A stretch of DNA of 50,683 nt from Actinomycetota bacterium (GTDB taxonomy: Bacteria; Actinomycetota; Acidimicrobiia; Spongiisociales; ZC4RG35), in the NCBI GenBank assembly GCA_036745195.1, contig DAIOGO010000001.1:40252-90934 (forward strand), in the 5' to 3' direction. Within the stretch, counting starts at the first letter, position 1; every line of letters starts with the position of its first letter. The notes below the pieces were generated by a model. The model was not told where the DNA came from, did no database searches, and worked only from the letters and a program-made list of their open reading frames with translations. This document shows positions 1 to 50,683 of this stretch, piece after piece. A program made the translations under genes and the position numbers.

Positions 1-569
1 AGATGGCGGTTGTCGCCCAACGCGAGGTGGGGGTGGATACCGCCTCGTTCGCCGATGCAGTCCACCGGGCCATGCGCCAGGATGTCGACGTGATCATGAT
101 CTCCCAGATCACCGACCAGGACGCTGCCAGGGCGGCAGTGGCGGCCGCCGAGACCGGCCACCTGGTGCTCGCCGCAATGCACACCGCCGATCCGGTCGAC
201 ACGGTCTCGCGTCTCGTCCATCTGTTCCCACCGGCCGAGCAGAAGACGGCCCGAACCCAGATCGCCACCCATCTCCGTGGGGTCATCAGCCAGCGGCTGG
301 TCGACGAGAGCGACACGATCGGCAAAGTGCTCGCCACCGAGATCATGATCACCAACAGCCGGATTCAGGAGCACGTCTTGGCCGACGCCGCCGCCGACGC
401 CTATCTCGACACGATGAAGGAGTCCGAGTTCTTCGGCATGCAGACGTTCGACCAATCGTTCCTCTCGCTGGTCAAGCAGCACCGGGTCCCGATGGGGACT
501 GCCCTCTCACACGTGAGGAACACCCACGAGTTCAGAGCCAAGGCGATGGAAGCCGGGATCAGCGTCTAG
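1..569 (+). CDS. pilT: PilT-like type IV pilus retraction ATPase, C-terminal ~188 aa (gene starts upstream of window)
   Basis: ORF 3..569 matches the C-terminal half of PilT by eye: QREVG-DT-SF, His box AAETGHLVLAAMHT, VISQRLV. The Met at nt 3 is internal, so the CDS is 5'-truncated by the window edge. The Walker B position reads IMISQITD instead of ILVGEMRD. Confidence 0.8.
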   Translation, partial: MAVVAQREVGVDTASFADAVHRAMRQDVDVIMISQITDQDAARAAVAAAETGHLVLAAMHTADPVDTVSRLVHLFPPAEQKTARTQIATHLRGVISQRLVDESDTIGKVLATEIMITNSRIQEHVLADAAADAYLDTMKESEFFGMQTFDQSFLSLVKQHRVPMGTALSHVRNTHEFRAKAMEAGISV

Positions 570-574
570 AGGAC

Positions 575-670
575 GTCGCGAGTCGCGAGTCTCGAGTCGC
601 GAGCCAGCATTCGATCAGGGGTTCAGGTTCCGCGTTCAAGGTCCTGCTTTGAACTTGCACCCTGCAACCC
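575..670. repeat. Heptamer-periodic non-coding tract, locus A: (GTCGCGA)x4 followed by GGTTCAG/GTTCAAG-type words
   Basis: 575-602 reads GTCGCGA GTCGCGA GTCTCGA GTCGCGA. 603-670 continues in a 7-nt register with GGGGTTCAGGTTCCGCGTTCAAGGTCC, words shared with the arrays at 5935-6195 and 47301-47596. It lies between the convergent pilT-like gene (stop 567-569) and the deacetylase gene (stop 724-726). Confidence 0.7.
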
Positions 671-723
671 GATACCGGCGCATCGACGAGGACGGCCCAC
701 GGTTCCGGTGACCGGGGACCGGT

Positions 724-1734
724 TCACAGCCTCCAGTGTCGGGCGGTGACGGACACCGCCCTCTCCAGCGCCTGCCACGAAGCGGCCGGCGAACGGCGGG
801 TCTCCGGATTCGGCGACTCCCCGGCAAACCCGGTCAACATGGCGGATACCGAATCCGTGAGAGCGGCCAGGTGGTATCCCCCCTCGAGGAACGCCACGGT
901 GCGGCTGGGCGCGACCGCCTGGCGCAGGGCCCCCGCCATCGCCCCGTAATCCGAGGCCAGCAGGCACATCTCGGCCAGGGGGTCGTCCTCGTGGGCGTCG
1001 AAACCGGCACTGACCAGCACCCAGGACGGCTGGAACTGGTGCGCCACCGGGAGGATGACCCGTTCGAAGGCGCTCCGGTACACGTCGCCCCCGGTCCCGG
1101 CCGGAAGCGGAATGTTGACCACGGTCCCGGCCCCCGACCCCACCCCGGTTTCGGCGACGTCGCCGCTGCCGGGGTAGAACTGCGATTGGTGGAGGCTGAC
1201 ATAGACGACGTCCGGGTCGTCGGCCACCAGATCCTGGGTTCCATTGCCGTGATGGACGTCCCAGTCGACGATCATGACCCGTTCGCCTTCGGCCCGCAGC
1301 ATTCGGGCGGCCACCACCGCGTTGTTGAAGAGGCAGAACCCCATCGCCCGTTTGGCCAGCGCATGGTGGCCGGGAGGGCGGACCGCACAGAAGGCCACCG
1401 ACTCGACCGGCGCCGCCCGCAGCAACGCCACTGCGGCGGGACCAGACCCGGCGGCCCGTGATGCCGCCTCGAAGGAGGAGACCGAAGCGACGGTGTCGGG
1501 GTCGAGTGCGCCTCCGCCCGAAGCACAGAAGCGCCCGATCGAATCGACGTACTCTGCCGGATGGGTCAACTCGAGAACCGCCCTGTCGACGACCGGGGAC
1601 TCGTGTCGCAGCACCTCGAGGCCGCTCGCCCTCACCCCCCGCTCGACTGCCTCCAGACGGAGGGGTCGCTCCGGGTGCCATGCTCCCGTGTCATGATCGA
1701 GGAAGACCCGGTGGGTGAGATAGATGACCGCCAC
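724..1734 (-). CDS. Histone deacetylase-family (class II HDAC / AcuC / acetylpolyamine amidohydrolase-like) zinc deacetylase
   Basis: 336-aa ORF with HDAC motifs RPPGHHA, DWDVHHGNGTQ, GFDAHEDDPL and EGGY. GTG start at 1734. Confidence 0.9.
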   Translation of the reverse strand: MAVIYLTHRVFLDHDTGAWHPERPLRLEAVERGVRASGLEVLRHESPVVDRAVLELTHPAEYVDSIGRFCASGGGALDPDTVASVSSFEAASRAAGSGPAAVALLRAAPVESVAFCAVRPPGHHALAKRAMGFCLFNNAVVAARMLRAEGERVMIVDWDVHHGNGTQDLVADDPDVVYVSLHQSQFYPGSGDVAETGVGSGAGTVVNIPLPAGTGGDVYRSAFERVILPVAHQFQPSWVLVSAGFDAHEDDPLAEMCLLASDYGAMAGALRQAVAPSRTVAFLEGGYHLAALTDSVSAMLTGFAGESPNPETRRSPAASWQALERAVSVTARHWRL

Positions 1735-1760
1735 GCGCCATACTTTGCCAGGATGAGAAC

Positions 1761-2480
1761 ATGAGCCGGTCGTTTCATGCTCGCGGGAGCTGGCCAGGGG
1801 TGGTCACCTTCAGGAGTGGCTGGGCCAGCGCCAGGGCCCGACCGTGGAACGACGACCTTCCCGACGCCAGCCTGCTTCTCGAGCGGGGCGGTTCCTCACT
1901 CATCCAGGCCGCCACCGGGTGGCTGGCTGAGCAAGGCGCCCCGGCGGTCGTGTCGCCCCCCCTTCACCCCAGTTCCGTCGGCATCTGGGAAGCCTCGGGT
2001 TTCGCTTCGTTCCGCACGCTCCAACTGATGGAGCGCGACCTGTCTGTCAAAGTCCCGTCTCCGCCCCACCCGGTCCGCCCCGGACGCCAGGACGACTGGA
2101 GGGCGGCCGCCGCCATCGACGCCGAGGCTTTCGCGGTCGATTGGAGGATCGGACGGGCCGGGCTGGCCGATGCGGTTTCGGCCACCCCCCGTTCCCGTTT
2201 CCTGGTGAGCGAGTGCCAGGGGGTTCCGGTCGGGTTTGCCATCGTCGGTGCGTCGGGGAGCGGGTCTTATCTGCAACGGATCGCGGTGCTGCCGGACTGC
2301 CAGCATCACGGGTACGGGACCGCACTGCTGCTCGCCGCCCTGCGCTGGGCCCGGCACCGAAACGCTTCCACCATGATCCTCAACACCAAACCGGCCAACC
2401 AGGCCGCCACCTCGCTCTACCTGGCGCACCGTTTCGATCCCCTTCCCGAACCCCTCCACATCTACCGGTACGCGTCGTGA
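1761..2480 (+). CDS. GNAT-family N-acetyltransferase
   Basis: 239-aa ORF. The C-terminal half carries the acetyl-CoA binding motif QRIAVLPDCQHHGYGTALLLAAL. ATG at 1761, only 26 bp from the divergent deacetylase start. Confidence 0.85.
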   Translation: MSRSFHARGSWPGVVTFRSGWASARARPWNDDLPDASLLLERGGSSLIQAATGWLAEQGAPAVVSPPLHPSSVGIWEASGFASFRTLQLMERDLSVKVPSPPHPVRPGRQDDWRAAAAIDAEAFAVDWRIGRAGLADAVSATPRSRFLVSECQGVPVGFAIVGASGSGSYLQRIAVLPDCQHHGYGTALLLAALRWARHRNASTMILNTKPANQAATSLYLAHRFDPLPEPLHIYRYAS

Positions 2481-3295
2481 TCCGGATCGTCACCGACTCG
2501 TCTAGCGATCTGCCACCCGCTCTGGCCGAATCTCAGTCGATCACGATCGTCCCTCTCACCATTCGGTTTGGTGACACGGAGTACACCGATCGAGCCGACC
2601 TCTCGTCCGCGGAGTTCTGGGCCACGCTGGGGACGTCGCCTCATCTCCCCGAGACGGCCGCCCCCTCGGCCGGTGCCTTCGCCTCCACCTATCGACGACT
2701 GGCGGAAGAGGGCGCCGAGGGCATCGTGGCGGTGACACTGTCGTCCCGCATGTCCGCCACCTACCAGGCAGCCGTGCTCGGCGCCGAGGCAGAACCGTCC
2801 ATCCCCGTGCGAGTGATCGACAGCGCCACGGTCTCGATGGGGCTGGGGTTGATAGCCCTGGCCGCCGCCCGGGGAGCAGGCCAGGGCCTGTCGCTCGAGA
2901 CGTTGGCGGAGGCGGCGGCGAGGGACGCCCGGAGGGCCCGGTTGCTCGCCGCCCTCGACACCCTGGAGATGTTGCGACGGGGTGGCCGGATCGGTGGAGC
3001 CCAGGCGCTGCTCGGAGGCCTCCTCGACATCAAGCCGCTCATCACGGTCGAAGATGGACTGGTGAGCGCGGCAGGCAAGGTCCGGACCCGGTCGAAGGCG
3101 GTCGACGCGCTGGTGGCCTCCCTGGCCGGCCGAACCCCGGAGTCGATCGCCCTTCTCCACACCAACCCTGACGACGTCGGTCCGCTCCACGATCGATTGG
3201 CGGCGCTGGGGGTCCCGATCATGCCCTGCCTGCTCGGGGCAGTGGTCGGAACCCATACCGGCGCGGGCACCCTCGGCGTGGCCTACCTCGACTGA
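2477..3295 (+). CDS. degV: DegV-family fatty-acid-binding protein
   Basis: The N-terminus VIRIVTDSSSDLP is typical of DegV, and the length (~272 aa) fits the family. GTG 2477 overlaps the GNAT stop (GTGA). The ORF-track start at 2141 lies inside the GNAT gene and was discarded. Confidence 0.85.
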   Translation: MIRIVTDSSSDLPPALAESQSITIVPLTIRFGDTEYTDRADLSSAEFWATLGTSPHLPETAAPSAGAFASTYRRLAEEGAEGIVAVTLSSRMSATYQAAVLGAEAEPSIPVRVIDSATVSMGLGLIALAAARGAGQGLSLETLAEAAARDARRARLLAALDTLEMLRRGGRIGGAQALLGGLLDIKPLITVEDGLVSAAGKVRTRSKAVDALVASLAGRTPESIALLHTNPDDVGPLHDRLAALGVPIMPCLLGAVVGTHTGAGTLGVAYLD

Positions 3296-3296
3296 C

Positions 3297-4595
3297 ATGC
3301 CTCCCCCACTGCCAGATCGTTATCGCCTCGAAGTCCGGCTCGAACGGGACGAGGATATCGAGCAGTGGCTGGGAACCGACCTGTCACTCGATCGTCCGGT
3401 GCTGCTCAGGATGCTCGGCCCCGAGACCGAGCCCACCCGCCGCCATCGCTTCCTGGAGGCGGTGCGGGCGGCCTCCTCGATCAATCATGCCCATCTCGTC
3501 CAGTTGTTCACCGCCGACGAGGTGGTGAATGGCGCTTACGCAGTGTCGGAGTGGCCGGGCGGATCGACCCTGGCCGACCGGCTGGCATCGGGCGAGACCA
3601 TGGCCGTGGACGACTTCCTCCCCAGCGCCGCCGGTCTCGCCTCGGCACTGGCTGCCCTCCATTCGAACGGGATCGTCCACGGCGCCATCGACACCTCGGC
3701 CATCACGTACTCGCTCGCCCACCCCGCCAAGCTGGGAGGGTTGGGACGCAAGCCCCGGGTGGCCACGGTCGCCGACGACGTCAGGGCGCTGGTTTCGACC
3801 CTCGAGGAGGGACTGACCGGATACAAACCGGGGGGACCTGCCCCATCGGAGATCGTCGACGGCATCCATCCCCGAGTCGACGACATCCTCGACCGCGGCT
3901 GGAAGGGGCTTCTGACCGCCCAGGCCCTCTCCGAAGAGTTGACGGCGGCACCTTCCATCCCAAAACGCCGCATCGACTCGCCGTCGTGGTCCCGGCGACT
4001 TTTGCTGGCGGCCGGCGGGCTCGCCCTGCTGGCGGTGGCACTGGTTGCCGCCGGACAGCTCCTCGCCGGAGGAGAAGGCGGGGGGATCGCGGTGCCGATC
4101 GACCCGCGTTCGGCGCCACCCGCCACCGCCCCGATCGCCTCGACCACCATCGTCACCGCGCCGACCGGATTGACCCTCGCTGCACCGCCCGAGGTCGTGA
4201 CGGTGGACCCGTTCGGGAGCAACGAGGAGAACGACCAGAACCTGCCCGCCCTTACGGACGGTGATTCCGCCTCGAGCTGGCGGTCGGAGCGTTACCGGGA
4301 CCAACTCTCGCTGATCAAGCCCGGACTGGGCCTGGGGTTCAGGGCGGTGGGCACTCCGCTCGAACTCGTGATCGAAGGCATCACAACCGGGCTCTCCTAC
4401 GAGATCGGCTGGTCTCCCTCGCCCAGCATCGATTCCCTGGAGCACGTCGGGCGGGGAGTCAACCGCGCCGGAACGCTGGCGATCCAGTTGCCCCGCCGCC
4501 AGGACGGCTGGTGGATCCTGTGGGTGACCGAGATCCCGGCCGACGGAGCAGGAGAACGGTCGTTCGAGGTGGCAGAAGTACGCTTCGGGTCGTGA
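3297..4595 (+). CDS. Membrane-anchored pseudokinase with extracytoplasmic sugar-binding-like domain (equivalent to the C-terminal part of mycobacterial MviN/Rv3910, no flippase domain)
   Basis: Kinase-like fold (YRLEVRL..., EWPGGSTLADRL) with degenerate catalytic motifs: VLLRML replaces VAIK, IVHGAIDTSAI replaces HRDxKxxN, KLGGLG replaces DFG. One TM segment (LLLAAGGLALLAVALVAAGQLLA). The C-terminal domain has ALTDGDSASSWRSERY, which is discoidin/CBM-like. It sits directly upstream of the ECF sigma gene, as mviN does in Mycobacterium. Confidence 0.75.
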   Translation: MPPPLPDRYRLEVRLERDEDIEQWLGTDLSLDRPVLLRMLGPETEPTRRHRFLEAVRAASSINHAHLVQLFTADEVVNGAYAVSEWPGGSTLADRLASGETMAVDDFLPSAAGLASALAALHSNGIVHGAIDTSAITYSLAHPAKLGGLGRKPRVATVADDVRALVSTLEEGLTGYKPGGPAPSEIVDGIHPRVDDILDRGWKGLLTAQALSEELTAAPSIPKRRIDSPSWSRRLLLAAGGLALLAVALVAAGQLLAGGEGGGIAVPIDPRSAPPATAPIASTTIVTAPTGLTLAAPPEVVTVDPFGSNEENDQNLPALTDGDSASSWRSERYRDQLSLIKPGLGLGFRAVGTPLELVIEGITTGLSYEIGWSPSPSIDSLEHVGRGVNRAGTLAIQLPRRQDGWWILWVTEIPADGAGERSFEVAEVRFGS

Positions 4596-4624
4596 CTTCA
4601 GGTCGAAACCCACGGCTCGCCGAG

Positions 4625-5185
4625 ATGGATGACATCGGTCTCGTCCAACTGGTGGCGGGTGGCGACCGGAGTGCGTTCTCCGCTCTGATGGAACGTCATC
4701 AGGACCTGGTTTTCGGGGTTGCGCTCCGGCTGATGGGAAACCGGGAAGCCGCCCTCGACGCCGTCCAGGAGACGTTCATAACGCTGTTTCGCAAGGCCGA
4801 TCGGTTTCGGGCCGAGGCAGCCTTCACGACCTGGCTCTACCGGGTCACCACCAACACCTGTTACGACCTGCTCCGCAAGCAGCGGCGCCGTCATGCCGAT
4901 CCCCTGCCCGAACATCACGACCCCGTCGACACCCGGACCGCCGACCAGTTCACGTCCGTCGAACTCCGCCCGGCGGTCGAGAGCGCCCTCGCCTCGATCC
5001 CGCCGGAATTCCGCGCCGCCGTCATACTCTCGGATCTCGAAGGCCTCTCGATGGAGGAGATCTCCCGGGTGCTGGATATCCCGATCGGTACCGCCAAGTC
5101 GAGGCTGTTCCGGGGGCGAAGACTCCTGGCCGAACGACTCGGGAACCTTCTCGACACCAACCGACCTCTAACCGACGATGCATGA
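4625..5185 (+). CDS. sigM: ECF (group IV) RNA polymerase sigma factor, SigM-like by position
   Basis: Region 2 (LVFGVALRLMGNREAALDAVQETFITLF) and region 4 HTH (LSMEEISRVLDIPIGTAKSRLFRGRRLL). ATG 4625 was chosen; in-frame GTG 4592 (GTGA overlap with the upstream stop) is an alternative. The symbol rests on synteny only. Confidence 0.85.
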   Translation: MDDIGLVQLVAGGDRSAFSALMERHQDLVFGVALRLMGNREAALDAVQETFITLFRKADRFRAEAAFTTWLYRVTTNTCYDLLRKQRRRHADPLPEHHDPVDTRTADQFTSVELRPAVESALASIPPEFRAAVILSDLEGLSMEEISRVLDIPIGTAKSRLFRGRRLLAERLGNLLDTNRPLTDDA

Positions 5186-5930
5186 CCACGATCTCGACCT
5201 CGTAGCCGATCTCAGCATCGGTCTCGACCCCGACGGGGCTGCCCGGCGATTGGTCGACTCGTGTGCCGAGTGCGCCGCCGAGTTCACCCGCCAGGTGGCG
5301 GTTCGTGACCTGCTGGGCGGGATGCCGGCGGCGGTCATGACCGATGACGAACGACGGAGTCTGCGGGCGGCGGTGGGCAAGGAGTTGGACCGGGGCGCCT
5401 CTGTCCTGGCCTTCCCCCGGCGATGGGCGACGATCGGTTCGGTGGCGGCCGGCGTGCTCGTGCTGGTAGGGGTGGGGGGCGTCCTCAGCCAGTTGGGTGG
5501 GGGCAACGGTGCCGCCGAGTTCGACACGATCGCCAGTGCCCTGGGAGGAGCGCAAACCGAGACCACCGCAGCTCCCAGCGCCGACCAGAGCTTCACTGCC
5601 GCCGAGATGGCGCCGGCCGGGGTCGAGCCGATCCGCTTGGTCGACTTCGGCGCGTTGGACCTGCAGGCGTTCGTGGCCCGTCTAGCCGAGCAGGCCGACC
5701 TCGACGAGAAGGCCCGAGCCGGTGGCGACACCACCGGGACCACCACCACCTCCTCGATCACGCCCGGCGACCCGCAGCAGCCGGCCTGTCTGGATCGTGT
5801 CGCCGCACCGGGCCAGACGGTGGTGACGGCCGTCGTCGACGGAACGCCGGTGGTTGCCTACCTGCCGCTGGGTGAGGCAACCTTCGTCGCCTTCCGGATG
5901 TCGGACTGCGAGCCCTTCCCCCTCGAGTGA
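5178..5930 (+). CDS. Anti-sigma factor (single-pass membrane protein) cognate to the upstream ECF sigma
   Basis: The start overlaps the sigma gene stop by 8 nt (ATGCATGA). The N-terminal cytoplasmic segment has CAEC, followed by one TM (WATIGSVAAGVLVLVGVGGVL) and an extracytoplasmic C-terminal domain. The position is equivalent to anti-SigM. Confidence 0.7.
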   Translation: MHDHDLDLVADLSIGLDPDGAARRLVDSCAECAAEFTRQVAVRDLLGGMPAAVMTDDERRSLRAAVGKELDRGASVLAFPRRWATIGSVAAGVLVLVGVGGVLSQLGGGNGAAEFDTIASALGGAQTETTAAPSADQSFTAAEMAPAGVEPIRLVDFGALDLQAFVARLAEQADLDEKARAGGDTTGTTTTSSITPGDPQQPACLDRVAAPGQTVVTAVVDGTPVVAYLPLGEATFVAFRMSDCEPFPLE

Positions 5931-5934
5931 TCCC

Positions 5935-6195
5935 GTCCTGCGCCATGCGTCCTGCGCCATGCGTCCTGCGCCATGCGTCCTGCGCCATGCGCCATGCGTC
6001 CTGCGCCATGCGTCCTGCGCCATGCGCCATGCGCCCTGGGCGGTTCAAGGTTCAAAGTACAAAGTTCAAGGTCTTCACCTTCAACCTTCAACGTTCTACC
6101 TTCTACTTTCAACCTTCCTCGTTCGTCGTTCCGCGTTCATCGTTCATCGTTCATCGTTGATCGTTCATCGTCTTCCTTCTTCGGTCTCGTCTCGG
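5935..6195. repeat. Composite heptamer array, locus B: four consecutive blocks of 7-bp words (about 36 units)
   Basis: 5935-6039 holds 15 units of GTCCTGC/GCCATGC. After a 2-nt slip, 6042-6076 reads GGTTCAA GGTTCAA AGTACAA AGTTCAA GGTCTTC. 6077-6118 holds ACCTTCA-type x6, and 6119-6174 holds TCGTTCA-type x8, decaying to CCTTCTT/CGGTCTC. Every position was read directly. The period of 7 excludes coding. Confidence 0.9.
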
Positions 6196-6211
6196 TATCC
6201 TTCGAGCGCCA

Positions 6212-6490
6212 ATGCCCGAGTTCGCCGCCAAGCTCGCCGACTTCCTGGAGTCGATCGCTGTCAAGGCGCGCGCCCTCACCGTCGATCGAGCCAATCGGGC
6301 GATCGTCATCGCCGGCCTGGGGCTTCCGATCACGGTGCTCGCCCTGATGGCGGTTGTGTTCCTCTTCATGACGATCCACGGCGCCCTGGCGGTCCCTCTC
6401 GGTGATGCCGCCGCCTTCGGCATCCTGACGGGACTATTCGGACTGGCAGGGGCGTTGGTCTGGAGCAAGAGAAGCAAGGAATCATCGTGA
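6212..6490 (+). CDS. Small two-TM membrane protein of unknown function, translationally coupled to trxB
   Basis: 92-aa ORF with strong third-position GC bias, an amphipathic N-terminus, two hydrophobic helices and a basic tail (KRSKESS). Its stop overlaps the trxB GTG start (GTGA at 6487-6490). No obvious SD upstream. Confidence 0.65.
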
Positions 6491-7404
6491 TCGAAGACGT
6501 CATCATCATCGGGAGCGGCCCGGCCGGATATACCGCCGCCCTCTACGCCGCCAGGGCGAACCTCAGACCCCTCGTGTTCGAAGGAACGGTGTCGGGTGGT
6601 CAACTCATGATCACCACCGACGTCGAGAACTACCCGGGTTTTCCGGACGGGATCCTCGGGCCGGAACTGATGGAGAGGTTCCGCAAGCAGGCGGAACGGT
6701 TCGACGCCCGCCTGGTCACGACCGACGTGACCAGGGTCGATTTCAGCCAGGAGCCCTTCCGGGTCTGGGCCGGCGCCGACGAGTATCAGGCCAGGGCGGT
6801 CATCGTCGCCACCGGGGCAAGTGCCATCTGGCTCGGTGTTCCCGGAGAGGAACGCCTCACTGGTCGGGGTGTCTCCGCCTGCGCCACCTGCGATGGCTTC
6901 TTCTTCCGGGACCGGGAGTTGGTCGTGGTGGGGGGAGGCGACTCGGCGATGGAGGAGGCCACATTCCTCACCAAGTTCGCCTCCAAGGTGACGATCGTCC
7001 ACCGCCGGGACGAATTCCGCGCCTCCAAGATCATGGCCGAGCGAGCGCTGGCCAACCCCAAGATGGAAGTGATATGGAATGCCACTGTCTCCGAGATCCT
7101 CGGCGACGGGGAGGTGACCGGGGTGACCCTCACCGACACAGTGGATGGATCGACCCGTGACTTCCCAACCAACGGTGTGTTCGTGGCGATCGGACACCGA
7201 CCAAACACCGAGATCTTCGCCGGGCAGATCGACCTCGACGACAAGGGGTATGTGGTGTTGCCAGGGCGGGGAACCGAGACCTCGGTGGCGGGTGTGTTCG
7301 CCGCCGGCGACGTCGCCGACTCGCGGTACCGTCAGGCAATCACCGCCGCCGGGAGCGGATGTCAGGCGGCGCTGGATGCCGGACACCACCTCGCAGGAAT
7401 GTAA
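6487..7404 (+). CDS. trxB: Thioredoxin-disulfide reductase
   Basis: FAD motif [12 protein letters not shown], redox-active [14 protein letters not shown] motif [12 protein letters not shown], and C-terminal GDVAD...[10 protein letters not shown]. Confidence 0.95.
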
Positions 7405-7460
7405 GCGCCGCCGGCGGGGTTCACAACCGTTGGAACACAACACGACCCAAGGAGCAGCAG

Positions 7461-7784
7461 TTGTCAGCGACCATCACCCTCACCGATTCGAACTTCGCCC
7501 AGGCCATCTCCGGGAGCCAGCCCGTCTTGGTCGACTTCTGGGCCGAGTGGTGCGGGCCTTGCCGTATGGTCGCCCCGGTGCTCGATGAGCTCGCCGTCGA
7601 CAAAGGCGACCAGCTGACCATCGCCAAGCTCAACATCGACGAGAACCCGCAGACGCCCGCCAACTTCGACGTGATGAGCATTCCCACCCTCATCCTCTTC
7701 AAGGACGGAGTCGAGAAGAAGCGCATCATCGGGGCCCGCCCCAAGCACCAGATCGAGGCAGAGCTTTCGGAGTTCCTCATCTGA
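7461..7784 (+). CDS. trxA: Thioredoxin
   Basis: WCGPC active site in a 107-aa product. TTG start at 7461 sits 6 nt downstream of AAGGAG (7449-7454). The upstream part of ORF 7359.. overlaps the trxB 3' end and was discarded. Confidence 0.9.
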   Translation: MSATITLTDSNFAQAISGSQPVLVDFWAEWCGPCRMVAPVLDELAVDKGDQLTIAKLNIDENPQTPANFDVMSIPTLILFKDGVEKKRIIGARPKHQIEAELSEFLI

Positions 7785-8774
7785 TTGTGCTTCGATAGAG
7801 CTGTGCGGCTCTATCGATTGGACGATTCTGGCGAGCCGGTCCGGGACATCCAGGACCGGCTCGTCGCGTTGGGGTACGAAGTCACCGATCCCACCGGCGA
7901 GTTCGGTCCGTCGACCCTCGCCGCCGTCACCACCTTTCAGCGCGATCGAGGGCTCGCAGTGGACGGCATCGTCGGTCCCGACACCTGGCGAGTCCTGTAC
8001 GAGGCCGGCTACCGCCTAGGCGACCGGCTGCTGTTCCTACGCCGGCCCATGTTTCGGGGAGACGATGTCGGCGAGCTCCAGGCACGGCTCAACAACCTCG
8101 GGTTCGATGTCGGAAAACCGGATGGGATCTACGGCCCCAACACCGCTCGAGCAGTGGGCGCCTTTCAGCGGGACCGGGGCTTGCCCGAGGACGGGATCGC
8201 CGGGCCCGAGGTCATCACCGAGTTGCGGCTGGTCACCCGGGGGGCGATCGGGACCGGGCGCGAAGCGGTTCGCGAGAAGGAGTGGCTGCGGTCGCTCCCC
8301 GCCACATCCGTCGGGACCAGGGTCTACTTCGATCCGGCCGGGGGCTCCCCGCAGGAGGCAGCGGCCGCCTGGGCGGCCTGTAGCGCCGCCGCCCTCGCCT
8401 TTCAGGATCGTGGTGGCCTTCCCCTCATCTCTCGATCGGCCGACATCGTCACCCCCGAACGGGTCAGGGCCCGTCGTGCCAACCGGCTGGGGGCCGAACT
8501 GATCGTCGGCTTCCAGCGGCCCGATCAGACCGGCGATTGCGTCTATTTCTTCGAGACGCCCACCACCCGCAGCGAGGCAGGGGTCCGGCTGGCCTCGGCC
8601 ATCGCCGCCCGGCTCGGCATCCCGGCAGAAGGTCGCGCCACCCCCCTCCTCCGCGAAACCAGGGCGGTGGCGGTGATCATCTCGCTCGCCGATTTGGGGG
8701 AACCCACCGGGGTCCCGACGGTCGACGCCATTGACGACTTCTTCCGCGGGCTTCAGACGAAGAACAGGCGATAG
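7785..8774 (+). CDS. cwlM: CwlM-like protein: two PG_binding_1 repeats plus amidase_3-like domain with degenerate active site
   Basis: Two peptidoglycan-binding repeats (FQRDRGLAVDGIVGPDTW and FQRDRGLPEDGIAGPEV), then an amidase_3-like domain starting RVYFDPAGGS where active amidases have DPGHGG. Its position after trxB-trxA matches Mycobacterium. The start is uncertain (TTG 7785 or GTG 7803). The 3' end overlaps convergent parB by 22 nt. Confidence 0.8.
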   Translation: MCFDRAVRLYRLDDSGEPVRDIQDRLVALGYEVTDPTGEFGPSTLAAVTTFQRDRGLAVDGIVGPDTWRVLYEAGYRLGDRLLFLRRPMFRGDDVGELQARLNNLGFDVGKPDGIYGPNTARAVGAFQRDRGLPEDGIAGPEVITELRLVTRGAIGTGREAVREKEWLRSLPATSVGTRVYFDPAGGSPQEAAAAWAACSAAALAFQDRGGLPLISRSADIVTPERVRARRANRLGAELIVGFQRPDQTGDCVYFFETPTTRSEAGVRLASAIAARLGIPAEGRATPLLRETRAVAVIISLADLGEPTGVPTVDAIDDFFRGLQTKNRR

Positions 8775-9613
8775 AGCCTCTCCAGTTCCTCCAGCGACTT
8801 GAACGGGATTTCCACCCTCCCCTTCTTGCTCTTGTACCGGATCGACACCTTGGTCCCGAATCGATCCGCCAACCGCTGCTCGAGTTCGATGATCTCCACC
8901 GGTCGCACCTCGCGCAGCACCGCCGGCTTGTCGGGTGGGGCCTCCTTGCGGATTCTGACGGCTTCTTCGACCTGACGGACGCTCCAGCCCTCCTCCGCCG
9001 CTTTGGCGGCGATGTGTTCGGCGTACTTGCGGTCCCCGATCGCCAGCAGGGCCCGGGCGTGGCCGACGGACAACTCGCCGCGCTCCAGCATCCCCTGGAT
9101 CGATGCCGGAAGCTGCAACAGCCGGATCATGTTGGTGATGGCCGAGCGGCTCTTTCCGACTTGCGCCCCCACCTCCTCGTGGGTCATGCCAAAATCTTCC
9201 AGGAGCTGCTGGTAGGCGGCTGCCTCCTCCAGCGGACTGAGGTCCTCCCGCTGGACGTTCTCGATCAACGCTTCGGTCAACGATCCCCGATTGTCGACGG
9301 TGCGAATGACAGCCGGGACGGTCTCCAGCCCCAACCGTTTCGCCGCCCTCACCCGCCGCTCCCCGGCGATGAGCACGAATCCCCCATCGTCCTCCCGCAT
9401 CACCGCCACCGGCTGGAGGATCCCGACCGCCTGGATCGATTCGGCGAGCGAGGCGATCGCCTCGTCCGAGAACCGGGCCCGCGGCTGGTTCGGGTTGGGT
9501 TTGATCGAGTCGACCCTGACCTCGGCGAAATCGAGCCGATCCGGTTCCGAATGCACCGGAATCAGGGCATCGAGTCCACGACCCAGCCCACTTCTTCGTG
9601 TCGTCATGTTCAA
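8753..9613 (-). CDS. parB: Chromosome partitioning protein ParB
   Basis: GLGRGLDALIP N-terminus, ParB box GERRVRAAKRLG, HTH (GMTHEEVGAQVGKSRSAITNMIRLL). Overlaps the parA stop by 4 nt. Confidence 0.95.
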   Translation of the reverse strand: MNMTTRRSGLGRGLDALIPVHSEPDRLDFAEVRVDSIKPNPNQPRARFSDEAIASLAESIQAVGILQPVAVMREDDGGFVLIAGERRVRAAKRLGLETVPAVIRTVDNRGSLTEALIENVQREDLSPLEEAAAYQQLLEDFGMTHEEVGAQVGKSRSAITNMIRLLQLPASIQGMLERGELSVGHARALLAIGDRKYAEHIAAKAAEEGWSVRQVEEAVRIRKEAPPDKPAVLREVRPVEIIELEQRLADRFGTKVSIRYKSKKGRVEIPFKSLEELERLYRLFFV

Positions 9614-10386
9614 CCCTCTCGTCCGTGCCGGCGACGAAACTCGCGCGCCAGCTCCCGATAGGCAATGGCTCCCCGACTCATGTTGTCGAACGTCTCGATG
9701 GGCTCGCCGAAGGATGGGGCCTCCGAGAGACGCACCGAGCGCGGAATCACCGTCCGGTAGGCCGCATCACCAAAGTGCCGCCGGACCTGTTCCATGACGT
9801 CCTTGGCCAGTTTGGTTCGAGCGTCGAACATCGTGAGGACCGCGCCCCCGATCTCCAGGTTCGGATTGAGAGAATTCTTGATCAGGTCGATGTTGCGCAT
9901 CAACTGAGACAGCCCTTCCAGTGCGTAGTACTCGCACTGGATCGGGATCATCACCTCATCGGCGGCGGCGAGTGCGTTGACCGTCAACAGCCCCAGGGAC
10001 GGGGGACAGTCGACCACGATGAATTCGTAGTCCTCGAGCACCGGCTTGAGCGCCATTCGCAGCCGCTGTTCTCGGGAGAACACCGACACGAGCTCGATTT
10101 CCGCTCCGGCCAGGTCGATCGTCGCCGGGACGAGGAAGAGATCACGCACCGAGGTTGGCTCGATCGCGTCCTCCATCGCCAACTCCTTCAAAAGTACGTC
10201 ATAGATCGATCGAGTGATGTTCTTGCGCTCGACCCCGACCCCGGATGAGGCGTTCCCCTGCGGGTCGAGGTCGACCAGCAACACCCGTTCGCCCTGCAGG
10301 GCAAGGCCGGCCGACAGATTGATCGCGGTGGTGGATTTGCCGACCCCACCCTTCTGATTTGTAATGGTGACCACGGTGGCGGTCAT
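9610..10386 (-). CDS. parA: Chromosome partitioning ATPase ParA/Soj
   Basis: Deviant Walker A NQKGGVGKSTTAINL, and Walker B FIVVDCPPSLG. Confidence 0.95.
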   Translation of the reverse strand: MTATVVTITNQKGGVGKSTTAINLSAGLALQGERVLLVDLDPQGNASSGVGVERKNITRSIYDVLLKELAMEDAIEPTSVRDLFLVPATIDLAGAEIELVSVFSREQRLRMALKPVLEDYEFIVVDCPPSLGLLTVNALAAADEVMIPIQCEYYALEGLSQLMRNIDLIKNSLNPNLEIGGAVLTMFDARTKLAKDVMEQVRRHFGDAAYRTVIPRSVRLSEAPSFGEPIETFDNMSRGAIAYRELAREFRRRHGREG

Positions 10387-10402
10387 TGATACCTCTTCTC
10401 TC

Positions 10403-10942
10403 CTAGCGGTCCATCATAAGGACCCAGGACACCGGTTCAAGGATCCCCACCCCGACCTCCCTGGTCGAGAATCCCGGGACCGACAATTCTGCCACCCGTG
10501 AGCCGAGAACCACTCCATACCCACCGGGTGCGACCAGTCGATGCAGAGATTGGAGAACCCGGCCGGGTGCGGCGAGACCGCGAGCCACCACCACGTCGAA
10601 GATGCCCTCGAGATCATTGACATCTCCCTGCATCACGGTCACGTTGGGCAATCCCAACACCCGGGTGGCACGCTTCAACAGCCGGCAACGCGCCCCGGAT
10701 CGGTCAAACAACGTCACCGTCGCGCTCGGATAGAGGATCGCCAATGGAATCCCGGGCAACCCTACCCCGGACCCGAGATCGGCGATCGAGGAGGGTCGGA
10801 GTGGATGCCAACATTCGGCCACCGCCAGCGAGTCTGCGAGGTGCCGATTGTCGAGACGATCGGCTTCCTCCGGTCCCAACCCGCCTGCCGCTGCAGCTTC
10901 TGAGGTCAACCAGTCCCCGTACTGGCCGATCGCACTAGCCAT
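10403..10942 (-). CDS. rsmG: 16S rRNA (guanine527-N7)-methyltransferase RsmG (GidB)
   Basis: HLADSL, SAM motif IADLGSGVGLPGIPLAI, position between jag and parA. ATG 10942 has a GGAGGG SD 9 nt upstream. The ORF-track GTG at 11002 (no SD) is the alternative and would fit the usual N-terminal length better. Confidence 0.85.
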   Translation of the reverse strand: MASAIGQYGDWLTSEAAAAGGLGPEEADRLDNRHLADSLAVAECWHPLRPSSIADLGSGVGLPGIPLAILYPSATVTLFDRSGARCRLLKRATRVLGLPNVTVMQGDVNDLEGIFDVVVARGLAAPGRVLQSLHRLVAPGGYGVVLGSRVAELSVPGFSTREVGVGILEPVSWVLMMDR

Positions 10943-11028
10943 CTCGGTCGTCCCTCCTAGCCGGAGGATCATCTGTGTGCTGAGCGGAAACAGTTCGTCC
11001 ACAGTGGAGAGGGTAGACAGGAGTTACA

Positions 11029-11044
11029 CGTTTCACGTGAAACT
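11029..11044. promoter_or_regulatory. parS centromere site 1
   Basis: CGTTTCACGTGAAACT contains the perfect palindromic 14-mer GTTTCACGTGAAAC of the parS consensus tGTTTCACGTGAAACa. Confidence 0.9.
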
Positions 11045-11081
11045 TCTGGCGGTGGGTCCTGGCCGCGCGTTCGGGGGTCAC

Positions 11082-11097
11082 CGTTTCACGTGAAACT
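11082..11097. promoter_or_regulatory. parS centromere site 2
   Basis: Identical 16-mer CGTTTCACGTGAAACT, 53 bp from site 1, in the jag-rsmG intergenic region upstream of the rsmG-parA-parB operon. Confidence 0.9.
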
Positions 11098-11140
11098 CCG
11101 ATCCGTGGAGGACCGCAACCACCAGTTGGCTGCGCAAGCA

Positions 11141-11168
11141 GAAGGGGCGCCCGTCGGGGCGCCCCTTC
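11141..11168 (-). terminator. GC-rich hairpin downstream of jag (candidate terminator)
   Basis: GAAGGGGCGCCC-gtcg-GGGCGCCCCTTC forms a perfect 12-bp stem 23 nt after the jag stop. A T-tract (TTGTTT) is present only on the plus-strand side, so intrinsic termination for the minus-strand transcript is uncertain. Confidence 0.45.
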
Positions 11169-11191
11169 TTGTTTGAGTCTCGAGCGAACCG

Positions 11192-12106
11192 TCACTCCTC
11201 TTCGGAGCCGGCGCTCTCCTCCTCCGCCGGCGCTTCTACCGCCTCCGCCGCAGCCGCCACCGGAGCAATCGCCGAGATCACCACGTATCTGCGCGGTGAT
11301 TCGCCCTCCGAGTACGACCGGACGCCTTCGTGGCTCCCGACGGCGTCATGGATCACCTTGCGATCCGCCGCACTCATCGGCTCCAATACGACCTCTCCGC
11401 CCTCGCTCAACACCTGGGCGATCAACTGATTGGCGTAGATGCCCAGCGCTTGCCGCCGACGGTCGGCATGACCAGCGATGTCGAGTCTGACCCTGGCGCC
11501 GGCGTCGGTCCGGCGCAGAATGACGGTCTTGGTGATCTCGTGGATGGCCTCGATGACCGAACCGCGGGGTCCGACCATCGCCTCGGTCTGATCACCCACC
11601 ACGTTTGCGACGATCGTCTCCTCCTCGATCGTGACTTCGACGGTGCCGTCCAAGCCGAACGCCCCCACCAGGCCCTCGAGAAACTCGCGAACCACATCTG
11701 CCTGTTCCTGGGTAGGCGCCGCCTGCTCCATTGATCTCTCCCTCCGGTCATCACGCCGCCCACGCTCTTCCGGGCGCGGCTGAGCTGCACGTTCACGTTG
11801 TTGTCTGGGTTGCTCCCGCCGGTTGCTCTGCGGTCGCTGGTTCTGCTGGCGCGATTGGCGGGGCGCAACCTCGGTCTGCCCATCCGATCCGGATTCGCCG
11901 CCCTTCTTTCGCCGCCGGCGCTTTCGACCGGACGGTCGAGGCTTGATCCGCACGACGGCATCTTTGCCCCCGATACCGAGAAAGCCCTTCTCGCCTTCGC
12001 TCACGACCTCGACGATTGCCTGGTCGACATTCTCCAGACCGAGCTCTTTGAGCCCGAATTCGACGGCCACCGCCACCGTCTTGCCGCTGACTTCCACCCA
12101 TTCCAC
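11192..12106 (-). CDS. jag: Jag/KhpB-type RNA-binding protein (Jag_N, KH, R3H domains)
   Basis: The N-terminus MEWVEVSGKTVAVAVEFGLKELG is Jag_N. A basic low-complexity linker is followed by a KH-like region and R3H (LEPMSAADRKVIHDAV...VRSYSEGESPRRYVVI). Position after yidC. Confidence 0.9.
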   Translation of the reverse strand: MEWVEVSGKTVAVAVEFGLKELGLENVDQAIVEVVSEGEKGFLGIGGKDAVVRIKPRPSGRKRRRRKKGGESGSDGQTEVAPRQSRQQNQRPQSNRREQPRQQRERAAQPRPEERGRRDDRRERSMEQAAPTQEQADVVREFLEGLVGAFGLDGTVEVTIEEETIVANVVGDQTEAMVGPRGSVIEAIHEITKTVILRRTDAGARVRLDIAGHADRRRQALGIYANQLIAQVLSEGGEVVLEPMSAADRKVIHDAVGSHEGVRSYSEGESPRRYVVISAIAPVAAAAEAVEAPAEEESAGSEEE

Positions 12107-12109
12107 GGG

Positions 12110-12997
12110 TTATCTCCTCTTCCGCCGCTGCTGCTTCTTGGAGGACACCGGGTGGGGCTTCTTCGAGCCCTCCACCACCGGTGTCGTATCCTTCCCCTTT
12201 TCGACCGCCGCCATGCCGGGAGCGGGATGAGGCCGCCCGTCGATGGCGAAGATCGCGAACTGCTGGCCGAGACGGAACAAGTTCGACGTCGTCCAGTAGA
12301 GAACCAGGCCGGCAGGGAAGTTCCACGACACGAACCCCAGCATCACCGGCATGAATCGGGTGATGGCCTGTTGTGTCTGCTGCTGCTGGCGTTGCTGCGG
12401 TGTGAGATCCTGAGTGCTGGCATTGGAGCCCCGCTGGGCGTGCCACATCTGGAAGTACTGGGTGGCGATCATGAGAACGAGCATCAGCACGTACGGAATG
12501 GCGGTCACCACTGCCGACCTGATCCCGTTGCTCATGTTGAGGGAGAGGTCCATTCCCAGAAAACGTTGCGGGCCACCCCGGACTGCCGCCAGCAGGGCGG
12601 ATTCCGCCGGCAGGAACACGGCCTCGACGTCCTTTCCGGTGGAGATCTCAGAGACATTCTGGAGGACACGGAACAGCGCGAACCAGATCGGCATCTGCAC
12701 CAGAATCGGTAGCAGGCACCCCCCGGGAGTGGCTCCTGCCTCGCGCTGTGCCCGCATCAGCTCCTTCTGCATCTTCTCGGGTTCGTCCTTGAGTTCCTTC
12801 TGGATGCGTTTGATCTCCGGCGCCACTGCCTGAAAGGCCCTGGTCGAGCGGGTCTGCTTCAACGTCAAGGGGAACAGGAGGATGTTGATGGTGACGGTCA
12901 GCAGGATGATGGCCAACCCAAACGATGGTATGAGGTCGTAATAGAACGACAACAACCATCCAATCCCTTGTTCGATGTAGCGGAATAGCTGGCCCAC
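12110..12997 (-). CDS. yidC: Membrane protein insertase YidC (short actinobacterial form)
   Basis: Multi-TM 295-aa protein with conserved LLFPLTLKQTRS, MQKLQPE-like region (IKRIQKELKDEPEKMQKELMRA) and GCLPILVQMPIWFALF. Confidence 0.95.
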   Translation of the reverse strand: MGQLFRYIEQGIGWLLSFYYDLIPSFGLAIILLTVTINILLFPLTLKQTRSTRAFQAVAPEIKRIQKELKDEPEKMQKELMRAQREAGATPGGCLLPILVQMPIWFALFRVLQNVSEISTGKDVEAVFLPAESALLAAVRGGPQRFLGMDLSLNMSNGIRSAVVTAIPYVLMLVLMIATQYFQMWHAQRGSNASTQDLTPQQRQQQQTQQAITRFMPVMLGFVSWNFPAGLVLYWTTSNLFRLGQQFAIFAIDGRPHPAPGMAAVEKGKDTTPVVEGSKKPHPVSSKKQQRRKRR

Positions 12998-13001
12998 GAG
13001 T

Positions 13002-13256
13002 TCATGACCCCCATCGGGTAGGTACCGGATCGAAACCCGACGATCCGAATGGATGACATCTTCCCAGCCGGCGGATGGCGAGGATCCCGCCCCTGACGAT
13101 CCCGAAGCGACCCAACGCCTCGATCGCGTAGGACGAGCAGGAAGGGGAGAACCGGCAATTCCTTCCCAGCAGGGGACTGAGGACGAGTTGATAGAGCCGA
13201 ATCGGGACGGCGGCGATAACGCCCGTCAACCGCTTCTTCTCTCGATCCGTCGTCAT
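13002..13256 (-). CDS. yidD: Membrane protein insertion efficiency factor YidD
   Basis: YQLVLSPLLGRNCRFSPSCSSYAIEAL...GRCHPF signature. 84 aa. Overlaps the rnpA stop by 4 nt. Confidence 0.9.
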   Translation of the reverse strand: MTTDREKKRLTGVIAAVPIRLYQLVLSPLLGRNCRFSPSCSSYAIEALGRFGIVRGGILAIRRLGRCHPFGSSGFDPVPTRWGS

Positions 13257-13579
13257 CTTCCTGCTCCCTGGGCTCCGTAGGCCACCGCCGTCCGCAACCC
13301 TTCTACCATTTCCTGGAAGGCCACCTCGACCGCTCCAGGGCGGGCAATCACCACATAATCGAACCCGACCGCCAGTTCCAAGGCCGCCAGAGCGTGGCGG
13401 ATTCGGCGTCTGGCCCGGTTGCGGGCGACTGCACCACCTATTCGCCGACCGACGACCAGCCCAACCCGAACCGCCTGGAGGTCGTTGGGGTTGATGATGA
13501 TCGTCAGCGGTCCCCGATTGCGGCGGACACCGGAATCGAGGACCTTGGAGAAAGCTTGGCGGCCGCTGAGCGGAAGCAC
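13253..13579 (-). CDS. rnpA: Ribonuclease P protein component
   Basis: 108-aa basic protein with RVGLVVGRRIGGAVARNRARRRIR (RNR motif), located between rpmH and yidD. GTG start at 13579. Confidence 0.9.
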   Translation of the reverse strand: MLPLSGRQAFSKVLDSGVRRNRGPLTIIINPNDLQAVRVGLVVGRRIGGAVARNRARRRIRHALAALELAVGFDYVVIARPGAVEVAFQEMVEGLRTAVAYGAQGAGR

Positions 13580-13589
13580 CCGACCGCGG

Positions 13590-13724
13590 TCAGGCGGCGA
13601 GACGCTTGCGACCCTTGTCGCGCCGGGACTTCACGATGGCTCGTCCCGAGCGGGTCTGCATGCGGTGCCGAAAGCCGTGCTTGCGCTTGCGGCGTCGGAC
13701 TTTTGGCTGATAGGTACGTTTCAT
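13590..13724 (-). CDS. rpmH: 50S ribosomal protein L34
   Basis: Not in the ORF track (too short). The reverse complement of 13590-13724 translates to [44 protein letters not shown] (44 aa plus TGA), the canonical L34 sequence. Confidence 0.95.
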
Positions 13725-14095
13725 GAAGAGATCCAGATCTGGGGATTGACCGATGAAGGCTACGGACTCGGGTTCCTCTTTGTCAAAGCCTGAGCAGTCC
13801 GCGACAAATTGGGCAAGGACGCGAAAAGTCGATTATCGCCCTGAGCCGCCATTCTCCCGCTCGCCGGTCCATCGTCCTCGGCCTCCAGGTTCTGCTGAGC
13901 AGGCATTTCGCGCCCGATGACCCCCGCGGAACCGGGCTCCAAGTCAGGATTCCGCGCTCTTGACCGGCCCGCTCCGGTTGTTTTACGGTGCCCTCCACGA
14001 CCACTGCCCAGGTTGACACTTCCCTCCTGGCCCGGCGGTTGGACGCGCCCGTCGGTTCACCGGCGAGCGCCGGACGAGAACGGTTTTTCATGGCG

Positions 14096-14127
14096 TTGTC
14101 CACACTTGTGGATGGACATGTGGACAA
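14096..14127. promoter_or_regulatory. Cluster of three DnaA boxes immediately upstream of dnaA
   Basis: TTGTCCACA (14096-14104), TGTGGATGG (14107-14115, rc CCATCCACA) and TGTGGACAA (14119-14127, rc TTGTCCACA). Two are perfect matches to the actinobacterial DnaA-box consensus TTGTCCACA. The cluster lies 28 nt before the dnaA start region. Confidence 0.85.
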
Positions 14128-14154
14128 CGCGGCGGGTGGAGAGAGAGGAGACTC

Positions 14155-15534
14155 TTGGTGGTGGACGCGCAACACTTCGAAGGGGTCGATGCATCGGATC
14201 AATTCCAACGAACCCTCCGGGACAGCGCCAATCCCGCCACCTGGCAGACCTGGTTCTCGCGGCTCCGGATCGAGCGCCGGCCCGACGGGTACACGGTGGT
14301 CGCCCCCTCGGACTTCCACCTCCATTGGATCCTCGACAAACACCAGCAGTCGATCCAGGCAGCGTTTTCGACTGCCTACGGTCCTGATGCCGTCCTCCGC
14401 TTCGAGGCGGCCCTCGACGATCTCGAGATCGACGATCCCGATGTGGTCCGCAGCCCGGTCGATCCGGAGAAGGGTCACCAACCGGAGCTCCCGATGCAGC
14501 CGGAGCAACTGGCCCGCCTCATCAAGAAATACCGGTTCGAGTCTTTCGTCGTCGGTCAGTCGAATCGGTTCGCGCACGCGGCGGCGATGGCGGTGGGGGA
14601 GACGCCCGGCACCCGCTACAACCCGCTCTTCATCTACGGAGGCGCCGGGCTCGGCAAAACCCACCTGCTCCACGCCATCGGGCATCTCGCCCTCGAGCTC
14701 TACCCGGACCTCTCGGTCCGATACGTGTCCTCCGAGACCTTCTTCACCGAGTTCATCGACGGGATCCGCAAGAAGCGGATGGACGACTTCAAACAGCGGT
14801 ACCGAACCACCGACATCCTCCTCCTCGACGACATCCAGTTCTTCGAAGGCAAGGAACAGATGCTCGAGGAGTTCTTCCACACCTTCAACACCCTCTACGA
14901 GACGGGCAAGCAACTCGTGATCAGCTCGGACCGGGCGCCCCGCCACCTCTCCACACTGGAGGATCGGCTCAGGAGCCGCTTCGAGTGGGGGCTGATCACC
15001 GACATTCAGCCACCCGATGTCGAGACTCGCCTCGCCATCCTGAAGAGGAATGCCGAGTTCTGTCCTACCCCGGTGCCGGCCGACGTCCTCCATCACATCG
15101 CCACCCTCGTCTCGGACAACATCCGCGAGCTGGAGGGGACCCTCACCAGGGTCACGGCCTTTGCCTCGCTCACGGGTCAACACGTGACCCTCGACCTGGC
15201 CGAAACCGTGCTTCAGGATCTGCTCCCCGGCCAGTCCAAGCGCACGATCGACGGGCCCCGCATCCTCGACGAGGCTGCCTCCGACTTCGGCTTTGCGATC
15301 GAAGAGCTGCGCGGGCCCTCGCGCCGTCAGCCGCTGGTCCTCAGCCGTCAGATCGCCATGTACCTGTGCCGGGAGCTGACCGACCTGTCGCTGCCGCGGA
15401 TCGGGGACCTCTTCGGTGGTCGCGATCACACCACCGTGCTCCACGGTGTCGAGAAGATCCGCAAGCTCATGCAGACCGACCGGGCGGTCTATGACAAGGT
15501 CACCGAGCTCTCCCAACGGCTGAGGAAAACGTGA
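14155..15534 (+). CDS. dnaA: Chromosomal replication initiator protein DnaA
   Basis: AAA+ Walker A GGAGLGKTHLL, Walker B LLLDDIQF, sensor and box VII motifs, C-terminal DNA-binding signature IGDLFGGRDHTTVLHG. Start is TTG 14155 or in-frame GTG 14158/14161, after GAGAGGAG (14143-14150). Confidence 0.95.
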   Translation: MVVDAQHFEGVDASDQFQRTLRDSANPATWQTWFSRLRIERRPDGYTVVAPSDFHLHWILDKHQQSIQAAFSTAYGPDAVLRFEAALDDLEIDDPDVVRSPVDPEKGHQPELPMQPEQLARLIKKYRFESFVVGQSNRFAHAAAMAVGETPGTRYNPLFIYGGAGLGKTHLLHAIGHLALELYPDLSVRYVSSETFFTEFIDGIRKKRMDDFKQRYRTTDILLLDDIQFFEGKEQMLEEFFHTFNTLYETGKQLVISSDRAPRHLSTLEDRLRSRFEWGLITDIQPPDVETRLAILKRNAEFCPTPVPADVLHHIATLVSDNIRELEGTLTRVTAFASLTGQHVTLDLAETVLQDLLPGQSKRTIDGPRILDEAASDFGFAIEELRGPSRRQPLVLSRQIAMYLCRELTDLSLPRIGDLFGGRDHTTVLHGVEKIRKLMQTDRAVYDKVTELSQRLRKT

Positions 15535-15746
15535 GTAACTCCTGTGGATCATCCGGGAGTTACCCCCAGTCGCCGGCACCCCCCTGCCGGTGCCCTGTGA
15601 ACATCCTCCCGATCCTCCACAGCCTCGCCTCCGAGAATCCGGCGTAATTTCAACTCCCGAAGCGAATCGTCCACAATCCACACCACCTACTACTGCTACT
15701 TCTGATTTGATAGATAAGAAAGAAAGAAGAAGAAGGAAGGACAACT
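15535..15746. promoter_or_regulatory. Candidate oriC (dnaA-dnaN intergenic region with DnaA boxes and AT-rich unwinding tract)
   Basis: DnaA-box-like 9-mers share the core TCCACA: TGTGGATCA (15543-15551), TCCTCCACA (15613-15621), TCGTCCACA (15667-15675), CAATCCACA (15674-15682). They are followed by a strikingly AT/purine-rich tract, TCTGATTTGATAGATAAGAAAGAAAGAAGAAGAAGGAAGG (15701-15740). The location matches oriC in Mycobacterium and Streptomyces. Confidence 0.55.
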
Positions 15747-16829
15747 GTGCGTATCAGAGCCGAGCGTGACGATCTGGGGGATGTGTTCGCCCGCGCCAAC
15801 CGTGCAGTCGGTCCACGTGCTGCTCTCCCCGTGCTGCAAGGGTTGTTGTGCGAGGTGTCGGGTGGAACCCTTCAGGTCACCGGCACCGATCTCGAGATGA
15901 CCGTCCGCACCCAACTCGGAGTCGAGGTTCTGCAGGAGGGACGAGCCGTGATCCCCGGGAAACTCCTGGAGCAGGCGGTCCGGCGTATGCCCAAGGGCCC
16001 GGTCACGATCGGAGCCGAAGAGGGTGAGGTGGAGATCCTCGGGAAGGGCCCCCGTTTTGGGCTCAGGCTTCTCTCCGCCGACGACTTCCCGTCGGTCGAC
16101 ACCACCCCGGCGGGCGGCACCGAGGTCGACGGCGACCGGTTGGCCCAGGCGGTGTCCCAGGTGGCGGTAGCCGCTTCGAGCGACGGGGCTCGACCCATCA
16201 TCACCGGCGTCTTGTTCGAATCCACCGAAGCCGGCGTCCGCCTGGTGGCCACCGACTCATACCGGTTGGCGGTGTGTGACCTGGAAGGACTCGGGATCGA
16301 GGGTTCTGGCCTCATCCCGGCCCGGGGGCTGAAGGAGTTGCCGCGGACCATCGGTTCGAGCAAGGTGAGGGTCGATCTGTCCGGGCGAGAGGGGGTGTTC
16401 GGATCCGATCGGGGCACGCTCCGGTTGAGGATGATCGAGGGAGCTTTCCCCAAGTACCGGACCCTCCTCCCCGAGTCCTACCCCAATCAGGTCATCGTCT
16501 CGAAGGAGTCCCTCCTCGAGGCATTGGGTCGGGTGGCGCTGGTCGCCGAGGATCACATCCCGGTTCGGCTCCGCATTTCCGAGGGAGGGGTGGAGATCGC
16601 CGTGAGCCGGCAGGACGTCGGTGGCGAGACCGAACACCTCAGTGGTGAGTACAAGGGCGAGGCCGACGAGGTGACGATCGCCTTCAATCCTCGCTATCTG
16701 GCCGACGGGGTGACCGCGGTGAACAGCGAACACGTCCGCATCCAGGTGATCGACAGCCTCAAACCGAGTGTCATCGATTCGCTCGACGACCCGGCATTTC
16801 TCTACCTGCTCATGCCGGTTCGCATCTGA
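15747..16829 (+). CDS. dnaN: DNA polymerase III beta sliding clamp
   Basis: 360-aa ORF with typical N-terminus (LPVLQGLLCEVSGGTLQVTGTDLEM) and C-terminus (YLLMPVRI). GTG start after GGAAGGA. Confidence 0.95.
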   Translation: MRIRAERDDLGDVFARANRAVGPRAALPVLQGLLCEVSGGTLQVTGTDLEMTVRTQLGVEVLQEGRAVIPGKLLEQAVRRMPKGPVTIGAEEGEVEILGKGPRFGLRLLSADDFPSVDTTPAGGTEVDGDRLAQAVSQVAVAASSDGARPIITGVLFESTEAGVRLVATDSYRLAVCDLEGLGIEGSGLIPARGLKELPRTIGSSKVRVDLSGREGVFGSDRGTLRLRMIEGAFPKYRTLLPESYPNQVIVSKESLLEALGRVALVAEDHIPVRLRISEGGVEIAVSRQDVGGETEHLSGEYKGEADEVTIAFNPRYLADGVTAVNSEHVRIQVIDSLKPSVIDSLDDPAFLYLLMPVRI

Positions 16830-17924
16830 ATGCGGCTTGGCTGGATCGCCATAACCGGCTTCCGGTCCCATCACAGCCTGGAGTGGCATCCCGATTCGGA
16901 TACCAACCTGATCGTCGGCAAGAACGGGGCCGGAAAGACCAACCTCCTCGAGGGGATCGGATATCTCGCCACGCTCCGGTCGTTTCGGGGGGCCCCCGAC
17001 GAGAGCCTGGTCGAGTACGAGGCGGACTCGGCGGTCACCCGGGGGGAGGTGGAGGGCTTCGACACCAAGACGCTCATCGAGATCGAGATTCGGCGGCGGG
17101 GCGGCCGGCGCGCCCTGGTCAACCGGCAGCGGTTGGCTCGCACCACAGATCTCCTCGGCTACATCCGGTTGGTGGCCTTCCTCCCCGAGGACCTGGAGAT
17201 CGTCAAGGGCGGCCCGTCGGAGCGGCGGCGCCTGCTCGACGATCTGGCGGTGCAGGTGTGGCCGGCCAGCCACCTCGAGCAGATGGAATTCGATCGTTCC
17301 CTGCGGCAACGGAATGCGTTCCTGAAGCAGGGGGACCGTGACACCACGACGCTGGGGGTGTGGGACGAGCGCCTCGCCCAGGCGGCCGGGAAGATCGCGG
17401 CCCGACGGGCCCGTATCGTCGGCCTGCTGATGGGGACGGTCGACGGGGCGTACCGGCGAATCGCCGGCAGTGATGCCAGGATCGGCTTCGAGTTGTTGTC
17501 CGACTGGGGGGGCTCGCTCGACCTCAAGACCACCTCGGCCGAGTTCACCGACCGCTGCCGGGAGGCCCTCGAGAAGGGGAGGCGCGCCGACCAGGAACGC
17601 CGGATCACCCTGTGGGGCCCGCACCGTGACGACCCGATGCTGATTCTCGACGGACATGACCTGCGTTATCACGGGAGCCAGGGAGAGCAGAGAACGGCCG
17701 TGCTGGCGCTCCGCCTGGCAGGTCACCGGGTGATCGAGGATGTGGTGGGAGAGCCACCGATCCTGTTGCTCGACGACGTCTTCTCCGAACTCGACGCCGA
17801 CCGGTCGTCGGCGCTGGCGTCGGCGCTGCCCGATCACGGCCAGGCCTTCGTCTCGACCGCCGACCGGCGGGACGTGCCCCTCGAGGGGCGAGCGTGGCAC
17901 CTCGAGGGAGGAATCATCTCATGA
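16830..17924 (+). CDS. recF: DNA replication and repair protein RecF
   Basis: Walker A GKNGAGKTNLLEGI, ABC signature GSQGEQRTAVLALRLA, Walker B ILLLDDVFSELD. ATG immediately follows the dnaN stop (TGAATG). Confidence 0.95.
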   Translation: MRLGWIAITGFRSHHSLEWHPDSDTNLIVGKNGAGKTNLLEGIGYLATLRSFRGAPDESLVEYEADSAVTRGEVEGFDTKTLIEIEIRRRGGRRALVNRQRLARTTDLLGYIRLVAFLPEDLEIVKGGPSERRRLLDDLAVQVWPASHLEQMEFDRSLRQRNAFLKQGDRDTTTLGVWDERLAQAAGKIAARRARIVGLLMGTVDGAYRRIAGSDARIGFELLSDWGGSLDLKTTSAEFTDRCREALEKGRRADQERRITLWGPHRDDPMLILDGHDLRYHGSQGEQRTAVLALRLAGHRVIEDVVGEPPILLLDDVFSELDADRSSALASALPDHGQAFVSTADRRDVPLEGRAWHLEGGIIS

Positions 17925-18232
17925 CCCGCCAGCCGACCGGGATCGGAGAGATCCTCGACTCGGTGCTCCGTTCGATCGGATTGAGTGATCCGGCGGTGTG
18001 GAAACGGCTCGAGGCCGAGTGGCCGGAAGTCGCCGGAGAGCCCTGGTCGACCATGTCGAGGCCGGTGGCGCTCACCCGATCCGTCCTGCTGGTGGAGGCG
18101 GTTTCCCCGGCGGCGGTGTCGATCCTGCGCTTCGGGGTGGCGGGCCTCAGCCAGCGGCTCAATCAGGCCCTGGGGGCAGGGGTCGTCAAAGACGTCAAGG
18201 TTCGCCCGCCGGGTCGTCCGGGGAGTCGCTGA
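17921..18232 (+). CDS. DUF721 (DciA-like) protein, Rv0004 position
   Basis: ~103-aa product MTRQPTGIGEILDSVLRSIGL...LLVEAVSPAAVSILRF, typical of DUF721, between recF and gyrB. ATG 17921 overlaps the recF stop (ATGA). Confidence 0.8.
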   Translation: MTRQPTGIGEILDSVLRSIGLSDPAVWKRLEAEWPEVAGEPWSTMSRPVALTRSVLLVEAVSPAAVSILRFGVAGLSQRLNQALGAGVVKDVKVRPPGRPGSR

Positions 18233-18234
18233 GC

Positions 18235-18263
18235 TTTTACCCGGAGCCCGAAACGGCTAGAAT
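18235..18263 (+). promoter_or_regulatory. Candidate sigma-70-type promoter for gyrB-gyrA
   Basis: TTTTAC (18235-18240), 17-bp spacer, TAGAAT (18258-18263), about 160 nt upstream of the gyrB GTG. Pattern match only. Confidence 0.35.
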
Positions 18264-18424
18264 TACACCCAGCGGATTTCCCCCTCAACCCCCAATGGTT
18301 TGTTGTTCGACGTGCCGGGGGCGGGTCCCCACTGCCCGGGGGAGATGTCGTTCGGGACGCTGCTTCTGCGGATGGCGGACCGCCGAGGTGAGGACCGCAG
18401 ACGGAAGAGAGATCGAGGAGACAC

Positions 18425-20335
18425 GTGGCATCCACATCAGGTTCGTACGGAGCTTCCCAGATCACCGTGCTCCGGGATCTCGAGCCCGTTCGCAAACGGC
18501 CCGGGATGTACATCGGCTCGACCGGGCCGCGCGGGCTGCACCATCTCGTCTGGGAGGTCGTCGACAACGCCGTCGACGAGGCGATGGCCGGCTACTGCAC
18601 CAGGATCGACGTCACCCTGCTGGCCGACGGCGGTGTGCGGGTCGTCGACAACGGTCGCGGGATCCCGGTCGACACCCACCCGGAGACAAAGGAATCGGCG
18701 CTGACCACCGTCCTGACCAAGCTCCACGCCGGGGGCAAGTTCGAGAGCGGGGCCTATCAGGTGTCGGGAGGCCTGCACGGGGTGGGGGTGTCGGTGGTGA
18801 ACGCCCTCTCGTCCCGTTTGGAGGCCGAGGTGCGGCGCGACGGGTTCGTCTGGGAGCAGGCGTTCGAACGCGGGCATCCCAAGGGCAAAGTCGCCAAGGG
18901 GAGACCGTGGAAGCGCGACACCGGCACGACCGTGACCTTTTGGGCAGACAGCCAGATCTTCACCGAGACGACGATGTACGACTACGACGTCGTGGCCTCT
19001 CGCCTGCGCGAGATGGCCTTCCTCAATCGTGGGGTGGAGATCTCACTGACCGACGAGCGTCAGGATCCCGTCAAGACCGAGCAGTTCATGTACCGGGGCG
19101 GGCTGGTGGATTTCGTCAAACACCTCAACACCAACCGTGAGCCGTTACACGCCCACGTGATCGAACTGACCGACGTCTCCGAGGAAGCCGAGATGGAGAT
19201 CGCCCTGCAGTGGACGACGGCCTACACCGAGTCTGTCCTGAGTTTCGCCAACAACATCAACACCCACGAGGGCGGGACTCACGAGGAAGGCTTCCGCAAG
19301 GCGCTGACCAACGCCATCAACGCCTTTGCCCGTTCCAAGAACCTTCTCAAGGAGAAGGACCAGAACCTCACCGGGGAAGACATCCGGGAAGGTCTCACGG
19401 CGGTCGTCTCGGTCAAGGTGCGTCAGCCCCAGTTCGAAGGTCAGACCAAGACCAAGCTCGGCAACAGCGAGATTCGCTCCTACGTGGAGCGGGCGCTCAA
19501 CCAGAAGCTGCCGGAGTGGCTGGAGCGGTATTCGACCGAGTCGAGGCGCATCGTCGAGAAGTCGGTGACGGCCGCCAAGGCCCGCGAGGCCGCTCGCAAG
19601 GCCCGCGAGCTCACCCGACGCAAGTCGGGGCTCGAGTCCGGGGGTCTCCCCGACAAGCTGGCCGACTGTTCGTCACGAGAGCCCGAGTACTGCGAGCTGT
19701 TCATCGTGGAAGGCAACTCGGCCGCCGGGCCGGCCAAAGAGGCGCGCGACTCCGAGCACCAGGCGGTGCTCCCGATCCGGGGAAAGATCCTCAACGTCGA
19801 GAAGGCCCGCCTCGCCAAGGCCCTGCAGAACGCCGAGGTGCAGGACATCATCACCGCCATGGGGACGGGGATCGGCGAGGAGTTCGACGCCACCAAGGCC
19901 CGTTATCACAAGGTGGTGCTGCTGGCCGACGCCGACGTGGACGGAGCCCACATCCGCACCCTCCTCCTCACCCTGTTCTTCCGCCACATGCGCGGTCTGA
20001 TCGAGTCCGGCTACATGTACATCGCCCAGCCGCCGCTGTATCGGGTGAAGGTCGGCTCCAAGGTGTACTACCTCAAGGACGATGCCGCCCTCGAGGCCTT
20101 CAAGGTCGACCATCCCAAGGTCAAGCCCAGCCGGTTCAAGGGTCTGGGGGAGATGAACGCCGACGAGTTGTGGGACACGACCATGAACCCCGAGACCCGC
20201 ACTCTGCTGCGGGTCGAGCTCGATGATGCCGGGCGGGCCGAACAGACCTTCTCCACGTTGATGGGAGAGGACGTCGCCGACCGCAAGGCGTTCATCCAGC
20301 AGAACGCCAACGACGTCCGCTTCCTGGATATCTGA
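18425..20335 (+). CDS. gyrB: DNA gyrase subunit B
   Basis: GHKL ATPase motifs ([32 protein letters not shown]), Toprim EGNSAG and [22 protein letters not shown] start after GAGGAG. Confidence 0.97.
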
Positions 20336-20345
20336 TCGGAGCGCC

Positions 20346-22784
20346 ATGAGCGAAGAGACCACCGAATTCGAAGAGCGGGAACAGCCCGAGATCGACATCA
20401 ACACCGAGATGGAGCAGTCGTTCATCGACTATGCCATGTCGGTCATCGTGTCCCGGGCGTTGCCCGACGTTCGCGACGGGCTGAAGCCGGTGCAGCGCCG
20501 AATCATCTGGTCGATGTCGGAGAACAACATCGGCCCCACCACCGCCCACCGCAAGTGCGCCAAGGTGGTCGGCGACGTCATGGGCAACTACCACCCGCAC
20601 GGCGACCAGGCCATCTACGACGCCCTGGTGCGGATGGGTCAGCACTTCTCGATGCGCCATCTCCTCATCGACCCGCAGGGGAACTTCGGCACCATCGACG
20701 ACCCGCCGGCCGCTCCCCGTTACACCGAGTGCCGGCTGTCGCATCTCTCCATGCGGCTGCTCGAGGGGATCGACGAGAACACGGTGAATTTCGAGCCCAA
20801 CTACTCCGAGGAGATGCAGCAACCGACGGTGTTGCCGGCCCGCTTTCCCAACCTGCTCGTCAACGGGAGTCAGGGAATCGCGGTGGGGATGGCCACCAAC
20901 ATCCCGCCGCACAACCTCGGCGAGGTGATCGACGCCTGCGTCCACATGATCGACAACCCCGACGCCGACTCGGAGGAGTTGATGGGCTTCGTGAAGGGGC
21001 CCGACTTCCCGACCGGGGGTTACCTGGTCGGTTTCACGGGCATCAAGGACGCCCTCGCCTCCGGGCGGGGATCGGTGAAGATCAGGGCCGTGGCCGACGT
21101 CCAGGAGCTGAAGCGGGGCCGGACCGGCATCGTGGTGACCGAGTTGCCGTTCCAGGTATCGATCGAACGGGTCATCTCCAAGATCAAGACGCTGGTCGAC
21201 GACAAGCGGATCACCGGCATCTCGGATGTCCGCAACGAGTCCTCGTCGCGGGTCGGCACCCGTCTGGTGATCGAGCTCAAGCGGGACGCGGTTCCCCAGG
21301 TGGTCCTCAACCAGTTGTTCAAGAACACCCCGCTCCAGGACAGCTTTGGATACAACGTGGTGGCGCTGGTCGACGGAGTCCCCCGAACCCTCAACCTGGC
21401 GCAGATGATCGGTCACTATCTCGATCATCAGATGGAGGTCATCGAGCGGCGGACCCGCGACCGCCTCGAGAAGGCGCAGGCCAGGGCCCACATCCTCGAA
21501 GGTTTGATGATCGCGGTCGACAACCTCGACGAGGTGATCGGGATCATCCGGGGATCGGCCGACACCGCCACCGCCCGGGACGCACTGATCGAACGGTTCG
21601 CCCTCTCCGAGGTCCAGGCCAACGCCATTCTCGAAATGCGGTTGCGCCAGCTCACCGCCCTGTCGATCAACGACCTGCGGGAGGAGTTGGAGCGGCTCCG
21701 GACGACTATCGCCGAGTTGGAGGCGATCCTCGCCAGCCCGATTCGGCGCCGCGAGATCATCAAGACCGAATTGGCCGAGATCAAGGAGAAGTTCGCTCAA
21801 CCCCGGCGGTCGCAGATCATCCCCGACGAAGGGGACCTCTCACTGGAGGATCTGATCGCCGACGAGGAACTGATCGTCACCGTGTCCCAGTCCGGGTACG
21901 TGAAGTCGGTTCCGACCAGCACCTACCGCACCCAGGCCAGGGGAGGAAGAGGCGTCAAGGCGGCCGAGTTGAACGAAGACGACGTGGTGGTCCACATGGT
22001 CCACACCACCGCCCACGCCTATCTGTTGTTCTTCACCAACAAGGGGCGGGTGCATCGAGCCAAAGCCCACCAGATCCCCAAGCAGTCGCGGATCGCCAAG
22101 GGGGTGCTGGCCCAGTCGGTTCTGCCCCTGGAGCCGGAGGAGCGGGTCCAGGCGGTTATCGACACCCGCGACTACGAGACCAACCGTTACCTCGTGATGG
22201 TGACCAAGCTCGGTCAGGCGAAGAAGACAGAGCTGAAGGAGTACGACTCCCGCAATCAGACGCTCATCGCCATCAACCTGGCCGACGACGACGAGCTGGT
22301 GGCGGTGCGCACCACCAACGGCGAGAACGACATGCTTCTGTTCACCAAGAATGGACAGGGGATCCGCTTCTCCGAAGGTGACCTCCGGCCGATGGGCCGG
22401 GCCACCCAGGGCGTGCGCGGGATCAAGCTCCGAACCGGCGACGAGGTGGTGGGGGCCGCCTCGAACACCGAGGCGGAGGAGGTCCTGATCATGACCTCGC
22501 GCGGATTCGGGAAACGAACGCTGATGGATCAGTTCCCCAAGCAGAACCGGGGCGGGATCGGGGTGAAGGCGATGAAGCTGACCAAACCGCGGGGAACCCT
22601 GATCGGTGCCCGGGCAGTGTCGAGGGAGATGGAGGTGTTCCTGATCTCGTCGACCGGCATCGGCATTCGCACCAAGGTCTCCAGCATCTCCCGCCAGCAG
22701 CGCGATGCGACCGGCGTGAAGGTCATGGATCTCGGTGGGGGAGAACTGGCGGCGTTTGCCATCGTGGTCGGCGAAGACGAGTGA
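20346..22784 (+). CDS. gyrA: DNA gyrase subunit A
   Basis: [22 protein letters not shown] region [15 protein letters not shown], catalytic Tyr context [11 protein letters not shown]-terminal beta-pinwheel repeats. Confidence 0.97.
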
Positions 22785-22846
22785 AACGGCGCGGCGGTCG
22801 CGGGGCTGAAGGGGTCTCCGGGTAGACTCCCCGGAGAGGAGATGTC

Positions 22847-23308
22847 ATGACTCAAGTGCGACGAGTTCGGCGGATCATCCGCAAGTTCGATGCCTGGACC
22901 GTGTTCAAGGTGTCGGCGGTCGTGTGGGTGGTGACCGCCATCGCCCTCGTGCTCGGGTTGGTGATGTTCTGGTCGGTGGTCACGGCTTCCGGGATTCCGC
23001 AACGACTCACCGACTTTCTCATCAAGATCTCCCTGCTCGACCCCGGATCGGCCCCGTTTGCCAACAGCGAGCAATTCATGCGTTTGGCCGTCTACACCGC
23101 CATCCTGGTGGCGGTGGTGGGGACCGCCATGACCACCCTTCTCGCCATCACCTACAACCTGGTGAGCGACGTGGTGGGCGGTATCGAGGTCATCGTGCTC
23201 GAGGAGACCCTGACTGCCGGACCACCCCCGCCGATGGTGCAACGGGTGCGAGCGGTCCCCGCCCGGGATCAACCCACCGAGGAGACCCCGGTCATCGCCA
23301 AACGGTAG
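22847..23308 (+). CDS. DUF3566 transmembrane protein (Rv0007-like, downstream of gyrA)
   Basis: RRIIRKFDAWTVFKVSAVVWVV...ITYNLVSDVVGGIEVIVLEE matches the DUF3566 pattern, and the position after gyrA is conserved. Confidence 0.8.
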   Translation: MTQVRRVRRIIRKFDAWTVFKVSAVVWVVTAIALVLGLVMFWSVVTASGIPQRLTDFLIKISLLDPGSAPFANSEQFMRLAVYTAILVAVVGTAMTTLLAITYNLVSDVVGGIEVIVLEETLTAGPPPPMVQRVRAVPARDQPTEETPVIAKR

Positions 23309-23326
23309 GCGTTCCCGGTCGTCCTT

Positions 23327-23935
23327 CTACCCCGGCCCGGACTCGGCGATCACCAGACCCATGGCGGCGCAGGCGTCGAGATATCGTTCCGCCTGACCCC
23401 ACACCGGTCCCGGGTGGCTGACCAGGAAGACGCCGGCCGCCAGGCAGACCCCCGCCAGGAAGGGTGGGTGGTCGATCACTGCCAGGATCCGGGAGCCATC
23501 ACCGGCGGCCACCGCCGCCAGCGGCCCCTCGGTCGGGCATCGTTCCACCCCGTCGGTGTCGGGTCGCGACAGCAGTCTCCCCACCGGTGGCGGGAAGTCG
23601 AAGAAGCGGGGTGAGCGCTGCGGCCGCCCCGGTTCGGTGATGGCCAGGCGCACCGTCCCGGAGAGGCGGTGGCCGAGACTCCGGGCGAGGCCGATCGGGC
23701 CGGCGTACGTGACCGTCCCGCCGGTGTCGACCGTCACCGAGCGAACGGTGGGGTCGGCACGACCCACCACCACGTCGAACCCGTCGGAAGAAACTACCTT
23801 CGTCATCCGTCCGGCCCAGCCGGGCGGGGGAGCGAAGTCGGAGACGCCGACGGCCGCCACGTCGGGATGGGCCGCCAACGAGGCGGCGGCCCGGAGGGCG
23901 ACTTGGTCGTCACCGGTGACCAGGATCCTCATCAT
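23327..23935 (-). CDS. Hypothetical protein (202 aa), co-oriented and overlapping with the DUF3039 gene
   Basis: This is the C-terminal 202 codons of the 786-aa track ORF, starting MMRILVTGDD (Rossmann-like beta1). The ATG at 23935 overlaps the DUF3039 stop (ATGA). The upstream part of the long ORF is antisense to a real flavoenzyme gene. Confidence 0.55.
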   Translation of the reverse strand: MMRILVTGDDQVALRAAASLAAHPDVAAVGVSDFAPPPGWAGRMTKVVSSDGFDVVVGRADPTVRSVTVDTGGTVTYAGPIGLARSLGHRLSGTVRLAITEPGRPQRSPRFFDFPPPVGRLLSRPDTDGVERCPTEGPLAAVAAGDGSRILAVIDHPPFLAGVCLAAGVFLVSHPGPVWGQAERYLDACAAMGLVIAESGPG

Positions 23936-24168
23936 CGCCCCCGCAGGCTGCCCAGGATCTCCTTGCAGGTCGGACATACCGGATACCGCTCGGGGTCGCG
24001 ATTGGGAATCCAGCGCTTGCCGCACAGCGCCTCGACCTCTACCCCCTCGATGTTGGATCGGACGATGTCGGCCTTCTTGACGTAGTGGGCGAATCGCTCG
24101 TGATCCCCATCCCCCAGTCGGGGGTCGATTCTGAGGTCGGCTTCGGTAGATGGCGGCACCCGGCCCAT
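23932..24168 (-). CDS. DUF3039 domain protein
   Basis: 78-aa product with DHERFAHYVKKADIV...ALCGKRWIPNRDPERYPVCPTCKEI, the conserved actinobacterial DUF3039 core. ATG at 24168. Confidence 0.75.
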   Translation of the reverse strand: MGRVPPSTEADLRIDPRLGDGDHERFAHYVKKADIVRSNIEGVEVEALCGKRWIPNRDPERYPVCPTCKEILGSLRGR

Positions 24169-24271
24169 TGTGCCAGGCGGGACCCCGCCTCCCAACAGTG
24201 GTGATGGGTTGGCCCCTTTTTGGGACTTTCTCCGGTGGACCGCCCCGAGACCGCCGCGATACTCTCGCCCG

Positions 24272-25570
24272 ATGGCCGTGAAGGTGGATGTCGTCGTCGT
24301 CGGCGCCGGAGTCATCGGTGCCGCCACCACATTCGAGCTGGCCCGGCAGGGTCGGGCAGTCACAGTGGTGGATGCCGGGCCGGCGGTGGGAGCCGGATCG
24401 ACCAGTGCCTCCTCCGCCATAATCCGTTTCCACTTCTCCACCTGGGAGGGGGTCCTCACCGCCTGGGAGTCGGCCGCCATGTGGAGGGACTTTCCCCGGC
24501 ACCTGGGGCAGGACCCGGGCGGTCTGGCCCGGTTCGTCGAGACCGGCTGTCTGGTGTTCGACCCCCCCGGGGGCAACCGGGATTCGGTGCTGCCCCTGCT
24601 CGACCGGGCGGGAATCGATTACGAGTTGCTGGCCCCCTCCGATCTCCGGCTCCGTTTCCCCGCCCTCGACATCGGCGACTTCTGGCCGCCGAAGCGAGTC
24701 GACGATCCCGACTTCGCCGCCGAAGCCACTGCCGAACTGGGCGCCTACTTCACCCCCCAGGCCGGCTTCATCGACGACCCGATGCTGGCGGCGGCCAACT
24801 TCATGGCGGCGGCCTCGTCCCACGGAGCCCGTCTCCTCCTCAGGCAACGGGTGGTCGAGGTTCGCCGCGATTCCGGCCGGGTGGCGGGGGTGACCCTGGC
24901 CAGTGGAGAGGAGATCGACGCCCCGGTGGTGGTCAACGCCGGTGGGCCGGAATCCGGTGTCCTCAACCGGTTGGCAGGCGTGGCGGGGGAGATGCGGATT
25001 CGGCACCGCCCGTTGCGCCAGGAAGTCATCGTCGCCGCCGCCCCCGACGGGTTCACCGTTGGTGGAGGTGGCACCGTGGTGAGCGACACCAACTTCGGCA
25101 CCTACTTCCGCCCACACCCGGGGGGAACACTCTTGATGGGAGGGACCGAGCCGGCCTGCGACGAGTTGGAGTGGGTGGCGGATCCGGCGGTGTTCGACGA
25201 ACACCCGACGATGGAGGGATTCGAGCGGATCTCGCTCAGGGTGGCCCGGCGCCTGCCCACGCTGGGCCTTCCCCACCGGCCGGTGGGCCTGGCAGCGTTG
25301 TACGACGCCAGCGACGACTGGCTGCCGATCTACGACCGGAGCAGCCTGGAGGGGTTCTTCATGGCGTGCGGGACCAGTGGCAACCAGTTCAAGAACGCCC
25401 CGATGGCGGGTCGTTTCATGGCGGCACTGGTGGAGGCGAGCGAGCGGGGGATCGACCACGACACCACACCGATCCAGGTGGTCGGGCCCCTCACCGGTCA
25501 ACCGATCGACCTCGGCGCCTTCTCCCGTCTCCGGGATCGGGCGGTCACCTCTGGCTCGGTGATGGGCTGA
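24272..25570 (+). CDS. FAD-dependent oxidoreductase (DAO family, sarcosine oxidase beta-like)
   Basis: ATG 24272 gives MAVKVDVVVVGAGVIGAATTFELARQG (GxGxxG dinucleotide fold). 432 aa. The C-terminal part has GTSGNQFKNAP, typical of the DAO family. Confidence 0.85.
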   Translation: MAVKVDVVVVGAGVIGAATTFELARQGRAVTVVDAGPAVGAGSTSASSAIIRFHFSTWEGVLTAWESAAMWRDFPRHLGQDPGGLARFVETGCLVFDPPGGNRDSVLPLLDRAGIDYELLAPSDLRLRFPALDIGDFWPPKRVDDPDFAAEATAELGAYFTPQAGFIDDPMLAAANFMAAASSHGARLLLRQRVVEVRRDSGRVAGVTLASGEEIDAPVVVNAGGPESGVLNRLAGVAGEMRIRHRPLRQEVIVAAAPDGFTVGGGGTVVSDTNFGTYFRPHPGGTLLMGGTEPACDELEWVADPAVFDEHPTMEGFERISLRVARRLPTLGLPHRPVGLAALYDASDDWLPIYDRSSLEGFFMACGTSGNQFKNAPMAGRFMAALVEASERGIDHDTTPIQVVGPLTGQPIDLGAFSRLRDRAVTSGSVMG

Positions 25571-25705
25571 CAATCGACCCCAGGCCGGGCCAGAGCGGTT
25601 GAGGCGTTTCCGACCAGCTGTCGATTTCTCATGGATTCGGTGCCGCTCTAGCGTGGGAACGGCTGCCGCTTGCCGGCGCCTCCCCATTCGTCTCGAGGTT
25701 GGATC

Positions 25706-28288
25706 GTGAAGCTAGTAATCCGGGCGCTTGTCGCCGCCGTCATCAAAGCCCCCTGGTTCCTGATCGTGGGGGCACTCGTTCTCACCGGAGTGCTCGGGGC
25801 GCTCTCGACCGGCGCCGACCGGTCGACCGGACAGGCGGGGTTCGCCCCCGACAATCCCGAGATCGAGGCCTCCAACACCATTCAGGAGTTGTTCGGAGCG
25901 GATGCGGCCGAATCGGTGATGCAGGTCATCGTGCGCTCGGACAGCGGTGATGTGATCACCGCCGAGGCGCTGGCGGCCGTCGAGTCCGCCCTCGCCAACC
26001 TGAGCGCCAGCGATGTCGGCCAATCCCTCTCGGTTCGACCCGAGCGGCCCCAACCGTTCTTCTCCTACCTGGCCCCGGTGCAGTTCGGGGCCGAAGCCCA
26101 GGGGATCCCGACCGACGCCCTCACCGACGCACAGGTGAAGGAGATCTACCAGGGAACCCTGGCCAATCCCGATGCGGCTGCTCAGCTGGCCTTTGCCACC
26201 CAGTTGGTGGCCGACAAGGAGGATGACGGGCTCAACGAAGCCGGCTTGATCCTCGTCTTCATCGAAGCCGTCGACGGCAGCCAGGAGGGTGCAGTCGAAG
26301 CCCAGATCTCTCGGGAGCAAGCCGTCGCCGAGGCGCTCACGGCGGTCGATCTCCCTGCCGGACTCGAGATCCGGCCCTTCTCATTCAACCTGCTGTTCGG
26401 GGCCGGAGGAGACTTCGAGTCCGAACTGGGGCGGTTGTTCGCATCTGCGTTTGCGATCATCGTGGCGATCCTCATCTTCGTGTACTGGATGCGACCGGTC
26501 TCGGGTCGGGGCAAGGTGATCCGCCGATCGCTCGCCGACATGTCGGTCACGATGCTGACGATCGTCATGGCCATAGTGTGGATGCAGGGGATCGGAGCCA
26601 TCTTCCAGAACCTCGGTTGGATCGGGCCCTTCAGCGAGATCGCCCAGATCGTGCCGGTCCTGCTCATCGGTCTCGGAGTGGACTACGGGATCCACCTCAT
26701 CTCCCGTTACCGGGAGGAGGCGGGTGAGGGCCTGGCCGTGGCCGAATCGATCCGGTTGGCGATCGGCACCTCCGGCGTGGCGCTGACCCTCGCCACCCTC
26801 ACCACCGTGATCGGTTTCCTCACCAACGTCACCAACCCGGTCCCGGCGTTGAAGGACTTCGGCATCCTCTCCGCCGTCGGCATTTTCGCCTCTTTCGCGC
26901 TGATGTTGACCTTCGTGCCGGCGTTGCGACTGCTGTTGGACAAGCGGGCCGAGGCGAGGGGAACGCTTCCGGTGGAGGCGTTCCGCGCCTCGGCAGAGGA
27001 GCGGCTGCTGCCAAGGATCATGGAGAAGACGGCCGTGCTGGCCGAGCGTTTCGCCGTCCCCACCTTGGTGGTGATGGTGGCGCTCGGCGGGCTCGGCTAC
27101 TACGGGCTGTCCCAACTCGAAACCCGCTTCTCGTTCACCGACTTCCTCCCCGCCGACGCCCCCGAGGTCGAGACGTTCAATATCCTCAACGAAGAGTTCG
27201 GCGGCGGCTTCGGCGAAACCACCCAGGTGCTGATCGAGGCCCCTGAGGGTGGGGATCTGGCCACTCCCGAGGTCTACAACGCCCTGCGCCAGGTGGGACA
27301 GGACCTGGCCGGCGTCGACGACATCCTCACGATTCCGACGCCGTTCGGGGAGGTGGCGCAGGCGAACAACCCGGTGACGGTCTTCCAGCAGCTCATCGCC
27401 CCGGCAGAACCGGGCGGGATGCCGGCCAACCCTGAGTTGGCCCAGGCGGCAGTCGCCCTGGGCCTCCAGCCGGACGGCTCGGTATCGGCCGATGCCGACG
27501 TCGCCGGGCTGTGGGCGCTGGCCGCCGAGGCCGCCCCCGAGCAGATGACCAGGGTGGCTCATGTCGCCGGGGAGGGACGGGTCGACGCCATCCAGGTGGA
27601 GATCGGCACCCGGGCCGGCGAGCAGGGTGCCCGTCAGCTGCGAGAGAACCTGATCACTGCTTTTGCTCCGATCGCCGCCTTCGAAGGGGTGACTGTGACC
27701 CCGACCAGTCAGTCGATCATCTCCGACGTGGTGGTCAAGGCCCTCTCCGACTCGCAGGTGAGTTCGCTGCTCTACACGATCATCGCCGCCACCATCGTGC
27801 TCATCATCAACTTCTGGTTCGAGAACCGGCGCCCGTTCCTCGGTGTCCTCACCATGATCCCGGTGGCGCTGGTGGTGTTGTGGACGTTCGGGTTGATGTT
27901 CGTGAGCGGGATCCCGTTCGGGCCGGTCACCGCCACACTGGCGGCGCTGGCGGTCGGGATCGGCGTGCCATACACCATTCACCTGGCGAGGCGCTTCGAG
28001 GAGGACCGCAACCGGTTCGACAACATCGAGGACGCCATTCGCTCCACCACCAGACACACCGGTGGTGCCCTGGCCGGGTCGGCTTTCACCACCGCCGCCG
28101 GGTTCGGCATCCTGATCACCTCGTCGCTGACCCCGTTCAAGCAGATGGGCCAGGTCACCGCCTACGCCATCGGCCTGTCCCTGGTCGGGTCGGTGCTGGT
28201 GTTGCCGTCGCTGCTGGTGCTGTGGGAGAGGTGGCATCGCAAGCGCGGCGACCTCGATCAGACCCCCGAGACCGTCTCGGTGGCGTGA
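25706..28288 (+). CDS. MMPL / RND-superfamily (COG1033-like) membrane transporter
   Basis: ~860 aa with two blocks of 5-6 TM helices, each preceded by a large soluble loop. Conserved GVDYGIHLISRYREE and GVPYTIHLARRFEE motifs duplicate across the two halves. GTG 25706 after GAGG. Confidence 0.85.
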   Translation: MKLVIRALVAAVIKAPWFLIVGALVLTGVLGALSTGADRSTGQAGFAPDNPEIEASNTIQELFGADAAESVMQVIVRSDSGDVITAEALAAVESALANLSASDVGQSLSVRPERPQPFFSYLAPVQFGAEAQGIPTDALTDAQVKEIYQGTLANPDAAAQLAFATQLVADKEDDGLNEAGLILVFIEAVDGSQEGAVEAQISREQAVAEALTAVDLPAGLEIRPFSFNLLFGAGGDFESELGRLFASAFAIIVAILIFVYWMRPVSGRGKVIRRSLADMSVTMLTIVMAIVWMQGIGAIFQNLGWIGPFSEIAQIVPVLLIGLGVDYGIHLISRYREEAGEGLAVAESIRLAIGTSGVALTLATLTTVIGFLTNVTNPVPALKDFGILSAVGIFASFALMLTFVPALRLLLDKRAEARGTLPVEAFRASAEERLLPRIMEKTAVLAERFAVPTLVVMVALGGLGYYGLSQLETRFSFTDFLPADAPEVETFNILNEEFGGGFGETTQVLIEAPEGGDLATPEVYNALRQVGQDLAGVDDILTIPTPFGEVAQANNPVTVFQQLIAPAEPGGMPANPELAQAAVALGLQPDGSVSADADVAGLWALAAEAAPEQMTRVAHVAGEGRVDAIQVEIGTRAGEQGARQLRENLITAFAPIAAFEGVTVTPTSQSIISDVVVKALSDSQVSSLLYTIIAATIVLIINFWFENRRPFLGVLTMIPVALVVLWTFGLMFVSGIPFGPVTATLAALAVGIGVPYTIHLARRFEEDRNRFDNIEDAIRSTTRHTGGALAGSAFTTAAGFGILITSSLTPFKQMGQVTAYAIGLSLVGSVLVLPSLLVLWERWHRKRGDLDQTPETVSVA

Positions 28289-28294
28289 TCGCTC

Positions 28295-30733
28295 TCAGGC
28301 TCGCATCCGCGACCCGGCCGGATCGAGCACCGGGTGGGTGAGGAGACGGGCCGGGCGGCGGTGCCCGATGATCTCGACCTCGAACCCCTCGGTGCCCGGC
28401 GCCGCCAGCCCGGCCGGGACGTAGCCGAGGGCGAGGGACACTCCGCTGTAGTGGGCGTACGCCCCTGAGGTGACCCACCCCACGACGGCCCCGTCGTGCC
28501 AGATCGGTTCGTCCCCGATCACATCGGCCGGTTCGTCAGGGTCGGGATCCACTGCCAGGTACACCAGATGACGCTCGGGTCCCCGAGCCATCTCAGCCTC
28601 CAGGGCGGCTCTGCCGATGAACTCGTGGTCCAGCCTCAGGTACCGGTCCATTCCTGCCTCGAGCGGCGTGTAGATCGGCCGGTACTCGCGGTACCAGGTC
28701 CCGAACATCTTCTCCATCCTCAGGGACATGAGCGCCCGGAACCCGAAGAGGGCCATGTCGTGGGGGCGCCCCGCCTCCCACAACAAGTCGAAGAGCGCCC
28801 GCTGGTATTCGGGGGCGACCCAGATCTCGTATCCGAGGTCCCCGCTGTAGGTCATCCGGCCGACCCAGGCCGGGATCATCCCGACGTCGACCCGGCGAAA
28901 CGTCATGAACGGGAAGTCGGCCGTCGCGAGCGAAGTGGCGGTCACCGACTGGAGCACGTCTCGCGCCTTGGGCCCCGCCACCGAGAGGCCGACCAGGGAT
29001 AGCCCAAGTGCCCGGAACCGGATCGGGCTCCCCGCCGGCAGGTGGTCGATGAACCAACGGGAATGATGGACTTCGGCCGCCTGGGAGCCGAACAGGAAGA
29101 AGTCGTCCTCGCCGACCCGGGCCACCGAGAACTCGCCCACGATCCGGCCCTGCGGGTTGAGCATGGCCGTCAGCGAGACCCGGCCATGCGCCGGAAGTCG
29201 ATTGGTGAACAACCCCTGGAGCCATTCGGCCGTGCCCGGCCCGCTCACCCGGTACTTTGCGAAGTTGGAACACTCGGTCAATCCGACCCGCTCTCGCACT
29301 GCCCGGCATTCCTCGGCCACCACCGGGAAGGCGTTGGAGCGCCGGAAGGTCACCTGCTCGACCGGTTCTTCTCCCGGGCGCTGGAACCACAAGGGGTGCT
29401 CGAGACCGAACCCCGCCCCCCAGACCGCATTGTGCTCGGTGAGCCGGTCGTAGATCGGGGTGGTGTGGAGCGGCCTTCCGGCCGGCAACTCCTCGTTGGG
29501 GAAGGTGATCCTGAACCGTCGACCGTAGTTCTCGCGAACCTTGGCGTTGGTGTAGGCGAGGGTGGCGTAGTCGCCGTAGCGGGCGACATCCATCCCCCAG
29601 ATGTCCATCCCCGGGTCGCCTTCGGTCATCCAGGTGGCCAGGGCGAGGCCGACCCCGCCTCCCTGCGAGAGGCCGGCCATCACGGCGCACGCCACCCAGT
29701 AGTTGCGCAAGCGCCGGATCGGGCCAACCAGCGGGTTGCCATCAGGGGAGAAGGTGAAAGGCCCGTTGACGACACTCTTGATGCCGGCCACCCCCATCGC
29801 CGGGTAGTGCCGGAAGGCCACCTCCAGCTCGGGGGCGATCCGGTCGAGGTCGGGGGGGAGGAGTTGCATGTTGAAATCCCACGGGGTCTCCCGGGGCGAC
29901 CAGGGGACGTTGGCCTGTTCGTAGGTACCGAGCAACATCCCGCCCTGTTCCTGGCGGATGTAGATCTCTCCGGCGAAGTCGAGGGCCATCGGCATCTCGT
30001 TGCCGGTGGCCGCCACATGGGCGGCCACCTCGGGCATGTCCTCTGTGACGAGGTAGATGTGCTCCATGGCCAGCACCGGCAGCTCCAGACCGACCATCCT
30101 GCCCACCTCCCGGGCCCACAAGCCTCCGGCATTGACGACGTGCTCGGCGTGGATCGTGCCTTGATCGGTGATCACGTCCCAGGTCCCATCCGGGCGTTGG
30201 CCGAGGGCATCGACCTTGGTGTGCCGGTAGATCTCGGCACCGGCATTGCGAGCACAGATCGCATACGCATTGGTCACGCCGGTCGGGTCGACGTGGCCTT
30301 CGACCGGGTCGTAGAGCGCCCCGATGAAGTACTTCTCCTCGAGCAGCGGGAAGAGAGCCTTGGCCTCGGCGATCGAGATGATCTCCAGGTCCATTCCCAG
30401 GTAACGGCCCCGGGCCTGGGCCATCCGTAACCAGTCCATCCGTTCCCGGTCGCTGGCCAGCATCAGTCCCCCTGGCAGGTGGATCGAACAGCTCTGGCCA
30501 GAGGCCGCCTCGATCTCCTTGTAGAGCTGGATGGTGTATTGCTGGAGCTTGGAGACGTTGGGGTCGCCGTTGAGGGTGTGCATCCCGCCGGCGGCGTGCC
30601 ATGTGGAACCGGCGGTCAGTTCCTTGCGTTCGACCAGGACCACATCGGTCCATCCCGCCTTGGTCAGGTGGTACAGCACCGATGCTCCCACCACACCTCC
30701 GCCGATCACGACGACCTGGGTCGATGCCTTCAC
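28295..30733 (-). CDS. Dimethylglycine/sarcosine dehydrogenase-family flavoenzyme (DAO domain fused to GcvT folate-binding aminomethyltransferase domain)
   Basis: The N-terminus VVVIGGGVVGASVLYHL plus STWHAAGG (covalent-FAD His context) marks the DAO domain. The C-terminal ~400 aa is GcvT-like (YSGDLGYEIWV, GHRRPARL). GTG 30733 is preceded by GAAAGGA. Confidence 0.85.
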   Translation of the reverse strand: MKASTQVVVIGGGVVGASVLYHLTKAGWTDVVLVERKELTAGSTWHAAGGMHTLNGDPNVSKLQQYTIQLYKEIEAASGQSCSIHLPGGLMLASDRERMDWLRMAQARGRYLGMDLEIISIAEAKALFPLLEEKYFIGALYDPVEGHVDPTGVTNAYAICARNAGAEIYRHTKVDALGQRPDGTWDVITDQGTIHAEHVVNAGGLWAREVGRMVGLELPVLAMEHIYLVTEDMPEVAAHVAATGNEMPMALDFAGEIYIRQEQGGMLLGTYEQANVPWSPRETPWDFNMQLLPPDLDRIAPELEVAFRHYPAMGVAGIKSVVNGPFTFSPDGNPLVGPIRRLRNYWVACAVMAGLSQGGGVGLALATWMTEGDPGMDIWGMDVARYGDYATLAYTNAKVRENYGRRFRITFPNEELPAGRPLHTTPIYDRLTEHNAVWGAGFGLEHPLWFQRPGEEPVEQVTFRRSNAFPVVAEECRAVRERVGLTECSNFAKYRVSGPGTAEWLQGLFTNRLPAHGRVSLTAMLNPQGRIVGEFSVARVGEDDFFLFGSQAAEVHHSRWFIDHLPAGSPIRFRALGLSLVGLSVAGPKARDVLQSVTATSLATADFPFMTFRRVDVGMIPAWVGRMTYSGDLGYEIWVAPEYQRALFDLLWEAGRPHDMALFGFRALMSLRMEKMFGTWYREYRPIYTPLEAGMDRYLRLDHEFIGRAALEAEMARGPERHLVYLAVDPDPDEPADVIGDEPIWHDGAVVGWVTSGAYAHYSGVSLALGYVPAGLAAPGTEGFEVEIIGHRRPARLLTHPVLDPAGSRMRA

Positions 30734-30886
30734 GGTGGTCCTTTCTTCACGTCCCGCGCATTCTGGCACCCCATGTTGCTGCGAACCCTGGGTTCAGGGA
30801 TACACGTGGTGTCGTTTCCAGCCCACAGTTCGGGTTCCAAGGTCGGCGCCCGACTCCACTAGGTTGCTGGTGAGGAGGTTTCAGCC

Positions 30887-31372
30887 ATGCCCAGTTTCGA
30901 TATCGTCTCCGAGGTCGACCGGATGGAGGTCACCAACGCCGTCGACCAGGCCAAGCGCGAGGTCACCGGCCGGTTCGACTTCAAGGGCACCGACACCGTG
31001 TTCGAGTTCAGTGGTGACGAGATCTCGATCGAGTCGGATTCACCCGGTCGGGTGGACGCCGCCGCCGAGGTGCTCAAGATGCGTCTGGTGCGGCGCGAGG
31101 TGTCGCTCAAGGCGCTCTCGGGCGGCGACGTGAAGCCGGTGGGCGGCAACCGGTCGAAGGCCGTCTTCCTGATAAACGCCGGGCTGTCATCGGAGGCGGC
31201 CAAGGAGTTGTCCAAGATCATCCGTGACTCCGGCCTCAAGGTGCAGGCCCAGATCCAGGGAGACCAGGTCAGGGTGACCGGGAAGAAGCGAGACGACCTG
31301 CAGGCGGCGATCGCCGAGCTCAAATCGCTCGATTACCGGCTACCGCTCCAGTTCACCAACTTCCGGGACTGA
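30887..31372 (+). CDS. yajQ: YajQ-family nucleotide (c-di-GMP)-binding protein (UPF0234)
   Basis: MPSFDIVSEVDRMEVTNAVDQAKREVTGRFDFKG ... LPLQFTNFRD is a near-canonical YajQ. 161 aa. Confidence 0.9.
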   Translation: MPSFDIVSEVDRMEVTNAVDQAKREVTGRFDFKGTDTVFEFSGDEISIESDSPGRVDAAAEVLKMRLVRREVSLKALSGGDVKPVGGNRSKAVFLINAGLSSEAAKELSKIIRDSGLKVQAQIQGDQVRVTGKKRDDLQAAIAELKSLDYRLPLQFTNFRD

Positions 31373-31378
31373 CTCGCC

Positions 31379-31861
31379 CTACGAGGTGACACCGATCGCC
31401 GGCGGGAGGATCCCGGCCAGGAGGGTGTCCCAATCGGCGATGCCACAGCCATTGGTGCGGTCGATGGTGGCGTTGATCGGCTCGTCATCGATGGTACCGG
31501 TGAGCACGGCGACGTCTTCGCCGCCGTAGATCTCGGTGCAGATCTGGCCGGCGGGCGGTCCCAACACCAATCGGTCGATCACGGCAGGATCGCCGAACCG
31601 GGCGCAGGCGGCGGCGGCGTCGATGCCGGGAACCGCCGGGGTCACGGTGAAGGTGTCCCCGAAGCAGTCGAGGGTGTAGACGATGGGATCGATGCTGGGA
31701 TGGCTCACGGTGACCTGGACGGAGCCGATCGCCGCGTCCGCCCCCGGCATCAGCCGGGCAGGAACGGTCGTGGTCGGCGCCGGAGCTGTGCTGGCGGTCG
31801 AGTCCCCGCCACAGGCCGTCACCGCCAGAGCGAGCGTTGCGATGAGCATGAGTCGTTTCAT
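31379..31861 (-). CDS. Lipoprotein with possible subtilisin-inhibitor-like (SSI) domain
   Basis: ATG 31861 gives MKRLMLIATLALAVTACGG (signal peptide plus lipobox). The four-Cys pattern (LDC..x19..AAC, ICT..x30..NGC) and YTLDC / TNGC contexts resemble the SSI fold. The domain call is tentative. Confidence 0.6.
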   Translation of the reverse strand: MKRLMLIATLALAVTACGGDSTASTAPAPTTTVPARLMPGADAAIGSVQVTVSHPSIDPIVYTLDCFGDTFTVTPAVPGIDAAAACARFGDPAVIDRLVLGPPAGQICTEIYGGEDVAVLTGTIDDEPINATIDRTNGCGIADWDTLLAGILPPAIGVTS

Positions 31862-32039
31862 GTGAGTCCTCTCCGTTCTTTTCTGCGATTGTGACGCGCC
31901 CGGGGGTTCATTGGTTCCCGGCCTGGGCGGCGTGCGCCTGCCGGTGGCACACTCCAGGTGTGGGTTACCCGATTGTCGAGTACCGGTTCGGCAGCGCATG
32001 GCACCGGTGGCGCCCCCCTCGCCTCAGGGAGGCGGGCCG

Positions 32040-32396
32040 ATGACCCCCGAGGAGTTCTTCGCAGAAAGCCCATTGGGTTGGACGGTGTTCTCGAGGGTGG
32101 AGGACATTCTCGACGGTTTTGGGACCTTCGCAGTTCGAGTGACGAAGAGCCAGGTCGCCTTCCGACGCAAGCGAGTATTCGCCTTGTTGTGGATGCCGGG
32201 CAAATGGCTGGCCAGGCCGGCGGCAGAGGTCGTTCTCTCGGTCGCCCTGGGTCGGCGAGATGGGTCGGAGCGATTCAAGGAGGTCGCTCACCCGACCGGC
32301 AACCAGTGGATACACCACCTCGAGATTCGAACCCCGGACGACCTCGACCGGGAGGTGATCGGCTGGCTTCGAGAGGCTGCGGACCGCGCCTCGTGA
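32040..32396 (+). CDS. DUF5655-like small protein
   Basis: ATG 32040 after GGGAGG. 118-aa product with FAVRVTKSQVAFRRKRVFALLWMP...LSVALGRR pattern. The upstream part of the track ORF (31911..) was discarded. Confidence 0.55.
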   Translation: MTPEEFFAESPLGWTVFSRVEDILDGFGTFAVRVTKSQVAFRRKRVFALLWMPGKWLARPAAEVVLSVALGRRDGSERFKEVAHPTGNQWIHHLEIRTPDDLDREVIGWLREAADRAS

Positions 32397-32438
32397 GTCA
32401 ATCGCGACATGGCGCCTCTGGTCTGGGCCTGGCCCGGA

Positions 32439-32822
32439 TCAGAGGATCTCGGCCGGGAAGAGGCAGAAGGGGTGTCCGTCCGGGTCGAGCATCACCATCA
32501 CGTCCTCTTGCGGTTGATACTCGGCCACCGTCGCCCCACACTCGATGGCATACGCCACCGCCCCCGCCAGATCGTCGGTGGCAATGTCGAGGTGGGCCAT
32601 CATCAGCTGCTGACCCGGCCGCGACGGCCACACCGGTGGCGTGTATTCGACATCCTGATGGAAGGAGAGGGCTTGGAACGAGTCGTCGGCCCGCAGGATG
32701 ACCCAGCCTTCCTCCTCGTACCGCTTGGGCAAGCCGAGCAGCCGTTGATAGAAGCCGGCCAGTGCACCGGCGTCCCGAGTGCTGAGCACGGTCCCGGCGA
32801 GCTGGAGGCGGGGTTTGCTCAC
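32439..32822 (-). CDS. VOC (glyoxalase/bleomycin resistance/dioxygenase) family protein
   Basis: 127 aa, with FYQRLLGL...HLDIATDDL...MLDPDGHPFCLF typical of the VOC fold. Confidence 0.8.
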   Translation of the reverse strand: MSKPRLQLAGTVLSTRDAGALAGFYQRLLGLPKRYEEEGWVILRADDSFQALSFHQDVEYTPPVWPSRPGQQLMMAHLDIATDDLAGAVAYAIECGATVAEYQPQEDVMVMLDPDGHPFCLFPAEIL

Positions 32823-32841
32823 AGCCGGATGATAGGAATGC

Positions 32842-33300
32842 TCATCGAACTCGCCTGAGCCGGATCAGCTCGAACGTTGCGACGATGGGCGCTGCCAGCA
32901 GCACCGACAGGGACGTGATGTTTGTCCAGAAGTTGCCCGTGTCGCTGGCGAAGGGGTCGAGCCCGGTCATCACCGACACCCGGATCAACACCGACACGGC
33001 GGCGAAGAACCCAACGACAACGAAGGCACCCGCCACCCATGCCCACCGACGCGGACGCTCCGATCCGTGTCGCCACGCCACGCCGGCCAGGACGGCGTAT
33101 GCAATCCCGAGGCCGAGCGGCACCAGGGCCATCCACGTCAGACGTTGCATCCGCGTGCCGGGCTCATCCTCGAACAGCCCAACGATGCCAGAGGCGATCA
33201 AGGCCACCCCGAAGACACCTGCGAGGACAGCGACGGACCGGGCCGCCCTCGACGTCGATCCGGCCCCCTCGTCGAGGCGGGGAGTTGTGGTAACCGTCAT
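32842..33300 (-). CDS. Hypothetical integral membrane protein (4 predicted TM helices)
   Basis: 152-aa ORF with four hydrophobic stretches. GGAGG SD upstream of ATG 33300. No recognisable family. Confidence 0.55.
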   Translation of the reverse strand: MTVTTTPRLDEGAGSTSRAARSVAVLAGVFGVALIASGIVGLFEDEPGTRMQRLTWMALVPLGLGIAYAVLAGVAWRHGSERPRRWAWVAGAFVVVGFFAAVSVLIRVSVMTGLDPFASDTGNFWTNITSLSVLLAAPIVATFELIRLRRVR

Positions 33301-33550
33301 GGTGACCTCCTCTGGTCACCCTCAGCGTGGGCCGGGAGGGAAGGTGCTCACCAGAGGAATCCTCCCCGTTCGCGCATCTGCCACCCTCGGCCGGCGGCTG
33401 ACCGCCGTGTCGGGGAGATGAAGATGAGGCTTCGACCGGGCGACGAATCAAGGCCGACAGTGTCGCCCGGTCAGGCCGGGCACGTTCCGGTCAGCCAGCA
33501 AACTGCCGGGCATGTACCTCTAGAGAGGTGGTCCGCGACGGACCTACCAG

Positions 33551-33625
33551 TGGGCCCACCTGGACTTGAACCAGGGACCTCTGCCTTATCAGGGCAGCGC
33601 TCTAACCGGGCTGAGCTATGGGCCC
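33551..33625 (-). tRNA. ileT: tRNA-Ile (anticodon GAU)
   Basis: The reverse complement folds as a cloverleaf: acceptor GGGCCCA/TGGGCCC, D arm GCTC-AGCCCGGTTA-GAGC, anticodon arm CTGCC-CTGATAA-GGCAG, T arm CCTGG-TTCAAGT-CCAGG. 75 nt, CCA not encoded. Confidence 0.95.
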
Positions 33626-33727
33626 ACGTCGCCTGGCGACGGAGCGAGGAGGATAGCCCGGAAACCGATTCCAGGCTAAGCCGGATTCCGCCGACCCCTC
33701 CTGCCTCCGGTACCATGTCGGCTCCTC

Positions 33728-33800
33728 GGGGCTGTAGCTCAGCTGGCAGAGCACCTGGTTTGCAACCAGGGGGTCAGGGGTTCAAATCCCCTCAGCTCCA
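33728..33800 (+). tRNA. alaT: tRNA-Ala (anticodon UGC)
   Basis: Acceptor GGGGCTG/CAGCTCC with the G3:U70 identity pair, anticodon arm CCTGG-TTTGCAA-CCAGG, T arm AGGGG-TTCAAAT-CCCCT. 73 nt. Confidence 0.95.
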
Positions 33801-33822
33801 CCCGATGGCCGCCCGGCCGAGT

Positions 33823-34230
33823 TCACCCTTTCCGGGCGAGCAGCAGCCGCTCGGCCAGATCCGAGATCGACCAGTCCTCTGCGATCAGGCCGTCCTCGAT
33901 GCGACTCGTGACCATGTCGCGCCAAACGATCCCTTTGCCGGTGGCCGGGAATCCCCGAAATGTGTGGAAGTGGGTGGCTCGCAGCGTTCGTTGCCAGGCG
34001 ATGCGATCGCCCGCCTCTACCAGGATCTCGAGCTCTACCGCGACATCGGGGAAGGCCCGCCGGAGACCGGCGACGAACCCGCGAATCGCCTCGTGCCCGC
34101 CATTCATGTCGCTGTCGGTGAGATGGGCGACATAACCCGGGGCGAAGAAACGACCCACCGCATCGAGGTCGCCCTCGACGATGAGCACCTGGTTGGCGGC
34201 GCGGATCAGCGAACCGGCTGAAGAATCCAC
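33823..34230 (-). CDS. SnoaL-like / ester cyclase family protein
   Basis: GTG 34230 sits 6 nt after AAGGAG. The 135-aa product has FFAPGYVAH...GHEAIRGFVAGLRRAFPD...IAEDW, typical of the ester cyclase (NTF2-like) fold. Confidence 0.7.
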   Translation of the reverse strand: MDSSAGSLIRAANQVLIVEGDLDAVGRFFAPGYVAHLTDSDMNGGHEAIRGFVAGLRRAFPDVAVELEILVEAGDRIAWQRTLRATHFHTFRGFPATGKGIVWRDMVTSRIEDGLIAEDWSISDLAERLLLARKG

Positions 34231-34376
34231 GGCATGCTCCTTTGGTCGACCGCCCCATTCTGACACCGCCCGCCCAAACGACGCATGACGGATGGCACAC
34301 GACGGAACAAGGCCGGGGTCGGAGGGGTTGGCCCGGAGTAACATCTTTGATCCGAGACGTTTCCCAAGGAGCCCCC

Positions 34377-35552
34377 ATGCGCCCAGCAGTCATCGTCGAT
34401 GCGGTGCGGACCCCGGTCGCCCGTCGTAACGGCAAGTTCAAGGACATCCACGCCGTCGACCTCGCCTCGATCCCCTTGCGGGCGTTGGTGGAACGCAACC
34501 AACTCGACCCCGGTCTGATCGAAGACGTGATCTGGGGTTGTGTCATGCAGACGGGCGAGCAGGGTCTCAACGTGGGACGCAACGCCGCCCTTGCCGCCGG
34601 ATACCCGGAGGACGTCCCCGGCACCACCATCGATCGCCAGTGCGGCTCATCCCAGCAGGCGGCCCACTTCGCCGCCCAGGGGGTGATGGCGGGCGCCTAC
34701 GACATCGTCGTCGCCGGTGGGGTCGAGTCGATGACCCGGATCCCGATGGGGATCACCGCCCAGCAGGGCCCCGGCATCCCGTTTGGCCCGCTGATGCTGG
34801 AGCGATACGCCAACGGATTGGTCCCGCAGGGGATCTCGGCGGAGATGATCGCCGATAAATGGGGTCTCAGTCGTGGCGAGCTGGATGCACTCTCGCTGGA
34901 GTCGCACCGCCGGGCCGATCGGGCCACCGAGGACGGGCGATTCAACGCCCAGATCACGCCGGTCACCGTCGAAACCGAGGCGGGCCCAGAGATCGTCACC
35001 GTCGACGAGGGGATCCGCCGCGAGACCAGCCTCGAGAAACTGGCCACCCTCCAACCGGCCTTCAAGGTCGACGGAGTGGTCACCGCCGGCAACTCTTCCC
35101 AGATCTCGGATGGCGCCGCCGCCCTGCTCATCATGGCCGAGGACGTGGCCGAGAAACTCGGGTACACCCCGATGGCCCGCTTCAAGGCGTTCGCCCTGGC
35201 AGGGGTGGATCCGGTGATGATGCTCACCGGACCGATCCCGGCCACCGCCAAGGTCCTCGATCGGGCCGGGCTGGGGATCGACGACATCGATCTGTTCGAG
35301 GTCAACGAGGCATTTGCCGCGGTTACCGCCGCCTGGCGCAACGAGCACGGGGGCACCGATCCGATGGCGCTGTGGGAGCGAACCAACGTCAACGGCGGGG
35401 CGATCGCCCTCGGCCATCCGCTCGGCGCGTCGGGAGCGCGGTTGATGACGGCGATGGTTCACGAACTGGCCAGGACCGGCGGCCGCTACGCCCTGCAGAC
35501 GATGTGCGAGGGCGGCGGGATGGCGAATGCGACCATCATCGAGCGGATCTGA
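34377..35552 (+). CDS. Acetyl-CoA C-acyltransferase (thiolase)
   Basis: ATG 34377 after AAGGAG. Active-site Cys context IDRQCGSSQQA, plus NEAFAAV, GHPLGASGARL and CEGGGMANA. Confidence 0.92.
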   Translation: MRPAVIVDAVRTPVARRNGKFKDIHAVDLASIPLRALVERNQLDPGLIEDVIWGCVMQTGEQGLNVGRNAALAAGYPEDVPGTTIDRQCGSSQQAAHFAAQGVMAGAYDIVVAGGVESMTRIPMGITAQQGPGIPFGPLMLERYANGLVPQGISAEMIADKWGLSRGELDALSLESHRRADRATEDGRFNAQITPVTVETEAGPEIVTVDEGIRRETSLEKLATLQPAFKVDGVVTAGNSSQISDGAAALLIMAEDVAEKLGYTPMARFKAFALAGVDPVMMLTGPIPATAKVLDRAGLGIDDIDLFEVNEAFAAVTAAWRNEHGGTDPMALWERTNVNGGAIALGHPLGASGARLMTAMVHELARTGGRYALQTMCEGGGMANATIIERI

Positions 35553-35587
35553 CCCCCGCCCTGTCCGGGCGAGGGGCTGAGTAGCCG

Positions 35588-35833
35588 ATGGGTCTCCTCA
35601 GATGGGCGTTTGCGCTTGGCCTCGGGTTCGTCATCTGGCGGGTGGCTGTTACGACGATCCGCATGCTCGCCACCCCACCCCCACCGGTCGACCCCGATGA
35701 CGTGGTCCCGGTACGACAGGACTACAAGTGTTCGGTGTGCGGGACCGAGGTGACCATGACGGTTCAGAATGTGCGCGAGGCGCTGGCGCCGAAGCACTGC
35801 CGGGAGGAGATGGTCCCGGTCTGGCGCCCTTGA
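35588..35833 (+). CDS. Small membrane-anchored protein with C-terminal zinc-ribbon-like CxxC...HC motif
   Basis: 81 aa with N-terminal TM (WAFALGLGFVIWRVAVTTI), then YKCSVCGTEVTM...KHCREEM. No family recognised. Confidence 0.5.
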   Translation: MGLLRWAFALGLGFVIWRVAVTTIRMLATPPPPVDPDDVVPVRQDYKCSVCGTEVTMTVQNVREALAPKHCREEMVPVWRP

Positions 35834-35858
35834 CCGGCGCCGTCGATGGCCAGGTCGA

Positions 35859-36104
35859 CTACCGGTAGTTGGTGGTCATCAGGAACCCGCCGGCGATGGC
35901 GGCCAGGCCGGCCCCGGTGACCCAGTTGTCGAGGTTGAACGCGAAGCGGGCCAGCACCACCAGCACTCCTACACCCATCAGCCCCGACATGAGCGCCACA
36001 TACCAGGTGGGGGAGGGTGGCTTCCCCGACCCCCGCGCTGCGGTCGGGTTCTTGGGCGGTGTCGGGGCGGTGTACTTGGGCTTGCGACGTTTTGACTCTG
36101 GCAT
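35859..36104 (-). CDS. crgA: Cell division protein CrgA
   Basis: 81-aa product MPESKRRKPKYTAPTPPK...SPTWYVALMSGLMGVGVLVVL...GFLMTTNYR shows the canonical CrgA architecture and motifs. Its position next to trpG/pknB matches Mycobacterium. Confidence 0.9.
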   Translation of the reverse strand: MPESKRRKPKYTAPTPPKNPTAARGSGKPPSPTWYVALMSGLMGVGVLVVLARFAFNLDNWVTGAGLAAIAGGFLMTTNYR

Positions 36105-36178
36105 ATTGCTCCGGTCCGGGAGCGTAGTCGGCCGGACGGATGGTTCGTCGGTCCCTGCGGTCGGTAACCTTGTCCGGG

Positions 36179-36742
36179 ATGCGGGTCCTCGTCATCGACA
36201 ACTACGACAGCTTCACCTTCAATCTCGTCCAGTATCTGGGCGAGTTGGGGGCCGACCCCACCGTGGTTCGTAACGACGTGCTGGCGCCGACCGAGGCGGC
36301 GGGGCTCGGGTTCGATCGTCTGCTCATCTCCCCGGGCCCGGGTCGCCCGGCGGCGGCGGGCTATTCCGTCGAATACGTCGCCACCCTCGGCACCGAGATC
36401 CCGACCCTGGGGGTCTGCCTCGGTCACCAGGCGATCACCGAGGCCTTTGGCGGCAAAGTCGATCTGGCGCCCGAGCCGAGGCACGGTAAAACTTCGACGA
36501 TCACCCACGACGGCAAGGGTCTCTTCGCCGGACTAGAGAATCCGTTCATCGCCACCCGGTATCACTCGCTGGCCTCTGTCAGCCTGCCGCCGGTCCTCGA
36601 GGCGTGTGCCTGGAGTCTGGAGGACGACGTGATCCAGGGGATTCGTCATGTTGAGTTGCCGATCACCGGGGTCCAGTTCCATCCCGAGTCGATCATGACC
36701 ACCCAGGGCAAGGAACTGCTCCGGAACTTCCTCCAGGGTTGA
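36179..36742 (+). CDS. trpG: Anthranilate/aminodeoxychorismate synthase glutamine amidotransferase component II
   Basis: MRVLVIDNYDSFTFNLVQYLGELG, catalytic GVCLGHQAI, HPES. ATG 36179. It cannot be assigned to TrpG versus PabA from sequence alone. Confidence 0.9.
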   Translation: MRVLVIDNYDSFTFNLVQYLGELGADPTVVRNDVLAPTEAAGLGFDRLLISPGPGRPAAAGYSVEYVATLGTEIPTLGVCLGHQAITEAFGGKVDLAPEPRHGKTSTITHDGKGLFAGLENPFIATRYHSLASVSLPPVLEACAWSLEDDVIQGIRHVELPITGVQFHPESIMTTQGKELLRNFLQG

Positions 36743-36758
36743 CCGGAGCGCACCCGAT

Positions 36759-37550
36759 TCACGCCCGGGTCAGCCGAAACCCGTCCGGTTCGGCCACCAC
36801 CAACCCCTCCGCCAGCAGCGAGTCGAGAGCCGCCTCAGATTGGTCATGCCGAACGGATTCCACCGGTCCCCCGGTGGCCAGCGCCTTGAGGATCATGGCC
36901 CGGGCCTGGCGGACCGAACCGCGATAGGTCGATTGCCGGGCGGGCGCTTGGTAGAAGCCGGGATCGCGGCACCACTCGCTGACCGGGCAGCGTGCGCAAT
37001 CAGGAGACGGTGTGCAGATGGAGGCCGCCAGATCCATCACCGCCTGGTTCCAGTCGCGGGCGGGGATGCCGTCCATCAACGGGGCAAACTCGCCAGGCCC
37101 GGCCGTTCTCCCCAGCCAGCGTCCCACCACCCGCCGCAGGTTGGTATCGATCGCCGGCACCGCCTGGTCGAAGGCGAAGCAGGCAACCGCCGCCGCGGTG
37201 TATGCGCCGACACCCGGGAGCCGGCGGAGCCCTTCCACCGTCGTCGGCCAGCCGTGCAACTCGATCAGCGCTGCGGCCCGCCACAGATTGACGGCCCGTC
37301 GTTGGTAGCCGAGGTTGTCCCACGCCTCGATGACTGCAGCCAACTCGGCCGAGGCGAGCGAGGCGGGGGTAGGGAAGCGTTCGAGGAATCTACGGTGGGC
37401 AGCCACCACCCGCTCGATCTGGGTCTGCTGGGACATCACCTCGGAGACGAGGATCGACCAGGGCTCCTGCCGCCGGCGCCAGGGCAGGTCTCGAGAGTTG
37501 CCGAGGTACCAGTGGTGGAGTGCGCGATTGCGCGGCTCCGTTCGGTCCAC
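36759..37550 (-). CDS. mutY: A/G-specific adenine DNA glycosylase, short MutY-family form (HhH-GPD plus 4Fe-4S, no NUDIX-like domain)
   Basis: RDLPWRR, SEVMSQQTQIERV, HhH LPGVGAYTAAAV, catalytic Asp context AIDTNLRRV, cluster loop CTPSPDCARCPVSEWC (C-x6-C-x2-C-x5-C). The start lies 1 nt after the pknB stop. Confidence 0.8.
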   Translation of the reverse strand: MDRTEPRNRALHHWYLGNSRDLPWRRRQEPWSILVSEVMSQQTQIERVVAAHRRFLERFPTPASLASAELAAVIEAWDNLGYQRRAVNLWRAAALIELHGWPTTVEGLRRLPGVGAYTAAAVACFAFDQAVPAIDTNLRRVVGRWLGRTAGPGEFAPLMDGIPARDWNQAVMDLAASICTPSPDCARCPVSEWCRDPGFYQAPARQSTYRGSVRQARAMILKALATGGPVESVRHDQSEAALDSLLAEGLVVAEPDGFRLTRA

Positions 37551-37551
37551 C

Positions 37552-39471
37552 TCAGCCCGGAGCGACGGTGGTCGGCGGCGAGGTTGTGGCCGGCGGCGGC
37601 GCCTTGCCCAGGTTGACTTGGACCGGGCTGCCCTTGGCCACGGTGGTGCCCGGCGCCACGCTCTGCTGGACCACCCGGTCGATCAGGTTGGGATCGGTGA
37701 CCTCGATCCTGGTGTCGGCCACCACCAGGTCGAGACCGAGACCGGCCAGGATGCTGGAGGCGGCATCGACCGTCTTTCCGGTCAGGTCCGGAACCAGCAC
37801 CTGCTCCGGACCATCGGAGATCACGAGCACCACGGTGTCGCCCGCCTTCAACTCCGCACCCACCGGCGGCACTGTGCGGATGATCATGCCGGCCACCACG
37901 TCGGGGTCGTTCTCGCGCTGGATCTCCCACACGAGCTTCAGCTGTGACAGCTTGGTGGTCGCCTCCAACTCGGTGAGCCCGCGCAGGTCGTCGAGAACCA
38001 CCGTCTCGGGCCCGGCCGAGATCACCAGGTCGATGGGAGTCTCCGGTGGGGCGTCGGAGCCGGCCGGCGGATTCTGCGAGATGACCGTCCCTGGCTCCTG
38101 GTCGGAAGTCGGATCCTCGGTGACTGCGCCGAGCTGGAAGCCCTGTGGCTCGATGAGTTGGGCGGCATCCGACAGGGCCAGTCCGTCGAGCCTGGGGACC
38201 CTGAACTGCTGGATGGCGCCGGCCACGATCACCTGCACCTCGCTACCCCTCGCCACCTGCTGGTCGGCCGGCGGTTCTGTCCGGATGACGGTCCCTTCGG
38301 CGAAGTCGGCGCTCTCCTCTGCGACGGGGATGGGAACCAATCCGGCAGCGCTGATCTGGCGGATGGCGTCGGCCTGGGTGAACCCGATCACGTTCGGGAC
38401 AGTGACGGTGTCACCCCCGATGCCCGGACCGTTCAAGAACCGGAACAACAGGAACACGAGCACGCCGAGGGTGGCAAGGAGGGCGAAGGTCCCTACCACG
38501 AACGCCAGGTTGGATGACGGCGCCTCTTCCAGTTCGCGGTAGGCCTCCTGGGGGGGAACGGTGGCGGGCGGAGGGGTGACGGGGATCATTCGCGTGGAGC
38601 CGGTGTCGGCGACAGGCGGGACGACCGCCGCAGCTTCGACCGTTCCATCCCCTTTGAGTACTCGCCACAGGTCCTTGCGGAAGTCTTCGGCCGTCTGGTA
38701 GCGGGCCATCGGGTCCTTGTTGAGGGCCTTGAGGACGATCGAGTCGAGACCGGCGGGCACATCCGGGTTGAGAGCGGAGGGAGGAGGAACCTCGCTCGAG
38801 ACGTGCTGGTAGGCGACCGCCACCGGGCTGTCACCCCGGAAGGGGGGCTGGCCGGTGACCATCTCGTACAACACCACCCCGAGCGAATAGACATCCGAGC
38901 GCTCGTCGGCGGGTTGTCCCTGGGCCTGCTCCGGTGAGAAGTAAGTGGCTGTTCCGAGCACCGCCCCGGTCCGGGTCAACTCGGCAGAGTCGTCCCAGGC
39001 GCGGGCGATCCCGAAATCGGTGACCTTCACGGTGCCGTCGGCGGCGAGGAGGATGTTGCCCGGCTTGATGTCACGGTGCACCAACCCGGCCCGGTGCGCC
39101 ACCGACAGCGCCGCCGACACCTCGGCGGCGATCTCGACCGCCCGCCGCGGGAGTAGGGCGCCGGCCGAACGGAGCACCTCGCGCAATGAGCGGCCGTCGA
39201 CCAGTTCCATCACGATGAAGTAGGTCGAGTCGAGCTGGCCCCAGTCGTAGATGCCGACGATGTTGGGATGGGTCAGGTTGGCGGCGGCCTGTGCCTCCCG
39301 CCGAAACCGCTTGACGAAGGCCTCGTCCGCCGAGAACTGCGAGTGGAGCACCTTGACGGCCACCTTGCGGCCGAGGAGACCGTCGCGCCCCTCGTACACG
39401 TCTGCCATTCCGCCGCGGGCGATGTGGGAGACGAGTTGGTAACGCTCGGTGAGAGAAAAGGGAAGTTCCAT
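37552..39471 (-). CDS. pknB: Ser/Thr protein kinase PknB with four PASTA domains
   Basis: Active kinase motifs VAVKVL, HRDIKPGNILL, DFGIAR, SPEQA. One TM, then four PASTA repeats (VPNVIGF.., VPRLDGL.., LDDLRGL.., VPDLTGK..). ATG 39471 (MELPFSLTERYQL) is preferred; ATG 39525 is the alternative. Confidence 0.93.
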   Translation of the reverse strand: MELPFSLTERYQLVSHIARGGMADVYEGRDGLLGRKVAVKVLHSQFSADEAFVKRFRREAQAAANLTHPNIVGIYDWGQLDSTYFIVMELVDGRSLREVLRSAGALLPRRAVEIAAEVSAALSVAHRAGLVHRDIKPGNILLAADGTVKVTDFGIARAWDDSAELTRTGAVLGTATYFSPEQAQGQPADERSDVYSLGVVLYEMVTGQPPFRGDSPVAVAYQHVSSEVPPPSALNPDVPAGLDSIVLKALNKDPMARYQTAEDFRKDLWRVLKGDGTVEAAAVVPPVADTGSTRMIPVTPPPATVPPQEAYRELEEAPSSNLAFVVGTFALLATLGVLVFLLFRFLNGPGIGGDTVTVPNVIGFTQADAIRQISAAGLVPIPVAEESADFAEGTVIRTEPPADQQVARGSEVQVIVAGAIQQFRVPRLDGLALSDAAQLIEPQGFQLGAVTEDPTSDQEPGTVISQNPPAGSDAPPETPIDLVISAGPETVVLDDLRGLTELEATTKLSQLKLVWEIQRENDPDVVAGMIIRTVPPVGAELKAGDTVVLVISDGPEQVLVPDLTGKTVDAASSILAGLGLDLVVADTRIEVTDPNLIDRVVQQSVAPGTTVAKGSPVQVNLGKAPPPATTSPPTTVAPG

Positions 39472-39543
39472 TGAACGGGGTGATTCTAAGGGGTCACGAC
39501 CGTGGTCCAATGCCAACCGGGTCATCGCCAGGGGCGGAGGCGC

Positions 39544-40995
39544 TCATCTCGCCAGCCACAACCGGATCAGTTCGCCGGCAATCGGGGCTGCCACCGAGCC
39601 ACCGGTGCCGTCCTCACCCGAACCTCCGCCGTCTTCCACCAGCACGGCGATGGCGATGGAGGGGTTGTCGACCGGAGCAAACCCGATGAACCAGGCCTCG
39701 GGTGCCCCGCCGGTTCCCTGGGCGGTCCCGGTCTTGCCCGCCACTCTGACCCCGGGCACCGAGGCCCTTCCCCCGGTTCCGTTGGTGACCACTCGTTCCA
39801 TCAAGTCGGTCATCACCGCCGCTGCCGCCGGCGACAGCGCCCGGCCCTCGACCACCGGGTCGAAAACCCGCTCGGTGACACCATCGGCGTTGAAGATCTG
39901 ACGGACCACGTAGGGGCGCATGGCCTCGCCCTGGTTGGCAATGGCGGCGGCCACCACCGCCATCTGCAGGGGTGTGGCGCGGACGTCACGTTCGCCGATC
40001 CCGCTCTGACCGAGGGCGGCGTCGTCGTTGCGCAGCGACGCCTCCGGGAAGGTGGATTCGGCAGTGGTCCAGGGAAGGTCGAACGGGCGATCGAAACCGA
40101 ACGCCCCGGCGGTGGCGCCGACCGGCTGGGCGCCGAGTTGGATGGCGAGGTCGGCGAACACCGTGTTGCACGACCTGACGAAGGCGATCTGGAGGGTCAC
40201 CGAATTGCCGTCCAGGCAGAGCCGATCCCCGAAGTTGGAGATGGTGGCGGTCGACCCGGGGAGGGGGAATTCGCTGACATCCGGGAACTCGGTCTCGGGG
40301 CTGGCAAACCCCGACTCGATCGCCGCCGCCGCCACGATGGTCTTGAAGGTCGACCCGGGGGCGTAGAGGCTGTTGCCGGCCCGGTCGATGAGCGGGGTGA
40401 GCGGGTCGTCGAGCAGTTGCTGGCGAGCCTCGACGGCCCCCGCGGCGGTGAGACGGTTGGGGTCGTAGGAGGGGGCGGATACGTAGGCGAGGATCTCGCC
40501 GGTGGACGGGTCGAGCGCCACCACCGCCCCCCGCTGACCGGCCAGGAGTTCGTAGGCCTTTCGCTGGAGGGTGGGATCGATCGATACCTGGACGCTGCGC
40601 GGGCGGAGATCGCCGCCCAGGGCGGCGGCGATCAGGTCGGAGATCGTGAAGTCGCGCCGGGAGCGGAGTTCGTCGGCGAAGGTCCGCTCGACCCCCACGC
40701 TGCCCGCCAACAGGCTGGTGTACCCGACCACCGGGGCAAAAACCTCCCCTTCCGGGTATTTCCGGTCGTAGGAGGTGGGCTCCTGCGGGTTGGGGTCGGA
40801 CCGGGCCAGCACGACACCGTCTCTGGTCACGATCACCCCCCGCTCCTTTCCACTCTCGCTCAGGGCGGTGCGGGTGTTGCGAGGGTCGTTGCGGTAGCGG
40901 TCGACCGCCAGCACCTGATACCAGGTGACTGCCCCCAACAGCATCCCGAACGCCACGAACAGGGCAACGGCCAGACGGCGGGTGGGTCGGTTCAC
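39544..40995 (-). CDS. pbpA: Penicillin-binding protein A (class B transpeptidase)
   Basis: GTG 40995 overlaps the rodA stop (GTGA). N-terminal TM, with SxxK (GSTFK), SxN (SCN) and KTGT motifs. The upstream 276 codons of track ORF 39544..41823 overlap rodA out of frame and were discarded. Confidence 0.9.
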   Translation of the reverse strand: MNRPTRRLAVALFVAFGMLLGAVTWYQVLAVDRYRNDPRNTRTALSESGKERGVIVTRDGVVLARSDPNPQEPTSYDRKYPEGEVFAPVVGYTSLLAGSVGVERTFADELRSRRDFTISDLIAAALGGDLRPRSVQVSIDPTLQRKAYELLAGQRGAVVALDPSTGEILAYVSAPSYDPNRLTAAGAVEARQQLLDDPLTPLIDRAGNSLYAPGSTFKTIVAAAAIESGFASPETEFPDVSEFPLPGSTATISNFGDRLCLDGNSVTLQIAFVRSCNTVFADLAIQLGAQPVGATAGAFGFDRPFDLPWTTAESTFPEASLRNDDAALGQSGIGERDVRATPLQMAVVAAAIANQGEAMRPYVVRQIFNADGVTERVFDPVVEGRALSPAAAAVMTDLMERVVTNGTGGRASVPGVRVAGKTGTAQGTGGAPEAWFIGFAPVDNPSIAIAVLVEDGGGSGEDGTGGSVAAPIAGELIRLWLAR

Positions 40996-42281
40996 GTCGC
41001 CTCCTCGTGCGAGATCCGGGCGAGGAGGGCGATGAGGATGAAGTTTCCCACCAGCGACGACCCGCCGTATGACATGAAAGGCAGTGTGATCCCGGTCAGT
41101 GGAACCACCCGGAGCACACCCCCGATGATGAGGAAGGTCTGGATCCCCAGGGTCAAGGTGAGCCCGGTGGCCAGCAGCTTTCGATACCGATCGCGGGACG
41201 AGAGGGCGATGCCGAATCCGGCGGCCACGATCAGCGCATACCCACAGAGCACCGCCACCGAACCGGCAAACCCGAACTCCTCGCCCACCGCCGCAAAGAT
41301 GAAGTCGGTGATCGCCTGCGGGATCAGGTCGGGCCGGCCCTGTCCCGGGCCTGATCCGGCCAGGCTCCCGGTACCCAGCGCAAACACCCCCTGCCCGACC
41401 TGATAGCCGGCTCCGGCGAAGTCCGAGAACGGGTCGAGCCAGGCGGTGACCCGGCGCTGGACGTGATCGAACAGCTGCCAGGCGACGAACCCGCCCGCCG
41501 CCATCAGCCCCAACCCGCCACTGAGATAACCCGACTGACCGGTGGCCGAGTAGATCAGCCCCACGAAGACGGAGAACAGAAGGAGGGAAGCGCCGAGGTC
41601 GCGTTGGGAGACGAGCACCCCCAGACTGCCGACCCAGATCAGCAGCAGCGGGAGCAACTGACGGGGCTCGGGAATCGAGACGAAACCGATCCTCCTTCGC
41701 GCCCCGGTCAGTGCCGGCTGGCGGTCGGCCAGGTAGGCGGCCAGGAATCCGACGAACGCCAGCTTCGCCAACTCGGCGGGCTGGAAACTGAGACCGGTGA
41801 ATCCGAGTTGGACTTCGATCCATAACCGCGATCCGTTCACCTCCTTGCCTCGGATGACCCCCAGATCAGGCAGCAGGGGCATGAGCAGCAGCAGGACTCC
41901 GGAGAGGAACAGCACGTTGCGGTACCGGCGCAAGACCCCGACTCCCTTGCGGCCGGTCCAGGCCAGCACGATCACCGCTGCCACTGCCCCGATCACAAGC
42001 CACCAACGCTGGAGTGAGGCCTTCTGCTGGTCGAGGCGGTACACCTCTATGAATCCGAAGGCGGCGACCAGGGCCACCGGGGGGAGGAGGGCGCTGGTGG
42101 CCTGAGGGGCAAATCGCCGGATGGCGATATGGACCAGGCCAAAGGCGAGCGCGAAGGTGAGGAAGGTGAGCCCGCTCTGGGCGTCGGCGGTCCCTCCTCT
42201 GGCGAATTCGACCAGCGCCACGCCAAAGGCAGTGAGAGCCGCGGCTCCCGCCAGGAGCGCGGCCTCGAGGTTGCGTGTCAT
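40992..42281 (-). CDS. rodA: SEDS-family peptidoglycan polymerase FtsW/RodA
   Basis: 429-aa polytopic membrane protein with conserved SEDS motifs (FQPAELAKL, TDFIFAAVGEEFGF, PLTGITLPFMSYGGSS). Confidence 0.93.
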   Translation of the reverse strand: MTRNLEAALLAGAAALTAFGVALVEFARGGTADAQSGLTFLTFALAFGLVHIAIRRFAPQATSALLPPVALVAAFGFIEVYRLDQQKASLQRWWLVIGAVAAVIVLAWTGRKGVGVLRRYRNVLFLSGVLLLLMPLLPDLGVIRGKEVNGSRLWIEVQLGFTGLSFQPAELAKLAFVGFLAAYLADRQPALTGARRRIGFVSIPEPRQLLPLLLIWVGSLGVLVSQRDLGASLLLFSVFVGLIYSATGQSGYLSGGLGLMAAGGFVAWQLFDHVQRRVTAWLDPFSDFAGAGYQVGQGVFALGTGSLAGSGPGQGRPDLIPQAITDFIFAAVGEEFGFAGSVAVLCGYALIVAAGFGIALSSRDRYRKLLATGLTLTLGIQTFLIIGGVLRVVPLTGITLPFMSYGGSSLVGNFILIALLARISHEEAT

Positions 42282-42994
42282 CGGGGCGTGGCCACCACGT
42301 CGATCACCACTGCGGTGATGTTGTCATGACCCCCCGCCCGATTGGCTTCGTCCACCAGACCCCAGGCGGCCTCTTCGGGGGAGGGTCTCGCCAGCTGCAG
42401 CCGTATCTCTTCTTCCGACAGCATCGAACTGACGCCGTCGGAGCAGAGCAGCAAGCGGTCGCCGGGGGCGACCGGCACGTCGAAAGCATCCACCTCGACG
42501 TCCGGCAGGAGCCCTAGAGCCCTCGTCAGCATGCTGCGCTGCGGATGGGTGGCGACCTCTTCGGGCGAGATCGAACCGGTACGCAGGTACTCGGCCATCA
42601 CGGTGTGATCGACCGTCAGTTGGAGCAGATCGCCCGCGTGGATCAGATACGCCCGGCTGTCACCGACATGGGCAAAGCGAAACGAGCCCTCGGGGTCGAA
42701 CTCTGTCAGTGTCAGCGTCGTCCCCATTCCAGCCAGCCCCGGATCCGTGCGGGCGTGCTCGATGATTGCAAGGTTGGCGGCGGTCACTCGTTCGGCCGGG
42801 TCGGACGCGTCACGGCCGGCGGCGGCGATGGCGAGGCGCGAGGCGATCTCGCCGGCGGCATGGCCTCCCATCCCATCGGCCACCATCAACACGGTCGGCT
42901 CACCGCTGCGGCCGGAACTGGCCGGGAAGACCGAGTCCTCGTTGTTGGTTCGGATACGGCCCTGGTGGGTGGCGACGGCCCAGACGATGTTCAT
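42278..42994 (-). CDS. pstP: PP2C-family Ser/Thr phosphatase (PstP-like, catalytic domain only)
   Basis: NEDS, VADGMGGHAAGEIAS, LLLCSDGV, DNITAVV motifs. 238 aa with no TM or extracellular segment. Overlaps the neighbouring genes by 4 nt on both sides. Confidence 0.9.
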   Translation of the reverse strand: MNIVWAVATHQGRIRTNNEDSVFPASSGRSGEPTVLMVADGMGGHAAGEIASRLAIAAAGRDASDPAERVTAANLAIIEHARTDPGLAGMGTTLTLTEFDPEGSFRFAHVGDSRAYLIHAGDLLQLTVDHTVMAEYLRTGSISPEEVATHPQRSMLTRALGLLPDVEVDAFDVPVAPGDRLLLCSDGVSSMLSEEEIRLQLARPSPEEAAWGLVDEANRAGGHDNITAVVIDVVATPR

Positions 42995-43404
42995 CGCACC
43001 TCCATGACCGTCTTGCCCACCTGGACCGAGTCGCCCCGGTTCAGGTCGACCGGGGCGGTGGCCCGGCGCCCGTTCACATATGTTCCGTTGGTACTGCCGA
43101 GGTCGGTGAGCACGAGTCTGCCGTCTTTGGTGGTGAGGCGGAGATGGAACTCGGAAGCGTAGGCGTCGTCCAGTTTCACGTCGGCCTGGTCGCTGCGACC
43201 GAGGACGACGGAGTCGCGCACGGTGAAGTCGAGACCGTTCTGGGTGTCCGAGCGCACCACCAACATCCGGGTTCCGGGTCGGCGACCCCGACCACCCTGG
43301 CGAAGGCCGAGGTGGGACGAGATCGAGCGGGCCACCTGCCAGATGAACAGATACACCAGGGCCAGGAAGATGAGACGGAGGGCGGTGAGGAGGAAGTCAG
43401 GCAT
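42991..43404 (-). CDS. fhaB: FHA-domain protein FhaB/FipA (N-terminal TM plus FHA)
   Basis: ATG 43404 gives MPDFLLTALRLIFLALVYLFIW (TM), then an FHA domain (VVLGRS...SEFHLRL...DLGSTNGTYVNG). ATG 43437 is an alternative start overlapping fhaA. Confidence 0.88.
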   Translation of the reverse strand: MPDFLLTALRLIFLALVYLFIWQVARSISSHLGLRQGGRGRRPGTRMLVVRSDTQNGLDFTVRDSVVLGRSDQADVKLDDAYASEFHLRLTTKDGRLVLTDLGSTNGTYVNGRRATAPVDLNRGDSVQVGKTVMEVR

Positions 43405-44059
43405 GACGGGCCCTCTCGAATCGGAACCCGGCCTCACCCAGGACGACGTGTGATCCGACCGCCACCTCGACGCTGGTGCCGCCGATCGGAATGCCGTCGA
43501 TCACAGTGCCGTTGGACGACCCCAGATCGCGGATCTGGATCCGCTCCGACTCCCGCCAGATCACGGCGTGGCGGCGGCTGGTGGCGTCGCTGGGGACGAC
43601 CACGTCGCAATCCGACCCTCGACCGAGCACTGCGTAGTTGACCGCCACCGGCAGGGTTTCCCGGCCGACCAGGCGGGCCCAGGGGAGCCTCGGTCCCGGT
43701 CGGAACGAGGGGATGCACCGGATCGAGCCATGCGCAACCGAGATCTCGCTGCCGAGGGTCACCTCGACCGGCCCGTCGAGGCGCCAGCCACGCTCGAAGG
43801 CCGACTCCTCCACCAACCGGCCCAGTTCGCCGACCAGGCCGGCCGAATCTGCCGGAACGGGACATTCGTCCGGGTTGGCGAGGATGTCGAAATGGTTGGG
43901 GGCGAGCAGCCCGAACTCGCCAGGTCGCGAGCCCAGGTCTGCCTCGCGCATGATGCGCGCCACCATCTCCACCGGGTGCAGTTGACCCCGGAACACCCGG
44001 GCGGCGGCCCCATCGAGCATGGCCTCGATGCGCATCTCGAGCTGGCGGAGAAGCTTCAT
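43397..44059 (-). CDS. fhaA: FhaA-like protein (DUF3662 N-terminal domain plus FHA), short form
   Basis: MKLLRQLEMRIEAMLDGAAARVFRGQLHPVEMV is the DUF3662 start. C-terminal FHA domain (AVLGRGSDCDVVV..SRRHAVI..DLGSSNGT). 220 aa, with no long linker. Confidence 0.88.
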   Translation of the reverse strand: MKLLRQLEMRIEAMLDGAAARVFRGQLHPVEMVARIMREADLGSRPGEFGLLAPNHFDILANPDECPVPADSAGLVGELGRLVEESAFERGWRLDGPVEVTLGSEISVAHGSIRCIPSFRPGPRLPWARLVGRETLPVAVNYAVLGRGSDCDVVVPSDATSRRHAVIWRESERIQIRDLGSSNGTVIDGIPIGGTSVEVAVGSHVVLGEAGFRFERARHA

Positions 44060-44155
44060 CCCCGAGAACGGTACCCGTGATCCGCTCCTGTCCGGGAACC
44101 GGCTCCGGTCCCGCTTCCGGTGTTGTCGCGGGCCGCTAGGATGCCGATCCCACTC

Positions 44156-44239
<84 letters not shown>

Positions 44240-44240
44240 C

Positions 44241-45260
44241 TTGCTGCAAGACTCGTATCGCCGGCCGCGCCGCCGCCGTCGCCGTCTGGTCATCCCGATC
44301 GTTCTCACCGTTGTCGTCGGCTTCGGGCTGTTACTGGCTCTGACCACGGGAGGCAACGACAGCCCGCTCTACTCCGAGGAGTTGCGCAAGAGCACCGTCG
44401 AGCTGTCACTGAAGGCGGAAACGTACCGCAACCTGGTCCTGGCGATGGGAACTACCGACCGGGCCGTGCTCGACGAGACGACCACCGCCATCCTCACCAC
44501 GATCGGCGAGACCGAGCAACTGCTTTCGGAGGCCCCCGATGACCCCGCCTACGCCGCGCCGGTGGAGGTGCTGCGGCTGACGCTCGACCAATGGAGGATC
44601 GGTCTGGAGGCGTTGAGGACCGAAATCCTGGCGGTGGCGGACGACACTGCCGAACCGTTGCCGTCGGTGCGGTTGCTCAATTCGCTCATCGACATGAGGG
44701 GTGGTGATCGCCTGTTCCGTTCCTTCGTCGCCTCGATGGAGCGGGCCGACGTGACGCAACCGGTTTCGCCGTTTCCGGTAGTCGAGTTCGTCCCGGTCCA
44801 GATCGACATGAGCTCGCTTGGTGATGCCCTCCTCCTCGCCGCCTCCAATCCGGAGAGCCCGCTCAAGCTGCGGGCCGAGCTGGCACTCACCCAGGTCATC
44901 ACCGAACCGGAGTTGATCGTCAACACCGATGGAGGGCTGGTGGTGACCGACACCGAATCACTCGTCGTCAAGGCAGTGGTGAGCAACGGGGGAAACACGG
45001 TCACAGAGCCCATCGAGCTGCTCCTCACCCTCCTGCAGGGGGGAGCAGTGGTGGCGGAGAGAACAGTCACGGTCGGGCCGGTGGGACCCGGTGCCCAGAC
45101 CACGGTCGCCTTCGACGCTCTCGATGTCGTCCCCGGATCGGACTACGGACTCGTCGTGTCCCTCCCCATCAGCCCGGGTGAGGAGATCACCGAGGACAAC
45201 CAGCGCGTCTTCGATTTCCGGGTGAATGAGCCGGTTTCGACCTCGACGACGGCGGCATGA
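44241..45260 (+). CDS. Membrane-anchored hypothetical protein with C-terminal CARDB-like domain
   Basis: A basic N-terminus (RRPRRRRRR) is followed by a TM (LVIPIVLTVVVGFGLLLAL) and a CARDB-like beta domain (VVKAVVSNGGNTVTEPIELLL...GPGAQTTVAFDAL...NQRVFDFRV). The stop is firm. The start is uncertain: TTG 44241 lies 2 nt after tRNA-Leu, and the only in-frame GTG (44199) lies inside the tRNA. Confidence 0.6.
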   Translation: MLQDSYRRPRRRRRRLVIPIVLTVVVGFGLLLALTTGGNDSPLYSEELRKSTVELSLKAETYRNLVLAMGTTDRAVLDETTTAILTTIGETEQLLSEAPDDPAYAAPVEVLRLTLDQWRIGLEALRTEILAVADDTAEPLPSVRLLNSLIDMRGGDRLFRSFVASMERADVTQPVSPFPVVEFVPVQIDMSSLGDALLLAASNPESPLKLRAELALTQVITEPELIVNTDGGLVVTDTESLVVKAVVSNGGNTVTEPIELLLTLLQGGAVVAERTVTVGPVGPGAQTTVAFDALDVVPGSDYGLVVSLPISPGEEITEDNQRVFDFRVNEPVSTSTTAA

Positions 45261-45288
45261 GGCAACTTCCCTACCATTCGCACTGCTG

Positions 45289-46548
45289 ATGATCGACTCC
45301 GCCATTCTTCGCAACGCACCCGACCTTCTCCGGACATCGCTCGCCCGTCGCGGCTCCCCGATCGACGTCGACCAGTTGATCGAACTCGAATCTTCGCTGC
45401 GGCGCGTTCGGGCCGAGGCGGAGTCGGTGCGGGCCGAGCAGAAGGAGGCGGGCCGGGTCATCGCCACCCTGTACGGCAAGGAAAAGGAGGAGGCGATTGC
45501 CGCCACCGCCGGTCTGGCCGAGCGCTTCCGCGAGCTCACCGTCACCGCCGACCAGCTCGAGGAGGAGTTTCAGGCCGGCTGGGTCACGGTGCCCAACCTG
45601 GTGGACGCCACCGCCGCCGACGGGTTCAGCGACGCCGACAACCTCGAAATCAAGCGGATCGGCCAACCTGCCGAGTTCGGATTCGAGGTCAGAGACCACG
45701 CCACGCTGGGAAGCCTGCTCGACGTGATCGACACCGAGCGGGGGGCCAAGGTCTCCGGCAGCCGGTTCGGCTATCTCAAGGGCAAGGCGGTGCTGCTGGA
45801 GTTCGGGTTGGTGCGCTGGGCGCTGGAACGTCTGGTGGAGCGAGGATTCACCCCGATGGTGCCGCCGGTACTGGTGCGGGAGGAGGCTCTCTACGGGACC
45901 GGGTTCTTTCCGGGAGACCGCGAGCAGGTGTATGCGGTGCCCTCCGACGACCTGTATCTGGTGGGGACATCGGAGGTGCCGCTGGCCGCCTATCACACCG
46001 ACGAGATCTTCGACCCCGACCAGTTGCCGCTCCGGTATTGCGGGTTCTCCACCTGCTTCCGGCGTGAGGCCGGTACCTATGGCAAGGACACCGGTGGGAT
46101 ATTCCGGGTCCATCAGTTCGACAAGTTGGAGATGTTCGCTTTTGTCCCGCCCGAGGATTCTCCTGCCGAGCACGAGCGGATCCTGGCCGTCGAGGAGTCG
46201 CTGGTCACCGATCTAGGGCTGCCCTACCGGGTGGTGAATGTCGCCGCCGGCGACCTGGGCTCGTCGGCCGCCAAGAAGTACGACATCGAGGCGTGGTTTC
46301 CCTCCCAGTCGACCTACCGCGAGGTCACTTCGTGCTCGAACACCACCGATTTCCAGGCCCGCCGGCTCCGGATCAGGGTGCGGTCCCAGGGTGGGGGTAC
46401 ACGGATCGTTCACACCCTCAACGGCACCGCAGTGGCGGTGGGAAGGATCATCCTCGCCATCCTCGAGAACCATCAGCAGGCCGACGGCTCCGTGGTGATC
46501 CCGGAGGCGATCAGGAGCTACGTCGGCTTCGACCGCATCGAACCGTGA
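45289..46548 (+). CDS. serS: Seryl-tRNA synthetase
   Basis: ATG 45289 gives MIDSAILRNAPD. N-terminal coiled-coil arm, with class II motifs (FRREAG, GTSEVPL, TLNGTAVAVGR). Confidence 0.95.
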   Translation: MIDSAILRNAPDLLRTSLARRGSPIDVDQLIELESSLRRVRAEAESVRAEQKEAGRVIATLYGKEKEEAIAATAGLAERFRELTVTADQLEEEFQAGWVTVPNLVDATAADGFSDADNLEIKRIGQPAEFGFEVRDHATLGSLLDVIDTERGAKVSGSRFGYLKGKAVLLEFGLVRWALERLVERGFTPMVPPVLVREEALYGTGFFPGDREQVYAVPSDDLYLVGTSEVPLAAYHTDEIFDPDQLPLRYCGFSTCFRREAGTYGKDTGGIFRVHQFDKLEMFAFVPPEDSPAEHERILAVEESLVTDLGLPYRVVNVAAGDLGSSAAKKYDIEAWFPSQSTYREVTSCSNTTDFQARRLRIRVRSQGGGTRIVHTLNGTAVAVGRIILAILENHQQADGSVVIPEAIRSYVGFDRIEP

Positions 46549-46627
46549 AGCCACCCGCCTGGCGTGCGTCGAAGTCGACTCGCGACGCGCGAACCGCGAT
46601 TGGCGACGGCGCCCGCAGGGCGCCATC

Positions 46628-47305
46628 GTGAGCGAGGAGTCCGACCGGATCTTCGCCCGGATCGCCCGTCGTTACGACCTCCTCAACAAGATCCTCTCGT
46701 TCGGGCAGGAGCAGGCCTGGCGTCGCCGGGGAGTTGAGCATCTGCCCCGGGGGCGGGTTCTGGATCTGGGGAGCGGCACCGGGGCCGCCGCCCCGGTGCT
46801 GGCGGGTTTCGAGGTGGTGGCTCTCGACCCTGTCCCCGAGATGCTCGCCCTGAGCCCGATGTCGGCCCGGGTGGCCGGAGTCGGGGAGCGCCTCCCCTTT
46901 GCCGACGGCACATTCGACGGGGTGTTCTCCGCCTATGTGTTCCGCAATCTCACCTCCATCCCGTCAACGCTGGCCGAGTTGCACCGGATCCTGGTTCCGG
47001 GAGGGAAGGTGGTGGTGGTCGACCTGGGGAGACCTCGCAACCGGTTGCTGGCCGGTCTCCATCGCCTCGGCTCCTCCATCTTCCTGCCTCTGGCCGGGCT
47101 CATCGCCGGCGCCCCCCGCGACTACTGGTATCTGCACCGTTCGCTCGACAAACTGGCCCCGGTCGAGGAGTTGTACCGGGGCACACCCTTCGAAGTGGAA
47201 CGCACCTGGCGGATGGGCCCGCTCGGGTTCGTGTACGGAGTGGTGTTGAGGAAGGGCGATCAGGCATCGGCCCTCGGCCATCAGCCATCCGGCGATGTGG
47301 GTTGA
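46628..47305 (+). CDS. Class I SAM-dependent methyltransferase, UbiE/MenG-like
   Basis: FARIARRYDLLNKILSFGQEQAWRR is a UbiE/COQ5 N-terminal signature. SAM motif VLDLGSGTGAA, motif post-I FDGVFSAYVFRN. GTG start at 46628. The stop TGA (47303-47305) lies inside the first word of the downstream repeat array. Confidence 0.85.
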   Translation: MSEESDRIFARIARRYDLLNKILSFGQEQAWRRRGVEHLPRGRVLDLGSGTGAAAPVLAGFEVVALDPVPEMLALSPMSARVAGVGERLPFADGTFDGVFSAYVFRNLTSIPSTLAELHRILVPGGKVVVVDLGRPRNRLLAGLHRLGSSIFLPLAGLIAGAPRDYWYLHRSLDKLAPVEELYRGTPFEVERTWRMGPLGFVYGVVLRKGDQASALGHQPSGDVG

Positions 47306-47596
47306 AGGGTTCAGGTTGAAGGGTGAAGGTTCGGAACTTCGAACTCTGACTTCGAACTTCGAACTTCGAACCTTCCAGCGCGTATGGCGCAAAGGCCATC
47401 AGGCATCGGCTATCAGCGATCAGCGATGAAGGTTGAAGGGTTCAGGTTGAAAGGTGAAGGTTCGGAACTTTGAACTCTGAACCTTGAACTTGGAACCTTC
47501 CTGCCCGCATGGCGCATGACGCATGACGCATGACGCATGGCGCATGGCACATGGCGCATGACGCAGGACGCATGACGCATGGCGCATGGCGCAGGG
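47301..47596. repeat. Composite heptamer array, locus C: two tandem modules in inverted orientation relative to locus B
   Basis: Module 1 spans 47301-47397 and module 2 spans 47398-47596. Both contain GTTGAAG GGTTCAG GTTGAAR GGTGAAG GTTCGGA ACTTYGA ACTCTGA..AACCTTCC. Module 2 is preceded by ATCAGGC ATCGGCT ATCAGCG ATCAGCG and ends with 13 units of CGCATGR (47506-47596). The reverse complement has the same block order as 5935-6195. Confidence 0.9.
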
Positions 47597-47597
47597 G

Positions 47598-47730
47598 CCA
47601 TCGGTTCGGTGCGGCCGCCAGGCGTGACTGCGGCGCTCGAGGGGAGCCGCTTATGGCTGCTTCCTTCCGGACCTGACCAGATTCGCCGCGCCTCGCCGCG
47701 CAGGACCCGGAGGCCGCACCCAACCGATGG
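47598..47730. repeat. 19-bp imperfect inverted repeat pair enclosing 95 bp, adjacent to heptamer array
   Basis: CCATCGGTTCGGTGCGGCC (47598-47616) pairs with GGCCGCACCCAACCGATGG (47712-47730): 18 of 19 positions are complementary. It lies in the 3' region of the minus-strand methyltransferase gene (stop 47764-47766). Confidence 0.6.
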
Positions 47731-47763
47731 GTGACACATGGTAGAGGTCAGTGGAACCTTCGA

Positions 47764-48540
47764 TCACCGGGGCTTGGCACCCCGGAAGTAGGCCGGCCTC
47801 AGTTCACCGTTGTCGAGCACCACGGTGAGGGCTCGCCAGTCCTCGATGAAGTGGTCACGACGTTCCGGCCCGAGCAGGTCGGCCATCCGGTCGTACCAGT
47901 CGGTCAACATCTTCGAATACTCGAGGTGGGCCATCTCCCGGTATTCGGCGTGGGCGTCCTCTCCGGTCGCCTCCACGAACCCGGCCTCGGCCATCCAGCG
48001 CAGGTACTCGGTCAGGTCGCCCATCACATACGTGAGCCCCTCCAATTCGAACCAGCGGAGCATGTCGGGGGAGAACGGTTCGGGCCCCTTGAGCCAGTCG
48101 TAGGCCAGCAGCCGGCCACCCGGACGCAGCACCCTGATGATCTCGGAGAACATGTTCGGCTTGTCGGGAACATGGATGAGGGCGGCGTGGGTGAACACGT
48201 GATCGAACGAGGCGGCCGGGAACGGCAATGGGCCGGGCTCGGCGCGGACGTACTCGACCCGGTGGGACAGCCCGGCTCGGGCGGCATTGGCCCGGGCTGC
48301 GTCGATCAGCGGTTGTTCGATGTCGAGACCGGTGACGATGGCGGAGAACTCCCCGGCCAGCACCAGGTCGGCGCCGCCGATCCCGCAACCGATGTCGAGA
48401 ATCCGACAACCGGAGAGGTCGATCCCGTCCACGGTCCGGCGAACGCTGGCGGGACCCCCCGGCGCCAGAAAACCCTCGCCCCACACCAGTTGGAGCAGGG
48501 TCACCAGTTCCTGGTCGTACTCGTCGCCGGCGTCGCTCAT
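47764..48540 (-). CDS. Class I SAM-dependent methyltransferase (phosphoethanolamine N-methyltransferase-like)
   Basis: ATG 48540 overlaps the tadA stop (ATGA). WGEGFLAPGG, SAM motif ILDIGCGIGGADL, LRPGGRLL. 258 aa. The upstream codons of track ORF 47764..48741 overlap tadA and were discarded. Confidence 0.85.
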   Translation of the reverse strand: MSDAGDEYDQELVTLLQLVWGEGFLAPGGPASVRRTVDGIDLSGCRILDIGCGIGGADLVLAGEFSAIVTGLDIEQPLIDAARANAARAGLSHRVEYVRAEPGPLPFPAASFDHVFTHAALIHVPDKPNMFSEIIRVLRPGGRLLAYDWLKGPEPFSPDMLRWFELEGLTYVMGDLTEYLRWMAEAGFVEATGEDAHAEYREMAHLEYSKMLTDWYDRMADLLGPERRDHFIEDWRALTVVLDNGELRPAYFRGAKPR

Positions 48541-48992
48541 CGTCGGTCCTCGAAGAAGTCGGTGAGAAGGGCGGCGCATTCTGGCTCGAGGATCCCCGCC
48601 ACCAGGTCCATCTGGTGGTTGAGTCGGGCGTCCTGGGGGATGTTGTACAGGCTCCAGCAGGCGCCGGTCTTGAGATCGGGCGCTCCGTAGACGATGCCTT
48701 CGAGGCGGGCGTGGACGGCGGCTCCGGCGCACATCGCACACGGTTCCAACGTGACGATCAGAGTGTGGCCCGTCAACCGCCAGGTCCCGAGCGTTCGGGC
48801 GGCGGTCGACAACACCAGCATCTCGGCATGGGCGGTGGGATCGGACAACTCCTCGCGGCGGTTGTGGTCCGAGGCCACCACCCGCCCGGTCGAGTCGATC
48901 AGGATCGCTCCGACGGGGACGTCGTCGTGGTCCACCGCCAGGTTCGCCTCGGCGATGGCCAGCGTCATTGCCTGCTCGTAGCTGATGGGCAC
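48537..48992 (-). CDS. tadA: tRNA adenosine(34) deaminase TadA
   Basis: CDA zinc motifs HAEMLVL and PCAMCAGA. 151 aa. Confidence 0.92.
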   Translation of the reverse strand: MPISYEQAMTLAIAEANLAVDHDDVPVGAILIDSTGRVVASDHNRREELSDPTAHAEMLVLSTAARTLGTWRLTGHTLIVTLEPCAMCAGAAVHARLEGIVYGAPDLKTGACWSLYNIPQDARLNHQMDLVAGILEPECAALLTDFFEDRR

Positions 48993-49071
48993 TTCCAGGG
49001 CCTTTCGACTAGGTGACGGCGGCGCCGTCGACTACGTTGTAGCGCGCCTCGACCCCGGTCGAGGACCCCGT

Positions 49072-49165
49072 GGAGGGGTCGCATAGTTTGGCCTAGTGCG
49101 CGGCACTGGAAATGCCGTTGGGGGCGTAAGTCTCCACGAGGGTTCAAATCCCTCCCCCTCCGCCA
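49072..49165 (+). tRNA. tRNA-Ser (anticodon GGA), CCA encoded
   Basis: Acceptor GGAGGGG/CCCCTCC, anticodon arm CGGCA-CTGGAAA-TGCCG, long variable arm, T arm GAGGG-TTCAAAT-CCCTC, discriminator G then CCA. Confidence 0.9.
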
Positions 49166-49223
49166 TCGTCCGAGCAGGCCCGGTTGGGCGCGCCGGGTGT
49201 TCCTGGTACGTTTCGCCACTCCT

Positions 49224-49312
49224 GGAGGGGTCGCATAGGCCGGCCTAGTGCGCGGCACTCGAAATGCCGTAGGGGCGTTCGCTCCTCGAGGGTTCGAATC
49301 CCTCCCCCTCCG
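49224..49312 (+). tRNA. tRNA-Ser (anticodon CGA)
   Basis: Same acceptor, anticodon stem and T stem as the preceding gene. The anticodon loop is CTCGAAA, and the D loop and variable arm differ. CCA not encoded. Confidence 0.9.
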
Positions 49313-49373
49313 CCGGACATCCAGGTCGTCGCAGGACGGCCCGGATGTCATTGTCGACGGATGTCCGTCGCAG

Positions 49374-49463
49374 GGAGGGATGACCGAGCGGCCGAAGGTG
49401 ACGGTCTTGAAAACCGTTGAACCCGCAAGGGTTCCGTGGGTTCAAATCCCACTCCCTCCGCCA
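49374..49463 (+). tRNA. tRNA-Ser (anticodon UGA), CCA encoded
   Basis: Acceptor GGAGGGA/TCCCTCC, D region TGACCGAGCGGCCGAAGGTGA, anticodon arm ACGGT-CTTGAAA-ACCGT, long variable arm, T arm GTGGG-TTCAAAT-CCCAC, G then CCA. Confidence 0.92.
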
Positions 49464-50683
49464 ACAACCCCTGATTCAAGGGGTTTCTGAGGGGTAGCCA
49501 TCGATCCTCACTGCGATCGCCGAGACCCTCGGGGCGCACCGGGGCGCGATAGGGGCGCGGGAGAATCGCTTGGCGCACGCTTGGCACGAATCTGTAAGGG
49601 TGTCGTGGCGGCCGCATAGCGGCGGTCGAGGGCTTCTGCCAGGGCATCGAGGTCGTCTTCGTAGAGGTGTCCGTAGAGGTCGAGTGTCATGGCGGCTGAG
49701 GCGTGCCCGAGTTGGCGCTGGACGGCTTTGATGTTGGCTCCGGATGAGATCATGAGCGAGGCGGCGGTGCCGCGCAGGTCGTGGATCCGGAGCTGTTCGA
49801 GTCCTGCCGCTTCGACCGCTGGTTTCCAGATCTGTTGCCGGAACGGTGAGGAGCGCAACGGCCCGCCGTTGGGGGCGGTGAAGACGAGTCCGTCGTCTGG
49901 GATGTCGCCGAGGCGGGGTGCGATGCGGTCGGCGAGGAAGGCGGGCATGGTGACGAGTCGCCGTTCGTGGGTTTTGGGTGTGCCCCATGACAGGCCTGAT
50001 CCGAGTTCGGTGGCTGCCTCGGCGATCTCGATTCGGCGGCGCAGCAGCTGGACACGGGACCGTCTGAGCGCCACCAGTTCGCCCCATCGCATCCCGACCC
50101 ATGCCAGCGTCTCGACGACCAGCCCGGCCCCGTCCTGGGTGTCTTCGGCGCTGGCGGCGAGGAGCGTCACTTGGTCGGCGGTGAGGAACCGCTGCTCACG
50201 TCTGCGCACCGTGGGGGCCTTGACGCCGGATGTGGGGGAGCGGGCGATGACCCCGTCGACGACGGCCAGCTCGAGGGGTGCCGACAGGACTTGTTTGGCT
50301 TGTTTGATCCGCGACGCGGAGAGCCCCTCGGTGGACATGTCGGCGATCCAGTTCCGCACCATCGCTGGGGTGATCCGGTTCAAGGGCAGGTCCCCGAACA
50401 CGGGTAGTACCCGGGAGCGGAGCAGCGATTCGTAGCCGGCGCGGGTTTTGGGTTTGATGTCGAGCCCTGACAACCAGTCGGCGGCCGCTTCGGACAGGGG
50501 GATGTTGCCGGCTTCGGGTGCGATCCAGTCGCCCCGGTCGATCGATCCGAGCCGGGCGATCAGCCACCGGTCGGCGGCGACTTTACGGTCGAAGCTTCTT
50601 GAGCGGATCCGTCCGTCCGGTCCGCGGTATCTGGCTCGCCACCTTCTACCGGTTCGTCCTTGCCGGTCTTCGATCCATCCGGA
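49464..50683. mobile_element. Left/right end of a probable integrative element inserted at the 3' end of tRNA-Ser(UGA); continues beyond window
   Basis: The integrase gene ends 45 nt from the tRNA-Ser(UGA) 3' end, the classic tRNA-targeted integration arrangement. The other boundary and the att repeat are not visible in the window. Confidence 0.5.
49508..50683 (-). CDS. int: Tyrosine recombinase / phage-type integrase (5' end beyond window)
   Basis: C-terminal catalytic motifs are present: ETLAWVGMRWGEL (Arg I), LRIHDLRGTAAS (HxxR), GHASAAMTLDLYGHLY (catalytic Tyr). The reading frame stays open upstream of the track start (TTG 50473) to the window edge. That segment reads WRARYRGPDGRIRSRSFDRKVAADRWL, the typical N-terminal arm-binding domain, so the gene is truncated by the window. 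Confidence 0.9.
   Translation of the reverse strand, partial: SGWIEDRQGRTGRRWRARYRGPDGRIRSRSFDRKVAADRWLIARLGSIDRGDWIAPEAGNIPLSEAAADWLSGLDIKPKTRAGYESLLRSRVLPVFGDLPLNRITPAMVRNWIADMSTEGLSASRIKQAKQVLSAPLELAVVDGVIARSPTSGVKAPTVRRREQRFLTADQVTLLAASAEDTQDGAGLVVETLAWVGMRWGELVALRRSRVQLLRRRIEIAEAATELGSGLSWGTPKTHERRLVTMPAFLADRIAPRLGDIPDDGLVFTAPNGGPLRSSPFRQQIWKPAVEAAGLEQLRIHDLRGTAASLMISSGANIKAVQRQLGHASAAMTLDLYGHLYEDDLDALAEALDRRYAAATTPLQIRAKRAPSDSPAPLSRPGAPRGSRRSQ

Follow-up and report, generated by a model that had tools for sequence, protein, structure and literature searches.

The heptamer array at positions 5935-6195 of the window (the whole stretch of DNA analysed here, 50.7 kb) belongs to a local, modular family that is new within a long-established class, the bacterial heptanucleotide repeats, and does not amount to a novel type of system. 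What is new is the conservation of the modular order, together with an imperfect-palindrome core of about 70-90 nt, formed by blocks B and C, at the centre of the chain. The consensus chain reads (E GTCGCGA)-A CATGCGY-(G ATCGGGC)-B RGTTCAA-C CCTTSAA-D CGTTSAT-(F CTTCCTT), and the family is a case in which different heptamer arrays, ordered in a constant way about a palindromic core, are passed on as a set, both at loci unrelated to each other and in related species. With a probability that we place slightly above even, it is a lineage-specific, non-coding and dispersed heptamer-array family of an uncultured actinobacterium, probably one of the Acidimicrobiia, that is mainly a mutational product, with a spacer-like effect at transcript 3' ends.

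Read directly, the copy at 5935-6195 (w1) consists of 37 contiguous 7-nt units in the ordered blocks A (GYCMTGC), B (RGTTCAA), C (ACCTTCA) and D (TCGTTCA), close to the about 36 units given in a preliminary description made from the sequence. Block A (5935-6039, plus strand, as are all parts of w1) holds 15 units of GTCCTGC and GCCATGC, which often alternate as a 14-nt higher-order unit; its last unit is GCCCTGG, and TGCG recurs 14 times at exact 7-nt spacing within these positions. A 2-nt slip (GC) separates it from a further 22 units at 6042-6195, comprising block B (6042-6076, five RGTTCAA units of the GGTTCAA type, the last of them, GGTCTTC, degenerate), block C (6077-6118, six units of the ACCTTCA type), block D (6119-6174, eight pyrimidine-rich units of the TCGTTCA type) and a tail of decaying, F-like units CCTTCTT, CGGTCTC and GTCTCGG (6175-6195). 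Blocks B and C make up the conserved core, and the sequence model of the family matches at 6035-6116.

The array lies between two gene groups on the plus strand. Upstream, an ECF sigma gene (4511-5185) precedes a putative anti-sigma gene (5178-5930), and w1 begins 4 nt beyond the stop codon of the latter (TGA, 5928-5930). Downstream, the ATG at 6212, 16 nt past the last w1 unit, opens the gene of a 92-aa membrane protein (6212-6490), the first of a trxB-trxA group. The -10-like hexamer TATCCT (6196-6201, plus strand), 10 nt before this ATG, is no longer part of the repeat, whose 3' limit it marks. Two relatives, L119 and L122, keep the hexamer, and the array-less L126 has TAACCT in its place. 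The hexamer may be a promoter element; a consensus scan of the arrays themselves found no sigma-70 consensus.

Tandem Repeats Finder reported arrays of period 7, 14, 21 and 35 at the coordinates of w1. When the whole window was scanned by lag, 87 segments of 42 nt reached 34 or more self-matches at lag 7, against no segment at lags 3-6 or 8-12; likewise, a scan with shorter segments returned seven tracts (296 nt) for period 7 and none for periods 5, 6, 8, 9 and 10. Period 7 is the sole short period that forms tracts anywhere in the 50.7 kb, and the heptamer array in ordered blocks, as first described, is real. The description was also borne out in giving blocks B-D a G+C content of 3/7, positions 6044-6123 being the second-lowest-GC 80-nt segment of the window, and in setting CRISPR aside, the 7-nt units being contiguous and free of spacers.

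The array had further been taken as non-coding, and rightly so, since a period of 7 scrambles the frame and thereby rules out a stable reading frame. The gaps at the orthologous site measure 281, 325 and 164 nt, and the length differences between orthologs (44, 117 and 161 nt) are mostly not multiples of three. The three forward frames, which are almost stop-free (the reverse strand has stops in all frames), and folding z-scores of -2 to -3.7 in some copies could nonetheless suggest that a small repetitive protein or a structured non-coding RNA is encoded. This reading is largely refuted and its probability is minute. The z-scores are similar on both strands and the effect is absent in several copies; Rfam returned no match to the element at the gathering threshold or at E ≤ 1; the RNAalifold consensus amounted to -0.51 kcal/mol, with no covariation; and a protein search with six concatenated array translations recovered only three unrelated ORFs made of CATGCGC arrays and no real homologs. 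Conserved RNA structure was rejected for the near-zero consensus energy, the lack of covariation and the like behaviour of both strands, although a B-C hairpin is formed in some copies.

Contrary to the initial suggestion that each block is nearly self-complementary, pairing is confined to B and C. Relative to shuffled sequence, block A shows no gain in folding (z -1.0 to +2.2), and its reading as a long hairpin was rejected; D blocks show almost no pairing on folding, and no inverted repeat of at least 10 nt is present in 5880-6260. Blocks B and C form the only inverted pair, which is imperfect, with arms that pair at the second locus and a C-C mismatch in every unit of w1. Pairing between G and D blocks through G-U pairs was found in one copy (L124) and is not general.

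In the window the family model finds exactly four copies, at three loci, and a composite pattern of 45-59 nt across B and C gives three matches against zero expected. An inverted recurrence first noted at 47301-47596 proved real and larger than described: the minus strand of 47255-47596 carries two tandem composites (w2a and w2b) with the block order of w1. In w2a, block A (47506-47596, minus strand, as for all parts of this locus) comprises about 13 units of GCCATGC and GTCATGC and starts 16 nt downstream of the 3' end of a bacterial small SRP RNA gene (47613-47712, minus strand); blocks B (47465-47499) and C (47427-47462), together spanning 47427-47499, have 23-nt arms that are 78% complementary; and a block D' (47400-47427; CGCTGAT, GCCGATG) is the reverse complement of a G-type unit. 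Composite w2b opens with a lone degenerate A unit (GCGCCATACGCGC, 47375-47398), continues with B (47334-47371, GTTCGAA units) and C (47300-47331), which together span 47300-47371, and closes with a block D' (47255-47295) that overlaps the 3' end of a convergent ubiE-like methyltransferase gene (46628-47305). The related words reported at 575-670 belong to a tract at 574-675 (w3, plus strand) that is a reduced relative, with GTCGCGA four times (block E, 574-605), 5 nt after the stop codon of a pilT-like gene, followed by a reduced B-C core (613-675) that scores 42 bits to the family model; it sits between the convergent pilT-like gene and a deacetylase gene. At all three window loci (n = 3) the C-rich strand is the lagging strand.

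Twelve copies were compared, namely w1, w2a, w2b and w3, four from L119 (a-d) and one each from L122, L123, L124 and L125. All twelve keep the same block order, and in several related genomes they occupy no fewer than five sites that are unrelated to one another (five were counted in about 90 kb of related DNA); the array is therefore a dispersed ordered element and not a local microsatellite, as had been proposed at the outset. The loci are three in the 50.7-kb window, two in the 20.7-kb L119 and those of L124 and L125; the five contexts are anti-sigma/trxB, SRP RNA/methyltransferase, pilT/deacetylase and two metagenome contigs. The array-bearing relatives are probably Acidimicrobiia, and in those whose anti-sigma protein is 71-100% identical the chain (E)-A-G-B-C-D-(F) occupies the orthologous site and no fewer than four others. 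Judged by their common block order, their junctions and a partly non-periodic core, the copies are homologous.

At the orthologous site the array is retained at anti-sigma protein identities of 100, 79, 73 and 71%, where, in the same order, block A counts 15, 4, 3 and 14 units and block D 8, about 2, at least 4 and 9-10; a G block is present at this site in L119 only. Orthologs, and not paralogs, have a common junction sequence, e.g. CCTGGGCGGTTCAAGGTTCAAAGTACAA in the window and L123. By these comparisons orthologous copies have remained in place since before the lineages diverged; each block gains and loses whole units of 7 nt, sometimes 14 nt, and whole composites can duplicate in tandem. 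Such tandem duplicates are w2a and w2b (identity 0.88) and L119b and L119c (0.95); dispersed cores are 65-90% identical, and closer pairs are local tandem duplicates only. Two sequencing runs of one species (L133 and L134), a relative of the window species, differ by exactly one GATGAGC unit at a locus other than that of w1. In the array-less relative L126, whose anti-sigma protein is 36% identical, the orthologous site is a 49-nt gap with a small GC hairpin, and no period-7 tract occurs in 16 kb. In combination, ordered recurrence, varying unit numbers, the one-unit difference and the array-less relative point to a lineage-specific dispersed family that resizes by 7-nt slippage.

An assembly artefact, which had been named as a possible refutation, does not account for the array: an independent assembly (L129) is identical over the entire second locus, and for w1 the first 65 nt agree with L121. 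At the second locus, unit numbers are identical in five metagenome assemblies of the window's species, from samples that may be related. A metagenome scan with the B..C..D pattern gave only two loci, the family model had no match in distant relatives or in loci of other phyla, viral scans returned analogous heptamer hairpins and no family member, and blastn against plasmids and phages (low-complexity filter on) gave no match.

For the favoured mutational view, an old hairpin-like intergenic element may have been the origin of the family, reshaped mainly by slippage, with unit numbers changing through slipped-strand mispairing in replication. Arrays would persist where added DNA harms little: directly past stop codons or the 3' ends of RNAs, and wherever one transcription unit is separated from the next. 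In the cell they would act as spacers where transcripts end. Of the possible roles, a passive spacer at the 3' ends of genes is the most likely, with a Rho-type termination zone as its main rival. The forward strand, being rich in C/U, poor in G and largely free of structure, may also aid Rho-type termination incidentally.

A selected termination and insulation module would go further, and is unlikely though of appreciable probability. Here the imperfect B-C hairpin followed by ~100 nt of C/U-rich RNA (C, D and F, with YC in almost every unit) would load Rho and terminate transcription; the sigma/anti-sigma operon would thus be isolated from that of trxB, and convergent genes from one another. 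Blocks C and D of w1 have a composition that would fit a Rho rut site, being C-rich and G-poor with few pairs: positions 6076-6155 exceed all other 80-nt segments of the window in C>G skew (0.58) and in pyrimidine content (0.76), and the D blocks are essentially unpaired. The three window loci all start 4-16 nt past a stop codon or RNA 3' end, and the window has just two convergent gaps that reach 60 nt, each of them filled by an array. Retention of the orthologous site across relatives is consistent with such a role, as are the GC hairpin at the same place in the array-less relative and, in Gemmatimonadota, perfect hairpins with heptamer-array stems directly past stop codons. However, the second locus shows a far smaller skew, the hairpin is weak, lacks covariation and is interrupted by the C-C mismatches of w1, and the L124 copy lies between divergent genes. 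A crude census of 83 GC-rich loci from other phyla showed that arrays favour neither convergent nor divergent gaps. A bidirectional terminator of the intrinsic type, as first suggested, finds no correlate either, a consensus scan having detected no GC-rich hairpin with a T-run inside either array. Strand specificity can be tested at one locus only; co-orientation is geometrically forced in convergent and divergent gaps, and the argument that the element always follows the orientation of the upstream gene was consequently dropped, a single locus being informative.

Recurrence of one composite at five or more unrelated sites could also reflect movement. A non-autonomous element of MITE- or REP-like type, mobilized by a transposase or RAYT-type enzyme encoded elsewhere and with the heptamer expansions as a secondary feature, is a doubtful reading. 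The internal core is an imperfect palindrome that matches the model on both strands, in one case a copy has replaced the 3' end of a gene together with its stop codon, and assemblies break at the arrays, all of which would fit a mobile element. Conversely, the element has no terminal inverted repeats, its ends being unrelated arrays (A vs D); no target-site duplication was seen at the flanks by comparison with the empty site in L126; and no transposase stands beside any copy among the called genes. Near-identical dispersed copies are lacking, and the orthologous copies are old and evolve in place.

It is quite improbable that the blocks serve as a binding array for a DNA- or RNA-binding protein with one heptad per subunit, by analogy with the omega (ParB) dimers of pSM19035. 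In that plasmid system contiguous 7-bp heptads, direct and inverted, are bound in the parS and operator sites, and at least four are needed (PMC9499535), so that a functional array of contiguous heptads has a precedent. The present blocks likewise consist of 3-15 contiguous heptads, direct and inverted, and by inspection CA(W) occupies a fixed position in all unit types, which hints at constraint. The omega sites comprise one heptad sequence in 7-10 units on a plasmid, beside the gene of the binder, whereas the present element is chromosomal and dispersed, with at least five unit types and up to 15 units per block, and the likeness is one of the DNA side only. Against a reader of this kind stand the at least five different heptad sequences per element, the copy numbers that vary freely between orthologs and the lack of a ribbon-helix-helix or other candidate binder among the flanking genes. 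The occurrence across phyla of heptamer arrays with many unrelated sequences speaks for a mutational cause of a general nature.

A contingency locus, also among the initial suggestions, is disfavoured and highly improbable. Slippage would alter the spacing in front of the operon of the membrane protein, trxB and trxA, whose expression would be switched in this way; precedents for phase variation are the 7-bp repeats that precede hmw1A in Haemophilus and TTTTGAT in front of ctxAB. At one locus the array does end 16 nt before a start codon, directly upstream of the conserved TATCCT, and the one-unit polymorphism of a relative, at another locus, shows the expected kind of change. Still, the array lies upstream of, and not between, the putative promoter elements, the same element fills convergent gaps where there is no promoter to regulate, unit numbers are identical in the five metagenome assemblies, and the genes concerned are housekeeping genes.

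Bacterial heptanucleotide arrays have been noticed since 1990, and we know of no established function for them, nor of a reason for the 7-nt unit. STRR proper are specific heptamers of heterocystous cyanobacteria, and the BOX element of Streptococcus pneumoniae is a modular, dispersed intergenic repeat of boxA, boxB repeated n times, and boxC. With BOX the present family has in common a fixed module order and a variable copy number of an internal module; it differs in being made of 7-nt arrays, the modules of BOX being 45-59 nt long with a stable fold, in an unrelated sequence and host. The preliminary view that the element matches no described repeat family had to be revised, as it belongs to the known intergenic heptanucleotide tandem repeats, whose arrays, some of them multi-block, occur in many phyla. 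As in the long-SSR or STRR-like class, it shows exact 7-nt units, dispersed intergenic loci and variation by whole units. A (CMTGCGN)x4 scan of genome contigs gave at least 118 loci in many phyla; dominance of one heptamer across phyla was rejected, since all eight CMTGCGN types occur, with 2-31 loci each among the matches listed. Analogous heptamer-array hairpins were found in Gemmatimonadota, just after stop codons, and in IMG/VR contigs.

Long heptanucleotide SSRs were described by Mrazek et al. in 2007, by the account of them in PMC4679880 and PMC4692102, as the commonest long SSR class, intergenic and at many loci per genome, typical of large, GC-rich genomes of non-pathogens including Actinobacteria, with polymerase slippage as the proposed cause. 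The present family resembles them in its tandem 7-nt units at multiple intergenic loci; their description is statistical and concerns single motifs, whereas here different arrays are chained in fixed order and inherited as a unit at different loci. STRR repeats of Calothrix, Anabaena and Nostoc are, as cited in PMC4692102, dispersed intergenic heptamers with lineage-specific motifs. Their likeness to the present arrays extends to the unexplained role, but they are usually described with one motif per array and without a conserved multi-block order, and belong to another phylum with other motifs. The present arrays are not STRR1-3 proper, their units being CATGCGY, RGTTCAA, CCTTCAA and CGTTCAT in a host that is probably a member of the Acidimicrobiia. 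The GGGNATC repeats of Xanthomonas and Nostoc are intergenic, mostly 0-50 nt from the upstream stop codon (Rehm et al. 2015, PMC4692102), and form single arrays or inverted pairs that keep their positions from one species to the next, with variable length and sequence (PMC4692102). The G-block unit GGGCATC of L119 and L125 fits this type; however, GGGNATC repeats are G-rich and quadruplex-forming, and the present element is composite and mostly C/T-rich on the forward strand, with no regular G-tracts in the window copies. TAACTGA repeats of Beggiatoaceae and other "assemblages of heptamer repeats" are likewise intergenic (MacGregor 2015, PMC4679880), and mixed heptamers stand side by side in Microcystis and Bacteroidetes, with near-identical multi-heptamer regions at two Elizabethkingia loci (PMC4679880). 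These repeats are found in other taxa, form short sets of 2-6 units and lie mostly directly upstream of starts, with no fixed order or palindromic core described.

A purely mutational origin leaves the conserved order at unrelated sites, and the arrival of the element there, unexplained. Orthologous retention down to 71% protein identity could reflect selection, as could the extreme C>G and pyrimidine composition of C-D, and the identical length of the second locus in five assemblies suggests a stability greater than that of a freely slipping microsatellite. A more speculative reading, which we consider improbable, is that of a selected modular cis device of a hairpin core with expandable heptad arrays. 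It would serve as a Rho-type terminator or insulator that is tunable, or else as a docking site for a heptad-reading protein, and would represent the Acidimicrobiia form of pan-bacterial and phage post-stop heptamer-array hairpins; the 7-nt period would then be the molecular ruler of a reader and not of the replicative polymerase. If the order proves functionally constrained, it would point to a heptad reader or a termination device in GC-rich bacteria without classic terminators. The arrangement allows one to separate what is conserved (order, core and post-stop position) from what drifts (unit number) and what is absent (RNA covariation and terminal repeats).

The arrays have practical consequences as well. 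They break short-read assemblies of Acidimicrobiia, and short-read contigs of relatives end within them, in keeping with a multi-copy family and as reported for other heptamer repeats (PMC4679880). They also give rise to ORF calls that are spurious, and real genes acquire false extensions at the C-terminal end; extra C-terminal residues of the ubiE-like methyltransferase are encoded by block D' of w2b.

The heptamer array at 5935-6195 (copy w1) proved real on unit-by-unit reading, by Tandem Repeats Finder, which recovered the same arrays with periods of 7, 14, 21 and 35, and by a signal specific to lag 7. Block A (5935-6039) consists of 15 heptamers, GTCCTGC/GCCATGC, frequently alternating and closing with GCCCTGG, in which TGCG is spaced at exactly 7 nt over 14 occurrences. 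Two extra bases (GC) separate it from 22 further heptamers at 6042-6195: five of GGTTCAA type (block B), six of ACCTTCA type (C) and eight of TCGTTCA type (D), then CCTTCTT, CGGTCTC and GTCTCGG. Across the whole 50,683-nt window, 87 windows of 42 nt had at least 34 self-matches at lag 7, against zero at lags 3-6 and 8-12; a finer scan returned seven tracts of period 7 (296 nt in total) and none of period 5, 6, 8, 9 or 10. From the TGA of the preceding gene it is 4 nt to the array, and from the array's end 16 nt to the next ATG. Upstream lie an ECF sigma factor gene (4511-5185) and, directly adjoining the array, the gene of its presumed anti-sigma partner (5178-5930); downstream follow genes for a 92-aa membrane protein (6212-6490), thioredoxin reductase and thioredoxin. 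The wider region is the actinobacterial origin neighbourhood, in which (8753-22784) minus-strand parB, parA, gidB, jag, yidC, rnpA and rpmH are followed by plus-strand dnaA, dnaN, recF, gyrB and gyrA. The window has a G+C content of 66%, and close homologs of one of its methyltransferases are labelled Acidimicrobiia. Nowhere in the sequence does the G+C of an 80-nt window fall lower than in the dnaA-dnaN gap (15535-15746; 0.39), and the C-rich array strand coincides with the lagging strand at each of the three window loci (n = 3). Elsewhere, a divergent tRNA-Ile/tRNA-Ala pair (33550-33802) lies outside any rRNA operon, and three tRNA-Ser genes (gga, cga, tga) stand in tandem at 49072-49463.

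The preliminary description had reported the same block order inverted at 47301-47596 and related words at 575-670, and both observations held. The former locus comprises two tandem minus-strand composites at 47255-47596, namely w2a (A 47506-47596, about 13 units; B 47465-47499; C 47427-47462; D' 47400-47427) and w2b (A 47375-47398, one degenerate unit; B 47334-47371; C 47300-47331; D' 47255-47295). It starts 16 nt past the 3' end of an SRP RNA gene of the bacterial small type (47613-47712, minus strand, 64 bits), after which no terminator hairpin with a T-run was found, and extends into the 3' end of a convergent ubiE-like methyltransferase gene (46628-47305, plus strand). The last ~15 residues (…GDQASALGHQPSGDVG) and the stop codon of this 225-aa protein are encoded by the array (47255-47305), most homologs having 209-210 aa; in a 91%-identity relative the tail is different, again array-encoded, and the protein has 220 aa. 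The words at 575-670 belong to a reduced copy (w3, 574-675) in a convergent gap 3' of a pilT-like gene, with four GTCGCGA units (574-605) and a B-C core (613-675). A pattern spanning B and C matched three times in the window against zero expected, and a sequence-only covariance model of the B-C core found exactly four copies there (w1, w2a, w2b and w3; 42-77 bits). Since every one of the four also matches the model on the opposite strand (16-27 bits), the core is an imperfect palindrome.

Homologs of the anti-sigma protein on metagenome contigs share 71-100% identity with it. Contig L119 (71%) is fully syntenic with the window and carries A (14 units), G (ATCGGGC/ATCGGCT, four units), B, C and D (9-10 units) in the orthologous gap; L122 (79%) has a short version of the array, and L123 (73%) has three A units followed by B, C and D. 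A junction sequence is common to these orthologs and absent from the paralogs; the insertion is therefore older than the split of these lineages and was followed by evolution in place. The distant relative L126 (36%) is syntenic, but its site is only 49 nt long and no period-7 tract was found in 16 kb. Two further sites came from a metagenome scan, between divergent (L124) and convergent (L125) genes, and the pilT-deacetylase gap of L119 (4496-5550) contains three composites. The order (E)-A-G-B-C-D-(F), E being GTCGCGA and F CTTCCTT, is kept in 12 of 12 copies, with B-C core identities of 65-95% and the closest pairs being local tandem duplicates. Such conservation at unrelated loci and in relatives supports the earlier view of a dispersed ordered element over a local microsatellite. 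At the second locus, the 91%-identity relative has A and D and lacks B-C; in a 79%-identity relative this locus is array-free, although a different heptamer array (GGGACTC) lies elsewhere. The L119 pilT-deacetylase gap (also L120 1-30) is enlarged to ~1 kb by three tandem super-repeats, each of which combines a heptamer composite with a second repeat, a GC-rich hairpin of ~100 nt (GAGCCGGCGCAGCCGGGAGGGGGGCAC, three copies) that is not in the window; a 312-aa ORF is called on these repeats.

The copies are homologous, share one anatomy and vary by whole units. On balance we favour, at somewhat better than even confidence, a lineage-specific dispersed family of composite heptanucleotide repeats, homologous across loci, resized by 7-nt slippage and tolerated at 3' ends. 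Unit numbers vary freely among orthologs, and direct evidence for unit-wise length polymorphism is provided by two sequencing runs of one relative's species, whose contigs (L133 3040-3155 and L134 3040-3148) differ by exactly one GATGAGC unit in a D-type block. Replication slippage would account for such 7-nt resizing; a contingency locus is very improbable. In the window's own species, five assemblies agree exactly with the window wherever they cover the second locus; one of them, the independent assembly L129, spans it completely and without difference. The short-read contigs of relatives repeatedly end within arrays, as expected of a multi-copy repeat. Together, these data rule out an assembly artefact.

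The array has no spacers and is thus not CRISPR, as had been stated at the outset. The early argument that period 7 precludes coding also stood: it is incompatible with a stable frame, the gaps at the orthologous site measure 281, 325 and 164 nt, and a protein search with array translations found no real homologs. Reverse frames are crowded with TGA and TAA; all three forward frames are nearly stop-free, so that the arrays attract spurious ORFs, both from gene callers and in ORF lists (L119 10779-11015; window 5854-6405, 5927-6160 and 5973-6347). Array-derived 'proteins' of other organisms likewise occur in a public protein collection (P0146-P0148). Rfam gave no match even at E <= 1, and a conserved RNA structure was rejected on an RNAalifold consensus energy of -0.51 kcal/mol with no covariation; with translations lacking real homologs as well, a functional RNA or peptide is exceedingly improbable. 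Folding z-scores are alike on both strands. The suggestion that each block is nearly self-complementary failed for the A blocks, which fold no better than shuffled sequence (z -1.0 to +2.2). A MITE-like mobile element is improbable, given that terminal inverted repeats are absent and inverted pairing is limited to the internal B/C arms; annotated plasmids and phages gave no match.

A bidirectional terminator had also been proposed, and a consensus scan of the arrays found neither an intrinsic terminator nor a sigma-70 promoter consensus. The forward strand has more C than G and more T than A. Of all 80-nt windows in 50.7 kb, 6076-6155 shows both the strongest C skew (0.58) and the highest pyrimidine content (0.76); G+C in the adjacent 6044-6123 is the second lowest (0.40), and the D blocks are nearly unpaired in folding. 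Of the window's convergent gaps, just two reach 60 nt, and both are arrays. These features of composition, position and gaps are compatible with a spacer or a Rho-type termination zone, without amounting to proof. The extreme skew, the unpaired D blocks and the convergent gaps speak for a selected Rho-type terminator or insulator, which we nevertheless consider unlikely: one family copy sits in a divergent gap, element orientation is uninformative in convergent and divergent gaps alike, and in a crude census of 83 GC-rich loci from other phyla, arrays favoured convergent gaps no more than divergent ones. Under the favoured repeat-family reading, the 3' ends of genes and the gaps between operons would be places where arrays are tolerated, and their effect would not go beyond spacing or incidental termination. 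Just past the array, 10 nt upstream of the small membrane-protein ATG, lies a -10-like TATCCT (6196-6201) conserved at the equivalent site in the array-bearing L119 and L122; L126 has TAACCT in its place and a small GC hairpin filling the gap (10799-10847). The conserved hexamer suggests that the trxB group may have a near-leaderless promoter at the 3' edge of the array.

Scanning genome contigs for (CMTGCGN)x4 yielded at least 118 loci, many of them multi-block arrays too; the matches listed include Streptomyces, Gemmatimonadota, Acidobacteriota, Chloroflexota, Planctomycetota, Brocadiaceae, Acidimicrobiales and others. The B, D and G motifs occur in none of the 118 listed loci of other phyla. 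Arrays that chain 3-5 different units (L018 6670-6853, L083 1024-1150, L113 6115-6248 and L026) have hosts in Vicinamibacterales, Spongiibacteraceae, Verrucomicrobiaceae and Lysobacterales, which shows that composites are no peculiarity of the window's lineage. According to the summaries in PMC4679880 and PMC4692102, no class of long SSR is commoner than heptanucleotide repeats, and their proposed cause is polymerase slippage. Intergenic mixed heptamer 'assemblages' are on record (PMC4679880), as are GGGNATC arrays near upstream stop codons, conserved in position, variable in length and of a type strongly enriched in Xanthomonas (PMC4692102). Block G fits this type when its unit is read as GGGCATC (L119 10862-10891; L125 1213-1226); regular GGG tracts are missing from the window's own copies. 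The literature and the arrays of other phyla thus place the element in the known heptanucleotide-repeat class, contrary to the initial impression that it matched no described family. Its multi-block order, conserved around a palindromic core and inherited at unrelated loci, is a variant whose description we did not find in the literature. Protein-bound contiguous heptads in pSM19035 (PMC9499535) offer a precedent for a heptad-binding array, a reading to which we give little credence here. The element is a tidy, well-documented case, from an uncultured lineage, of a phenomenon long known and still unsolved, and not a new kind of system.

Gemmatimonadota carry perfect or near-perfect hairpins with stems (ACCTGCG)n … (GCAGGTC)n directly behind stop codons (L003 5084-5153, L009 5349-5444, L027 1968-2057, L066 near 7227), a design repeated at several loci of one MAG. 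On a phage-like contig (L138, IMG/VR UViG_3300033144_004679, 2595-10384; L139 2649-2723), ATTGACG/ATTGAAG/ATTGAAA arrays follow almost every stop codon. Hairpins with arms (RGGTTCA)n and (YTGAACC)n stand just before the next ribosome-binding site there; they use the GGTTCA/TGAACC words of blocks B and C in an unrelated genome of ~50% GC.

Follow-up and report, generated by a model that had tools for sequence, protein, structure and literature searches.

Structure of the heptamer array at locus C

The window that we analysed, by which we mean the whole stretch of 50.7 kb (50,683 nucleotides, G+C 66%), contains at 46628..47305 on the plus strand a gene for a UbiE/MenG-type class I SAM methyltransferase of 225 amino acids, assigned from its open reading frame and from the Pfam families of identical proteins. 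An earlier note on this DNA had described a heptamer array between this gene and a convergent one. The convergent arrangement stands, but the partner codes for no protein and is instead the small SRP (4.5S) RNA gene, which lies at 47613..47712 on the minus strand and matches Rfam RF00169 over its full length with 64.1 bits. The 3' end of the SRP RNA is 16 nt from the last block of the array, which we call locus C. Since the minus-strand SRP RNA gene converges on the methyltransferase gene, the whole array forms, on the minus strand, a 3' trailer to the SRP RNA gene. The array itself gave no Rfam match at permissive thresholds up to E = 1, and the SRP RNA was the sole hit.

Tandem Repeats Finder reports arrays of period 7/14 at 47259-47593 and at 5934-6171 (locus B), with 12.6 copies and 90% matches for the CGCATGR part of locus C. 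A self-match scan of the whole 50.7-kb window over periods 2-15 returned segments for periods 7 and 14 alone, and at loci B and C alone; a looser repeat setting adds a four-unit GTCGCGA array at 575-603 (locus A). In addition, TGCGYCMTGCGYCMTGCGYC, which represents three CATGCGY/CCTGCGY units, is seen 19 times in the window against 0 expected. The heptamer pattern is far beyond chance. Both the repeat finder and the period scan show the head-to-tail 7-nt copies of a heptanucleotide simple-sequence repeat (SSR) of the STRR-like kind. The locus is not a CRISPR, its units being 7 nt long, contiguous and without spacers. Loci A and B are fully intergenic, and so is locus C apart from 47 nt that now form the 3' end of a gene.

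Two composite modules in tandem, with a period of 125-139 bp, make up locus C. The internal duplication proposed in the earlier note is borne out by families of direct repeats that link the modules at spacings of 131, 125 and 139 bp; in particular, the 70-76 bp cores noted at 47301-47376 and 47432-47501 are 93% identical over 58 nt, the best of these matches (family D2, spacing 131). Laid out in a 7-nt register, each module has the plus-strand block order ATCRGNN, TGAAGGN, GAACYTY, CGCATGR; the last of these is reduced to a vestige in module 1 and runs to 13 units in module 2.

Module 1 (47259..47397, 139 bp, minus strand), which is defined by the heptamer layout, by repeat families D2-D4 and by alignment, comprises on the plus strand ATCRGNN at 47259-47300, TGAAGGN at 47301-47328, GAACTTC/TTCGAA at 47329-47377 and the vestigial CGYATGG at 47378-47397, where the CGTATGG CGCAAAG described after the first core is indeed found. 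Its opening block reads ATCAGGC ATCGGCC CTCGGCC ATCAGCC ATCCGGC GATGTGG from 47259 and lies within coding sequence. It is the counterpart of the ATCAGGC ATCGGCT ATCAGCG ATCAGCG before the second core (family D4, spacing 139). The element starts there, 42 nt further upstream than the 47301 given earlier. Module 2 (47398..47596, 199 bp, minus strand) is collinear with locus B once reverse-complemented. Its plus-strand blocks are four ATCRGNN units at 47398-47425, where the four heptamers just named had correctly been seen, five TGAAGGN units at 47426-47460, six GAACYTT units at 47461-47502 and, again as described, 13 CGCATGR units at 47506-47596. We also considered clusters of restriction or methylation sites (CATG, TTCGAA) as a family feature and rejected them, since TTCGAA is restricted to module 1 of locus C.

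Six independent metagenome contigs (five from JGI, one from Logan) overlap the locus C array with 0-1 mismatches to the window, and the array is therefore real and not an assembly artefact. Only one of them (L003) spans the whole array; L006 ends at 47318, and the remaining four end at 47505-47507, the start of the CGCATGR block, which shows that the array breaks short-read assemblies.

Loci B and A

Locus B (5934..6172, plus strand) starts 3 nt past the stop codon of the ORF at 5178-5930, and 40 nt separate its end from the ATG at 6212. Its blocks are 15 units of GCGCCAT/GCGTCCT (5934-6038), four of GGTTCAA (6042-6072), six of CCTTCAA (6073-6117) and eight of CGTTCAT (6118-6172). Locus A (575..603, plus strand) is the short array of four GTCGCGA units, right after the stop of the ORF at 3-569, with a weak match to the core profile described below nearby, at 620-670.

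The earlier note had read locus C as a second, inverted copy of the composite at locus B and had proposed a formal alignment as the check. Local alignment of B (5932-6195) with reverse-complemented C gives a score of 158, against 26 for C in the forward direction, and is collinear for ~190 nt across all four blocks. Among 300 dinucleotide shuffles the mean score was 19 and the maximum 32; among 300 shuffles of heptamer-unit order, which keep the unit composition, the mean was 38 and the maximum 68. No shuffle reached 158, so the shared block order is no low-complexity artefact. The reading of B and C as collinear homologues, and of C as the inverted copy, is supported.

The core and its hairpin

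Nine copies of a core, from three loci in four genomes, align around AGGTTCAnAGTnCGAACCTTCACCTTTCAACCTGnACCC (~45 nt): one from window locus B, two from window locus C, one each from L197 and L198 locus B, three from L198 locus A and one from L201 locus C. In the window, the core of module 1 (47294..47372, minus strand; nhmmer 57.3 bits) contains a long TTCGAA-rich hairpin, GGAAGGUUCGAAG...CGAACCUUC, that folds at -33.9 kcal/mol (z -3.0), and the core of module 2 (47425..47497, minus strand; 67.6 bits) is likewise defined by its fold and by the nine-copy alignment. The hairpin is central to the composite since its GGTTCAA-type and CCTTCAA-type arms come close to being each other's reverse complement, and all seven of the core copies that we folded form it at the arm junction, with z from -1.4 to -3.8. 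However, RNAalifold on seven cores finds no compensatory changes and a consensus energy of about zero. The hairpin is therefore best taken as a property of the units and not as evidence of selection. The core profile also matches a Pyrinomonadaceae array (L034) and, in a distant GC-rich bacterium whose GyrA is ~55% identical to that of the window, a locus between gyrB and gyrA with perfect inverted heptamer arms (L148).

A terminator scan found no canonical intrinsic terminator, that is, a GC-rich hairpin with a U-tract, in 47100-47900, within array B or after the ORF at 5178-5930. No canonical promoter was found within the arrays. ECF-type or sigma-E promoters hidden in the units that contain GGAAC or TGAAC were considered separately and ruled out by the spacing of the motifs. 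On the sense strand there is an excess of C over G of ~+0.25 over the CCTTCAA blocks, and the C/G ratio is 1.8 over blocks 2-4 of locus B, adjoining the hairpin; for comparison, the rut site of a Rho-dependent terminator is a stretch of RNA of at least 60-80 nt that is rich in C, poor in G and little structured.

One interpretation of these features is that the composite is a selected cis-acting RNA or DNA terminator or insulator built of heptamers, in which the GGTTCAA/CCTTCAA hairpin acts together with a C-rich, G-poor tract that loads Rho or a different RNA-binding protein, for example a cold-shock protein (~7 nt per domain), and copy number tunes read-through between neighbouring transcription units. 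The hairpin in every folded core and the strand bias fit this interpretation, as does the lack of a canonical terminator both after the ORF at 5178-5930 and between the methyltransferase gene and the SRP RNA gene. The orientation at A, B and C follows the upstream gene, L148 offers its perfect inverted arms between two gyrase genes, and one relative (L195) has in the same methyltransferase-SRP spacer an unrelated ~70 bp tandem duplication, with a short inverted repeat in each copy by eye. However, near-complementary units yield a hairpin automatically, the stems are AU-rich and lack a U-tail, and the alignment of cores carries neither compensatory changes nor a consensus energy to speak of. 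The array is absent in relatives that keep the same gene order, and its composition changes radically between strains whose methyltransferases are at least 90% identical. In other GC-rich genomes, the orientation of TGCGYCM arrays to the neighbouring gene end was 10 versus 5, which is not significant and comes from a crude survey with a noisy GC3-based gene caller. We consider a selected terminator unlikely; the anatomy makes it plausible, but neither covariation nor conservation beyond the genus supports it.

The methyltransferase C terminus

The last 15 codons and the stop of the methyltransferase gene (47259-47305) are array sequence. As the earlier note had observed, the TGA at 47303-47305 lies inside the unit GTTGAAG (47301-47307) and ends the ORF 46628..47305. 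Homologues of the protein number 2296 and carry the names of class I SAM or demethylmenaquinone methyltransferases of Acidimicrobiia. Almost all of those nearest to it are 209-210 amino acids long, cover 93% of the 225-residue query and, in the alignment, end in ...VLRK plus 0-2 residues, VLRK(G/P/R). The window protein extends past VLRK with DQASALGHQPSGDVG, the translation of the first heptamer block. Two explanations had been offered for the position of the stop, namely that the array supplied it or that the array was inserted exactly at the gene end. Since the orthologues end 15 codons earlier, the array gives the last 15 residues and the stop, which favours the former over the latter; no relatives were seen to end at the window's own codon without an array, an outcome that the earlier note had set against its reading. 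The comparison supports the view that the array supplies the variable tail of the methyltransferase together with its stop codon.

Among methyltransferases at least 90% identical there are six C-terminal ends, each given here up to the stop codon: VLRKR, VLRKRATNKE, ...GDQASALGHQPSGDVG, ...GHQASAIGHRPSGDEG, ...GHQASAISHQPSAMEVEG and ...GHQPRMTHDA, with the longer forms VLRKGDQASALGHQPSGDVG, VLRKGHQASAIGHRPSGDEG, VLRKGHQASAISHQPSAMEVEG and VLRKGHQPRMTHDA. This diversity, together with a unit length that is not a multiple of 3, would suit a contingency (phase-variation) locus, at which 7-nt slippage shifts the frame at the end of the methyltransferase gene and so switches the C-terminal tail. 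However, the changes are confined to residues past the end of the conserved domain, the array overlaps the last 15 codons alone and the other loci are fully intergenic. In one relative (L201), the canonical 210-residue form coexists with a downstream array. We find phase variation highly improbable; the strain-variable tail would most simply be a by-product of the array.

Variation among relatives

Two relatives whose methyltransferase is 91% identical, L007 and L008, have a differently built array at the locus C site, with CATCAGG-type units, then 8-9 units of GATGARC, then four of CATGRCG. They differ from each other at 2 of 3004 upstream nt and, within the array, by precisely a single 7-nt unit. 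L201 (methyltransferase at least 90% identical, canonical VLRKR end) still carries a locus C array, in the order AACGAAT/AAGGAAT (seven units), core, CTGATGC-type block and CGCATGA (six units) beside the SRP RNA, in which the CTGATGC-type block has moved and inverted relative to the window. The more distant relatives with a 77-79% identical methyltransferase (L009 and L189-L195) have no array at this site; their gene order is mostly serS, methyltransferase, in some cases one more ORF, SRP RNA, tadA. Three distinct lineages among them (L189, L192-194 and L195) have neither a heptamer array nor a core in 18-21 kb each, and the 3.7-kb L009 has a different array, of GGGACYC, elsewhere.

In L196, L197, L198 and L199, where the flanking protein is 71-82% identical, the orthologous site also has the locus B array. 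This site comes just past the stop codon of the gene that follows an ECF sigma factor gene, and is itself followed by genes for a 92-residue membrane protein, trxB and trxA. L197 and L198 share the block order with other copy numbers, L198 with an extra CTATCGG/GCATCGG block; the contigs of L196 and L199 break within the first block. These genomes are close to the window (trxB is 89-93% identical in nucleotides, and 0.65-0.82 of four-fold degenerate sites are identical), so that the array has persisted speaks only weakly for constraint. At the locus A site, after a gene like that of the type II secretion ATPase (Pfam T2SSE), L198 has ~1.1 kb of composite heptamer modules in three higher-order repeats, in each of which a GGCATCG array comes with a core and an 86-nt GC-rich element. 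Copy number and sequence thus vary at conserved sites among close relatives, as seen in L007 and L008, in L201 and in the locus B orthologues. Around oriC, a single genus-level group of uncultured Acidimicrobiia has homologous composites at no fewer than three intergenic sites.

Collinear composites at three separate loci would also be expected of a small non-autonomous element, mobile or spreading by recombination, that inserts at gene ends and has heptamer arrays as variable flanks. In L198 the composite occurs three times, each time with the GC-rich element, TTTCTCCCCCC...GGGGGGAGAGCCGGCGCAGCCGGGAGGGGGGCACGG, and TTTTGTCTCCTCCCCTCGGGAGGA after the L007 array resembles that element by eye. 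However, the GC-rich element is absent from the window, where we found no terminal inverted repeats such as a MITE or REP-type mobile repeat would have (the only inverted pair returned by the repeat finder is the terminal helix of the SRP RNA), no target-site duplication at the array borders and no transposase nearby. The three more distant lineages lack the core in the 18-21 kb available for each, and the metagenome scan described below did not bring up the composite pattern as an array. A mobile element seems to us improbable.

Position around the origin

The window includes the origin region, with parA at 9610-10386 (minus strand), dnaA at 14155-15534, dnaN at 15747-16829 and the minimum of the cumulative GC skew near 15-16 kb. 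Left of the origin are loci A and B; locus C is on its right. With B and C on opposite sides, the inversion of C means that a moving replication fork meets the two in the same orientation; both are also oriented alike relative to the gene that ends just upstream (the ORF at 5178-5930 and the SRP RNA gene, respectively). The orientation of the composite relative to the upstream-ending gene is the same in three of three loci, too few for significance. With two or three loci, fork movement and upstream gene are inseparable as the reference for orientation, and neither association is significant.

All of the loci seen lie within ~35 kb of dnaA/dnaN, and B and C flank oriC in mirror orientation, which would suit a series of binding sites, read in the DNA close to the origin by some nucleoid, segregation or replication factor. 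However, the sampling is biased in that the window is the origin region, the 7-bp period mismatches the DNA helical repeat, and unit sequences and copy numbers vary freely between strains. The units are also unlike the consensus sequences of parS sites and DnaA boxes. We regard a binding-site array as very improbable.

Distribution of heptamer arrays

A genome scan with the three-unit pattern found arrays in many phyla, which among the matches listed include Streptomyces, Chloroflexi, Brocadiaceae, Acidobacteria, Bacteroidetes, cyanobacteria and an archaeon, many with several adjacent heptamer blocks; no Acidimicrobiia relative was among the matches listed. A search of representative proteins with a translated frame of array C returned 153 evidently spurious ORFs over CATGCGC-like arrays, and the core was seen in none of the 16 of these loci that we retrieved, among them the ones whose match reached deepest into the query's core part. 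A protein search with a translated frame of array B gave no match. In a metagenome scan with GCCATGCG..GTTCAAGGT..CCTTCA, all 61 loci were chance or coding matches except L148, and the source population itself was not returned. Two scans of viral contigs with core patterns gave one chance match in AT-rich DNA and no matches, respectively. These results indicate that heptamer arrays are general, and that the collinear four-block composite is seen, in the sequence examined, in this lineage alone.

CATGCGC occurs in more than 150 clusters of spurious ORFs, and GGTTCAA/CCTTCAA in Acidimicrobiia, Acidobacteria and another GC-rich bacterium. A further proposal is that the composite is a selected, tunable terminator or insulator module, whose hairpin acts with a C-rich tract read by Rho or by a protein with a 7-nt footprint such as a cold-shock protein, and that the same heptamers recur across phyla through a shared reader or a shared generating mechanism and not through chance slippage. 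We rate this combined proposal as rather improbable.

Discussion

We favour, with moderate confidence, the interpretation of locus C as a member of a lineage-specific family of hypervariable composite heptanucleotide arrays, STRR-like SSRs that change by slippage and recombination. On the strand that follows the upstream gene, composites of this family run CATGCGY, GGTTCAA-type, CCTTCAA-type and CGTTCAT or CGCTGAT-type. The number of units changes in 7-nt steps, as replication slippage would give, whole composites duplicate in tandem (here with a 125-139 bp period), and blocks shift position or invert from strain to strain. Ectopic recombination, or gene conversion among arrays with units in common, may have carried copies to separate loci. 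The array at locus C has overgrown the 3' end of the methyltransferase gene, with 15 added repeat codons and a TGA stop within a repeat unit.

Any role of such arrays is probably weak at most and tolerant of sequence change. Within this slippage and recombination model, the hairpin and the C-rich, G-poor tract may end or insulate transcription without a canonical terminator, and the candidate places for this are the stretch past the end of the SRP RNA gene at locus C and, at locus B, the gap that separates the sigma/anti-sigma genes from the trxB operon. Simple slippage leaves unexplained the fixed order of four heptamers across loci and the recognisable ~45-nt core; these could reflect constraint.

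Taken together, these observations provide a GC-rich actinobacterial example of a heptamer array with unusually clear anatomy, in that the block order is fixed, a hairpin is central and homologous copies lie on either side of oriC. The pair of near-identical strains gives direct evidence for one-unit slippage, and the methyltransferase shows that an array is able to rewrite the end of a protein. In practical terms, such arrays break short-read assemblies and yield spurious gene calls in public annotations.

Comparison with known heptamer repeats

Heptameric repeats are over-represented among bacterial simple-sequence repeats, with polymerase slippage as the proposed cause and no proven function (PMC4692102). 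The closest parallels are the GGGAATC repeats of Xanthomonas and the GGGGAYT repeats of Nostoc (Rehm et al. 2015, PMC4692102), which are also intergenic tandem 7-nt units that vary in length and sequence at the same site. Two species of Xanthomonas have the repeats between the same genes but differ extensively in their length and sequence, and ~70 of them are inverted pairs able to form stem-loops (PMC4692102), a capacity that the arrays described here share. Unlike those repeats, the units here are not G-rich and cannot form G-quadruplexes, the host belongs to the Acidimicrobiia, and four or five heptamers stand in a fixed order, with a recognisable core common to separate loci.

The STRR (short tandemly repeated repetitive) family was first described in Calothrix PCC 7601, and three tandem heptanucleotides were reported early in Calothrix, as cited in PMC4692102. 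Cyanobacterial STRRs resemble the present arrays in being intergenic, with several heptamer families per genome and adjacent blocks of different heptamers, whereas the unit sequences differ (a Calothrix locus, L076, has CAACAGT, CATTGAC and CCCTAAC). STRRs are also highly abundant across the genomes that carry them. The TAACTGA repeats of Beggiatoaceae, cyanobacteria and Bacteroidetes, for which the RNA-binding proteins S1, Csp and CsrA have been proposed as readers (MacGregor 2015, PMC4679880), are likewise intergenic direct repeats of one heptamer found in unrelated phyla. However, TAACTGA repeats have mostly 2-6 copies just upstream of start codons, whereas the arrays here have 4-15 copies per block, right after stop codons.

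As in the phase-variable SSRs of Haemophilus and Neisseria, slippage alters the copy number between near-identical strains and affects a reading frame. Unlike in those contingency loci, a dispensable C-terminal tail alone is affected, and no surface or restriction gene is switched on or off. Locus C shares all testable defining features of the known heptamer repeats; it departs from them in the sequence of its units, the fixed multi-block order with its core, and the host.

Heptamer arrays around the replication origin

The chromosomal origin region lies inside the window (9610-16829) and carries parA on the minus strand, dnaA (14155-15534) and dnaN (15747-16829), with the cumulative GC-skew minimum at about 15-16 kb. 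This region is flanked by two heptamer loci, B (5934-6172) and C (47259-47596), which are in mirror orientation.

Immediately 3' of array B is a non-repetitive stretch, GGTCTCGTCTCGGTATCCT (6173-6214), which is conserved with its orthologues in two relatives of the same genus, L197 and L198. The sequence lies about 10 nt ahead of the ATG of a gene for a 92-aa membrane protein, and may be the promoter that gives rise to a near-leaderless transcript of the trxB-trxA operon.

At locus C, the array is 16 nt from the small SRP (4.5S) RNA gene (47613-47712, minus strand). Taking the shared flanking genes as reference, the more distant relatives L192-L194 carry the SRP RNA core motif on the other strand. 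Another distant relative, L195, has no heptamers, and its methyltransferase-SRP RNA spacer (L195:10634-10780) contains a tandem duplication of about 70 bp, with AACCCTGGGTAACAGACGTCGCTCAGCGAAGTCC present twice. This duplication differs from the heptamer array that the window has in the same spacer.

Farther along the window, three tRNA-Ser genes (anticodons GGA, CGA and TGA) are followed by a minus-strand gene for a tyrosine recombinase of the phage integrase family, all within 49072-50473. The region is possibly a hot spot at which an integrative element inserts. Integrases are also found downstream of tadA in L195 and in the same-genus relative L201, in a position comparable to that of the recombinase gene in the window, and in L195 a TrwC relaxase adjoins the integrase.

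Arrays at other sites and in other genomes

A short array of four GTCGCGA units (575-603) comes after the stop codon of an ORF resembling a type II secretion ATPase (Pfam T2SSE). The equivalent site in L198 holds about 1.1 kb made up of three higher-order repeats (L198:4500-5600), each consisting of a GGCATCG array, a heptamer core and a GC-rich stretch of 86 nt, TTTCTCCCCCC...GGGGGGAGAGCCGGCGCAGCCGGGAGGGGGGCACGG. No Rfam family matches this last element, and the window lacks it.

Public annotations include three gene calls, of 78, 312 and 28 aa, that cross heptamer arrays (L198:10779-11015, L198:4680-5618 and, in another sequence, L004:2875-2961); all three are almost certainly spurious. At least 153 such array-spanning 'proteins', with a CAMRHAP-like 7-residue periodicity, are present in the representative protein library.

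Locus C holds no array in the more distant relative L009, where another intergenic region carries a heptamer array of a different kind, with seven GGGACTC/GGGACCC units (L009:494-548). In a distant bacterium of 65% G+C, the gyrB-gyrA spacer (L148:4054-4160) contains a near-perfect inverted repeat composed of four TTGAAGG/TTGAAAG and four CCTTCAA/CTTTCAA units.
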